From Omnitrophica bacterium RIFCSPHIGHO2_02_FULL_51_18 (lineage in GTDB: Bacteria; Omnitrophota; Gorgyraeia; 2-02-FULL-51-18): a stretch of DNA of 44,894 nucleotides. Of the stretch, positions 1-44,894 are shown one piece after another; the first letter of the stretch is position 1; each line of letters opens with the position of its first letter. Location: contig MHFI01000064.1 in the NCBI GenBank assembly GCA_001804125.1, forward strand, positions 13,020 through 57,913. The letters are read 5' to 3'. The position numbers and the translations under genes are program-made. The notes under the pieces were generated by a model. That model had not been told where the DNA came from. It saw only the letters and a program-made list of their open reading frames with translations, and made no database searches.

Positions 1-290
1 CGGAGCAAGGTCAAATAGGAGAAGAGCCCCGCCAAAGAACGCGGCGGACATATGCGGGCAAGCCCGCCCGCAAAACACTTCTCGGGTAGACCGCTATATA
101 GGATCCGTCCAGCAATGGACGGGCTAGAGGGATGATCATCCTAAGAGCAATGAAAAATGAAAAATTAAAAATGTAAAATTCTGGAACCGCTTCGCGGCCT
201 TCAATATAGGCCGCGTGAGCGATACAAATTTTTTCATTTTAAATTTTTAATTTTGCATTGATTTTAGACAGAACCCGGCTTACAGATCTA
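1..290 (+). ncRNA. rnpB: RNase P RNA, bacterial type A-like (3' portion; 5' part outside window)
   Basis: Conserved landmarks in correct order: GGAGCAAGGTCAAATAGG (2-19), CGGGTAGACCGCT (83-95), P18-like hairpin CCGTCCAGCAATGGACGG, AGAGGGATGAT, and the 3' signature ACAGAACCCGGCTTACAG (268-285). Exact 3' end approximate. Confidence 0.93.
141..267. repeat. Long heptamer-repeat hairpin occupying the P19 position of RNase P RNA
   Basis: Left arm 4x7-mer AAAAATG AAAAATT AAAAATG TAAAATT (153-180); right arm complementary 7-mers (227-255); closing CAATG/CATTG and CTAAGA/TTTTAG; GC-rich tip CGCGGCCT..AGGCCGCG. Confidence 0.85.
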
Positions 291-300
291 CAAATGTCAA

Positions 301-402
301 CCGTCCTTTCCTGGAGATGACGGGGCGTTCCACGGCCCCGACCGACGTGCCACAATCAAGGGATTGTGGCCTGGTGAAAATCAGGAAAGGACGGCCCTTT
401 TT
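301..402 (+). terminator. Multibranched inverted repeat with T-tract downstream of rnpB (probable terminator or structured element)
   Basis: Perfect 13-bp IR CCGTCCTTTCCTG (301-313)/CAGGAAAGGACGG (382-394) enclosing two hairpins, followed by CCCTTTTT. Confidence 0.5.
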
Positions 403-432
403 GGAGTTCGAAATTCTTTTCCTACTAAAACA

Positions 433-461
433 TTGCATAGGGGTGCTTTCTTTGCTAGTAT
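433..461 (+). promoter_or_regulatory. Putative sigma70 promoter for the TPR/PDZ gene
   Basis: TTGCAT (433-438), 17-bp spacer ending in TGn, TAGTAT (456-461). Confidence 0.45.
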
Positions 462-550
462 ACTATATGTAGCGTGTTCTAAAATGTTCCAGTTTTAACA
501 GCTTTCGTTGATCGCCAGCAAAAAAAGAGAGCGGCTCTTCTATTTCAACG

Positions 551-1510
551 ATGATTCTAAAAAAGTGGTGCCTCTTGCCCTCTCTTTTTCTTTGTACGAA
601 TTTGTTTGCGGACACGGTGATTCTGAAAAATGGCAAGGAAATCAAGGGCCTCGTGGTCGAGGAGCACAGCGACCGGATAATCTTCAGCACTGAAAGGGGC
701 GAGATTCCGATTCTTCGCAAGGGCGTGAGTAACATCCGCTATGATGATCCGGCTCAGAATTTCATGCGGGTCGGAAAGGCCTATGAAGAAGACGGCAAAT
801 TAGGGGAAGCGCTTGCGTTTTACGAAAAGGCCGCTGAGGTCAATCCTAATTTTGAAGAAGCCCAAAAAGCGGCCGTAGGCGTCCGAAACCGATTTTGGGC
901 TTCTTCCATGGAAGGACCTCGGAACGAGATGGAGAAACAACAGGTGATCTACGATTCCTGGGGGAAGGGCCTGCCTATTGAGGAGCTGATTAAAAAAGGG
1001 GAGGTGGAGCAGCAAAAAATTTTAAGGACGAATTTGGGGGTTGTGCTTGAGAAAAAAGGGGACTGGGTGCATCTGGAGATAGTGGAATTGCGGAAGGAAG
1101 CGGCGCTCGCGGGTTTAAAAAAAAACGATCGCCTGATCTCCATCGACAGCCAGTCCTTGCGGTATCTCGGCGTCGAGGCGGTCGCCAAGCACCTGATGTT
1201 GCCGCGTCTGTCGCATTACCTTCTCGAATTTGAGCGGAATTGTTTTTTGCATAAGGAGCCGGCAAAGGCGGATCTCAAGCAGTTGGGGGTTAAGCTGAGG
1301 CTGGGTCATGAGGGACTTGTGATTGATTCGGTTAAGCAGGGAAGTGCGGCGGAAAAAGCGGGCCTTAAGGAAAACGATCTTCTAGTACGGATCAACGAGG
1401 AAACCACCCGGTACACGCCGCTCCAGAAGGTGGTGCAATTGATTCAGGGCTCGACCGATGACCGGATTGTTTTTACGGTCCGGCGCGCGGCGCTTTTGGC
1501 AAGAAAATAA
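551..1510 (+). CDS. Exported protein with TPR repeat and two PDZ-like domains
   Basis: Signal peptide (..LFA/DTVILKNG), TPR-like AQNFMRVGKAYEEDGKLGEALAFYEKAAEVNP, two PDZ-type motifs (AALAGLKKNDRLISID; SAAEKAGLKENDLLVRIN). Confidence 0.8.
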   Translation: MILKKWCLLPSLFLCTNLFADTVILKNGKEIKGLVVEEHSDRIIFSTERGEIPILRKGVSNIRYDDPAQNFMRVGKAYEEDGKLGEALAFYEKAAEVNPNFEEAQKAAVGVRNRFWASSMEGPRNEMEKQQVIYDSWGKGLPIEELIKKGEVEQQKILRTNLGVVLEKKGDWVHLEIVELRKEAALAGLKKNDRLISIDSQSLRYLGVEAVAKHLMLPRLSHYLLEFERNCFLHKEPAKADLKQLGVKLRLGHEGLVIDSVKQGSAAEKAGLKENDLLVRINEETTRYTPLQKVVQLIQGSTDDRIVFTVRRAALLARK

Positions 1511-1511
1511 A

Positions 1512-1949
1512 GTGGCTTCACTCCTTCGCCGCAAAAAATATTTCGTAAACCGCGGGTTGCAGCTTCGTTTTGCGCGGGTGGTTATTTTCTTTGCGTTTGT
1601 ATCCTCGCTTGTCACGGGAGTCGTGATCTTTGGCGCGACCTTCATGTTGTTGGGTGAAAAACTGGCAAATGTTTATCCGCAGGGAAGGCTCGTCGAGATT
1701 TTTCGGTCCGCCTACGCCGCTTTTTTCATCAGCATGCTTATCATGGTGCCCTTTATTTTCTATGGGGCCATTGTTTTTTCGCACCGCATCGCTGGCCCGC
1801 TTCCCAAAATTTATGAGGCCTTGCGGCAGGTGGGAGGGGGCAATTTCGATGTCAATTTGATCTTAAGAAAGCGTGACGAACTGCGAGAGCTGGCGAATGT
1901 GATCAACGCGATGGCCAAAAATTTAAGGGAGAGAGAAACTAGAAAATGA
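1512..1949 (+). CDS. Two-TM membrane protein with C-terminal HAMP domain
   Basis: Two hydrophobic segments then SHRIAGPLPKI..VGGGNF..RKRDELRELANVINAM HAMP motif; GTG at 1512, just after the upstream stop, preferred to 1458. Confidence 0.8.
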   Translation: MASLLRRKKYFVNRGLQLRFARVVIFFAFVSSLVTGVVIFGATFMLLGEKLANVYPQGRLVEIFRSAYAAFFISMLIMVPFIFYGAIVFSHRIAGPLPKIYEALRQVGGGNFDVNLILRKRDELRELANVINAMAKNLRERETRK

Positions 1950-2007
1950 GAGAAATTCCCGCATGGGTCTTGTGACCCGCGCGGATCATTCAGCCGAAAG
2001 TTTTTTC

Positions 2008-2051
2008 AAAAAGGAGAGGCTTCTTCCGGACGGGGAGGTCTCTCCCTTTTT
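2008..2051 (+). terminator. Intrinsic (possibly bidirectional) terminator
   Basis: AAAAAGGAGAGGCTTCTTCC-gga-CGGGGAGGTCTCTCCCTTTTT hairpin with A-run before and T-run after. Confidence 0.65.
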
Positions 2052-2062
2052 ATTCAAATCTG

Positions 2063-2091
2063 TTGACAGGCAGGCACCCTGGGTGTACAAT
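2063..2091 (+). promoter_or_regulatory. sigma70 promoter of the dcw operon
   Basis: TTGACA (2063-2068)-17 bp-TACAAT (2086-2091) upstream of mraZ. Confidence 0.85.
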
Positions 2092-2110
2092 TTCCCCATA
2101 ATCACCCAAA

Positions 2111-2136
2111 AAGTGGGGGAAAGTGGAGACAAGGGT
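2111..2136 (+). promoter_or_regulatory. MraZ binding boxes
   Basis: 10-bp periodic AAGTGGGGGA AAGTGGAGAC AAGGGT, matching the established GTGG-N6 MraZ repeat, between promoter and mraZ start. Confidence 0.75.
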
Positions 2137-2138
2137 AG

Positions 2139-2603
2139 ATGTTCTACGGAGAGCATGAGCATAGCATTGACCGAAAAGGGCGTCTCATCATTCCTTCAAA
2201 ATTCAGAGAGGTATTCAAAGAAAACTATGTGGAGCGATTTTTCGTCACTCGGGGCCTTGATATGTGTCTCTTTGTATTCACGGAGGATGAGTGGAAGAAG
2301 CAGGAGTCCAAGTTTAAATCTCTTCCATTTACGTCCAGCGAAACCAGAAATTTCAACCGGCTCTACTTTTCCGGAGCGTGTGAAGTTACCTGTGACAAGC
2401 AAGGGCGAATACTTGTCCCGGAATACTTGAAGGAATATGCACAAATCAAGCGGGATGTCGTGATTGTGGGGGTATCCAACCGCATGGAGATATGGAGCAA
2501 GGAGGCCTGGGCCGCGTTTTACAAGAACACGAAGGACTCCTTTGAAAAGATAGCGGAAAACATGTTCGGCGGCGCTTCCGCTGGCTCGGTGGAATCCTCC
2601 TAG
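2139..2603 (+). CDS. mraZ: Transcriptional regulator MraZ
   Basis: MFYGEHEHSIDRKGRLIIP and DKQGRILVP tandem AbrB-type motifs. Confidence 0.97.
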   Translation: MFYGEHEHSIDRKGRLIIPSKFREVFKENYVERFFVTRGLDMCLFVFTEDEWKKQESKFKSLPFTSSETRNFNRLYFSGACEVTCDKQGRILVPEYLKEYAQIKRDVVIVGVSNRMEIWSKEAWAAFYKNTKDSFEKIAENMFGGASAGSVESS

Positions 2604-2619
2604 GAGAGAGGGGTTTGGC

Positions 2620-2823
2620 ATGAAAAAAAACGGCAAAAAGGAATTTCACGCAAGCTTGTTCGCCGGGTCGGAGCTTCAGTTTGAGGCGACGTTGGAAAAT
2701 TTTAAGCGCCGCCGCGCGCTTTCGCCTTTGTCGCCGATAGACATGCGCTCCCGGCTTTTTTTTGAAAGGATTTTGCAGGTTAAGAAAATAAGAGACCTCG
2801 TGTTTTGCGGGAGAGCCCGATAA
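2620..2823 (+). CDS. Small basic hypothetical protein (67 aa)
   Basis: ATG preceded by purine-rich AGGAGAGAGGGG; fills the mraZ-rsmH gap on the operon strand; no recognisable motif. Confidence 0.5.
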   Translation: MKKNGKKEFHASLFAGSELQFEATLENFKRRRALSPLSPIDMRSRLFFERILQVKKIRDLVFCGRAR

Positions 2824-3764
2824 ATTCGTTCCCCTTCGCTAAAGCTTCGGGGGATGCCCTCCGAAGCCTCGGCGTAGGAGGGCAGCATAAAAGCGTTCTA
2901 TTGGCCGAGGCGGTCGAGTGGCTCGGGATACAAAAACCGGCCGTGATCGTGGATGGAACCCTCGGGTCAGGCGGGCATGCGGAGGAGATTTTAAGGCGGC
3001 TCGGGCCAAAGGGGAAGTTGATCGGGTTCGATAAGGATCCGGAAGCGGTCCGTGAAGCCGCCGAGAGGCTTGAAAGGTTCGGGGAACAGGCGATGATTAT
3101 TCGGGATGACTTTAAAAATATCGCAAGGCGTTTGAGCCAGGCGAATGTTCACTCCGCGGACGGCGTGCTGTTGGATCTGGGCGTTTCTTCGATGCAGTTG
3201 GACCGCGAACAGCGTGGATTCAGTTTTTCAAAAAATGGGCCGCTGGACATGCGCATGGACCCTCAAAGCGCTTTGTCCGCGACGGAAATCGTGAACCATT
3301 ATCCGGAAAAAGAGCTTGCGGATATCTTCTGGAATTTCGGTCAGGAGCGCCATTCGCGAAGGATCGCGAGTCGGATAGTCCGGGAGCGCTCCCGGAAAAA
3401 GATCCTGACTACGGCGGCGCTTGAGCAGGTTATTTTCCATTCGGTCCCCAGGACTTACCGCTACGGGCGGATCCACCCCGCGACGAGGTCGTTTCAGGCG
3501 CTTCGGATCGTGGTGAATGACGAGCTGGGCTCCTTGCAGCGCTTTCTATCCGAAGTGGTTTCCCTGTTGAAACCCAGGGGACGGGTCGTTATTATTTCGT
3601 TTCATTCGCTGGAAGATCGGCTTGTCAAGCAGGCGTTTCGTGAGTTTGAGAGGCAGGGGTTGGGCCAAGTATTGACAAAAAAGCCTGTGGTTGCCGGTGA
3701 GCCGGAGATACAGGAAAACCCGAGAGCGCGCAGTGCGAAGCTCCGGGTATTTGAGAAAGCGTAA
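2805..3764 (+). CDS. rsmH: 16S rRNA m4C1402 methyltransferase RsmH (MraW)
   Basis: HKSVLL, VDGTLGSGGHA, DLGVSSMQLD, GPLDMRMD, ISFHSLEDR, NPRARSAKLR. Start uncertain (TTG 2805 is the only standard start before HKSVLL). Confidence 0.96.
   Translation: MRESPINSFPFAKASGDALRSLGVGGQHKSVLLAEAVEWLGIQKPAVIVDGTLGSGGHAEEILRRLGPKGKLIGFDKDPEAVREAAERLERFGEQAMIIRDDFKNIARRLSQANVHSADGVLLDLGVSSMQLDREQRGFSFSKNGPLDMRMDPQSALSATEIVNHYPEKELADIFWNFGQERHSRRIASRIVRERSRKKILTTAALEQVIFHSVPRTYRYGRIHPATRSFQALRIVVNDELGSLQRFLSEVVSLLKPRGRVVIISFHSLEDRLVKQAFREFERQGLGQVLTKKPVVAGEPEIQENPRARSAKLRVFEKA
2829..2882. repeat. REP-like palindrome within the 5' end of rsmH
   Basis: CCTTCGCTAAAGCTTCGGGGG-atg-CCCTCCGAAGCCTCGGCGTAGGAGGG forms an imperfect long hairpin. 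Confidence 0.7.
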
Positions 3765-3776
3765 CCCAGGGGTCCC

Positions 3777-4145
3777 ATGAGGCGTTTTATTGCGTCTTTA
3801 ATCTGTGCGGTGATTGCGGGCCTTTTTTACGTTTCGATGGAAGTCGAAGCTGTGAAGACCGGCTACATGATTCGTCAACAGGAAGAGATGAAGGTGCAGC
3901 ATCTTGACCGCGGCCGGGCGCTCAAGTACAATATTGCACGTCTGGAAGCTCCTCACAATCTTGAACGCAAACTCATGGCGCAGAAGATACTTTTGGCGCC
4001 TCCGAAGGAGTGGCAGACCCTGGTTTTGGTCAATGGCAGCCGGGTGCGTCCCAACGCCCAAGTGGCCGGCCCTTTAAACCAGCCGCCTTATTTTCTTAGG
4101 TTTTTTGTAGGCACGGCCCAAGCGGAAGCCAAAGACACACATTAA
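3777..4145 (+). CDS. ftsL: FtsL-like cell division protein
   Basis: Position between rsmH and ftsI; N-terminal TM then coiled-coil ending in LEAPHNLE. Confidence 0.65.
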   Translation: MRRFIASLICAVIAGLFYVSMEVEAVKTGYMIRQQEEMKVQHLDRGRALKYNIARLEAPHNLERKLMAQKILLAPPKEWQTLVLVNGSRVRPNAQVAGPLNQPPYFLRFFVGTAQAEAKDTH

Positions 4146-4169
4146 GATTTTTAAGATTTTCGGAACATT

Positions 4170-5975
4170 TTGCTCGACACCCAGCTTTCCAAAACGCGGC
4201 TTTTCTTTATTTTTTCTTTTTTATTCGTAGCCCTTTTTTCCCTCTTTTTACGGCTCGGCTTTCTCCAAATCTTTAAGTCCTCGAAATTCCAATCCATCGC
4301 CCAAAACCAATCCCGGGCTACAATTGAAATACCCCCGGTCCGCGGCAAAATCCTCGACCGCCAGGGACGGGAACTCGCGCTTGACGTGAGGCTCGATTCG
4401 CTTTACGCGGTTTCGCGTGAAATAAAGAACAAATCCCAGCTTGCCGACAGACTTTCAAAGATACTCACAGCAAACCGCGCTTTGCTTTATGAAAAACTCT
4501 CCCGTGACAAGCTTTTTGTGTGGTTGGCGAGAAAAATTTCGGACGTAAAATCTGAGGCTGTGACAAGACTTAAGGAAAGCGGTCTCGGATTCATCAAAGA
4601 ATCGATGCGCGTTTATCCCAAGGGCGAAATTGCCTGCCACCTGGTGGGGTTCACCGATATTGATAACGAGGGGTTGGAGGGGATCGAGCTTCACTACAAC
4701 AGCTTCCTCAAGGGCGTGCCCGGTTGGCGCATGGTCCAAAAGGATGCCAAGCAACGCGAGCTTATTTCAAGGGAAATCGAGATGGTGCCGCCGGTGGACG
4801 GCTACCAGGTGCACCTGACGATCGACGAGGTGATCCAGACGCTGGCCGACCAGGAACTGGCAAATACCTGTAAAAAATTCAATGCCAAGGGCGGCTCGAT
4901 TATCGTGATGGACCCGAAGAGCGGTGACATTCTCGCCCTATCGACCTACCCGGTCTACGACCCAAATAACGCCAAGCAATCAAGCTTGGAGGCGCGCAGG
5001 AACCGTGCGATTACGGACCTCTTTGAACCGGGATCGGTGTTTAAGATTTTTACGCTGGCCGCGATCCTGGAGGGGAAGGCAGTGCGCTTGGATGAGAAGT
5101 TTGATTGTGAAGGCGGTTCATGGGCGGTGGCGGGCAAGGTGCTTCATGACCATAGAGGTCATGGTCTCATGACGTTCAGGGAAATCATTGAAAAGTCGAG
5201 CAATATCGGGACCGTGAAGGGGGCGATGAGGCTCGGCGCCCAGAAACTTTATAAGGCGCTGCGCGCGTTCGGGTTTGGCGAAAGAACGGGCATTCCGCTG
5301 GCCGGCGAAATCAACGGCCTGCTGCCGCATCCAAAGCATTGGTCCAGAAGTTCCATTATCAATATCCCGATCGGCCAGGGCGTTGCCGTCACCCCGCTGC
5401 AGCTGACCTCGGCGGCCGCGGCGGTCGCGAATAACGGCCTGTGGGTGCGGCCCAGGATCGTGACGCATATCGATGACCAGGAGGGGCGTGTCGTCAAGAA
5501 CTTTGACGTTGAACCGGTCCGGCAGGTGATTTCCAAAGAAACCGCGCTCCAAGTGCGTTCCGTGCTGGAGGGCGCCGTGTCGCGCGGCACTGGAAAGAAG
5601 GCTATGGTTCCGGGTTTCAAGGCCGCCGGCAAGACGGGGACCGCGCAGAAACTTCTGCCCAACGGCGCGTATTCGCACGATCATTTTATCGCTTCGTTTG
5701 TGGGTTTCGTACCGTATGATGAGCCGAAGGTCGTGATTGGAGTCAACATTGACGAACCGCATCCGGTGTATTACGGAGGCGAAGTGGCCGCACCCGCTTT
5801 TTCAAAAGTGGCCTCGGGGGTCATGGCTTATTGGCGCATCCAGCAAGCGCTCCCTCCGCCCGAAGTGGTTTCCGCCGCCAAAAATCCCCATAAAAAAGCG
5901 AAAGCAAAAATTACGCCCGGTTCCTTGCCGGCGCCGCTGGAACTGCAGTCTCAGGGCGGCGTTGCCGGGCGATGA
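4170..5975 (+). CDS. ftsI: Class B penicillin-binding protein FtsI
   Basis: RGKILDR, GLEGIE, EPGSVFK (SxxK), KSSN (SxN), GKTGTAQ; dcw position. Confidence 0.95.
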   Translation: MLDTQLSKTRLFFIFSFLFVALFSLFLRLGFLQIFKSSKFQSIAQNQSRATIEIPPVRGKILDRQGRELALDVRLDSLYAVSREIKNKSQLADRLSKILTANRALLYEKLSRDKLFVWLARKISDVKSEAVTRLKESGLGFIKESMRVYPKGEIACHLVGFTDIDNEGLEGIELHYNSFLKGVPGWRMVQKDAKQRELISREIEMVPPVDGYQVHLTIDEVIQTLADQELANTCKKFNAKGGSIIVMDPKSGDILALSTYPVYDPNNAKQSSLEARRNRAITDLFEPGSVFKIFTLAAILEGKAVRLDEKFDCEGGSWAVAGKVLHDHRGHGLMTFREIIEKSSNIGTVKGAMRLGAQKLYKALRAFGFGERTGIPLAGEINGLLPHPKHWSRSSIINIPIGQGVAVTPLQLTSAAAAVANNGLWVRPRIVTHIDDQEGRVVKNFDVEPVRQVISKETALQVRSVLEGAVSRGTGKKAMVPGFKAAGKTGTAQKLLPNGAYSHDHFIASFVGFVPYDEPKVVIGVNIDEPHPVYYGGEVAAPAFSKVASGVMAYWRIQQALPPPEVVSAAKNPHKKAKAKITPGSLPAPLELQSQGGVAGR

Positions 5976-7435
5976 TTTCCTTAAAAAATTTGGTACACGA
6001 CGCCTACCCGGACCGTCCTTTTTTGGTTCTGATTCCTGACATTCCCGTCAAAAGCATTGAGTGCGATTCGAGAAAAGTCGAGAAGGGTTTCGTGTTCGTT
6101 GCGATTTGCGGAACCAGGCAGGATGGAAATGCTTTTGTGGAGGAAGCCATCCGGCGCGGCGCAGCAGCCGTCGTGGCTGACCGGGCGGCCGCGGTTCCCC
6201 CAACCATCCCTTTTATTCTCGTGCCGGATGCGCGCATCGCCGCTGCGCGGCTTGCAGACGTGTTTTATTCCCATCCTTCGCGAAAAATGAAGCTCGTCGG
6301 CATTACCGGCACTAACGGAAAGACCACCACAAGTTTTCTGATTGAGCATATGTTGCGCGGTGAACGTCAAAATGTGGGCCTGATCGGCACCGTGAATTAC
6401 CATTTCGCCGGAAAAGAAATTCCGGCTGCCGAAACCACGCCCGGGCCTTTAAGGCTTCAAGCCTTATTGTCCCAAATGTGCGAAAATCTCTGTGACCATG
6501 TCGTGTTGGAGGTCTCCGCGCACGCGATTGACCAAAACCGCACAGCGGGCATTCATTTCCAATCGGCGCTTTTCACCAATTTAACCCGGGACCATCTGGA
6601 CTATTTCGAATCCCTCGAAAATTATTTCAACTGCAAAGCGCGGTTTTTTACGTCGCTTTCAGAGGACCAAGCGGCGGTGTTGAATCAGGACGACCCGAGG
6701 GTGCGGACGCTTAAGGAAAAAACGCGTGCACGGGTCATTACCTTCGGAATCGAAAACCCGGCGGATCTGAAAGCGGAAGTAGTTGAATCGGATTTAAAAA
6801 ACACCCGCTTTCGTTTGCACTGGCCGCGCGGCGAGATTTTCGTCGAAATTCCACTTGTCGGTCTTCATAATGTGTACAATGCTTTGGGTGCTTTGGCGGT
6901 GATGCAGAGCCTTGGTTTTGATTTGGCCGCGGCGGCGGGTCATCTTTCAGATTTTAAAGGCGTGCCGGGGCGTCTGGAACGCGTGGACCGCGGGCAGAAT
7001 TTCTCTGTGTTTGTCGACTACGCGCATACGCCGGATGGTTTGGAGAATGTGTTGAGAAGCCTGAAACCTTATAAAAAGGGAAAGCTCATCACGCTGTTTG
7101 GGTGCGGCGGAGACAGGGACCGGGGTAAGCGGCCTCTGATGGCAAAAATTGCAAGCGGCTATTCCGATTTCGTTGTGATTACCTCGGACAACCCGCGCTC
7201 GGAGGATCCGCGGGACATCGCCGCTGAAATCCAGGCCGGTTTTCCCGGAGGATTTAAAGATTACGTGTCGACGCTTGATCGTAAAAAAGCGATTCGCCAG
7301 ACGCTTCTTATGGCGCGCGAGAACGACATTGTGCTTTTGGCCGGCAAGGGCCATGAAACCACCCAAGTGGTCGGAAACGAAACGCTTCCTTTCAGTGATC
7401 AGGAGGAGGCGGAAAGGGTGCTGGATGGACGTTAG
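5972..7435 (+). CDS. murE: UDP-MurNAc-dipeptide meso-DAP ligase MurE
   Basis: GITGTNGKTT, NLTRDHLDY, DYAHTPD, DNPR (DAP-specificity motif), AGKGHE. Confidence 0.96.
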   Translation: MISLKNLVHDAYPDRPFLVLIPDIPVKSIECDSRKVEKGFVFVAICGTRQDGNAFVEEAIRRGAAAVVADRAAAVPPTIPFILVPDARIAAARLADVFYSHPSRKMKLVGITGTNGKTTTSFLIEHMLRGERQNVGLIGTVNYHFAGKEIPAAETTPGPLRLQALLSQMCENLCDHVVLEVSAHAIDQNRTAGIHFQSALFTNLTRDHLDYFESLENYFNCKARFFTSLSEDQAAVLNQDDPRVRTLKEKTRARVITFGIENPADLKAEVVESDLKNTRFRLHWPRGEIFVEIPLVGLHNVYNALGALAVMQSLGFDLAAAAGHLSDFKGVPGRLERVDRGQNFSVFVDYAHTPDGLENVLRSLKPYKKGKLITLFGCGGDRDRGKRPLMAKIASGYSDFVVITSDNPRSEDPRDIAAEIQAGFPGGFKDYVSTLDRKKAIRQTLLMARENDIVLLAGKGHETTQVVGNETLPFSDQEEAERVLDGR

Positions 7436-8807
7436 CATTGAAGAGGCCTTAAAAGTCATGGGAGGCGCGGTGCTTGAGCCCTTGCGCGGAGACCGCAGTG
7501 TTCATAAAATTTCGACAGATACGCGGAGCCTCGAAAAAAACGACTTGTTTTTTGCGCTGAAAGGCGCGCGCTTCGACGGCCATGATTTCATCGCAGAGGC
7601 GCTTGAAAAGGGCGCCGGACATTTCGTGCTCTCGGGTGCCAAGGGCCCGACGCTTGAGCAGAAACGGTCGGCCAATTTTATTAAAGTGCCCGATACGCTT
7701 AAGGCCTACGGGGACTTGGCCAGATTTTATCGCCAGAAATTTAAAATCCCTGTGATTGCCATTACCGGAAGCTCCGGAAAAACCACTGTCAAGGAACTGG
7801 CGGCACATATTTTGTCCCAAAAGTTCAATGTGCTTAAGAATCGCGGCACCGAAAATAATCTTGTCGGCGTGCCGAAGACGATTCTTCGGCTTGAGAAAGA
7901 ACACGAAGTGCTGGTGCTTGAAATGGGCACCAGCGTTCCGGGGGAGATCGAAAGACTTTCTTCGATCGCCAGTCCCCAGGTGGGCATCATCACTCAAATC
8001 GGGTTTTCGCATCTGGAAGGGTTGAAAACACAGGAAGGGGTCCGTGAAGAAAAGCTGAAACTGATTTCCCATGTCGAAAGAGGCGGGATTGTGATCTTGA
8101 ACGGGGAGGACCCGATGCTGAAGGACGTGACGTGCGGTGTCCACAAGCTGGTGAGGGTCGGATCATGGAAGGACTGCGGGGATGTCACGGCTGAGCAGGT
8201 AAGGTGCCATGAGACCGGCAGTTCTTTTTACATCAAGGGCCGGATGTTTGAAACGCAGCTTCTGGGCCGCTACAACATCCTGAACTGTCTTTTTGCAATT
8301 GCCGTCGCCGAGGCGCTCGGCGTGGACACGTCCTTGATACAAAAGGCGGTCGGTTCTTTCAAGCCGGTCGCATCTCGCATGACGCTCAAAGTTATCGAAG
8401 GGATTCATTTTCTCGATGATTCTTATAATTCAAACCCCAGTTCCTTTAAAGCGGCGCTTGAGACGCTGAAGGAACTCAAGATCCGGGAAAAAAGGGGGGT
8501 TGTCTGCGGGGATATGCTGGAATTGGGCAAGTCGTCGGAAGCGCTTCACCGCCAAATCGGCGCGCTTTTGGCCTCGATGCTTTTTGATTTTGTGATTGCG
8601 GCCGGGACCCAGTCGAAGCATTTGGTCGACGAAGCGGTGAAGCGCGGGTTCGAAGCTAAAAAGATTCACGCGGTGAAAGACAGCAAAGAAGCGGGCAGGC
8701 TTTGCCGCGAAATAGCCGTTGCGGGAGACCGGGTCTTGGTGAAGGGCTCGCGCGGCATGCAGATGGAAAAGGTTTTCGATTGTTTTATCACTTCCTCTAC
8801 CCGTTAA
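7425..8807 (+). CDS. murF: UDP-MurNAc-tripeptide D-Ala-D-Ala ligase MurF
   Basis: STDTR, FDGHDF, ITGSSGKTTVKE, DDSYNSNP, GDMLELG, VKGSRG; ATG 7425 preferred. Confidence 0.95.
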   Translation: MDVSIEEALKVMGGAVLEPLRGDRSVHKISTDTRSLEKNDLFFALKGARFDGHDFIAEALEKGAGHFVLSGAKGPTLEQKRSANFIKVPDTLKAYGDLARFYRQKFKIPVIAITGSSGKTTVKELAAHILSQKFNVLKNRGTENNLVGVPKTILRLEKEHEVLVLEMGTSVPGEIERLSSIASPQVGIITQIGFSHLEGLKTQEGVREEKLKLISHVERGGIVILNGEDPMLKDVTCGVHKLVRVGSWKDCGDVTAEQVRCHETGSSFYIKGRMFETQLLGRYNILNCLFAIAVAEALGVDTSLIQKAVGSFKPVASRMTLKVIEGIHFLDDSYNSNPSSFKAALETLKELKIREKRGVVCGDMLELGKSSEALHRQIGALLASMLFDFVIAAGTQSKHLVDEAVKRGFEAKKIHAVKDSKEAGRLCREIAVAGDRVLVKGSRGMQMEKVFDCFITSSTR

Positions 8808-9868
8808 GAGAGATTTTTTTCGGGTTTAACGTATTTCGCTATATCACATTCAGGGCTGCGATGGCGAGCATCACGGCTTTTTTGGTGAGCCTGCTCATCG
8901 GTCCATGGATCATCCGTTTTTTACACCACCTCGATCTAAAACAGACGATCAAGCGCGAAGGCTTTTCCCGGCTTTACGAAGCGCATCAGGGAAAGGAAAA
9001 AACCCCGACGATGGGGGGGGTGTTAATTTTGGGGGCGCTTGTGATTTCCACGCTTCTTTGGGCGGATCTTTCGAACCCGTACATCTGGCTTTGCGTGTTG
9101 ACCGTTGTGTGGCTTGGCGCCATCGGGTTTATCGATGATTACCTCAAGCTCCTGAAAAAGGACTCGAAAGGGTTAAAGGCGGTGGGGAAACTCGCCGGGC
9201 AGTGGGTGCTGGGTCTCGGCATCGGTCTGTACCTTTATTTTGAGTCCGCCTCGTGGCAGTGGGTGAGTGTGCCATTCCTAAAACAGGTGTTTTTGGGGCT
9301 CGGGCCCCTGTTTATTCTGTTTGCGGCGCTCGTGATTGTGGGCTCGTCGAACGCCGTGAATCTGACCGACGGGCTCGACGGGCTGGCGATCGGCTGCACG
9401 GCGATGATTGCCGTGACTTACGGGGTTTTTAGCTATGTGGCCGGAAACGTGAAATTCAGCCAGTACCTCCAGATTCCTTTCGTGGACGGCGCCGGGGAAC
9501 TTACGGTGTTTTGCGCGGCGCTCTTCGGCGCGGGCATCGGCTTCCTGTGGTTTAATTCGCATCCGGCCAGCGTGTTCATGGGGGATACGGGGGCGCTGGG
9601 ACTCGGGGGTGCGCTTGGCGCAGTCGCGATTTTCACGAGAAAAGAGCTTTTGCTGCTTTGGGTGGGCGGTGTGTTTGTGGCGGAGGCGATTTCGGTGATT
9701 CTGCAGGTGGCCGGCTACAAACTGAGAAAAAAGCGCATCTTTCTGATGGCGCCGCTTCATCACCATTTTCAGCTCAAAGGGCTCAGCGAATCGAAGGTGG
9801 TGATTCGCTTCTGGATCATTTCGTTTATCTTGTCGCTTTCGGGCCTTGCGGCGCTTAAACTGCAGTAA
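8780..9868 (+). CDS. mraY: Phospho-MurNAc-pentapeptide transferase MraY
   Basis: TPTMGG, GFIDDY, NAVNLTDGLDGL, FMGDTG, MAPLHHHF; TTG 8780 preferred. Confidence 0.97.
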   Translation: MFYHFLYPLREIFFGFNVFRYITFRAAMASITAFLVSLLIGPWIIRFLHHLDLKQTIKREGFSRLYEAHQGKEKTPTMGGVLILGALVISTLLWADLSNPYIWLCVLTVVWLGAIGFIDDYLKLLKKDSKGLKAVGKLAGQWVLGLGIGLYLYFESASWQWVSVPFLKQVFLGLGPLFILFAALVIVGSSNAVNLTDGLDGLAIGCTAMIAVTYGVFSYVAGNVKFSQYLQIPFVDGAGELTVFCAALFGAGIGFLWFNSHPASVFMGDTGALGLGGALGAVAIFTRKELLLLWVGGVFVAEAISVILQVAGYKLRKKRIFLMAPLHHHFQLKGLSESKVVIRFWIISFILSLSGLAALKLQ

Positions 9869-9901
9869 GAGAGGTGTCGTCATCCTGACAGACTTTGATT
9901 T

Positions 9902-11266
9902 ATGAATTTTAAAAATAAAAAAGTCACGGTGGTGGGGCTGGGCCGCAGCGGGTTTGCGGCGGCTAAGTTTTTAGTCAGACAGGGGGCGATCGTGTTTGCG
10001 ACGGACGCCTCAACCCGGAGTGACGTCTTGGAGAATGCCTGCTTTTTGAAAAGTTTGGGGGTGCAAGCCGAAACGGGGCGGCACACCGCGCCTTTCATCA
10101 AAAAAAGCGCGCTGGTGGTGACGAGCCCGGGTGTTCCCAAGACAAGTCCGGCGCTTGTGTTAGCCAAGAAATACAGGCGGCCTGTCATCAGCGAAATCGA
10201 ACTGGCCTCTTATTTTTGCAAAGGCAGGATCATAGGCATTACGGGTTCAAACGGCAAAACGACCACGAGCCACCTGGTGCACCGCGTTTTGAAGCGCGCG
10301 GGCCGGAAAAGCGTTCTATGCGGAAATGTCGGCCGCTCTTTTCTGGACGCGCTGCCGGACATCGATTCAAAGAGCTGGGTGGTGTTGGAGCTCAGTTCAT
10401 TTCAGTTGGAGGACAGCCCGTCTTTTCGTCCGCGCATCGCCGTGGTTCTGAACATCAGCCCCAATCACCTTGATCGGCATAAAACGCTTGAAGATTATGT
10501 GAGTGCCAAGGAGCGTGTGTTTTTAAATCAAAAAAAAACCGATGCGCTGATTTTGAATTTTGATGACCCGGTCGTCAGGAAAATGGCAATGAAGGCTTGT
10601 TCCCGGGTGATCTCCTTCAGCAAAAGCCGTCTGCAACAAGGCGTTTTCTCGGACAGGGGCCATGTCGTGGTCCGGCAGAATGGCGCGGATGTCCGATGGC
10701 TTCGGGTCGCGGGTTTTCAGTTGAAAGGCAGCCACAACCTTGAGAACATCATGGCGGCCACGGCGGTTGCCTGCCTGCTTAAACTTCCCAAAAAATCAGT
10801 TCAAAGCGCTTTGGACCATTTTACAACGCTGGAGCACCGGATGGAGCCTCTGGGAAAGATCGGTGCCGTCCAGTTTGTGAATGATTCCAAGTCGACGACG
10901 CCCGACAGCACGAAGGCCGCCATTCAGGCCCTCCGAACGCCGATCGTGCTGATTGCCGGCGGGCGCGACAAGGGGGTTGATTTCGGCCGGATCGAGCCGT
11001 TGCTTTTAGAACAGGTGAAGGCCGCGGTGCTGTATGGGGAAGCGCGCCGGAAGATAGCCAGCGCCTGGAAAAGCTACCGCTCGTATCAGTTGCAGGAGGA
11101 TTTCAAGCAGGCCGTGGAACGGGGGTTTTCGCTGTGTTCGCCGGGCGACACGCTCCTTTTGTCACCGATGTGCGCGAGCTATGATCAATTTCATTCTTTC
11201 GAAGAACGCGGTGAAACCTTCAAACGCATCTTTGAAGAGTTAAAATGCCGTGCACCCGCCTACTGA
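9902..11266 (+). CDS. murD: UDP-MurNAc-L-Ala D-Glu ligase MurD
   Basis: VVGLGRSG, SPG, ITGSNGKTTT, ELSSFQL, NDSKST, LSPMCASYDQF. Confidence 0.97.
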   Translation: MNFKNKKVTVVGLGRSGFAAAKFLVRQGAIVFATDASTRSDVLENACFLKSLGVQAETGRHTAPFIKKSALVVTSPGVPKTSPALVLAKKYRRPVISEIELASYFCKGRIIGITGSNGKTTTSHLVHRVLKRAGRKSVLCGNVGRSFLDALPDIDSKSWVVLELSSFQLEDSPSFRPRIAVVLNISPNHLDRHKTLEDYVSAKERVFLNQKKTDALILNFDDPVVRKMAMKACSRVISFSKSRLQQGVFSDRGHVVVRQNGADVRWLRVAGFQLKGSHNLENIMAATAVACLLKLPKKSVQSALDHFTTLEHRMEPLGKIGAVQFVNDSKSTTPDSTKAAIQALRTPIVLIAGGRDKGVDFGRIEPLLLEQVKAAVLYGEARRKIASAWKSYRSYQLQEDFKQAVERGFSLCSPGDTLLLSPMCASYDQFHSFEERGETFKRIFEELKCRAPAY

Positions 11267-11276
11267 AAGCTCAGTA

Positions 11277-12377
11277 ATGGAACCTTTAAGAAAGGCCAAA
11301 GATCTCCTGTTTGGATCCGCAATGATTTTAACCGCGATCGGCATTGTCATGATTTACAGCGCGAGCGCCATCTACGCAAACGAACAGATGAAGGATAGCG
11401 CTTATTTCTTAAAGAGGCATCTGGTCTATCTTTCGATCGGTGCGGTGTTGGCGTACCTGGCGTCTGCGATCAACTACCGCTTGTTGCGGAAACATGCAAA
11501 GAAAATCCTGGGGTTTGTGATGGTGCTCATGGTGCTGGTGCTGATCCCCCATGTGGGCCACGCCAGCGGCGGCGCGCGCCGATGGTTTAAGGTGCTGGGT
11601 TTCAGTTTTCAGCCCTCCGAATTTTTAAAACTGGCGATCATTTTTTATTTTGCGGATTTTCTGGATCGCCGCAAGGAATACCTGTCGGACCTGAAGCGCA
11701 CGGTGGCGCCGGCGCTTTTCGTGGTGGGGATTTGTTCGGGGCTCGTATTTTTACAGCCGGATCTCGGTACGGCAATCACCGTGGCGCTCGTGGCATTTCT
11801 TTTATTTTTCGTGGCGGGTTTTAAAGTCGTGCATTTGGTGACCGCGATCCTCCTGGCGCTGCCGGGGCTCGCGTACGCGATGCTTGCCAAGCCTTACCGG
11901 AGAAAGCGGATCCTTGCGTTTTTTAACCCGTGGGAAGACCCGCGGGGCGTCGGATTTCAGATTATCCAGTCGTTCTTGGCGTTCGGCTCGGGCGGAATTT
12001 TCGGCGTGGGCCTCGGGCAGTCTCAGCAGAAGCTTTTCTACCTTCCGGAGTCGCACACGGATTTCATATTTTCAATTATCGGGGAGGAACTCGGATTTCT
12101 CGGGGCCGGCGCGATCGTGGCGCTCTTCATCGCGTTCGTGTTTGCCGGCATGGTGATCGTGATGCGTTCACCCAGTTTTTTTTCACAGCTTTTCGCGCTC
12201 GGGCTTGTGGGGCTGATAGGTCTTGAGGCCGTGGTCAATATCGGGGTGAGTTTGGGCGCGCTTCCGACGAAAGGCCTGTCGCTGCCTTTCATCAGCTACG
12301 GCGGTTCCGCGCTTTTGGTGAATATGATGGCCGTGGGATTTTTGATCAATATCTCCAAAGAATTGCCGCTGGAATGA
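11277..12377 (+). CDS. ftsW: SEDS peptidoglycan polymerase FtsW
   Basis: GARRW, FQPSEFLK, QPDLGT, LPESHTDFIF, LPFISYGGS; ATG 11277 preferred. Confidence 0.96.
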   Translation: MEPLRKAKDLLFGSAMILTAIGIVMIYSASAIYANEQMKDSAYFLKRHLVYLSIGAVLAYLASAINYRLLRKHAKKILGFVMVLMVLVLIPHVGHASGGARRWFKVLGFSFQPSEFLKLAIIFYFADFLDRRKEYLSDLKRTVAPALFVVGICSGLVFLQPDLGTAITVALVAFLLFFVAGFKVVHLVTAILLALPGLAYAMLAKPYRRKRILAFFNPWEDPRGVGFQIIQSFLAFGSGGIFGVGLGQSQQKLFYLPESHTDFIFSIIGEELGFLGAGAIVALFIAFVFAGMVIVMRSPSFFSQLFALGLVGLIGLEAVVNIGVSLGALPTKGLSLPFISYGGSALLVNMMAVGFLINISKELPLE

Positions 12378-13462
12378 AAGTATTGCTGGCTTGCGGAGGC
12401 ACCGGAGGGCACATTTTTCCGGCGTTCAGCGTGGCCGAGGAGCTTAAAGCGCGTGATCCGCGAACGAGGATCGTGTACGTTTGCGGGAAAAAGGACATTG
12501 AGAGCGCGATATTTAAAATTATAGGAACCCAGGAGGTATTCTCGGTGGACAGTGCCGGATTCCGCGGCGCTTCATCTTTATTGAGTCCTTCATTTCTGTT
12601 AAAATTAGTCAGGGGATTCTTGTTTTCGTTCCGGATCCTGAAAAACGAAAAACCGGATGTGGTGGCGGGGTTCGGCGGCCACACTTCGTTTCCGGTAATC
12701 ATGGCGGCCAGGGTGTTAGGGATCCCGACGCTGATTCATGAGCAGAACGTCATACCGGGAGCTGCCAACAGGCTTCTGGCGTATTTTGTCAAAGGGCTGG
12801 CGCTGAGCTTTGAGGAGAGCCGCATCTATTTCAGGGCCCCTCGGTGCGTGCGCGTGACCGGCAACCCGATCCGAGCGTCGATAGAGCGTGAGTGCCGGGA
12901 GGAGGCGCTTAAGTTCTTTAGGTTTTCAGACCATAAAAAGACACTTCTCGTATTGGGAGGGAGCCAGGGTGCCGAGTCGATCAACACGGTGTTCTTTGAG
13001 GTTTTAAATGAGCTCCCGGAAAGCTTGAAGGAAAAACTGCAAGTGCTTCATTTGTGCGGCAAGATGCCGGAAACAGAAGCGGAGCAAAGATACAGCGCGG
13101 CGGGAATCGCCGCGCGCGCTTATTCATTTTTCGACCGCATGGACCTGGCATACGGGGTGACGGATGTGGCTCTGGGCCGGGCGGGAGCCACGTTTTTGGC
13201 CGAGATTCAGGCAAAAGATATTCCCGCGATTCTCGTGCCGTATCCGTTTGCCGGAGAACACCAACTCATGAACGCGAAAGTGTTTGCGCGTGAAAAGGAA
13301 GCGGAAATTATCGCCCAAAGCGAACTCAATCCGGTGACGCTCAAAAAATCGCTCGAAAAATATTTAACGCAAGTCCGGCAAAAAGCGCGCCCGCCGGGTC
13401 TTTCCGGTTCGTTGTCCCCGGCGCGCGCGCTTTTGGCGGATTTTATTGAGGAATTTGTATGA
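12374..13462 (+). CDS. murG: Lipid II GlcNAc transferase MurG
   Basis: GGTGGHIFP, HEQN, TGNPIR, GGSQGA, RAGA, HQLMNA. Confidence 0.97.
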   Translation: MKVLLACGGTGGHIFPAFSVAEELKARDPRTRIVYVCGKKDIESAIFKIIGTQEVFSVDSAGFRGASSLLSPSFLLKLVRGFLFSFRILKNEKPDVVAGFGGHTSFPVIMAARVLGIPTLIHEQNVIPGAANRLLAYFVKGLALSFEESRIYFRAPRCVRVTGNPIRASIERECREEALKFFRFSDHKKTLLVLGGSQGAESINTVFFEVLNELPESLKEKLQVLHLCGKMPETEAEQRYSAAGIAARAYSFFDRMDLAYGVTDVALGRAGATFLAEIQAKDIPAILVPYPFAGEHQLMNAKVFAREKEAEIIAQSELNPVTLKKSLEKYLTQVRQKARPPGLSGSLSPARALLADFIEEFV

Positions 13463-15717
13463 CGGCGCCCGGGGCGGTGCATTTCATAGGGATCGGTGGA
13501 GTCGGGATGAGCGGCATCGCGCGCATGTATCTTTCGATGGGACATGCCGTGCAGGGCAGTGACGTGAAGCGAAATGCGATGCTGGATGCGCTTGAGAGTG
13601 ACGGCGCCCGGATTTTAATAGGTCATGATCCTGGCCATGTGACCGGGGCGGGCCTGGTGGTTTATTCCTCTTCAATCCCTGAAAATCACCCGGAGCGTGT
13701 GGCCGCCAAGGCCAAAGGCATGCGTCTCATCCATCGTTCCGAAGCGCTGGCGGAGCTGTGCCGGGGTAAGTTCACGATTGCGGTGACCGGCACTCACGGC
13801 AAAACGACTACGACGGCGTTGGTGGGCATGGTATTAAAGGAAGCCGGCCGCGATCCTTCGATCGTCGTGGGGGGCGTCGTGAATTCGTTCGGCGGCAATG
13901 CCTGCTATGGGCAGGGCCCCGAAGTGGTCATTGAAGCCGACGAAAGCGATTCGTCATTTTTAAATTTTTCCCCCTCGGTCGAAGTGATTACGAACATCGA
14001 AGCCGAACACATGGACCACTTCGGCACCATGGAATGTGTTGAAACGGCTTACCGGGATTTCATTCGGCGCCTGCCCCCGGAAGGCGAGTGGTTTGGCTGC
14101 TCGGAAGATCCGCGGGTTTTGAAAATCGCCGGGATGGGTCTTCGCAAGGCGACCCGCTATGGTTTTGATCCGGAAAGAAGCGAGCTTTACGCGACCGACA
14201 TCGTGGAATGTGAAAATGGCGTGCGGGGGGTCGCTTTTAAGGTTTGGAGAAAAGGCGAATGTCTGGGGCTTGTGAAACTGAGGATCGTGGGACGGCACAA
14301 TGTGTTGAATGCGCTCGGCGCGATCGGCGTCGGCATAAAGCTGGGTGTTTCGTTTGGCCAGATTGTGAGCGGGCTTGAGAAATATGAGGGCGCCGGACGG
14401 CGGTTTGACGTGAGGTATGAAGACTCAAAATTTCTGGTCGTGGATGATTACGCGCATCACCCGACGGAAATCCGCGAGACCCTGAAGGCCGCGAAGGGCT
14501 TGAACAGGAAAAGGATCGTGGCTCTCTTCCAACCGCACCGTTACACGCGCACGCAGGCGCTTTTGGAGGAGTTTGGGAACAGCTTTTGGGCCGCCGACAA
14601 ACTTTTCATTACGGATATTTACGCAGCGAGCGAAGAGCCGATCCCGGGTGTGAGCGGCGCAAACGTTTATCGGGCCGTTAAAGGCGCGGGCCACCCGAAT
14701 GTCTTGTTTATTGAGAGAAACCGCGCGGCTCAGGCGGTGCTTCAAGAGGTCCAGGCCGGGGATCTGGTGATCGCGCTCGGCGCCGGCGATATTTTTCAGG
14801 TAGCGGATGAGCTTTCTGATTTTTTGAAAAGGAATATTTTTTCCGGGAGGGTCCGGGGAAAAGTGCTTTTTAACGAAGCGCTTTCGAAACACACGTCGCT
14901 TAAAGTCGGCGGCCCGGCTGAATTCTGGATTGAGCCCGAAGATGAAGAGGACTTGGAGAGCGTTTTGTCGGTGTGCCTGGAAAACGGAATTAAAATTACG
15001 GTGTTCGGCGGCGGCAGCAATGTATTGCCTCCGGATTCAGGGTTGAAAGGCGCGGTGATCCACCTGAATTCGCTTTATTTCCGCAAGATTTGGGAGGAGA
15101 ATGGCCGTGTGACCGCGCGCGCGGGGGTCCCCAACACGCTTTTCATTCAATATGCGCTGGGGCAGGGTTTGGGGGGACTTGAGTTTTTGTCGGGCATTCC
15201 GGGCTGCGTCGGCGGCGCGGTGGCGATGAACGCCGGGAGCCACGGCCAATCCGTCGACACGCTGGTAGAGCGTGTGCGCGTGGTTTATTTTTCAGGTGAG
15301 CGGCGGACGCTTAAGAAAAACGAAATCAGTTTTAATTACCGTTCCTCCGGGCTCGGGGACTGCATTATTACGGAAGCTTCTTTCGCGCTTCCGAAGTGCG
15401 ATGGGGCCCGGATCCGGAAGCTCCTTGAGGAGTATCGCGGCTACCGGGCGAGGACCCAGGATCTGTGGCATGCCAGTGCCGGCTGCATGTTTAAGAATCC
15501 CGCCGAGGGCGGTGCTTCGAGCGGGAAGCTGATTGAGGACGCGGGGCTGAAAGGCAGGACACTAGGCAAGGCGCAGGTGTCCCCGAAACACGCCAATTTT
15601 ATAGTCAATCTCGGCGGCGCAAGCTCCCGGGACGTGCGTGCGCTGATTGAAGAAGTTAAAAAAACGGTTTATGAAAAATTTCACGTCGAACTTGAAACGG
15701 AAGTGAAGATCTTTTGA
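13459..15717 (+). CDS. murC/murB: MurC-MurB fusion (L-Ala ligase + enolpyruvyl-GlcNAc reductase)
   Basis: MurC motifs GIGGVGMSG, GTHGKTTTT, EADESD, DDYAHHPTE, then without stop MurB motifs HTSLKVGGPA, GGGSN, GIPG..GGAVAMNAG, SAGCMFKNP, KHANF, LETEV. Confidence 0.95.
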   Translation: MTAPGAVHFIGIGGVGMSGIARMYLSMGHAVQGSDVKRNAMLDALESDGARILIGHDPGHVTGAGLVVYSSSIPENHPERVAAKAKGMRLIHRSEALAELCRGKFTIAVTGTHGKTTTTALVGMVLKEAGRDPSIVVGGVVNSFGGNACYGQGPEVVIEADESDSSFLNFSPSVEVITNIEAEHMDHFGTMECVETAYRDFIRRLPPEGEWFGCSEDPRVLKIAGMGLRKATRYGFDPERSELYATDIVECENGVRGVAFKVWRKGECLGLVKLRIVGRHNVLNALGAIGVGIKLGVSFGQIVSGLEKYEGAGRRFDVRYEDSKFLVVDDYAHHPTEIRETLKAAKGLNRKRIVALFQPHRYTRTQALLEEFGNSFWAADKLFITDIYAASEEPIPGVSGANVYRAVKGAGHPNVLFIERNRAAQAVLQEVQAGDLVIALGAGDIFQVADELSDFLKRNIFSGRVRGKVLFNEALSKHTSLKVGGPAEFWIEPEDEEDLESVLSVCLENGIKITVFGGGSNVLPPDSGLKGAVIHLNSLYFRKIWEENGRVTARAGVPNTLFIQYALGQGLGGLEFLSGIPGCVGGAVAMNAGSHGQSVDTLVERVRVVYFSGERRTLKKNEISFNYRSSGLGDCIITEASFALPKCDGARIRKLLEEYRGYRARTQDLWHASAGCMFKNPAEGGASSGKLIEDAGLKGRTLGKAQVSPKHANFIVNLGGASSRDVRALIEEVKKTVYEKFHVELETEVKIF

Positions 15718-16646
15718 GAGAAGAAAAAATAGTGGTGCTGGCCGGCGGGCCTTCCTGCGAAAGGGAGGTTTCGCTCAGCTCAGGGAAGGCCGTGTTTGAT
15801 GCCTTGTCATCCCGGGGTCTTTCGGTGCGGTTGCTCGACCCGGTCGGGGATTTCATCCGCGAACTTAAGAAGGAAAAAGTCACGGTTGTTTTTATTGCGT
15901 TGCACGGCGAGTTTGGAGAGGACGGGACCCTGCAGGGCTTGCTTGAAGAAGCCAATATCGCTTACACCGGGTCGGGCCCCGGGGCCAGTGAACTGGCGTT
16001 TCACAAGTCGAAGTCCCAATTCATTTTTAAACAGGCTAAATTGCCGGTGCCCGAATTTTATGTATCGGCTGAAAAAGATTTTTCCGGGGCCTCTTCCTCA
16101 AAAATGAATTTCCCGGTGGTTGTGAAGCCTTCGGCCGCCGGTTCGAGCTTCGGCGTGAGCGTCGTTTTCAGCGCCAGCGACTTTCAAAAGGCCTGTCGGG
16201 AGGCGTTTCGTTATTCCCATGAAATTCTCGTTGAGCGCTATATCCGGGGACGGGAGCTGACGGTGGGAATTTTGGAAGAAAAGCCGCTGCCGATTGTCGA
16301 AGTCATGGCCCGGAGGAGTTTTTATGACTACGAGGCAAAGTACAAGGACGCGGGTACGCGCTATGAGTGCCCGGCGAAGCTTGAGGCCGGCCTCGCGCGC
16401 CAGCTTCAGAAAATCGCCGTTCACGCGCATCAAGCGCTGGGTTGTGAGGTTATGAGCCGCGCTGATTTCATTTTAGGCGGCGACGGCTCGGTTTTTCTGC
16501 TGGAAATCAATACGATTCCCGGGTTGACCGGCAAGAGCTTGCTGCCGAAGGCCGCAAAAGCGGCGGGGGTCGATTTTCCGGGTCTTTGTGTTAAAATCTT
16601 AGAATCTTCTTTAAAGAAAAGGCTGTTGTCATGGTCAAACCGCTGA
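15714..16646 (+). CDS. ddl: D-alanine--D-alanine ligase
   Basis: GGPSCEREVSL, LHGEFGEDG, GSSFG, YDYEAKY, LEINTIPG. Confidence 0.96.
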   Translation: MREEKIVVLAGGPSCEREVSLSSGKAVFDALSSRGLSVRLLDPVGDFIRELKKEKVTVVFIALHGEFGEDGTLQGLLEEANIAYTGSGPGASELAFHKSKSQFIFKQAKLPVPEFYVSAEKDFSGASSSKMNFPVVVKPSAAGSSFGVSVVFSASDFQKACREAFRYSHEILVERYIRGRELTVGILEEKPLPIVEVMARRSFYDYEAKYKDAGTRYECPAKLEAGLARQLQKIAVHAHQALGCEVMSRADFILGGDGSVFLLEINTIPGLTGKSLLPKAAKAAGVDFPGLCVKILESSLKKRLLSWSNR

Positions 16647-17446
16647 AAAGTAAGGTAAGAAGAAGGAACCTAAGCCCGATTTTCTCCGTTAAGTTTTTGG
16701 GGGGATTTAAATCGTTTTTACTTTCCTCGCTGCCGTATATTCTTTCGCTCACCGTGCTGGGTGTTTTATTCGGCACCGTGGCGGTGTATGCGGTGAATTC
16801 TCCGTCTTTCCGTCTGGAGGAGGTTCGCGTGCTGAATATCGGGAGCTTGGCGGCGGAACAGGCGTTTAAATTTTGCGAGCTTCAAAAAGGCGAGAATCTC
16901 GTGACGTTGGACCTTGTGAATGTGCAGGAGCTGATCAAAAGAAAGCACCCGGAGTTTAAGGAGGTGCGCGTCAGGCGTGTGCTCCCAAACCGCATCGAGG
17001 TTCTTTTGAAACGCCGCACGCCGATAGCGCAGATCGCGTTTTCATCCCGTTACGTGCAGGTGGACAAGAGCCTGGTGGTTTTGCCCGGCACGGCTTCGTC
17101 GCCGTTTCGGAATCTTACGATTCTGGAAGGCGTGCCGGTCCCACCCGAGGGGTTGCTGGTAGGCGCGAGCCTCCGCGAGGCGGGGACACTCAAAGCTTTA
17201 AAACTGGCCGAGTATATCAAGGGGCATCGTTTGCTGCGAAAGCACACTCTTTCCAGAATCGATATCAGCGATCCCAGGAACATATCCGTTTATGTGGACG
17301 GCGATATCGAAATCCGTCTGGGATTCACGCACTTGGTGGAGAGGCTCAAAATTCTCGATCAGACGTTGAAGACGGTGGAGCTCGATCGGGTGAAAATACG
17401 TTACATTGATCTTCGCTTCGACGACGTGGTAATCGGCCCCCGATGA
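16631..17446 (+). CDS. ftsQ: Cell division protein FtsQ/DivIB
   Basis: Single TM, POTRA-like VRVRRVLPNRIEV, C-terminal YIDLRF; position after ddl. Confidence 0.88.
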   Translation: MVKPLKSKVRRRNLSPIFSVKFLGGFKSFLLSSLPYILSLTVLGVLFGTVAVYAVNSPSFRLEEVRVLNIGSLAAEQAFKFCELQKGENLVTLDLVNVQELIKRKHPEFKEVRVRRVLPNRIEVLLKRRTPIAQIAFSSRYVQVDKSLVVLPGTASSPFRNLTILEGVPVPPEGLLVGASLREAGTLKALKLAEYIKGHRLLRKHTLSRIDISDPRNISVYVDGDIEIRLGFTHLVERLKILDQTLKTVELDRVKIRYIDLRFDDVVIGPR

Positions 17447-18492
17447 ATTTCGTCAGAAAGATTTACCCTAAGCGCACGCTCTCCGTGCTGGACGTGGGCG
17501 CGGAGACGGTCGTGGCATTGATTGCCCAAAGAAAAGGGGACGGCGCGTTTCAGGTGCTCGGCGCCGGCGATTCCCCGGCCGGCGGTACAAAGCAAGGAGT
17601 GATCGCGCATCTGGGTGATGCCGTGGAATCGGTGGCGGCGGCGATCCGCAGGGCCGAAAGCACTGCGGGCGTGTCCGTCGAGACGCTTTATTTTAATTTG
17701 GAGGACCCGGAAGCACAGAGCCTCGAGGTGCGGGGATCAAAGCATTTGTCCGGAGAAGGCGAGATCCGGCGCTTCGATGTCGAGCAGGCCTGCCAGACCG
17801 CCAAGCGCCTGGCGGCCCATTTTGACCGCACGATCATTTATTTCAAAGAGCTGGGGTTTATAATCGACGAGCGCGATCATGTGATAAATCCGCTGGGCGT
17901 GTTCGGCAGTAAGTTAGACGTGGTTGCGCACGTGGTCCAGGTGCGTTCACGGGTGTGTGAAGAATGGAACCGTCTCATGGCGCGCGCGGGCGTCGAAAGG
18001 CCCGTCAGCGTTTTTTCGGCCTTGTCCACGGCCTGCGGGATTTTACCCAGGGAAGACCGGATAAAGAAGCGGGTCATCGTAGAAGCCGGCCGGGATTTGA
18101 CGAGTGTATTTCTATTTGAAAATAACGGCATCACGGATTACAGGGTCTGTCTGACCGGCGATAGGGGCCCCGATGAAATCGGGATCCATGCGGCCCAGAT
18201 GGCCCGGGAGCTTATGAAAAGAAGCGAAGGCGCCGAGCAGTTTTTTTTGGCAGGGGATCTCACGGCGAACGATTCTCTGGAACGCGTTTTAGAGAATGAA
18301 CTGGGGATCCCCGTGCGCCGTTCTTCGCCTTTAGGCGTCGAGACACTGAGCCGCCCCCGGGATGCGGGTATCGTAGGGCTTTTGCACGTGGCCGATGAGC
18401 TTGAGAGAAAAAACCCCGCGTTTCACACAAAGAAGCACCTCTTCTCCACGATGCGTGACCGAGCCGTTTCTTATATCAACGAGTATTTTTAG
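17443..18492 (+). CDS. ftsA: Divergent, shortened FtsA-like protein (349 aa)
   Basis: Follows ftsQ; LDVG phosphate-1 loop, GGTKQGVI..AVESVAAAIRRAESTAG, 1C-type FIIDE..VINPLGVFGSKL, C-terminal amphipathic helix; second half degenerate. Confidence 0.8.
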   Translation: MNFVRKIYPKRTLSVLDVGAETVVALIAQRKGDGAFQVLGAGDSPAGGTKQGVIAHLGDAVESVAAAIRRAESTAGVSVETLYFNLEDPEAQSLEVRGSKHLSGEGEIRRFDVEQACQTAKRLAAHFDRTIIYFKELGFIIDERDHVINPLGVFGSKLDVVAHVVQVRSRVCEEWNRLMARAGVERPVSVFSALSTACGILPREDRIKKRVIVEAGRDLTSVFLFENNGITDYRVCLTGDRGPDEIGIHAAQMARELMKRSEGAEQFFLAGDLTANDSLERVLENELGIPVRRSSPLGVETLSRPRDAGIVGLLHVADELERKNPAFHTKKHLFSTMRDRAVSYINEYF

Positions 18493-18504
18493 GGAGTTCA
18501 TAAT

Positions 18505-19725
18505 TTGTATAGAAGCTCAATACCCGGAATCCTGTCGGACCTTAAAAAAGGCAGGCTCATCATCGTCATTGATGATGAAGACAGGGAAAATGAAGGCGAC
18601 CTGGTCGTCGCGGCCGAGTTTGCAACACCGGCGAAGATTAATTTTATGGCTAAACACGGCCGCGGAATTATCTGTGTGTCGATGGAGGGGAAGCGCCTTG
18701 AGGGACTCGGGGTAGACCTCATGGTTGCCCATAATACCGATGAGCTGAAGACGGCTTGGACGGTTTCGATTGACGCCCGGCGCGGCATCAGCACGGGCAT
18801 TTCAGCTTATGACCGGGCCCGCACGATCAAGGTATTGATTGACCCCAAGACCAAAAAAGAGGATTTGGTGAGACCGGGACACCTGTTTCCGTTGAGGGCG
18901 CGTGAGGGCGGGGTGTTGGTGCGGGCGGGACACACGGAAGCCTCCGTGGATCTGATGAAACTGGCGGAGCTGTATCCGGCCGGCGCTATTTGCGAGATCA
19001 TGAACGATGACGGCAGCATGGCGCGCACGCCGGATTTGATCGCGTTTGCCAAAAAACACGGGCTAAAGATTTGCACCATCCGGGACTTGATTGAGTACCG
19101 CCGAAAAAAAGAAAAGCTTGTTTTTAAAGCGGTCGAAACGCGCATCACGAACGATTACGGCGAGTTTAAGCTGGTGGCTTACGAGTCGACCGTGGACAAG
19201 GATTATCACGTGGCGCTCGTGATGGGCGATATTTCACCGAATAAACCGGCTTTGGTGCGCGTGCATTCGGAGTGCTTTACCGGCGATATCCTGGGCTCCA
19301 AGCGGTGTGATTGCGGCGAGCAGCTTCACAACGCGATGAAATTGATTGCGAAGGAAAGGCAGGGGGTGCTTCTTTATATGAGGCAGGAAGGCCGGGGAAT
19401 AGGACTTTTGAATAAATTGAAGGCTTATCAATTGCAGGACAAGGGATTGGATACCGTGGAGGCCAATAAGAAACTGGGATTTCCGGCGGACCTGCGTCAC
19501 TATGGGGTGGGCGCCCAGATTTTGGCCGATTTGGGGATCCGGAGCATAAGGCTTCTCACGAATAATCCGAGAAAAATCGTGGGTCTGGAAGGTTATGGAC
19601 TTAAAGTAGTTGAGCGCGTGCCGATTGAAATCAAACCGCATCCGCATAACCGGAAATACCTGGAAACCAAGAGGAAGAAGCTGGGGCATTTTTTGGGCGC
19701 GCTTCATGGAAAAAAGAAAAGATAA
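18505..19725 (+). CDS. ribBA: Bifunctional DHBP synthase / GTP cyclohydrolase II
   Basis: [51 protein letters not shown]. Confidence 0.97.
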
Positions 19726-20215
19726 TTCTCTGAAAGGAATTCCGGAGTCCAAAGGGAGCTTCCGGGCGAAGGGCCTTAAAATAGCGGTCGTCGTTTCAGA
19801 CTTCAATGAGTATCTCACCCGCGGGCTTCTGCTGGGTGCCGTGGATACGTTGCTGCGCCACGGCGCGCGAAAGCCGGACATCAAGGTTTTCCATGTGCCC
19901 GGCGCGTTTGAAATCCCTCTGGCAGCCAAGAGGCTTGTTCAAAAAAAGAGGTGGGATGCGGTGATCACGCTTGCGGTCGTGATCCGGGGAGAAACCAAGC
20001 ACTTTGATCAAGTCGTGAGGGAAAGCGCGCGGAGCCTGCGGGAACTCAGTGACCGGAGTGAAATACCGGTCATCCTGGGTATTATTTCTGCCCACACGGT
20101 TGCGCAGGCGGTCGAGCGCGTAGGGGTCAAGCACATGAATAAAGGGCGTGAGTGGGCGATGGCGGCGATTGAAATGGCCAATCTCATGCGGGATCGTTCT
20201 CTGAAGAAAAAATGA
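19706..20215 (+). CDS. ribH: 6,7-dimethyl-8-ribityllumazine synthase
   Basis: [30 protein letters not shown]; ATG 19706 preferred. Confidence 0.94.
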
Positions 20216-20670
20216 GAAAACGCACGAAAGCGCGCGAATTTGCGCTTCAGATTCTTTATCAGGAGGATATTTCGCATTCGGATGTCGACGAGGTCTTCGA
20301 GGATTTCTGGAAGGAGAAAACCGGCCTGACTTTGTTCCCCGGAGAGGACGAAGCACCGGAAGAACATGAAAATAACGCCGAGGTCCGCCAATACACCGAA
20401 CGCATCGTGCGCGGCACGATTGAAAAGCTCGAGATCATCGACAAGATGATAGAACGATTTGCCGAGCATTGGGAACTCAAGCGCATGGCCTACGTGGACA
20501 GGAACATCCTGCGCCTGGCCGCTTACGAAATGATGTTCATAGATGAAATTCCCGTCAAGGTGGCGATCAATGAAGCCGTGGAACTTGCGAAGCGCTACGG
20601 AGAAGCCGATTCCTCCAAGTTCGTAAATGGCATCTTAGATAAGATCGCAAAAATGGAATGCAAAAAGTAA
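20212..20670 (+). CDS. nusB: Transcription antitermination factor NusB
   Basis: RTKAREFALQILYQ, DRNILR, VAINEAVELAKRY, FVNGILD. Confidence 0.97.
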   Translation: MRKRTKAREFALQILYQEDISHSDVDEVFEDFWKEKTGLTLFPGEDEAPEEHENNAEVRQYTERIVRGTIEKLEIIDKMIERFAEHWELKRMAYVDRNILRLAAYEMMFIDEIPVKVAINEAVELAKRYGEADSSKFVNGILDKIAKMECKK

Positions 20671-21773
20671 CTCCCAAAGATCTTTTTTTCATGCGCAGAG
20701 CCATCGCGTTGGCCCGGCGCGGGGAAGGTCGTGTGCACCCAAACCCGCTCGTGGGCGCCGTGCTTGTGAAAGCCGGACGCATCATCGGCGAGGGCGCTCA
20801 TCAAAAATTCGGCGGTTTGCACGCGGAGGTATTTGCGATTCAAAAATCAGGACAAAAGGCCAAAGGTGCGACACTTTATGTGACGCTTGAACCGTGTTCC
20901 CACTACGGGAAGACGGGACCTTGCGCGGACCTTATTCTGGAATCGGGAATCAAAAAAGTGGTGATTGCCGCCAGAGACAAAAACCCGCTTGTGAACGGGC
21001 GGGGCATTCGGAAATTGAAAAAAGCGGGTGTGCGGGTGGTGGAAGGGGTTCTCGAAAAAGAAGCGGCCGCGCTCAACAGGGATTTCAATCACTGGGTCCG
21101 GCATAAGGTGCCTTACGGCGTCATCAAGGTCGCGCAAAGTTTGGACGGCAAGATTGCCACGAAGACTGGCGAGTCACGCTGGATTACGGGCAAGGAAGCG
21201 CGTGAGTTTTCGCAGACACTTCGCGCTTCCTCCGATGCGATCCTGGTGGGGGTAAACACCGTGTTGAAGGACAATCCTTCCTTAAGCGTGCGAAACGGCC
21301 ACAAGACGAAGGGCTCTTCGAAGACACCTTTCAAAGTGGTGCTGGACAGTTTTCTGCGAACCCCCTTAAATGCAAATATTTTCTCAAACAAATCAAAAGG
21401 TCCGGTGATCATCGCGGCTTCGCATCGGGCAAACAAAAATCGGCTTTCCTCCTTGCGAAAGAAAGCCCAGGTGCTTGTTTTGCCGGAGAAAAAAGGCCGC
21501 GTGGATTTAAGGCTTCTTTTTAAGGAACTGGCCCGGCGGGGGATTGTGAAGGTTTTGATCGAGGGCGGCGGAGCGGCGATTGCGGACATCTTAGACAAGC
21601 GGCTGGCGCGCGAGCTTTATTGGTTCGTGGCCCCGAAGATCATCGGTGGGAAAAATGCCGTCCATTCCGTTGCCGGTGAAGGCGTCGGTTCATTGCAAAA
21701 GGCGGTGGCGCTTCAATCGGCGAGCGTTCGGCCCGTAGGCAAAGATTTTTTGATTCACGGATTTATTTCCTGA
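20658..21773 (+). CDS. ribD: Riboflavin biosynthesis deaminase/reductase RibD
   Basis: PNPLVG, HAE, TLEPCSHYGKTGPC, SLDGKIA, SRWITG, IEGG. Confidence 0.96.
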   Translation: MQKVTPKDLFFMRRAIALARRGEGRVHPNPLVGAVLVKAGRIIGEGAHQKFGGLHAEVFAIQKSGQKAKGATLYVTLEPCSHYGKTGPCADLILESGIKKVVIAARDKNPLVNGRGIRKLKKAGVRVVEGVLEKEAAALNRDFNHWVRHKVPYGVIKVAQSLDGKIATKTGESRWITGKEAREFSQTLRASSDAILVGVNTVLKDNPSLSVRNGHKTKGSSKTPFKVVLDSFLRTPLNANIFSNKSKGPVIIAASHRANKNRLSSLRKKAQVLVLPEKKGRVDLRLLFKELARRGIVKVLIEGGGAAIADILDKRLARELYWFVAPKIIGGKNAVHSVAGEGVGSLQKAVALQSASVRPVGKDFLIHGFIS

Positions 21774-21775
21774 AA

Positions 21776-22381
21776 ATGTTTACGGGCGTCATTGAGAAAA
21801 CAGGGGTCGTGAGAGAATGGAAGCGCTCGAAGAGCGCCCGCGCGAAAATCCTCGGGCTGAGCTGTCCGGCGGGCTTGGCACGTGCGCTTAAAATCGGCGG
21901 CAGTGTCTGCGTGAACGGGGCGTGTCTTACGGTCGTTCAAAAGCGTGGGAATCATATTTACTTTAACGTCGTTGCCGAGACGCTGAAAAGAACCACACTC
22001 GGAAGCCTTAAACGCGGGGACAGCGTTCATTGGGAACTCCCGCTCAAGGCCAATGCCAGGCTCGACGGGCATTTTGTGCTGGGCCATGTGGACGGCAAAG
22101 GCAAGATCCTTCGCGTGCTTCCCGGGAAGAATCAAACAAGCCTCCTCGTCGGATTTCCAAAGCCGCTTGCGCCTTTTTTTCTGGAAAAAGGGTCGGTGGC
22201 CGTGAACGGCGTCAGTCTGACTATCGGCGAAGTCACCCGAAACGCGTTTTGGCTCCATTTAATCCCCTACACACTTAAGAAAACCCGCTTGGCCGGGTTG
22301 AAGAAAGGGGACCGCGTGAATTTGGAGGCGGATATCCTGGTAAAACTGCTGGCCAGGATGTTTAAGAAGTCATTCAATTAA
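21776..22381 (+). CDS. ribE: Riboflavin synthase (alpha chain)
   Basis: MFTG start, NGACLTV, GHFVLGHVD, NGVSLT, VNLEAD. Confidence 0.96.
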   Translation: MFTGVIEKTGVVREWKRSKSARAKILGLSCPAGLARALKIGGSVCVNGACLTVVQKRGNHIYFNVVAETLKRTTLGSLKRGDSVHWELPLKANARLDGHFVLGHVDGKGKILRVLPGKNQTSLLVGFPKPLAPFFLEKGSVAVNGVSLTIGEVTRNAFWLHLIPYTLKKTRLAGLKKGDRVNLEADILVKLLARMFKKSFN

Positions 22382-22409
22382 TTGACAACCCCTAAAGGCT
22401 CATTATAAG
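22382..22409 (+). promoter_or_regulatory. Putative sigma70 promoter for bamD operon
   Basis: TTGACA (22382-22387), 16 bp, TATAAG (22404-22409). Confidence 0.55.
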
Positions 22410-22437
22410 CTATAGGCTTGAATTTACCGGAACTTTC

Positions 22438-23436
22438 ATGATAAACAAAAAACGGGTTGTTTTATTCTTATTGTTCGCTTCGGTGTTCGTCAGCGGGGTT
22501 TCTCAGGCTTATTGGGTGTGGAGCCCTGACATTGGGAAATGGATCAATCCCAAAAATTCCGCAAAAGATACGCCTGAAGAACAGTTTAATTGGGCCATGC
22601 AGTTTTATGGGCAGAAGAACTGGGACCGTGCGATCGAGGAGTTTGAAAAGCTTCCCGAGGCGTTTCCAAATTCACGTATGGCAGCCGAGGGCGTTTATTA
22701 TGCCGGGCTTTGCTGGGAAGAGAAGCAGGACTTGGCCAAGGCCGCCGATGCCTATCAGAAGCTCATAGACCGCTATCCCTACAGCGACCGCATCAAGGAC
22801 GCCACCCATCGCGAGTTTGAAATTGCCAACCAGTTTGCCTCCGGAGAAAAGATGAAGCTTCTGGGGATCCTCGTGCTTTCGGGGCAGGACAAAGCGATAG
22901 AGCTTTACAAGCATGTCGTAAAAAACGCCCCGTACGGCAGTTACGGCGCCGAGGCGCAGTTCCAGATCGGTGAAGTTTACAAGACGATGCAGGAATACGA
23001 AGAGGCCCAAAAGGCCTATCAGCAGGTCATCGACGAGTATCCCAATTCGGAACTGGTGACGAAGGCGCGCTATCAGATCGCCTATGTGGGGATGGAGGCC
23101 TCTAAAAAATCTCAGTACAATGAACAGTATGCCGAGCGGGCGATCGAGCAATTTGAGGACTTCAAGAAGACGTTTCCGGAGGATCAGCAGGCGCTCGAGG
23201 CCGATGAATCCATCCGTGTGCTGCGCGCGAAGAAGGCCCAGCAAAACTTTGAGGTGGGCTCCTTCTATGAAAAACAGAAGAAATTCTCAAGCGCCAAGGT
23301 CTATTACGGCGAGGTTTCCCAAAAGTACGCTGACACGCCGGCGGCCGAGGAAGCCAAGCGGCGGCTGCAAAACATTCTTCAGAATGAGAGCGGCGAGAGA
23401 AAACCTGACTCTAAACCCTGGTACCGCCCATGGTGA
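22438..23436 (+). CDS. bamD: Outer membrane assembly factor BamD-like TPR protein
   Basis: Signal peptide, repeated TPRs ending YPxS, C-terminal FYEKQKKFSSAKVYY; adjacent to lptE. Confidence 0.75.
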   Translation: MINKKRVVLFLLFASVFVSGVSQAYWVWSPDIGKWINPKNSAKDTPEEQFNWAMQFYGQKNWDRAIEEFEKLPEAFPNSRMAAEGVYYAGLCWEEKQDLAKAADAYQKLIDRYPYSDRIKDATHREFEIANQFASGEKMKLLGILVLSGQDKAIELYKHVVKNAPYGSYGAEAQFQIGEVYKTMQEYEEAQKAYQQVIDEYPNSELVTKARYQIAYVGMEASKKSQYNEQYAERAIEQFEDFKKTFPEDQQALEADESIRVLRAKKAQQNFEVGSFYEKQKKFSSAKVYYGEVSQKYADTPAAEEAKRRLQNILQNESGERKPDSKPWYRPW

Positions 23437-23987
23437 AAACAGGTTCAGAGCTGATCAGGTCTTTGGTTTTATCGCTGTGTGTTGTGATGCTCGGGACGGG
23501 TTGCGGCTATACGACCAAGTCCAACCTGCCTGAACATATCAAGACGATCCATGTGGAACCCGTCAAAAATACGATAGATCTTTCCACGGAGGTGAGCGAC
23601 AAGGAGCGTTTTCGCGTTTACCGCCCCGGCGTGGAGGTGGACATCACCAACGCCATCATCAACCGTTTCGTGTTTGACGGAAATTTGAAGATTGCCTCGG
23701 CCGATAAAGCCAATGCCGTCGTGGAGTCGAAGCTCCTCGATTACCGCCGCGACACGCTTCGGTACAGCGCCGGCGACGATATCCAGGAATATCGCCTCAG
23801 CATTGTGCTGGATGTGAGCGTGTATGAAGCGGGGACGCATAAAATGATCTGGCAGGACGCGGCACTGACCGGGGATACTTCCTTCTTCTTGTCCGGTTCG
23901 CGCGCCGTCAGTGAAGACGTGGCGGCCGCGAAGGCCGTGGAAGACGTGGCGCGCCGAGTGGTGGAAAAAACCATCGAAATATGGTAG
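23430..23987 (+). CDS. lptE: LPS assembly lipoprotein LptE-like
   Basis: Lipobox GTGCGY; size and position directly upstream of holA. Confidence 0.75.
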   Translation: MVKTGSELIRSLVLSLCVVMLGTGCGYTTKSNLPEHIKTIHVEPVKNTIDLSTEVSDKERFRVYRPGVEVDITNAIINRFVFDGNLKIASADKANAVVESKLLDYRRDTLRYSAGDDIQEYRLSIVLDVSVYEAGTHKMIWQDAALTGDTSFFLSGSRAVSEDVAAAKAVEDVARRVVEKTIEIW

Positions 23988-24028
23988 CCGCATCTCTTTA
24001 TCCCGCCCTTCGTTTCACCTTGTGAGGC

Positions 24029-25009
24029 ATGAAATCGCTGACAGAACCTTCGAAGGGCGGGATTTACCTCCTCGTAGGTAAAGAAGAGTTCCTGAAAAAA
24101 GAATTCGTCCGTAGTCTCAAAAGCTCCCTTTTTAAGAATCTTTCCGAACTGGACCTCAATTTTCGGGAATTTGACGCCGAGCCGGGCGGTTTTGCCGCGT
24201 TTAAGGATTTCCTTCAGACGCTGCCTTTTTTAAGTCCCCAGCGGCTTGCGGTCTTGTCCGGCGTGGATGAGCTCGAAGAGGGGGAAAAAGAGAGCTTGCT
24301 TTCCTTCATCGCTTCCTTCCCGTCTTCGGCCGCCGCGGTTCTCGTGTCCTGCGAGACGAGCGCCAAAAAAAACCCCTTCTTATCCGCCGTGTCCAAGAAA
24401 GCAAAGACGGTGTCGTGCTACGCCCCGTTTGACAGGGATCTGCCGCAGTGGATTTCCACGCGTGCGAAGCATGCGGGGATACGGCTTGAACCGGCCGCGA
24501 GTGCGCTTCTCATCGATAAAATGGGCAAGGATGTGCCGGCGCTTTCGTCATCGCTCGAGATGCTTGCGACTTACATTCATCCGAGGAAAGACGTAAACGC
24601 GGGCGATGTGGAAGCGCTGCTGGGGCGTTCGCTCCAAAATGATGTGTTCGTGCTGGTGGACAACCTACTGAAAAAAGACGCGAAGGCCGCGCTTTCCATG
24701 ACCGCCAATTTTTTAAGGGAGGGGATACGGGGTTTTGAGATTGTGGCGGTTCTGGCCGGACAGTTTGAACGGATGCGAAAGGCCAAAGCGCTGATGGACG
24801 AAGGGCTTCCCGGTGCTCAAGTGGGCACCGAGCTTAGGGTGCATTCATTTTTCATGGATAAGTTTGTCGTGCAGGTGAAAAGCCTTTCGCGGTTTGACCT
24901 GCGGAAGGTTTTTCGGGAGCTCTTGCTGTGTGATGAATCGATCAAGACAGGCGCTTTAAGCGAAAGCCTGGCCGTCGAACGGCTGGTGCTTTCCCTGTGC
25001 CTGCAATAA
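24029..25009 (+). CDS. holA: DNA polymerase III delta subunit
   Basis: IYLLVGKEEFL, TLPFLSPQRL, VFVLVD, DESIKTG; next to rpsT. Confidence 0.9.
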   Translation: MKSLTEPSKGGIYLLVGKEEFLKKEFVRSLKSSLFKNLSELDLNFREFDAEPGGFAAFKDFLQTLPFLSPQRLAVLSGVDELEEGEKESLLSFIASFPSSAAAVLVSCETSAKKNPFLSAVSKKAKTVSCYAPFDRDLPQWISTRAKHAGIRLEPAASALLIDKMGKDVPALSSSLEMLATYIHPRKDVNAGDVEALLGRSLQNDVFVLVDNLLKKDAKAALSMTANFLREGIRGFEIVAVLAGQFERMRKAKALMDEGLPGAQVGTELRVHSFFMDKFVVQVKSLSRFDLRKVFRELLLCDESIKTGALSESLAVERLVLSLCLQ

Positions 25010-25021
25010 TTGCCTAGGCTT

Positions 25022-25288
25022 CTAAACTTTGATGGCGTTGATTTTGAGGGTGGTGCGGGACTTCTGGCGGGAGGCGAGGTTCTTATGAATCAGGCCTTTT
25101 TTAACCGCCTTATCCAGTTTTGAAAAAAGATCCCGGGACAAAGCCAGCGCTTCCGGCTTTTTGTTGCCGACAATGAGCGTTTTTACCTTGCGCTGGATCG
25201 TACGAAGATCCGACAGCGTCTGCACGTTGAGTGCGCGGCGCTTCTTATCGATGCGGATCTTTTTGATGGATGAACGTCTATGAGCCAT
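25022..25288 (-). CDS. rpsT: 30S ribosomal protein S20
   Basis: LDKAVKKGLIHKNLASRQKSR; SD AGGGAG upstream. Confidence 0.96.
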   Translation of the reverse strand: MAHRRSSIKKIRIDKKRRALNVQTLSDLRTIQRKVKTLIVGNKKPEALALSRDLFSKLDKAVKKGLIHKNLASRQKSRTTLKINAIKV

Positions 25289-25311
25289 AATTTCTCCCTT
25301 ATAGGCACAGT

Positions 25312-25340
25312 ATCTTACAGAAAACGAGTTTGAGTGTCAA
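25312..25340 (-). promoter_or_regulatory. sigma70 promoter of rpsT
   Basis: On minus strand TTGACA (25340-25335)-17 bp-TAAGAT (25317-25312). Confidence 0.75.
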
Positions 25341-25341
25341 A

Positions 25342-26910
25342 ATGAATTCATCGCTTGCAAAATCCGCCGGAATTCTAGGGAGTCTCACGGCCTTGAGCCG
25401 GGTGCTGGGGTTCGTGCGGGACCTCATTATCGCGACCGCGTTCGGGACGGGTGTCGCAGCCGAGGCGTTTGTCGTGAGCTTCAAGATTCCGAACCTCCTG
25501 AGGGACCTCGTGGGAGAAGGTGCCATGAACTCGGCGTTTGTGCCGGTGCTGACGGAGTGTCATGAAAAAAGAAAGGAAGAGTTCTGGCATCTGGTGTCGA
25601 CGCTGTTTTTTATGATGACGGCGATTTTGATTTTGTTGTCCGTTTTGGGGTGCGTGTTTGCGCCGCAGATTGTGCGTTTGATTGCCCCGGGTTTCGTCCT
25701 CTCCACGGACCCCGAAAAATTTCCTCTCACCGTTAAACTCACACGCGTGATATTTCCTTATTTGTTTTTCATCGGCCTCTCGGCGCTTGCTATGGGCGTC
25801 TTGAATTCCCTGAAGGAGTTCGGAAGCTCCGCGCTCGGGCCCGTATTTTTAAATATCTCGATGATCGTGGCGGGTTTCTTTTATGAAAAACACTACGGCC
25901 CCATGGCGCTTGTGGTGGGCGTCCTGGCCGGCGGCGTGCTGCAGCTGGGGTGTCAGATCGGGCCGCTTTTAAAGCGGGGGTTCCGCCTCACCCCACCTCG
26001 GTGGAACCACGATTCCGTAAAAAGGATCGGAAGGCTTCTCCTGCCGCGCGTGTTCGGTTCTGCGCTTTACCAGATCAACGTGTTCGTCGATTCCGTCCTG
26101 GCTTCGTTTGAAACGATCATCGGACCCGGCGGCCAGTCCGCGCTTTATTACTCGAACCGTCTTTTTCAGCTGCCGCTTGCGATTTTCGGCTATTCGATTG
26201 CGCAGGCTGCGTTGCCCACGTTTTCAAGTCAGATGGTTCTTAAGGATCTCGAAGGATTTAAGTCGACGTTCTCGGCGGCTGTGCGGTCGCTGGCGCTTGT
26301 GGTGCTGCCGGCCTCCGCAGGGCTTATCACCTTGTGCGGGCCGATCGTGCGAATCATTTTCGAGCACGGCCGTTTCAACGCGTATTCGACGCAGATCACG
26401 CAGAGCGCGCTTTATTTTTATGCGTTCGGGCTTTTGTCGTGCTGCCTGATCAAACTTTTGGTGAACGCGTTCTACGCGATGCAGGACACGCGCACGCCCG
26501 TGAAGACGATGCTGATGGCCGTCGTTTTGAACGTGATCTTAAGCCTTCTTATGATGCGGCCCCTGAAGATCGGCGGGTTGGCGCTGGCCTCCACGCTGTC
26601 GGCCACCGTCAACGTCGTTATGCTCTATGTGTTTTTAAGAAAGAGGGTGGGCGCGATTGATGAACGGCGGATTCTCAAAAGCATCTTTAAAATTTCGACG
26701 GCGGCGGCGGTCATGGGGTTTTTTTCGTTTTCATTCAACCATTGGGTTCTGGAGGCGCATCGCGGTGCCCCGACGACCCTTCAGGCGTTTTATCTTTTTC
26801 TGGGGATCAGTTTAAGCGTCTTGGTGTATCTGGGTTCCGTGTGGGTCTTGAAAGTCGAAGCCCCGCCCTTCCAAAGTGGACGGAGCTTCTTTAAAAAAGG
26901 TGTCAAATGA
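25342..26910 (+). CDS. murJ: Lipid II flippase MurJ (MviN)
   Basis: SRVLGFVRD, IPNLLRDLVGEGA..AFVP, NRLFQLP, FYAMQDTRTP; many TMs. Confidence 0.96.
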   Translation: MNSSLAKSAGILGSLTALSRVLGFVRDLIIATAFGTGVAAEAFVVSFKIPNLLRDLVGEGAMNSAFVPVLTECHEKRKEEFWHLVSTLFFMMTAILILLSVLGCVFAPQIVRLIAPGFVLSTDPEKFPLTVKLTRVIFPYLFFIGLSALAMGVLNSLKEFGSSALGPVFLNISMIVAGFFYEKHYGPMALVVGVLAGGVLQLGCQIGPLLKRGFRLTPPRWNHDSVKRIGRLLLPRVFGSALYQINVFVDSVLASFETIIGPGGQSALYYSNRLFQLPLAIFGYSIAQAALPTFSSQMVLKDLEGFKSTFSAAVRSLALVVLPASAGLITLCGPIVRIIFEHGRFNAYSTQITQSALYFYAFGLLSCCLIKLLVNAFYAMQDTRTPVKTMLMAVVLNVILSLLMMRPLKIGGLALASTLSATVNVVMLYVFLRKRVGAIDERRILKSIFKISTAAAVMGFFSFSFNHWVLEAHRGAPTTLQAFYLFLGISLSVLVYLGSVWVLKVEAPPFQSGRSFFKKGVK

Positions 26911-26930
26911 GTTTTAGGAAGGGCGGGGTT
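26858..26930. repeat. Inverted repeat straddling the murJ/uvrC junction
   Basis: Perfect 12-bp IR CCCCGCCCTTCC (26861-26872)/GGAAGGGCGGGG (26917-26928). Confidence 0.7.
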
Positions 26931-28340
26931 ATTCCCGGTTTTTTAAGCCATCGCATCCGACAGCTCCCGAACAGTCCGGGCGTCTATCTTTTTAAGGACA
27001 GGGACTCCAAACCCGTCTACATCGGCAAGGCGCTTTCCATCCGCAAAAGGGTGCTGTCGCATTTCAGATGTTTTGGGGAGCATTTTTCAAAAGAAGGGAA
27101 AATGCTCTTCGAAGTGCGGCGAATCGATTTTATTGAAACACCCACCGAAGCAGATGCGCTGCTTCTCGAAGCAAGCCTCGTCAAGGAAAACCAGCCTAAA
27201 TTCAACCAGGAATTGAAGGACGATAAAAGCTACCCGTATCTCAAGATCACGAGCGAAGCATTCCCGCGGCTCCTGGTGGTGCGGGGGCGAAAGGCGGACG
27301 GGGGGAAATACTTTGGCCCTTATACGAGCGGCAGGCTTCTGAATCAGGCCGTGAGGATGCTGAGGCGCCTTTTTCCGATGCGCACCTGCCATCCGATCCC
27401 GGACAAAGTGTGTCTCATGTACCACATTGGCCAGTGCAAGGGGCCCTGCGTGGGTGAAATTGACAAGGAAAAATACGGTGAAATTGTCAAAGAGCTCGGG
27501 CTTTTTCTCGAAGGGCATCGCGCGGCGCTGGTGCGCGGGCTCACCCGGCGCATGAAGGAGTATTCGGCCGGACGGCAGTATGAAAAGGCCAAAAGTGTTT
27601 ACGAGCAGATCCGCGCGCTTTCTTCACTGCCGCAGGCGGATGTTTTGAAAAAACGGACAAGTCAGGTGCTTGCGGCCCTGAAAGACGCGTTTTCACTGCC
27701 GAAGGAGCCCGAACGGATGGAGGGGTTTGACATTTCGAATATTACCGGACGCGAGCCGGTGGGATCGATGGTCGTGTTTCTGAACGGCAGACCCGCGCGT
27801 TCCGAGTACCGCCGTTTTAGGATTAAAACCGTGAAGGGTATCAACGACTACGACATGATGCGGGAGGTCATACGCCGCCGCTTTACGCGCTTTCTGGAGG
27901 AGAAGCAGGTGCCGCCGGATTTAGTGGTGATTGATGGGGGGAAAGGGCATCTGTCGGCTGCGGGGGATGAACTGAGGAAGCTCGGGCTTGGGAAGATCCC
28001 GATGATCTCGATCGCGAAACAACATGAGCATCTTTTCGAGCTCGGCCGTGAGGCCGCGCGCATTTATCCGCAGAATTCGCCGCTTTTGCAGATGATTCAA
28101 CATCTGCGGGACGAGGCGCACCGCTTTGCGATCACGCTTCACAGGCGGCTTCACCGCAAAGAGGCGCTGGTGTCGCGATTGGACGAGATTCCGGGCGTAG
28201 GGCCGAAGACCAAGGAGAGGCTCCTCAAAAAATTCGGCACTATTTCCGCGATCCGGAACGCTTCCGAAGCGAAGATTATTGAAAAATGTTCAGTGACCGC
28301 CAAAGCGGCGAAGAAGATCCTGGAGACGTTGAGCGTGTAA
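26907..28340 (+). CDS. uvrC: Excinuclease ABC subunit C (compact form)
   Basis: GIY-YIG (PGVYLF..YIGKA), DDKSYPY, Cys cluster, UVR, FDISN, IDGGKG, RDEAHRFA, HhH IPGVG. Confidence 0.95.
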   Translation: MSFRKGGVIPGFLSHRIRQLPNSPGVYLFKDRDSKPVYIGKALSIRKRVLSHFRCFGEHFSKEGKMLFEVRRIDFIETPTEADALLLEASLVKENQPKFNQELKDDKSYPYLKITSEAFPRLLVVRGRKADGGKYFGPYTSGRLLNQAVRMLRRLFPMRTCHPIPDKVCLMYHIGQCKGPCVGEIDKEKYGEIVKELGLFLEGHRAALVRGLTRRMKEYSAGRQYEKAKSVYEQIRALSSLPQADVLKKRTSQVLAALKDAFSLPKEPERMEGFDISNITGREPVGSMVVFLNGRPARSEYRRFRIKTVKGINDYDMMREVIRRRFTRFLEEKQVPPDLVVIDGGKGHLSAAGDELRKLGLGKIPMISIAKQHEHLFELGREAARIYPQNSPLLQMIQHLRDEAHRFAITLHRRLHRKEALVSRLDEIPGVGPKTKERLLKKFGTISAIRNASEAKIIEKCSVTAKAAKKILETLSV

Positions 28341-28433
28341 GGCGGGTTATTTCTTTTTGGGTTTCTGCATGGTGTAGGCGGTGCTCTTTCGTAGACTTCG
28401 GAAATTGATATTTCGGAGCCCGTCCGGCAGAGT

Positions 28434-28958
28434 TTGGCCGGAGCGTTGTCGTGGATGCGCACGTTTGGGGACTGTATTAAGATCGTTCCCGCAGAAAATT
28501 ATCATCTGACGTTGAAATTTTTGGGAGCGATCGGTGTGGAGCGGATCTCCGGCATTCAGACTGCTCTCGAGGCGGCAGCCCAAAATGTTTCCGCCTGCGA
28601 TCTGCGCTTGGACGGTTGGGGTGTGTTTCCTCCAAGAGGCGCTCCGAAAGTGTTTTGGATCGGGGTTGAACCCCGAGAGGTGCTTGTGCCGATCTTTGAG
28701 CGATGCGAAGCGGCGCTTGAAAACTTGGGTTTTGCGCGCGAAACTAGAGATTTTCAGAGCCATGTAACTCTGGTGCGAACGGATAAAGCAAAGGCTCCCG
28801 CCGATCTTCTTGAACGATGGAAAAAGCTTAGCTCGTTATCGGGGCCCGTCGCTTTTTGCGCGGATAAGATCACGCTCTATGAAAGTATCCTGGGCGGCAA
28901 AGCATCTGTTTATCGCCCGCTGGGACATTTTAAGTTTTGTACATACTACAGTAAGTGA
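28434..28958 (+). CDS. thpR: RNA 2',3'-cyclic phosphodiesterase (2H family); 5' end uncertain
   Basis: Two HxT motifs (YHLTLKFLG, HVTLVR), GVFP..PKVFWIG, LYESIL. Confidence 0.85.
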   Translation: MAGALSWMRTFGDCIKIVPAENYHLTLKFLGAIGVERISGIQTALEAAAQNVSACDLRLDGWGVFPPRGAPKVFWIGVEPREVLVPIFERCEAALENLGFARETRDFQSHVTLVRTDKAKAPADLLERWKKLSSLSGPVAFCADKITLYESILGGKASVYRPLGHFKFCTYYSK

Positions 28959-29004
28959 ACTGTCCCAGTTTTCCCCAGTTTTCCAGTTCTACGAAGGATA
29001 AGGG

Positions 29005-29670
29005 ATGCGATACGTAACCTCTGAAACGATGCGTTGTTTGGATGAGCGGGCGATCAAAAAATACGGCATTCCCTCGATACTCTTAATGGAAAACGCAGGT
29101 TCAGCCTGCGCGCGCGAAGCGCGGAAATTTCAACTGAGAAATGTTCTTGTTCTTTCAGGAAAAGGAAACAACGGCGGCGACGGTTTTGTCGCGGCCAGGC
29201 ACCTGCACAGCCAAGGCATTTCTGTCTCCGTCTTCTTCTTTCAGCATCCGAACAAGATGAAAGCCGATCCTCGAGTGAATTTTAAGATTCTGAAGAATAT
29301 AGGCCTAAGACCCGTGGACTGCTCGCGGAGCGTGAACTGGGATCTTTTGCGGACGCAATTACGCCGTTCGGACCTTGTCATCGACGCGCTGTTTGGGACG
29401 GGGTTATCCAAGCCTGTAGACGGCCCGATCAGCGAAGTGATCGAGCTTGTCAACGCTTCAAAAAAACGCGTCTTAAGCGTAGATATTCCTTCAGGTCTCA
29501 ATGCGGACACAGGCGAAGTAATGGGTGCCGCTATAAAGGCCGGCGTAACTGTCACGCTGGGTTTGCCAAAAAAGGGGTTTTTAGCCGAATGCGCGAAGCC
29601 GTATCTGGGCAGGGTGGTTGTGGCGGATATTTCTCATCCTTGCCTCTCCGCCCGGACAGCGCTACACTAA
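29005..29670 (+). CDS. nnrE: Stand-alone NAD(P)H-hydrate epimerase (YjeF_N)
   Basis: LMENAG, GKGNNGGDGFVAAR, IDALFGTGL, VDIPSGL. Confidence 0.93.
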   Translation: MRYVTSETMRCLDERAIKKYGIPSILLMENAGSACAREARKFQLRNVLVLSGKGNNGGDGFVAARHLHSQGISVSVFFFQHPNKMKADPRVNFKILKNIGLRPVDCSRSVNWDLLRTQLRRSDLVIDALFGTGLSKPVDGPISEVIELVNASKKRVLSVDIPSGLNADTGEVMGAAIKAGVTVTLGLPKKGFLAECAKPYLGRVVVADISHPCLSARTALH

Positions 29671-29723
29671 TCCGGGTCTTTGTAAGAGGAGAAGACGAGC
29701 AAAGAGTGTATCAAAACTAACCC

Positions 29724-30116
29724 ATGGAGATGAAAATGAAGAAATCGCTTATTTTAGGATGGATAGTCGCTGTTGGCGCGGTATTTACGTTTGTTGGCGG
29801 CGCGATTGCCGAGGAAATGTATCCGGACCAGTATGTTGCGGGGCCAACCATTTACTCAAAGAAGTTTGAAAACGAACGCACTCGTGTGTCGGAGATCAAG
29901 TTTAATCCCGGTGAACAGATCGCGATGCACACTCATGCCTATGATCACTTCGTGTATATTTTAGACGCGGGGCAGTTGACGTTAAGCACTCCGGACGGCA
30001 AAACAAACGTTGTAGACGGAACGGTCGGCCAGATTATGTGGATCCCTAAAGAAACCCACGCGGCTCAGAATACCGGCACGAGCGTGTTCCGCGCGCTTGT
30101 CGTGGAGTTTAAGTAA
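29724..30116 (+). CDS. Exported cupin-domain protein
   Basis: Signal peptide (..GAIA/EE), FENERTRV, MHTH and THAAQN cupin motifs, VVEFK end. Start may be 29730/29736. Confidence 0.85.
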   Translation: MEMKMKKSLILGWIVAVGAVFTFVGGAIAEEMYPDQYVAGPTIYSKKFENERTRVSEIKFNPGEQIAMHTHAYDHFVYILDAGQLTLSTPDGKTNVVDGTVGQIMWIPKETHAAQNTGTSVFRALVVEFK

Positions 30117-30140
30117 AAAAACTCGGAGGTAAATAATGCC

Positions 30141-30374
30141 ATGAACCAAAATCGTATGGAACCTCAAGAGCCTCAAAATTGCTGGGAGTTTATGAATTGT
30201 CTTCATGCGGTAAAACATATGTGTCCCGCCTATGAACATAATATGGGCAGAGACTGTTGGATGGTTGCAATTAGCTATGCAGATAAAGGGTGTCCGCAAA
30301 CCAAAGATGAAGGCCTGGACTATTGTACGAACAAATGCCTTTGGTATAAAAAGTTAAATCCTCAAACGGCTTGA
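30141..30374 (+). CDS. Small Cys-rich CW-motif protein
   Basis: SD GGAGG; NCWEFMNC..CPAY..GRDCW..C..C..CLWY pattern. Confidence 0.75.
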   Translation: MNQNRMEPQEPQNCWEFMNCLHAVKHMCPAYEHNMGRDCWMVAISYADKGCPQTKDEGLDYCTNKCLWYKKLNPQTA

Positions 30375-30435
30375 TGTAAACTTAGACCGAGTGTCCATTA
30401 AATCGGGGGAAGTCCACATCCGACGGGGAGAGGTT

Positions 30436-30894
30436 ATGAAAAAACGGTTGAAGTCCAAAAATAAGGCAGGCGCTGCCCCGAAGGTCGATCCCTATTTAGA
30501 AGGGTTGATGGCTAAATTACTCGAGCGTCTCGTCGGTGTAGAAAAGAAGCTGGATACGGTGATCGCCCAGACCGCGGGGGAGCCGTTCCGGAGCCCCGAA
30601 GCCAAACAGCCTCCGCGCAAAGACAGGACTTTGTACGAAGCGATATGCGCGGATTGTCATAAAGTGTGTGAGGTTCCTTTCCGGCCGTCCGAAGACCGTC
30701 CGGTCTATTGCAAACAATGCTTCGCGAAACGCAAATCCGGCGGCTCGGGCATGCCGGTGCTGACTCCGGTGGTTTTGCCCCCGAAGCCCATCAGCAAGCT
30801 CGGGTCTGCCTACCTACCGCCTCCGCCGCCTCAAGCCCCGGCCAAAAAAACAAAGAAGTCTCAAGCCTCAAAAAAGGCGAAGAAGAAAAAATAA
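30436..30894 (+). CDS. CxxC-x17-CxxC domain protein with Pro/Lys-rich tail
   Basis: LYEAICADCHKVCEVPFRPSEDRPVYCKQCF; SD GGAGAGG before ATG 30436. Confidence 0.85.
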   Translation: MKKRLKSKNKAGAAPKVDPYLEGLMAKLLERLVGVEKKLDTVIAQTAGEPFRSPEAKQPPRKDRTLYEAICADCHKVCEVPFRPSEDRPVYCKQCFAKRKSGGSGMPVLTPVVLPPKPISKLGSAYLPPPPPQAPAKKTKKSQASKKAKKKK

Positions 30895-30921
30895 TTCGAG
30901 ACAGCCCGGCGCCTTAGGGTA

Positions 30922-30978
30922 GAGATTGCTTCGTCGTCGCCCGCCAAGAAACATGGCGGGCTCCTCCTCGCAATGACA
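30922..30978. repeat. REP-like half element (GAGATTGCTTCG...CTCGCAATGACA) with internal hairpin
   Basis: Same layout as right half of the lysS element; inner GCCCGCCA/TGGCGGGC stem. Confidence 0.65.
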
Positions 30979-30995
30979 ATGTTGGCGAAATATAT

Positions 30996-31024
30996 GTGCC
31001 AAATCCCTCCATTAATGCTAAAAT
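30996..31024 (+). promoter_or_regulatory. Putative extended -10 promoter for prfB-secA
   Basis: GTGCCA-17 bp-TAAAAT with TGn directly before the -10. Confidence 0.5.
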
Positions 31025-31058
31025 CTCCCCTTAGTTTTAGAAAACAAAAGGCAGAATA

Positions 31059-32157
31059 ATGAAAAAAGACTTAGCTGAGAAGTTACAGGGCGCCAACGAG
31101 AAATTACTCGCTCTGGGGAGGTTTCTTTGATTACGAGAAACTGGAAGCGCGCATCAAGGTTTTAGAGAACGAGACGACGGCCCCCGATTTTTGGTCCAAC
31201 CCCGACAAGAAAAATTCCGTGATGCAGGAACTGAAGAGTCTGAGAGGTCAAACGGGTGTCTACAAGGAGCTCGCGGCGGCGCAGAAGGACCTTGAAGGGT
31301 TCCTCGCGATCGTGAGCGACAACGACGAGGAGTCGCTGAAGCATCTAGAGGAAGAATTTGAAAAGCATTCGAAGAAACTGGACGAGCTCGAGTTCCAGAA
31401 GCTCTTAAGCGGCCCGAGTGACCGCAACAGTGCGATATTGAATATAAACGCCGGCGCGGGCGGCACGGAAGCGTGCGATTGGGTTTCGATGCTTTTAAGG
31501 ATGTATTCGCGCTGGGCTGAAGACCAAAAGCACAAAGTGAGTGTGATTGATGTGCTTGCCGGCGAAGAAGCAGGCATAAAGAACGTCACGATTCTGATTG
31601 AAGGCGAGTTTGCTTACGGATACCTCAAGTCCGAAAACGGCGTGCATCGCCTGGTGAGGATCTCTCCGTTTGATTCGAATAAGAGGCGCCACACCTCGTT
31701 TGCGTCGGTGGATGTGATTCCCGAAGTGGAAGATGACATCAAGATCGATGTGAAGGAGTCGGACCTGCGCGTGGACGTGTTTCGCTCCGGAGGCAAGGGC
31801 GGGCAGGGCGTCAACACGACGGACTCGGCTGTTCGCATCACGCACACTCCCTCGGGGATCGTGGTCCAGTGCCAAAATGAACGCTCCCAGCTTAAGAACA
31901 AAGCGACGGCGCTTAAAGTTTTGAAAAGCCGTCTGTATAAAATGGAAATGGGCAGAAGAAAAGATGAACAGCAGAAAAGCTACAGCGCCAAACAGGAAAT
32001 CGCGTTCGGCAGCCAGATCCGCTCGTACGTCCTGCATCCCTACAATCTTGTGAAGGACAACCGCACGGATTATGAAACTTCCAACGCCACGGCGGTCTTG
32101 GAGGGTAAAATTAATGGATTTTTGGAAGCTTATTTAAGAAAAAGGGAAAAAGAATAG
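31059..32157 (+). CDS. prfB: Peptide chain release factor 2 with programmed +1 frameshift
   Basis: ORF1 ATG 31059 to CTT TGA (31125-31130); +1 frame continues into the ORF with [13 protein letters not shown] and GGQ motifs. Confidence 0.96.
31116..31131 (+). promoter_or_regulatory. prfB +1 frameshift cassette
   Basis: Internal SD GGGAGG, 3-nt spacer, CTT TGA T. Confidence 0.92.
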
Positions 32158-32167
32158 CAGAACTTTT

Positions 32168-34750
32168 ATGATTAATTGGGCCTTAACCAAAATTTTTGGC
32201 ACGCAAAACGACCGCATGCTCAAGCGCTATACGCCGTTTGTCCAAAAAATCAATTCATTCGAAGCGCAAATTTCCTCGTTATCCGATGACCTGCTCAAGG
32301 TCAAAACTCAGGAATTCCGTGACCGCCTGAATAAAGGCCAGACGCTGAAGGACATTTTGCCGGAGGCATTTGCGGTGGTCCGCGAAACCTCGAAGCGTCT
32401 TCTCAACATGCGCCATTTCGACGTGCAGCTCGTCGGCGGCATGGTGCTGAACGACGGAAAGATTGCCGAAATGGCCACCGGCGAAGGAAAAACGCTCGTC
32501 GCGACACTGCCTGTTTATTTGAACGGCTTGACCGGCAAGGGCGTTCATGTGGTCACCGTGAACGATTATCTGGCCAAGAGAGACAGGGAGTGGATGGGGC
32601 CGATCTATGAATTTCTGGGGCTCTCCGTGGGTGTGATTCAACATGGCATCGCGCCCCAGGACCGCCAGAAAGCCTACGGCAGTGACGTGGTTTACGGCAC
32701 GAACAATGAATTTGGATTTGATTTCCTACGCGACAACATGGTGCGGCACGTGGGGTACCGCGTGCAGCGGGAGCTTTGTTATGCGATCGTGGATGAAGTC
32801 GACAGCATCCTGATCGACGAGGCCAGGACGCCGCTTATCATTTCAGGGCCCAGCGAAGAGTCGACGGACAAGTATGAAAAGATAAACCACATCATCCCGC
32901 GCATGAATAAAGAGGAAGACTATCAGATCGAGGAAAAAACACGTACGGTGGCGCTCACCGAAAAAGGCGTGAAAAAAGCCGAAGAGGCGCTCGGCGTCGA
33001 GAACCTCTACGACCCTCACCACGTGGAGCTCGTGCATCACGTGAATCAGGCGCTTCGCGCGCATACGCTTTTTAAAAAAGACGTGGATTATGTCGTGAAG
33101 GACGCCGAAGTGCTGATTGTCGATGAGTTCACGGGCCGCCTCATGCCCGGCCGCCGTTACAGCGACGGGCTCCACCAGGCGCTTGAAGCCAAGGAAGGCG
33201 TGAAGGTCGAGGAAGAAAATCAGACGCTCGCGACGGTCACGTTCCAGAATTATTTCCGCATGTACGCGAAACTGGCCGGCATGACAGGCACCGCGGCGAC
33301 GGAAGCCCAGGAGTTCCACACCATTTATAAACTGGATGTTGTCACGGTTCCCACGAATCGGCCGATGAACCGCAAGAATCACGCCGACCAGATCTATCGC
33401 ACCGAAAAAGAAAAATTTACGGCGGTCGTGAATGAAATCGTGGAGTGTCATAAGAAAGGACAACCGGTGCTCGTGGGCACGGTTTCAATCGAGAAATCCG
33501 AGCATTTAAGCTCGATGCTCCGCCGAGCCAATGTGCTCCATAACGTCCTGAACGCCAAATTCCATGAAATGGAAGCCGAAATCATCAAGCAAGCCGGCCA
33601 GCCTAATACAGTCACGATCGCGACCAACATGGCCGGCCGGGGCACGGACATCGTGCTGGGGCAGGGCGTGAGGGACGTGGGCGGACTTCATGTGGTCGGC
33701 ACCGAGCGCCATGAGGCACGGCGCATTGACAATCAGCTGCGCGGCCGCTCGGGCCGCCAGGGCGATCCGGGTTCTTCGCGTTTTTATCTTTCGCTGGAGG
33801 ACGACCTCATGCGTATTTTCGGGTCCGATAAAATTTCCGGCCTCATGCAGCGCCTCGGCATGGAGGAAGGCCAGCCGATCGAGCATCCTTTTATCACGCG
33901 TGCGATTGAAACGGCGCAGAAGCGCGTCGAAGGCCGCAATTTCGAAATCCGTAAACAGCTTTTGGAATATGACAACGTGATGAACAAGCAGCGCGAGGTG
34001 ATTTATTCAGAAAGGAAGAAAGTGCTTGAGGGCGAAAACCTCCGCGAGCATTATCTGGGCATGATCGAGGAGGTCACGGACTCCGTGGCTGCCGGCTGCG
34101 ATTTCAACGAGGACGACGCGTTTAAGGGCCTTTCGGAAGTCGTAAAAAACCTATTTCCAGTTTCTCTCGAAGGGCTTGAGGGGGAAACCGGCGATCGCCT
34201 GACGGACGCATTGATTGAGCGGGCAAAGGCGGCCTACGAAAACAAAGAAAAGGAGATCGGCGCGGATTTCATGCGGAGTCTCGAGCGCATGATTCTTATG
34301 GACGTCGTCGATTCCAAATGGAAAGAGCACCTGCGAAACATGGATAATCTAAGGGAGGGCATCGGCCTGCGCGCCTACGGCCAGAAAGACCCGCTCGTGG
34401 AGTACAAGCGCGAGGCGTTCGAGGCCTTTCAGGCAATGATCGGCATCATCAAAGAAGATTCACTGGGGTTCATCTTCAGAGTCCAGCCGGTGCCGGGCGA
34501 TAAGCTCCGCGAGCTTCCGCTCAGAAAAGCGGCGCCGATGCAGTTTTTACATCCCGAGGCGGGCTCCGCGCTAAAGCAAATGCCGCAGGCGCCCGTAACG
34601 CCTTCCGAACTTATGGAGACTGAGGAAGAAGCCGTTCCTGGCAACGGCGCAAAGCGCGCACCAATAATTCATCACGAGGCGAAGGTAGGCCGCAACGACC
34701 CGTGTCCCTGCGGCAGTGGTAAAAAATATAAGAAGTGTCATGGGCAATAA
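32168..34750 (+). CDS. secA: Preprotein translocase ATPase SecA
   Basis: [66 protein letters not shown]. Confidence 0.98.
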
Positions 34751-34753
34751 GTA

Positions 34754-36331
34754 ATGCCCCACCGTCTTCGTGATTTGCTTCTGGTCATTATTTCCGCGGT
34801 GCTCCTTGTTTTGCCCTATCACTTCGACTGGGCGTGGCCGTTTGCATACGTCGCGTTCATTCCTTATTTTTTTGCGCTGAACCGTAAGTCCTCAGGCGGC
34901 GCGTTCAAGTACTCCTATCTTTTCGGCTTTCTGTTCTTCTGTTTCCTGGGTTATTGGCTTATCCATGTGAACGTGGTCGGATTCATCGCGCTGGCCGCGT
35001 ACCTGGCGCTTTATTTTGCGTTCTTTGGTTTGGTGAGCGTGCGTTTTCTTTATCCCGCCGATGAAACTGAACGGTCAGATACCCGAAAAGCCATCCCGGC
35101 TGTTTTCTTTATCGCGGCGTTTTGGGTGGTCGGAGAATATTTGAGGGGATGGATCGCGAGCGGCCTGCCGTGGGCGCTTTTATCCTACGGCCAGTGGAAG
35201 AACCTCTGGGTCATACAGATCTCAGATATCACCGGCTGCTACGGCGTTTCATTTTTCGTGATGCTCGTAAATCTTCTGATTTATAAGATTTTAAGAATGC
35301 CCAAAACAAGGCTCGCGGCCGTCGCGGCTTTAATCCTTCTGGGCAGTGTTTTGACGGTTTGCGCCTACGGCCTGATCGTCTTAAACATCAGAGATTCATT
35401 TTATAAGAGCGCTTCCGCCGAAAAAAAACAGATCCGTGTTTCTGTGGTGCAGGGCAATATTCCGCAGGACCAGAAGTGGGACCGTAAGATCAAAAATATT
35501 ATTTTTGAAAAATACAAACGGCTCACATTTATGAGCGCGACGGAAAAGCCGGATTTGATCCTCTGGCCAGAAACTTCGTTTCCGGGATATTTTGAGGATG
35601 AGCCCCTCTTGGCCGCGCAGCTTAGGAGCACGATCCGCCAGGCGCACACGGACGTACTGGTCGGCGCGCCGACGCTCGGGGACCTCGAAAGGGGCCTTCA
35701 GTTTTATAACACGGCAATTCTTTTCGGTCCCGACGGGGAGGAGAGAAAGCGCTACCACAAAGTGCACCTGGTGCCTTTCGGAGAATTTGTGCCGTTTGAG
35801 CCGGCGCTCGGCTTCCTCCGGAAATTTTTTGCGATAGGCCATTTCAGCGCGGGCAATGAAAAGACGATTTTTGAGACACAGACGCGCACTCAGAATCCCA
35901 ACCGGAAGTTTAAATTCGCCGCGCTGATCTGTTATGAGGATATTTTTCCGGGTCTGGTAAGGGAATTTTGCCTCGCCGGCGCCGACTTTTTGGTGAATGT
36001 CACCAATGATGCCTGGTTCGGGAAGACCGCGGCTCCTTACCAGCACGCGCAAGGCTCGCTTTTCCGCGCGGTTGAAAACCGGGTGCCGGTGGTCCGTGCG
36101 GCCAACACCGGCCTGTCATGCTTTATTTCGCCGGAAGGACGGATTCTCGCCTCGGTGAAGGACAATGGAAAGGAAATCTTCGTGACAGGCCATCAGGGCT
36201 ATACGCTGACCATCCGCAAAACGCCTTCATTCTACACGCGCTTCGGAGATGTGTTTGTCGCGCTCATGTTCCTCCTTTGTTTCCTGGCCTACCGCCACCG
36301 CTCCAAACACACTGCGTATTCGGAAGTTTAA
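34754..36331 (+). CDS. lnt: Apolipoprotein N-acyltransferase
   Basis: QGNI, WPET, YHKVHLVPFGE, ICYE, TNDAWF, RAANTG. Confidence 0.96.
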   Translation: MPHRLRDLLLVIISAVLLVLPYHFDWAWPFAYVAFIPYFFALNRKSSGGAFKYSYLFGFLFFCFLGYWLIHVNVVGFIALAAYLALYFAFFGLVSVRFLYPADETERSDTRKAIPAVFFIAAFWVVGEYLRGWIASGLPWALLSYGQWKNLWVIQISDITGCYGVSFFVMLVNLLIYKILRMPKTRLAAVAALILLGSVLTVCAYGLIVLNIRDSFYKSASAEKKQIRVSVVQGNIPQDQKWDRKIKNIIFEKYKRLTFMSATEKPDLILWPETSFPGYFEDEPLLAAQLRSTIRQAHTDVLVGAPTLGDLERGLQFYNTAILFGPDGEERKRYHKVHLVPFGEFVPFEPALGFLRKFFAIGHFSAGNEKTIFETQTRTQNPNRKFKFAALICYEDIFPGLVREFCLAGADFLVNVTNDAWFGKTAAPYQHAQGSLFRAVENRVPVVRAANTGLSCFISPEGRILASVKDNGKEIFVTGHQGYTLTIRKTPSFYTRFGDVFVALMFLLCFLAYRHRSKHTAYSEV

Positions 36332-36348
36332 TTCGAGTTTCATATTCT

Positions 36349-36377
36349 TTGACAGCCCTATTCCGAGTGGATATAAT
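36349..36377 (+). promoter_or_regulatory. Perfect-consensus sigma70 promoter upstream of lysS
   Basis: TTGACA (36349-36354)-17 bp-TATAAT (36372-36377). Confidence 0.9.
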
Positions 36378-36419
36378 GAATTTCTAACATTTTTATAAAC
36401 TTGCGAAAATAAATAGGTT

Positions 36420-37967
36420 ATGACTGAATCCAACGATCTTCTCAGTGAACGTCGAAAAAAGTTCGAGACCCTTAAGTCCATGGGGGTGGACCCGTTTGGG
36501 GGCAAGTTCTTCAAACAGGCGCTGATCGGCCCCCTTGTTCAGGGTTATGAAGAACACAAAAAAGTCAGCACCGCCGGCCGCCTTTCTTCGATCCGCGTGA
36601 TGGGCAAGACCACCTTTTGTGACTTAAAGGATGAGAGCGGGCGCATCCAGCTGTATGTGAAGCATGAGCACCTGGGCCCTGAGGGGCTTAAAGTGTTCGA
36701 ATGCCTGGATCTGGGCGATATCATCGGCGTGGAGGGAGAGCTTTTCAAGACAAAAACCGGTGAAATATCCATCCGTGCCGGCAAAATAACGCTGCTGGCC
36801 AAAAGCCTCCGGCCGATGCCTGAAAAATGGCACGGCCTGAAGGATGTTGAACAGCGTTACCGTCAGCGCTATCTCGATCTCATTTCCAACGATAGGGCGA
36901 AGGATATTTTTAAGAAGCGTGCGCTCGTCGTCCGCTCGGTGCGCCGGATTCTGGATGAAAAAGGGTATCTTGAAGTGGAAACGCCGATGATGCACTCGAT
37001 TCCGGGGGGTGCTGCCGGCAAGCCGTTTAAGACCCATCACGAGGCGCTCAATATGCCTTTGTATTTGCGCGTGGCGCCGGAGCTTTACCTTAAAAAATTA
37101 TTGGTCGGCGGGTTTGATAAGGTCTATGAAATCAATAAAAGCTTCCGCAACGAGGGCATTTCCACGCGCCACAACCCGGAATTCACGATGCTTGAAGTTT
37201 ACACGGCCTACGACGATGTGAATGATGTGATGAATCTGACCGAGGAAATTATCCGCAAAGCGGCCGAAGAAACGCTGGGGTCGCTGAAAGTGCCGTTCGG
37301 CGATAAGCTGATTGATTTGTCGGAATGGAAACGTGTATCGTTTGCAAAATTCATGAAAGATATTTTTGGCATCAATCCTGAGGACCCGGAGGAAGTTTGG
37401 ATAGAAAAAATGGGAAGGAAGGGCCATAAGATCGAGTCCGGAAACGGACGGGAGATTTCAAGAACCCAGCTCATCAATATCGTGGGAGAGCTTGTGGAGC
37501 CGGGCACTTCAGAATCCAAAAAAGGAACGCCTATATTTGTGACGGACTATTTCACCGAGCTTTGCCCGTTGGCGAAGAAGAATAAAAATAATCCTTTTTT
37601 GAGCGACCGCTTTGAGCTTTATATCGGCGGCATGGAAATTGCAAATGGCTATTCGGAGCTTAACGATCCGATCGACCAACGCGAGCGCCTGGTGCGCGAA
37701 TTGAAGGAAAAGGGCAAAGAGAGTACTTTTGAAGCGCTTGACGAGGATTTTATTCTGGCGCTTGAGCACGGCATGCCGCCGGCCGGAGGCCTCGGAATAG
37801 GCATCGACCGGCTCGTGATGATTCTCACGGGACAGTCGTCGATTCGGGAAGTCATTCTCTTCCCGCAAATGAAGGAAGACCGTCATTCTGAATCCTTCGA
37901 TCGTCATCCTGAGCGAAGCGAAGGATCTCAAAAACGAGATCCTTCGTCGCAAGGCTCCTCAGGATGA
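36420..37967 (+). CDS. lysS: Lysine--tRNA ligase (class II)
   Basis: RYRQRYLDL, VETPMM, FRNEGISTRHNPEF, SELNDP, GLGIGIDRL. Confidence 0.98.
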   Translation: MTESNDLLSERRKKFETLKSMGVDPFGGKFFKQALIGPLVQGYEEHKKVSTAGRLSSIRVMGKTTFCDLKDESGRIQLYVKHEHLGPEGLKVFECLDLGDIIGVEGELFKTKTGEISIRAGKITLLAKSLRPMPEKWHGLKDVEQRYRQRYLDLISNDRAKDIFKKRALVVRSVRRILDEKGYLEVETPMMHSIPGGAAGKPFKTHHEALNMPLYLRVAPELYLKKLLVGGFDKVYEINKSFRNEGISTRHNPEFTMLEVYTAYDDVNDVMNLTEEIIRKAAEETLGSLKVPFGDKLIDLSEWKRVSFAKFMKDIFGINPEDPEEVWIEKMGRKGHKIESGNGREISRTQLINIVGELVEPGTSESKKGTPIFVTDYFTELCPLAKKNKNNPFLSDRFELYIGGMEIANGYSELNDPIDQRERLVRELKEKGKESTFEALDEDFILALEHGMPPAGGLGIGIDRLVMILTGQSSIREVILFPQMKEDRHSESFDRHPERSEGSQKRDPSSQGSSG

Positions 37968-37969
37968 CG
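37881..37969. repeat. REP-like nested palindrome forming the 3' end of lysS
   Basis: CGTCATCCTGAG (37902-37913)/CTCAGGATGACG (37958-37969), inner CGAAGGATCTC/GAGATCCTTCG; preceded by partial copy CGTCATTCTGA. Confidence 0.85.
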
Positions 37970-37977
37970 CATAGCCT

Positions 37978-39159
37978 ATGAGCTACGAGTGGTGGGTTGC
38001 CAAACGCTATCTCTGGTCGAAGCGCCGACATCCTTTCGTGGGGGTGACGAGCACGATTTCCGTTTTGGGGATCGGGGTCGGCGTGGCCGCGCTCATCGTG
38101 GTGCTGGCGGTCATGAATGGCTTTGATGGGGAGCTTAAGGACAGGATCATCGGCACGCGCGCGCATTTGGTGATTGAGAAAGAGGAAGCGTTCAATCATT
38201 ACGCGGGGCTCCTCGAATCGCTTTCTAAGCTCAAAGGCATTGCGGGCGCTTCGCCGTTTGTGGAAGGCCAGGCGCTGATCCAGAAAGACGAGTGGGGCAC
38301 CGGAGTTTTGGTGCGTGGCATCGATTCTAGGACAGAAAAATCGGTCTCTAAATTTTATCAGTATCTGAAAGACGGCACGTTGTCCGGCCGGGAGAAATTT
38401 GCGGTCGTGGGCTCCGAGCTCGCGCGGCGTTTTAATCTGAAGATCGGGTCCCAATTCCTGGTGTTGTCGCAGACGGCGAAAAAACCGGCCGTTTACACGG
38501 TAGAAGGGGTTTTTTCCTCGGGTCTTTATGAGTACGACGCGAACCTTTTGTTTCTGAATCTGAAAGACGCGCAGGAGCTTTTTGACATGAAAGAGGCGGT
38601 GTCGGGAGTGAGTGTGGCGTTGAGCGACGCCGGCGCGGCCGATTTTTTCAAGAGGGGCATTCAGGATAAATTGAAATACCCGTACGTGGTGCGTACCTGG
38701 ATGGACATGAATAAAACGCTTTTTGGGGCTTTGAAGCTGGAAAAGATCGTGATGTTCCTGATTCTGGCGCTGATCATTCTTGTCGCGTGCCTCAATATCG
38801 CCGGAAGCCTCACGATGCTTGTGATGGACAAGACAAAGGACATCGGGGTTTTAAGGGCGCTGGGAGCGACCCGTTTCAGCATTTTAAAGATATTTGCGCT
38901 GGACGGCCTCTGGATGGGCTTTTTCGGCGCCGGCGCGGGTTTCCTGGCAGGCACGGCGCTTTGCGTGATTTTGGCCCATACGCCGCTGGTGGATCTGCCG
39001 AAAGAAATCTATTATGTGAGCCGGCTTCCGATCAAGGCGAACCCCGTCGATGTGGCGCTCGTGCTTTCGGTGGCGGTTGCGCTTAGTTTTGTTTCTTCGC
39101 TCTATCCGGCTGTGACGGCCGGGAGGCTGACGCCGGCTCAGGCGCTTCGCCATGAGTGA
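37978..39159 (+). CDS. lolE: Lipoprotein-releasing ABC permease LolC/E family
   Basis: GVAALIVVLAVMNGF, VACLNI, DIGVLRALGA, LYPA..A..LTPAQALR. Confidence 0.88.
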   Translation: MSYEWWVAKRYLWSKRRHPFVGVTSTISVLGIGVGVAALIVVLAVMNGFDGELKDRIIGTRAHLVIEKEEAFNHYAGLLESLSKLKGIAGASPFVEGQALIQKDEWGTGVLVRGIDSRTEKSVSKFYQYLKDGTLSGREKFAVVGSELARRFNLKIGSQFLVLSQTAKKPAVYTVEGVFSSGLYEYDANLLFLNLKDAQELFDMKEAVSGVSVALSDAGAADFFKRGIQDKLKYPYVVRTWMDMNKTLFGALKLEKIVMFLILALIILVACLNIAGSLTMLVMDKTKDIGVLRALGATRFSILKIFALDGLWMGFFGAGAGFLAGTALCVILAHTPLVDLPKEIYYVSRLPIKANPVDVALVLSVAVALSFVSSLYPAVTAGRLTPAQALRHE

Positions 39160-39895
39160 GATAATGGAGAAAGTCCAGGCGGCTGTTTTGGAGCGCGAGA
39201 ATTTGAGTGCGGTCGGCCTCGAAGCGATAGGGCTGCGGAAGGTCTATTCGGACGGCCAGCGCGAGCTTCAAATCTTTAATAATTTATCGCTCAAAATCCG
39301 GAAAGGCGAGGGAGTCGCCATTTTGGGTCCCTCAGGCTCGGGCAAGACGACGCTTTTGAATCTTCTATCCGGATTAGACGAGCCCAGTTCCGGTCAGGTT
39401 TTTTTGGACGGGGTCTCCATCCATGAGTCAAATCCGAGGGACAAGGCGCGTTTTATCAATAGAAATATCGGTTTTATTTTTCAGTTTTATCACCTGCTTC
39501 CGGAATTTACAGCGCTTGAAAATGTGATGCTGCCGGTTCTCGTGAGCAGGGAAAGCTCGAAAATCCCCGAAGCGCGTAAGAAAGCCGAGGCGCTCTTGGA
39601 GCAGGTAGGCCTGAAGGACCGCATGAAACATTTTCCGAGCGAGCTCTCGGGCGGCGAACAGCAACGCGTCGCTATCGCACGTGCACTCATCCATGATCCA
39701 AAGTTCCTGTTCTGCGATGAGCCGACGGGAAACCTGGACATTCGCAGAGGTGAGGAAATTGCCGAGCTTTTGAAGAGGCTCTTTTCGGAACAACGCAAGA
39801 CCGTATTGATAGTGACGCACGATGAGAGAATTGCTAAAATGGCACATCGTGTTTGGAACATAGTAAAGCAGGATTGGGAAGGGAAAAGCGTATGA
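39152..39895 (+). CDS. lolD: Lipoprotein-releasing ABC ATPase LolD
   Basis: GPSGSGKT, GFIFQFYHLLPEFTALENV, LSGGEQQR, DEPTGNLD. Confidence 0.9.
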   Translation: MSEIMEKVQAAVLERENLSAVGLEAIGLRKVYSDGQRELQIFNNLSLKIRKGEGVAILGPSGSGKTTLLNLLSGLDEPSSGQVFLDGVSIHESNPRDKARFINRNIGFIFQFYHLLPEFTALENVMLPVLVSRESSKIPEARKKAEALLEQVGLKDRMKHFPSELSGGEQQRVAIARALIHDPKFLFCDEPTGNLDIRRGEEIAELLKRLFSEQRKTVLIVTHDERIAKMAHRVWNIVKQDWEGKSV

Positions 39896-40770
39896 GCAGT
39901 AAGATTTTTTTAAACAACCGCCTGGTGGATAAAGCCGATGCGACGATCAGCGTGTTCGATCACGGCCTTTTATACGGAGACGGCGTGTTCGAGGGGATCC
40001 GCTCCTATGGCGGACTTGTGTTTAAGCTTCGCGAGCACTTGGATCGCCTGTTTGAATCGGCGCATACGCTGATGCTTGAGATCCCGATGACCAAAGAGCG
40101 CCTTGAAAAAGCAGTGGTCCAGACCTTGAAAGCCAACCGCTTGAAAGACGCCTATATCCGGCTTGTCGTGACACGCGGCGTGGGCGATCTGGGGCTTGAT
40201 CCGCGAAAATGCCGCCAACCGATGCTTTTTATCATCGCCGATGAAATCATGCTTTATCCGAGGGCGTATTATGAAAAAGGGCTTCAAATTGCCACCGTGC
40301 CCACGGTGCGAAATCATCCGGAGGCTTTGAACCCGCAGCTTAAGACGCTCAACTATCTCAACAATATTTTGGCCAAAATTGAGGCGACAAACGCCGGTGT
40401 GGACGAAGCGATCCTGTTGAACAGCCAGGGCTATGTAACCGAGTGCACCGGCGAAAATATTTTTTATGTGCGGGGGAAATGCATCGCGACCCCTCCGCCG
40501 TATGTCGGCATCTTACGGGGGATCACCCGCAGTGTCGTGATGCGCATCGCCAAAGAGCTTGGTTTTAGCGTTGAAGAAGACGTCTTTACGCGCCATGAGC
40601 TTTACACCGCGGACGAAGTTTTCCTGACGGGCACCGCCGCTGAAATCGTGCCGGTGGTCAAGATTGATAACCGGCAAATCGGCAGCGGAAAACCGGGCAA
40701 GACCACGCGGTTGCTGACAAAGGAATTCAAAAAGCTGACACCCAAGGAAGGCGTGAAGTATGACTTGTGA
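39892..40770 (+). CDS. ilvE: Branched-chain amino acid aminotransferase
   Basis: DHGLLYGDGVFEGIR, KTLNYL, ECTGENIF, LRGITR, GTAAE; ATG 39892. Confidence 0.95.
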   Translation: MSSKIFLNNRLVDKADATISVFDHGLLYGDGVFEGIRSYGGLVFKLREHLDRLFESAHTLMLEIPMTKERLEKAVVQTLKANRLKDAYIRLVVTRGVGDLGLDPRKCRQPMLFIIADEIMLYPRAYYEKGLQIATVPTVRNHPEALNPQLKTLNYLNNILAKIEATNAGVDEAILLNSQGYVTECTGENIFYVRGKCIATPPPYVGILRGITRSVVMRIAKELGFSVEEDVFTRHELYTADEVFLTGTAAEIVPVVKIDNRQIGSGKPGKTTRLLTKEFKKLTPKEGVKYDL

Positions 40771-41287
40771 CGAATGCGGCAAAAATAAGGCCACCGTGCA
40801 TCTGACGGAAATCATCAACGATCAGATCACGAAGCTCAATTTGTGCGAGATCTGCGCGAAGGAAAAAGGTTCGGATGTCGAGCAGCATTTCGGCATCGGG
40901 GACCTTTTGTCGGCGTTGTCCGATACGCATGCCCCCTCGCAGGGTGTCGATGCGCCTGCGATGAAAGGCCGCTGCCATCATTGCGGTCTCACCTATGACG
41001 ATTTTAAAAAGATCGGGCGTCTGGGTTGCAGCGAATGTTACGTTGCGTTTAAACCGAGCCTGGTGCCGCTTCTTAAAAAGATCCACGGATCGAACCAACA
41101 CCTCGGAAAATCGCTGAATCCCCAGTTTTTGAGCGACCAGAAGGTTTCCTCGAAGCTTCATGAAGAACTTGAAATGGCCAAGCAAAACCTTCTGAAAGCG
41201 GTCAAAGGGGAAGAGTTTGAAGAGGCGGCGTCACTGCGCGATAAAGTCAAATTCTTGGAAAAGAAAATCAGGGAGAATAAAGCGTGA
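40760..41287 (+). CDS. mcsA: Arginine kinase activator McsA
   Basis: Four CxxC motifs, GRLGCSECY, IHGSNQHLGK, C-terminal UVR (EEFEEAASLRD). Confidence 0.93.
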   Translation: MTCDECGKNKATVHLTEIINDQITKLNLCEICAKEKGSDVEQHFGIGDLLSALSDTHAPSQGVDAPAMKGRCHHCGLTYDDFKKIGRLGCSECYVAFKPSLVPLLKKIHGSNQHLGKSLNPQFLSDQKVSSKLHEELEMAKQNLLKAVKGEEFEEAASLRDKVKFLEKKIRENKA

Positions 41288-41436
41288 CCCCACCACCTCT
41301 TTCAGCGCCCCACCACCTGTTTGTCCGATTGCTTTGCAATCGGTTCGCAAAGCGAACCAAACAAGTGGTGGGGCGCCCCATTCGCTTCAAGGCGAATGGG
41401 TTTGTTCTTCGAACAAAGAAAGAGGTGGTGGGGTGA
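41284..41436. mobile_element. MITE-like multi-hairpin insertion at the mcsA/mcsB junction
   Basis: Perfect 17-bp terminal IR (41287-41303/41418-41434), nested hairpins, GTGA repeated at both ends. Confidence 0.65.
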
Positions 41437-42491
41437 GCGTCAAAGTAGACGTGCTGCTCAAACAAACCTGTGAATGGCTGAGAGGCACGGGGCCTAATTC
41501 CGATATTGTTTTGAGTTCCCGCGTGCGGTTGGCGCGGAATCTTGAGAAAGTCGCGTTCCCTCACTGGGCGACGAAGAAGCAGGAAAAGGAGACGCTTGAA
41601 ACTCTGGAGGAGGCCGTGCGTCACATCGACCTCCTGAAGGGGAGCCTGTTTGTGCATATGGCCGAGATCGACGATGTCGACAAGCAATTTCTTCTGGAGA
41701 GGCATCTCGTCAGTCGTGAGCACATGATGCAACCCGATTCGAAGGCCGTCGTGGTGGGTGACAAGGAAGTCGTGAGCCTCATGATCAATGAAGAGGACCA
41801 CGTGAGAATCCAGGTGATCCAGTCCGGCTTTAATTTGCAGGAATGCTGGCGCACGGCCAATCGTCTGGACGACGCGCTGCTCAAAAAGGTCAAGTTCGCG
41901 TTTCATCCGGAGTGGGGGTATCTGACGACTTGCCCGACGAATACTGGCACGGGTTTGCGCGCCTCCGTGATGCTGCACTTGCCGGCGCTGGTGATGACGA
42001 AGCAGATTTCGCGCGTGATCCAAGCGATTTCAAAGCTCGGCATGACCGCGCGTGGGCTTTACGGCGAGGGCACGGAGGCCGAAGGAAACTTTTTCCAGAT
42101 TTCCAATCAAGTCACGATGGGCTCGGTCGAGGAGGACACGATCGACAACCTCGAACGCATCATCCGTCAGGTGATCGGGCATGAAGAAAATGCGCGCAAG
42201 ACCCTGATGAAACAAAACCGAGAAGTAGTTCAAGACAAGATCTGCCGTGCGAACGGCACATTGAAGAGCGCGCATATCATCAGCACGAAGGAAATGATGG
42301 GGCTGATCTCCATGGTGAGGCTCGGCGTGGATATGGGCATCATTCCCGACATTGACCGCCGCGCCGTGAATGAACTCTTTATCCTGACACAACCGGCCCA
42401 TTTGCAGAAAATCGAAGGAAAGATGCTGAGCTCGACCCAGCGCGATGTGAAGCGGGCCAATTTGATACGCCGGCGTTTGGAGGGTCGATAA
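41433..42491 (+). CDS. mcsB: Protein arginine kinase McsB
   Basis: SSRVRLARN, LERHLVS, NEEDH, CPTNTGTGLRASV, RGLYGEG; GTG 41433 with SD GAGGTG preferred. Confidence 0.95.
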   Translation: MSVKVDVLLKQTCEWLRGTGPNSDIVLSSRVRLARNLEKVAFPHWATKKQEKETLETLEEAVRHIDLLKGSLFVHMAEIDDVDKQFLLERHLVSREHMMQPDSKAVVVGDKEVVSLMINEEDHVRIQVIQSGFNLQECWRTANRLDDALLKKVKFAFHPEWGYLTTCPTNTGTGLRASVMLHLPALVMTKQISRVIQAISKLGMTARGLYGEGTEAEGNFFQISNQVTMGSVEEDTIDNLERIIRQVIGHEENARKTLMKQNREVVQDKICRANGTLKSAHIISTKEMMGLISMVRLGVDMGIIPDIDRRAVNELFILTQPAHLQKIEGKMLSSTQRDVKRANLIRRRLEGR

Positions 42492-42498
42492 TGCCGAC

Positions 42499-42551
42499 TG
42501 TCATCTCTCGCGAAGTTTATCCCGAACGAAGTCGAGGGGCTCGAAATGACA
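42499..42551. repeat. Degenerate REP-like element (TGTCAT...ATGACA)
   Basis: Terminal TGTCAT/ATGACA and internal CGAACGAAGTCGAGG resembling the lysS element. Confidence 0.5.
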
Positions 42552-42625
42552 AAGCTTGCTATTCAGTATTTAAGTAGTTAATGTTATGGTGAAAGAGTCG
42601 AAGGATTTGACAGGGGGCGTCTTTC

Positions 42626-44894
42626 ATGTTCAATAAATTTACGGAGCGGGCAAGAAAAGTGATTCTCTTGGCCAAGCAGGAAGCCAAGCGCTTTAACCAT
42701 GATTATATCGGCACCGAGCACATTCTGTTAGGGCTTTTGCGGGAGGGGGAGGGTGTGGCCGCCGCGGTGCTGCAGAGCCTGGGCATGAACCTCAACAATA
42801 TCCGCCTCGAAGTTGAAAAACTCGTGCAGCTTGGGCCCACGACCGTGGTGTCCGGCGATCTCCCGTTTACTCCCAAAGCGAAAAAAGTCATGGAAATTGC
42901 GATGGAAGAGGCGCGCAACCTCGGGCACAACTACATCGGCACCGAGCATCTTCTTTTGGGCCTGATCCGTGAGGGCGAAGGGGTCGCCAGCCAAGTGTTC
43001 ATGAACATGGGACTTGACCTTGAGAAAGTGCGTGAAGAGGTGATCAAGCTTCTCGGGTCCACGACACCCGGTTCCCAGTATGGCCCGACCCCCGCTCAGG
43101 GCTCCTCAGGCTCCTCAGGCTCTTCAACCACCAAGACCAAGACGCCGGCGCTGGATGCTTTCGGACGCGATCTTACAAAACTTGCCCGCGAAGGGAAACT
43201 GGATCCGGTGATCGGCCGTGATGAGGAGATTGACCGCGTGATGCAGACACTCTCCCGCCGCCGCAAGAACAACCCGGTGCTTCTCGGAGAGGCGGGCGTC
43301 GGTAAGTCGGCCATTGTGGAAGGGCTTGCGCAGAAAATCGTGAGCGGCGACGTGCCGGAACTTTTAAAAAACCGCCGCTTGATCACGCTGGACTTGGCGC
43401 TCATGGTGGCCGGCACCAAGTATCGCGGCCAGTTCGAAGAGCGGCTCAAGGCCGTGGTGAGGGAGATCCAGCAGGCCAACAACATCATCATGTTCATTGA
43501 CGAGCTGCATACGCTGGTGGGGGCGGGGGCGGCCGAGGGGGCCATCGACGCCAGCAACATGCTGAAGCCGGCCCTGGCCCGCGGCGAGCTCCAGTGCATC
43601 GGCGCCACCACCATGGACGAGTACCGGAAGTACATCGAGAAGGATCGCGCCCTGGAGCGGCGGTTCCAGGCCATCCACGTGGGACCGCCCAGCGTGGATG
43701 AGACGATCCGGATCCTGCGGGAGATCAAGGACCGTTACGAGACCCACCACCAGGCCATCATCACCGACGAGGCGGTGGTCGCGGCCGCGCGCCTGAGCCA
43801 GCGGTATATCGCCGACCGCTTCCTGCCCGACAAGGCCATCGACGTGATCGACGAGGCCGGGGCCCGCGCCCGGCTGAAGGCGATGGTTCTGCCTCCCGAG
43901 CTGCGGGAGATGGAGAACGAGGTCGAGCGCCTTCGCGCCCAGAAGGAGGACGCCATCCGGACCCAGGCCTTCGAGGTGGCCGCCCGCCTGCGCGACGCGG
44001 AGCGGAAGCTCCGGACCGAGTTGGACGAGCGCAAGGCCAACTGGAAGGACCAGCGGGCCAAGTCCAAGACGGTCGTCAATGAGGACGACATCGCCTACGT
44101 GGTGGCCAAGTGGACCGGGATCCCCCTCCAGCAGCTCGAGGAGGCGGAGTCGGCCAAGCTGCTGCACATCGAAGAGGACCTGGCCAGGCGCGTGGTGGGG
44201 CAGGAGGAGGCCATCAAGGCCGTGGCCCGGGCCATCCGCCGGTCCCGGGCCGGGGTGAAGAATCCCAACCGTCCGGTGGGCTCGTTCATCTTCCTGGGAC
44301 CCACGGGCGTGGGCAAGACGGAGCTGGCCCGGGCGCTGGCGGAGTTCCTGTTCGGGACCGAGGACGCCCTGGTCCGAGTGGACATGTCGGAGTACATGGA
44401 GCGCTTCTCCACGTCCCGGTTGATCGGTGCCCCGCCCGGCTACATCGGCTACGATGACTCCGGCCAGCTCACCGAGAAGGTACGCCGCCGCCCCTTCTCG
44501 CTGGTCCTGCTGGACGAGATCGAGAAGGCGCACCCGGACGTCTTCAACCTGCTGCTCCAGATCCTGGAGGACGGGCGCCTGACCGACAACTACGGGCGGG
44601 TGGTGGACTTCCGGAACACGATCCTCATCATGACCTCCAACCTCGGCACCCGGCAATTCACGCTGCACACGAACCTGGGGTTCGCCAAGGGGGGGGACGA
44701 GGCCCACTCGTACGAGAAGATGAAGGAGACGGTCACCAACGAGCTGAAGCGGGCCTTCAACCCGGAGATGCTGAATCGCATTGACGAGGTGATCATCTTC
44801 CACCCGCTGACCAAGGACCACATGCGGCAAATCGTGGACCTGATGCTGCACCGGCTGGAGCAACAGCTCAAGGAGAAGCGGATGAGCCTCCAGG
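42626..44894 (+). CDS. clpC: ATP-dependent Clp protease ATPase ClpC (runs off window; absent from ORF track)
   Basis: [12 protein letters not shown], two Clp-N GTEH repeats, Walker [39 protein letters not shown], second Walker [21 protein letters not shown]. Confidence 0.97.
43095..43127 (+). repeat. 9-bp tandem repeat encoding Gly-Ser-Ser linker of ClpC
   Basis: GGCTCCTCA GGCTCCTCA GGCTCTTCA. Confidence 0.7.

Follow-up and report, generated by a model that had tools for sequence, protein, structure and literature searches.

Results

Gene content of the dcw cluster

The window, by which we mean the whole 44,894-nucleotide stretch of DNA analyzed here, contains a division and cell-wall (dcw) cluster whose members, from mraZ to ftsQ-ftsA, lie on the same strand. 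The cluster is complete, as the preliminary description of this DNA had claimed. The features are as follows.

2139..2603, + strand: mraZ, first dcw gene (TIGR00242, E 6.7e-43, 146 bits against a cut-off of 98)
2805..3764, + strand: mraW/rsmH methyltransferase (PF01795, E 1.6e-110)
3777..4145, + strand: ftsL-like small ORF of 122 aa, between mraW and ftsI (NF053549 FtsL, E 0.0033, below cut-off)
4170..5975, + strand: ftsI, divisome class B PBP (PBP_dimer and Transpeptidase)
5972..11266, + strand: murE (5972-7435), murF (7275-8807), mraY (8702-9868) and murD (9902-11266), identified by Mur ligase domains, Glycos_transf_4 with MraY_sig1, and MurD-like_N
11250..12377, + strand: ftsW, divisome SEDS polymerase (PF01098, E 7.5e-112)
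12374..16646, + strand: murG (12374-13462), murC-murB fusion of 752 aa (13459-15717) and ddl (15714-16646), identified by Pfam domains
16631..17446, + strand: ftsQ (POTRA_1, E 8.9e-8; FtsQ_DivIB_C, E 2.1e-8)
17443..18492, + strand: ftsA-like gene, 349 aa (SHS2_FTSA, PF02491, E 1.1e-12)
18493..18504, + strand: ftsA-ribBA spacer of 12 nt, containing GGAG; the slot expected for ftsZ
18505..19725, + strand: ribBA (DHBP_synthase, E 8.2e-87; GTP_cyclohydro2, E 3.5e-77)
25330..26910, + strand: murJ, lipid II flippase (PF03023, E 6.8e-123), 7 kb downstream of the cluster

The ORF at 3777..4145 is called ftsL-like on account of its position and a single weak match, and the true starts of murF and mraY are probably downstream of the first in-frame start. 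In canonical dcw clusters, ftsA usually precedes ftsZ. Here, the ftsA-like gene ends with a TAG at 18490-18492 and ribBA, starting with a TTG at 18505, takes the place of ftsZ, which confirms the 12-bp gap noted earlier. ribBA is the first gene of the riboflavin operon (ribBA-ribH-nusB-ribD-ribE); it lies outside the divisome and delimits the cluster downstream.

Search for FtsZ in the genome and the phylum

The assembly to which the window belongs comprises 1.53 Mb in 69 contigs and is 92.5% complete; like all the genomes searched, it is a metagenome bin. PF00091 and PF12327 had no match anywhere in it, while the control was positive in 13 of 14 genomes. With E. coli FtsZ as the query, tblastn gave a best E of 1.3, and when all six frames were scanned for the glycine-rich signature of tubulins, none of the three matches fell in a tubulin-like ORF. 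The earlier statement that no ORF of the window bears a tubulin signature holds, and neither ftsZ nor a second canonical ftsA was found elsewhere in the genome. As search controls, real FtsZ was recovered at 171-173 bits from one Geobacter and one Nitrospirota genome, and none from a Planctomycetota genome. With the full peptidoglycan pathway present and FtsZ not found, the proposal of an FtsZ-less divisome in a peptidoglycan-making lineage stands.

FtsZ was likewise found in none of 41 relatives and none of 201 phylum genomes at least 85% complete, and canonical FtsZ in none of 401 sampled phylum genomes, of which 341 reach 90% completeness or more. Two of the 401 genomes gave tubulin-family matches (46-50 bits). 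These proteins are TubZ-like: they contain TubZ-like_C, have RepX/TubZ as their nearest structures and are encoded away from division genes. Since the absence spans the sampled phylum, ftsZ was presumably lost at or before the last common ancestor of the phylum. This pattern (0/41, 0/201 and only two TubZ-like proteins in 401) bespeaks an old, lineage-wide loss and not the intermediate state of FtsZ loss that the preliminary description had also considered for this genome. Nor is the loss itself new. The figure legend of Pende et al. (2021, Nat Commun; PMC8178401) lists Omnitrophica as FtsZ-less and implies that FtsA is retained, giving the pattern only; the window therefore contributes numbers and anatomy, and no new phenomenon.

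The FtsZ searches were homology-based, so that a highly divergent or nonhomologous FtsZ replacement would escape them. We nevertheless consider it improbable that a very divergent tubulin/FtsZ homolog, or a nonhomologous cytoskeletal protein, has taken the place of FtsZ and been missed by the profiles. Such a protein is favored by the reliance of all searches on sequence profiles, by the many ORFs of the genome outside the examined set and by the TubZ-like proteins of two phylum genomes. On the other hand, the genome gave no first-look PF00091 candidate, no PspA/IM30 and no dynamin were found, and the ftsZ slot holds no conserved unknown gene, its downstream neighbors varying by family.

Identity and fold of the FtsA-like protein

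The protein encoded directly after ftsQ, as ftsA is in canonical dcw clusters, reaches only 125 bits with the TIGR01174 FtsA equivalog profile, below the cut-off of 175.85, and its alignment is confined to positions 3-221 of the 371 in the profile. In a reference phylum with FtsZ, 404-506 bits were obtained for 45 of the 46 genomes. The protein is nonetheless predicted to have the FtsA fold, including the 1C (SHS2) insert. An AF2 model (pLDDT 88.5, pTM 0.84) found FtsA as its best Foldseek matches (TMq 0.77-0.80). Canonical FtsA structures, which share the actin-like fold with the 1C insert (E. coli 7Q6D, Vibrio maritimus 7Q6F/7Q6I and Thermotoga maritima 1E4G/4A2A), were matched by VIA with Z 30-34.5 and an rmsd of 2.1-3.2 Å over 304-315 residues, the V. 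maritimus chain 7q6i_D giving Z 34.5 and 2.1 Å over 309 residues. It is the single FtsA of the genome; apart from it, PF14450 matched MreB, a PilM-PilN fusion and an unscanned ORF of 345 aa.

Among six relatives of the same family, FtsA identity is 36-56%, compared with 61-75% for FtsQ, 55-66% for Ddl and 77-86% for RibBA, making FtsA the fastest-evolving of these four neighboring genes in its own family. With the window's FtsA as the query, 43 of 121 phylum genomes gave no match. The misses come mostly from one family, in which 7 of 42 genomes were matched. In view of these misses we do not extend FtsA retention to the whole phylum.

Loss of subdomain 2B

An alignment gap in the FtsA-like protein lies opposite residues 240-301 of E. 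coli FtsA (62 residues), which we take from the residue numbering to be subdomain 2B. The protein keeps 16 of the 78 residues of E. coli region 228-305, and in the AF2 model a strand (229-237) is followed by a five-residue loop and then a helix (243-260). It thus has no counterpart of residues 240-301 and deserves the name "2B-less FtsA" given to it earlier. Among 69 Omnitrophota FtsAs, 28 keep at most 28 of the 78 residues, 39 have the region at full length and two show partial erosion of it. The short forms fall in three clades of the FtsA tree. Constraining them to one group cost 24.3 lnL (p-AU 0.033), a marginal result of a test that used a simpler model and was run after the tree was seen, and the starred branches of the tree require one origin of the deletion and no more. 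Conservation by region is highest in 1C and lowest in 2B, with a 2B/core identity ratio of 0.82 versus 0.99 in 29 FtsAs of the FtsZ-containing phylum. We found no earlier description of this FtsA remodeling among the listed papers that mention Omnitrophota together with FtsZ or FtsA. Published work reports that deletion of 2B abolishes FtsZ binding and that 1C recruits FtsQ and FtsN (PMC4281207).

Nucleotide-binding motifs and functional state

The FtsA-like protein further differs from canonical FtsA in its nucleotide-binding site and in having no FtsZ in its genome to bind. It reads E-A-G-R-D-L-T-S at phosphate-2, where the canonical motif is DxGGGT, and G-D at the adenosine GG; both glycine motifs are degenerate in its own family, and the phosphate-2 GGG is intact in none of the 69 Omnitrophota FtsAs. 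The C terminus carries a conserved ...INEYF tail, a helix is predicted at 333-348, the aromatic-F motif aligns with the E. coli tail, and of the 69 listed proteins that are complete, 66 have a terminal ...[YF]F motif. The last 14 residues have a hydrophobic moment of 0.33, a value reached by 39% of shuffled versions, whereas that of the E. coli tail is 0.62. Owing to this weak amphipathicity, membrane anchoring is doubtful for the FtsA of this family.

Lost glycines, a weakly amphipathic C terminus, a TIGR01174 score below the equivalog cut-off and the fastest evolution among the neighboring genes are what a decaying relic without remaining function would show. We find that reading quite improbable, as the frame is open and intact at 340-350 aa in all seven family members despite 36-56% identity, the fold is confidently predicted, the gene still follows ftsQ in 28 of 29 loci, and the ...[YF]F motif (66/69) and the 1C region, the most conserved of all, persist. 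It is still less probable that the gene encodes a PilM-type pilus protein. PilM, an actin-like ATPase of type IV pili, also has an FtsA-like fold, and the phosphate-2 loop of our protein, DxG...T without the GGG, presumably resembles that of PilM. However, PilM structures matched the model at Z 21-24 (23.9 in one comparison, with MreB at 19.6 or less), and FtsA structures did so far better (Z 29-34.5). The SHS2_FTSA insert and the place after ftsQ also speak against PilM, which normally occurs in a pilMNO context; the genome has a separate PilM-PilN fusion beside PilO on contig C17.

Other division and elongation proteins

The preliminary description had proposed a genome-wide search for further division and shape proteins. 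ZapA and SepF gave no profile match in the window's genome, and MinD none above the cut-off (best 53.6 bits versus 212.9); MinC above the cut-off and MinE were each found in none of 21 genomes. True MinC, MinD and MinE were thus not found, while MreB, RodZ and FtsK are present. FtsK occurs in 21 of 21 genomes, RodZ_C in 20 of 21, FtsB in 16 of 21, the window's own included, and MreB in 101 of 101; ftsK adjoins rodZ in the window's genome. Contig C58 carries an mreB-mreC-mreD-PBP2-rodA operon, in which a second bPBP paralog accompanies rodA, a paralog of ftsW (36% identity). A bitopic FtsN-like SPOR protein is present and was found in 38 of 41 genomes.

These results also bear on whether ftsZ is present in the 7.5% of the bin that was not assembled. 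The 92.5% completeness in 69 contigs leaves room for this, yet no canonical FtsZ occurs in 401 sampled phylum genomes (341 with a completeness of 90% or above), several relatives are assembled into 4-10 contigs, ZapA, SepF and MinCDE are likewise not found, and the FtsA has no docking subdomain, so that we regard a missed ftsZ as very unlikely.

The ftsA-ribBA junction and gene order in relatives

A chimeric join concealing ftsZ has a negligible probability: the bin was assembled from short metagenomic reads and, among the contigs listed, none covers the entire 2.5-kb stretch, but two independent studies each supplied a run with a contig that spans the junction and shows 0 differences (run X5, record 13, 18444-18907; run X7, record 18, 18286-18598), and the order ddl-ftsQ-ftsA-ribBA recurs, with an ftsA-ribBA spacer of 13-25 nt, in six of six same-family relatives. 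ribBA directly follows ftsA in all six of these loci and in none of 23 loci from other families. In 17 other-family loci, the gene after ftsA is YggS-like (7), ProC (4) or another (6). Adjacency of ftsQ and ftsA was seen in 28 of the 29 related loci; the remaining locus has no upstream flank.

Discussion

FtsZ loss is known in Chlamydiae and Planctomycetes, and the present genome can be set beside both. It resembles Chlamydia in having no FtsZ together with peptidoglycan genes, FtsK, MreB, RodZ, FtsQ, an FtsL-like protein, FtsW and FtsI. Unlike Chlamydia, it keeps FtsA, FtsB and a contiguous, intact dcw cluster; its division mode, with the interactions and localizations involved, we infer from genes. 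Two reports describe Chlamydiae as being without FtsA (PMC8178401; PMC12283558), and two others describe chlamydial FtsK and MreB-RodZ as acting in FtsZ-less division (PMC11975371, PMC7029139). With Planctomycetes it shares the absence of FtsZ and a PVC-type lineage. Loss of ftsA and ftsB is reported for Planctomycetes, several orders having lost mur genes and ftsW as well (PMC12283558), whereas ftsA, ftsB, the mur genes and ftsW are all present here.

We put at roughly 85% the probability that the window holds an Omnitrophota cluster that was shaped by an ancestral loss of ftsZ and its helpers, with the peptidoglycan core and the elongasome kept and FtsA remodeled. On this explanation, ftsZ would have been lost at or before the last common ancestor of the phylum along with ZapA, SepF and MinCDE. 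The peptidoglycan core of the divisome (FtsQ, FtsL-like, FtsB, FtsW-FtsI, FtsK, MurJ and the FtsN-like bitopic SPOR protein) would have been retained, as would the elongasome in full (MreB, MreC, MreD, PBP2, RodA and RodZ). FtsA would have been retained in remodeled form, without the FtsZ-tail-docking 2B in this family and with 1C, through which FtsA recruits late division proteins, best conserved.

How such a cell would divide we propose more tentatively, giving the following mechanism a little less than an even chance. Septal peptidoglycan synthesis by FtsW-FtsI, controlled by FtsQLB, would drive constriction; FtsA would act via 1C purely as a cytoplasmic or membrane hub; and MreB-RodZ and FtsK would provide site selection and organization in a Chlamydia-like manner. 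It is rather unlikely, in our estimate, that Omnitrophota represent a third FtsZ-less, peptidoglycan-based cytokinesis with FtsA as a 1C hub, in which 2B has been shed at least twice. The hub would then couple FtsQLB, FtsWI and FtsN-like proteins, and the conserved ftsK-rodZ gene pair would, with MreB, give the positional cue. If true, the FtsAs of Omnitrophota would form a natural separation-of-function series for FtsA roles beyond FtsZ tethering.

To our knowledge, FtsZ is near-universal in walled bacteria, and only in Chlamydia has the division of walled cells without it been worked out in some depth. A large phylum, whether free-living or host-associated, that kept every other divisome part, FtsA included, and repeatedly deleted just the FtsZ-binding lobe of FtsA may serve as a natural experiment. 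It raises the questions of which FtsA functions are independent of FtsZ and whether septal wall synthesis alone can power constriction.

The taxonomic labels of the closest sequences are mixed. Of the 26 FtsQ records nearest to ours, 11 have Candidatus Omnitrophota or Omnitrophica in their titles and the other 15 "uncultured Planctomycetia bacterium", these 15 all being third-party (TPA) assemblies. The closest named relatives of SecA are Candidatus Omnitrophota MAGs (58-61% identity), and differently labeled MAGs reach 59%.

Results

The dcw cluster ends at ftsA

The dcw cluster of the window was found to be organized as follows.

2139-2603 (+): mraZ, first gene of the cluster
2805-3764 (+): mraW
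3777-4145 (+): ftsL-like ORF, 122 aa
After the ftsL-like ORF (+): ftsI, murE, murF, mraY, murD, ftsW and murG, in this order
13459-15717 (+): murC-murB fusion, a 752-aa ORF with Mur ligase domains followed by FAD_binding_4 and MurB_C
Between the murC-murB fusion and ftsQ (+): ddl
16631-17446 (+): ftsQ
17443-18492 (+): ftsA-like gene, TAG stop at 18490-18492
ftsA-ribBA spacer (+): 12 bases, containing GGAG
From TTG 18505 (+): ribBA
After ribBA: ribH, nusB, ribD and ribE, in this order
After ribE: genes for a BamD-like protein, LptE, HolA and S20
From 25330, downstream of the S20 gene: murJ

The sequence is as the preliminary description had it, a dcw cluster without ftsZ in which the ftsA stop lies close to ribBA, and we looked for independent sequence support across this junction. 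A word-index search identified near-identical DNA in nine public runs from six studies, all but one of them labelled groundwater or soil metagenomes. Four of the nine runs, none flagged as a possible source, were compared at the junction, which was spanned with 0 differences by record 13 of run X5 (18444-18907) and by record 18 of run X7 (18286-18598). A diverged strain in run X3 also spans it. The order ddl-ftsQ-ftsA-ribBA is present in 6/6 same-family genomes, and ftsQ adjoins ftsA in 28 of 29 related loci, the remaining locus having no upstream flank. A chimeric join between ftsA and ribBA is excluded by the two contigs without differences together with the gene order in the relatives.

In many bacteria, yggS (ylmE) and its neighbors, including proC, come after ftsZ. 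At 17 loci from other families (L088-L110), the next gene after ftsA encodes a YggS-type PLP protein (seven loci), ProC (four), an alpha/beta hydrolase (two) or another product (four). A clean excision of ftsZ would fit this arrangement. The same place is occupied by the riboflavin operon in the window's family.

Canonical FtsZ is not found in the sampled Omnitrophota

The genome to which the window belongs (1.53 Mb, 69 contigs, 92.5% complete) gave no match to the Pfam Tubulin/FtsZ GTPase and FtsZ_C models, which were positive in 13 of 14 control genomes. In the same genome, tblastn with E. coli FtsZ returned a best E value of 1.3, and scanning all six frames for the glycine signature gave three matches, none within a tubulin-like frame. 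The Tubulin model matched none of 41 relatives (family to class) and none of 201 phylum genomes with a completeness of 85% or more; in a wider sample of 401 phylum genomes, overlapping with the other two, it matched two genomes at 46-50 bits, compared with 171-173 bits for true FtsZ in Geobacter and Nitrospirota controls. These two genes (L166:1012-2295, - strand; L167:1318-2517, + strand) are the sole tubulin-superfamily genes among the 401 genomes. Their products, of 399-427 aa, are TubZ-like and both carry a TubZ-like C-terminal domain; the best matches of the L166 protein among solved structures are RepX/TubZ plasmid-partition proteins, and the 1.5-kb flanks of both genes hold unrelated metabolic genes and no division gene. 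Since the window's own genome and its relatives gave no match and the 401 genomes gave TubZ-like matches only, canonical FtsZ was found in none of the genomes sampled from the phylum, in line with the missing ftsZ of the preliminary description. FtsZ-less division in this organism is well supported. 'Omnitrophica bacterium OLB16', the single member for which FtsZ was reported in 2016 (Rivas-Marin et al.), is no counter-example, as NCBI now assigns it to Candidatus Hinthialibacterota.

The wall-building machinery is retained

The wall-building core of the divisome and the elongasome are complete. Of the other proteins for which the preliminary description proposed searches, ZapA, SepF and MinCDE, all helpers dedicated to FtsZ, were not found, and FtsK, MreB and RodZ are present. 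Within the window's own genome there was no match to ZapA, SepF, PspA/IM30 or dynamin and no MinD above the cut-off, and among 21 genomes MinC was above its cut-off in none and MinE was found in none. The search for FtsE gave 21 ABC-ATPase matches, none above the equivalog cut-off, the best being the window's own Lol-like ATPase. FtsB is present in 16/21 genomes, including the window's own; full-length FtsK, with its 4TM, alpha, motor and gamma domains, in 21/21; RodZ in 20/21; and MreB in 101/101 phylum genomes. Contig C58 of the same assembly carries a classical mreB-mreC-mreD-PBP2-rodA operon. At least 15 phylum genomes from several families have mreB and ftsA on one contig, separated by 10-15 kb; in the window's own genome the two are on separate contigs (C58 and C64).

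The same genome encodes two SPOR-domain proteins. One, a 205-aa bitopic protein (C4:37859-38473; L170:1501-2115), has an FtsN-like layout of cytoplasmic tail, single membrane helix, linker and SPOR domain, with a conserved tail (QQELF ... RFP ... QKPIL) ahead of the helix. This protein, found in 38 of 41 relatives, is a candidate partner of FtsA subdomain 1C.

On contig C36 (L115:87-3204, - strand), ftsK (740 aa) is followed after 79 bp by rodZ (271 aa), whose product has HTH_25 and RodZ_C domains. In 17 of 21 relatives the two genes lie on one contig in the same orientation, at a distance of 1.2-1.9 kb; of the other four, three have them on separate contigs and one gave no RodZ match. Such a pairing in an FtsZ-less lineage is suggestive.

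The FtsA-like protein lacks subdomain 2B

The 349-aa product of the ftsA-like gene is the sole FtsA identified in its genome. A second, canonical ftsA, the presence of which alongside a canonical ftsZ would have counted against the preliminary description, was not found among the FtsA Pfam matches, the others being MreB, a PilM-PilN fusion and one 345-aa ORF. On contig C17 (L117:820-2769, - strand; L121:1114-2064, - strand), the fusion (649 aa) adjoins a PilO-like gene, and a ParA/MinD-superfamily ATPase (AAA_31, 316 aa) is encoded immediately upstream.

The FtsA-like protein matches the SHS2/1C model. Against the FtsA equivalog (TIGR01174) it scored 125 bits, with a cut-off of 175.85, and aligned to profile positions 3-221 of 371 only; in a reference FtsZ-containing phylum, 45/46 genomes scored 404-506 bits over the full profile. 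An AlphaFold model built from 28 sequences (pLDDT 88.5, pTM 0.84) had FtsA structures as its best matches (V. maritimus FtsA, Z 34.5, rmsd 2.1 Å over 309 residues; the T. maritima FtsA:FtsZ-peptide entry, Z 30.4), with PilM reaching Z 23.9 and MreB at most 19.6. Aligned with E. coli FtsA, the protein is missing residues 240-301, which we take to be subdomain 2B, and in the model strand 229-237 passes through a five-residue loop into helix 243-260. The '2B-less FtsA' of the preliminary description is thus borne out: the protein is reduced to 1A, 1C and 2A. Published deletion work (PMC4281207) indicates that FtsA without 2B no longer binds FtsZ and that 1C recruits FtsQ and FtsN.

All seven members of the window's family have altered phosphate-2 and adenosine glycine motifs. 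The C-terminal tail, a conserved sequence predicted to form a helix, has a weak hydrophobic moment (0.33, a value reached by 39% of shuffles, versus 0.62 in E. coli), which makes a role in membrane anchoring doubtful for this family.

The deletion probably arose more than once

The window's FtsA, used as query, recovered a relative from 78 of the 121 phylum genomes searched, and most of the genomes that gave none belong to one family; because a single fast-evolving query was used, these misses cannot show that FtsA is absent. We extracted 70 of the 78 (the genomes left out being G042, G067, G083, G091, G100, G111, G122 and G141) and set aside the truncated L109, leaving 69 proteins, which were scored for the residues kept opposite E. 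coli 228-305 (78 residues).

Table. Residues kept opposite E. coli FtsA 228-305 in 69 Omnitrophota proteins (f-numbers, other families of the phylum).
11-16 residues: 12 proteins; window's family 7/7, f44 4/4, f11 1/2
26-28 residues: 16 proteins; f13, f14, f6, f11
54-65 residues: 2 proteins; f17 (2/3)
73-89 residues: 39 proteins; all other families

In an FtsA tree built without the columns of region 228-305, the short forms fall into three clades. Their states require a minimum of three changes on this tree, and one if well-supported branches alone are counted. Constraining the short forms to one clade cost 24.3 log-likelihood units (p-AU 0.033, under the simpler LG+G4 model and post hoc, with the tree already known). 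One short-form family is assigned to another class, and residual lengths differ among the clades, so that the 2B deletion probably arose two or more times independently.

Among the 39 full-length Omnitrophota proteins, identity is lowest in 2B (0.20), intermediate in the core (0.25) and highest in 1C (0.31), whereas in 29 FtsAs from the FtsZ-containing phylum 2B (0.655) equals the core (0.66), a soft contrast at the 20-30% identity of the former set. Reference protein L225, which has an internal TAG, was left out of this comparison.

Discussion

We tentatively propose, with a probability of about 0.45, that division here would proceed through a septum built by FtsW-FtsI, the synthesis of which would itself power constriction. 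FtsW-FtsI would be controlled by FtsQLB and perhaps also by the FtsN-like protein, FtsA would act as a hub through 1C, and MreB-RodZ and FtsK would organize the site. The model for site organization is Chlamydia, in which FtsK and MreB-RodZ are reported to have a role in FtsZ-less division (PMC11975371, PMC7029139). The adjacency of ftsK and rodZ fits this proposal.

By SecA, the nearest named relatives are MAGs of Candidatus Omnitrophota (58-61% identity), with MAGs under other labels reaching 59%. As a single query for related loci, the FtsA protein recovered no relative; the FtsQ alignment of the window's family recovered 26 records with FtsQ 56-75% identical, whose depositor labels conflict: 15, all of them third-party assemblies, bear the title 'uncultured Planctomycetia bacterium', and 11 that of Candidatus Omnitrophota or Omnitrophica. 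The retention of ftsA, ftsB, ftsW and the complete set of mur genes fits Omnitrophota and conflicts with the gene content reported for Planctomycetes (PMC12283558). For these two reasons we provisionally follow the Omnitrophota label.

The same 2025 study (PMC12283558) groups Omnitrophota with phyla of highly conserved dcw genes. The main Omnitrophota genomics paper (Seymour et al. 2023) does not mention FtsZ, FtsA, the divisome, peptidoglycan or MreB. Supplements aside, we came across no account of an FtsA without 2B among the papers searched that mention Omnitrophota together with FtsZ or FtsA, nor among those combining 'subdomain 2B' with FtsA and FtsZ. The loss of FtsZ is lineage-wide and already in print (Pende et al. 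2021), so the suggestion that an intermediate state had been newly caught does not stand. Apparently undescribed so far is the trimming of FtsA, which probably took place repeatedly.

Other features of the window

The prfB gene (RF2; 31060-32157) has a programmed +1 frameshift of the classical kind: from ATG 31060, a short frame runs to CTT TGA at 31126-31131, with GGGAGG just before, and the PCRF/RF-1 frame extends to 32157. Positions 40760-44893 hold a gene set resembling mcsA-mcsB-clpC of Gram-positive bacteria, encoding a 175-aa UVR-motif protein, an ATP:guanido phosphotransferase and a ClpC-type AAA+ protein.
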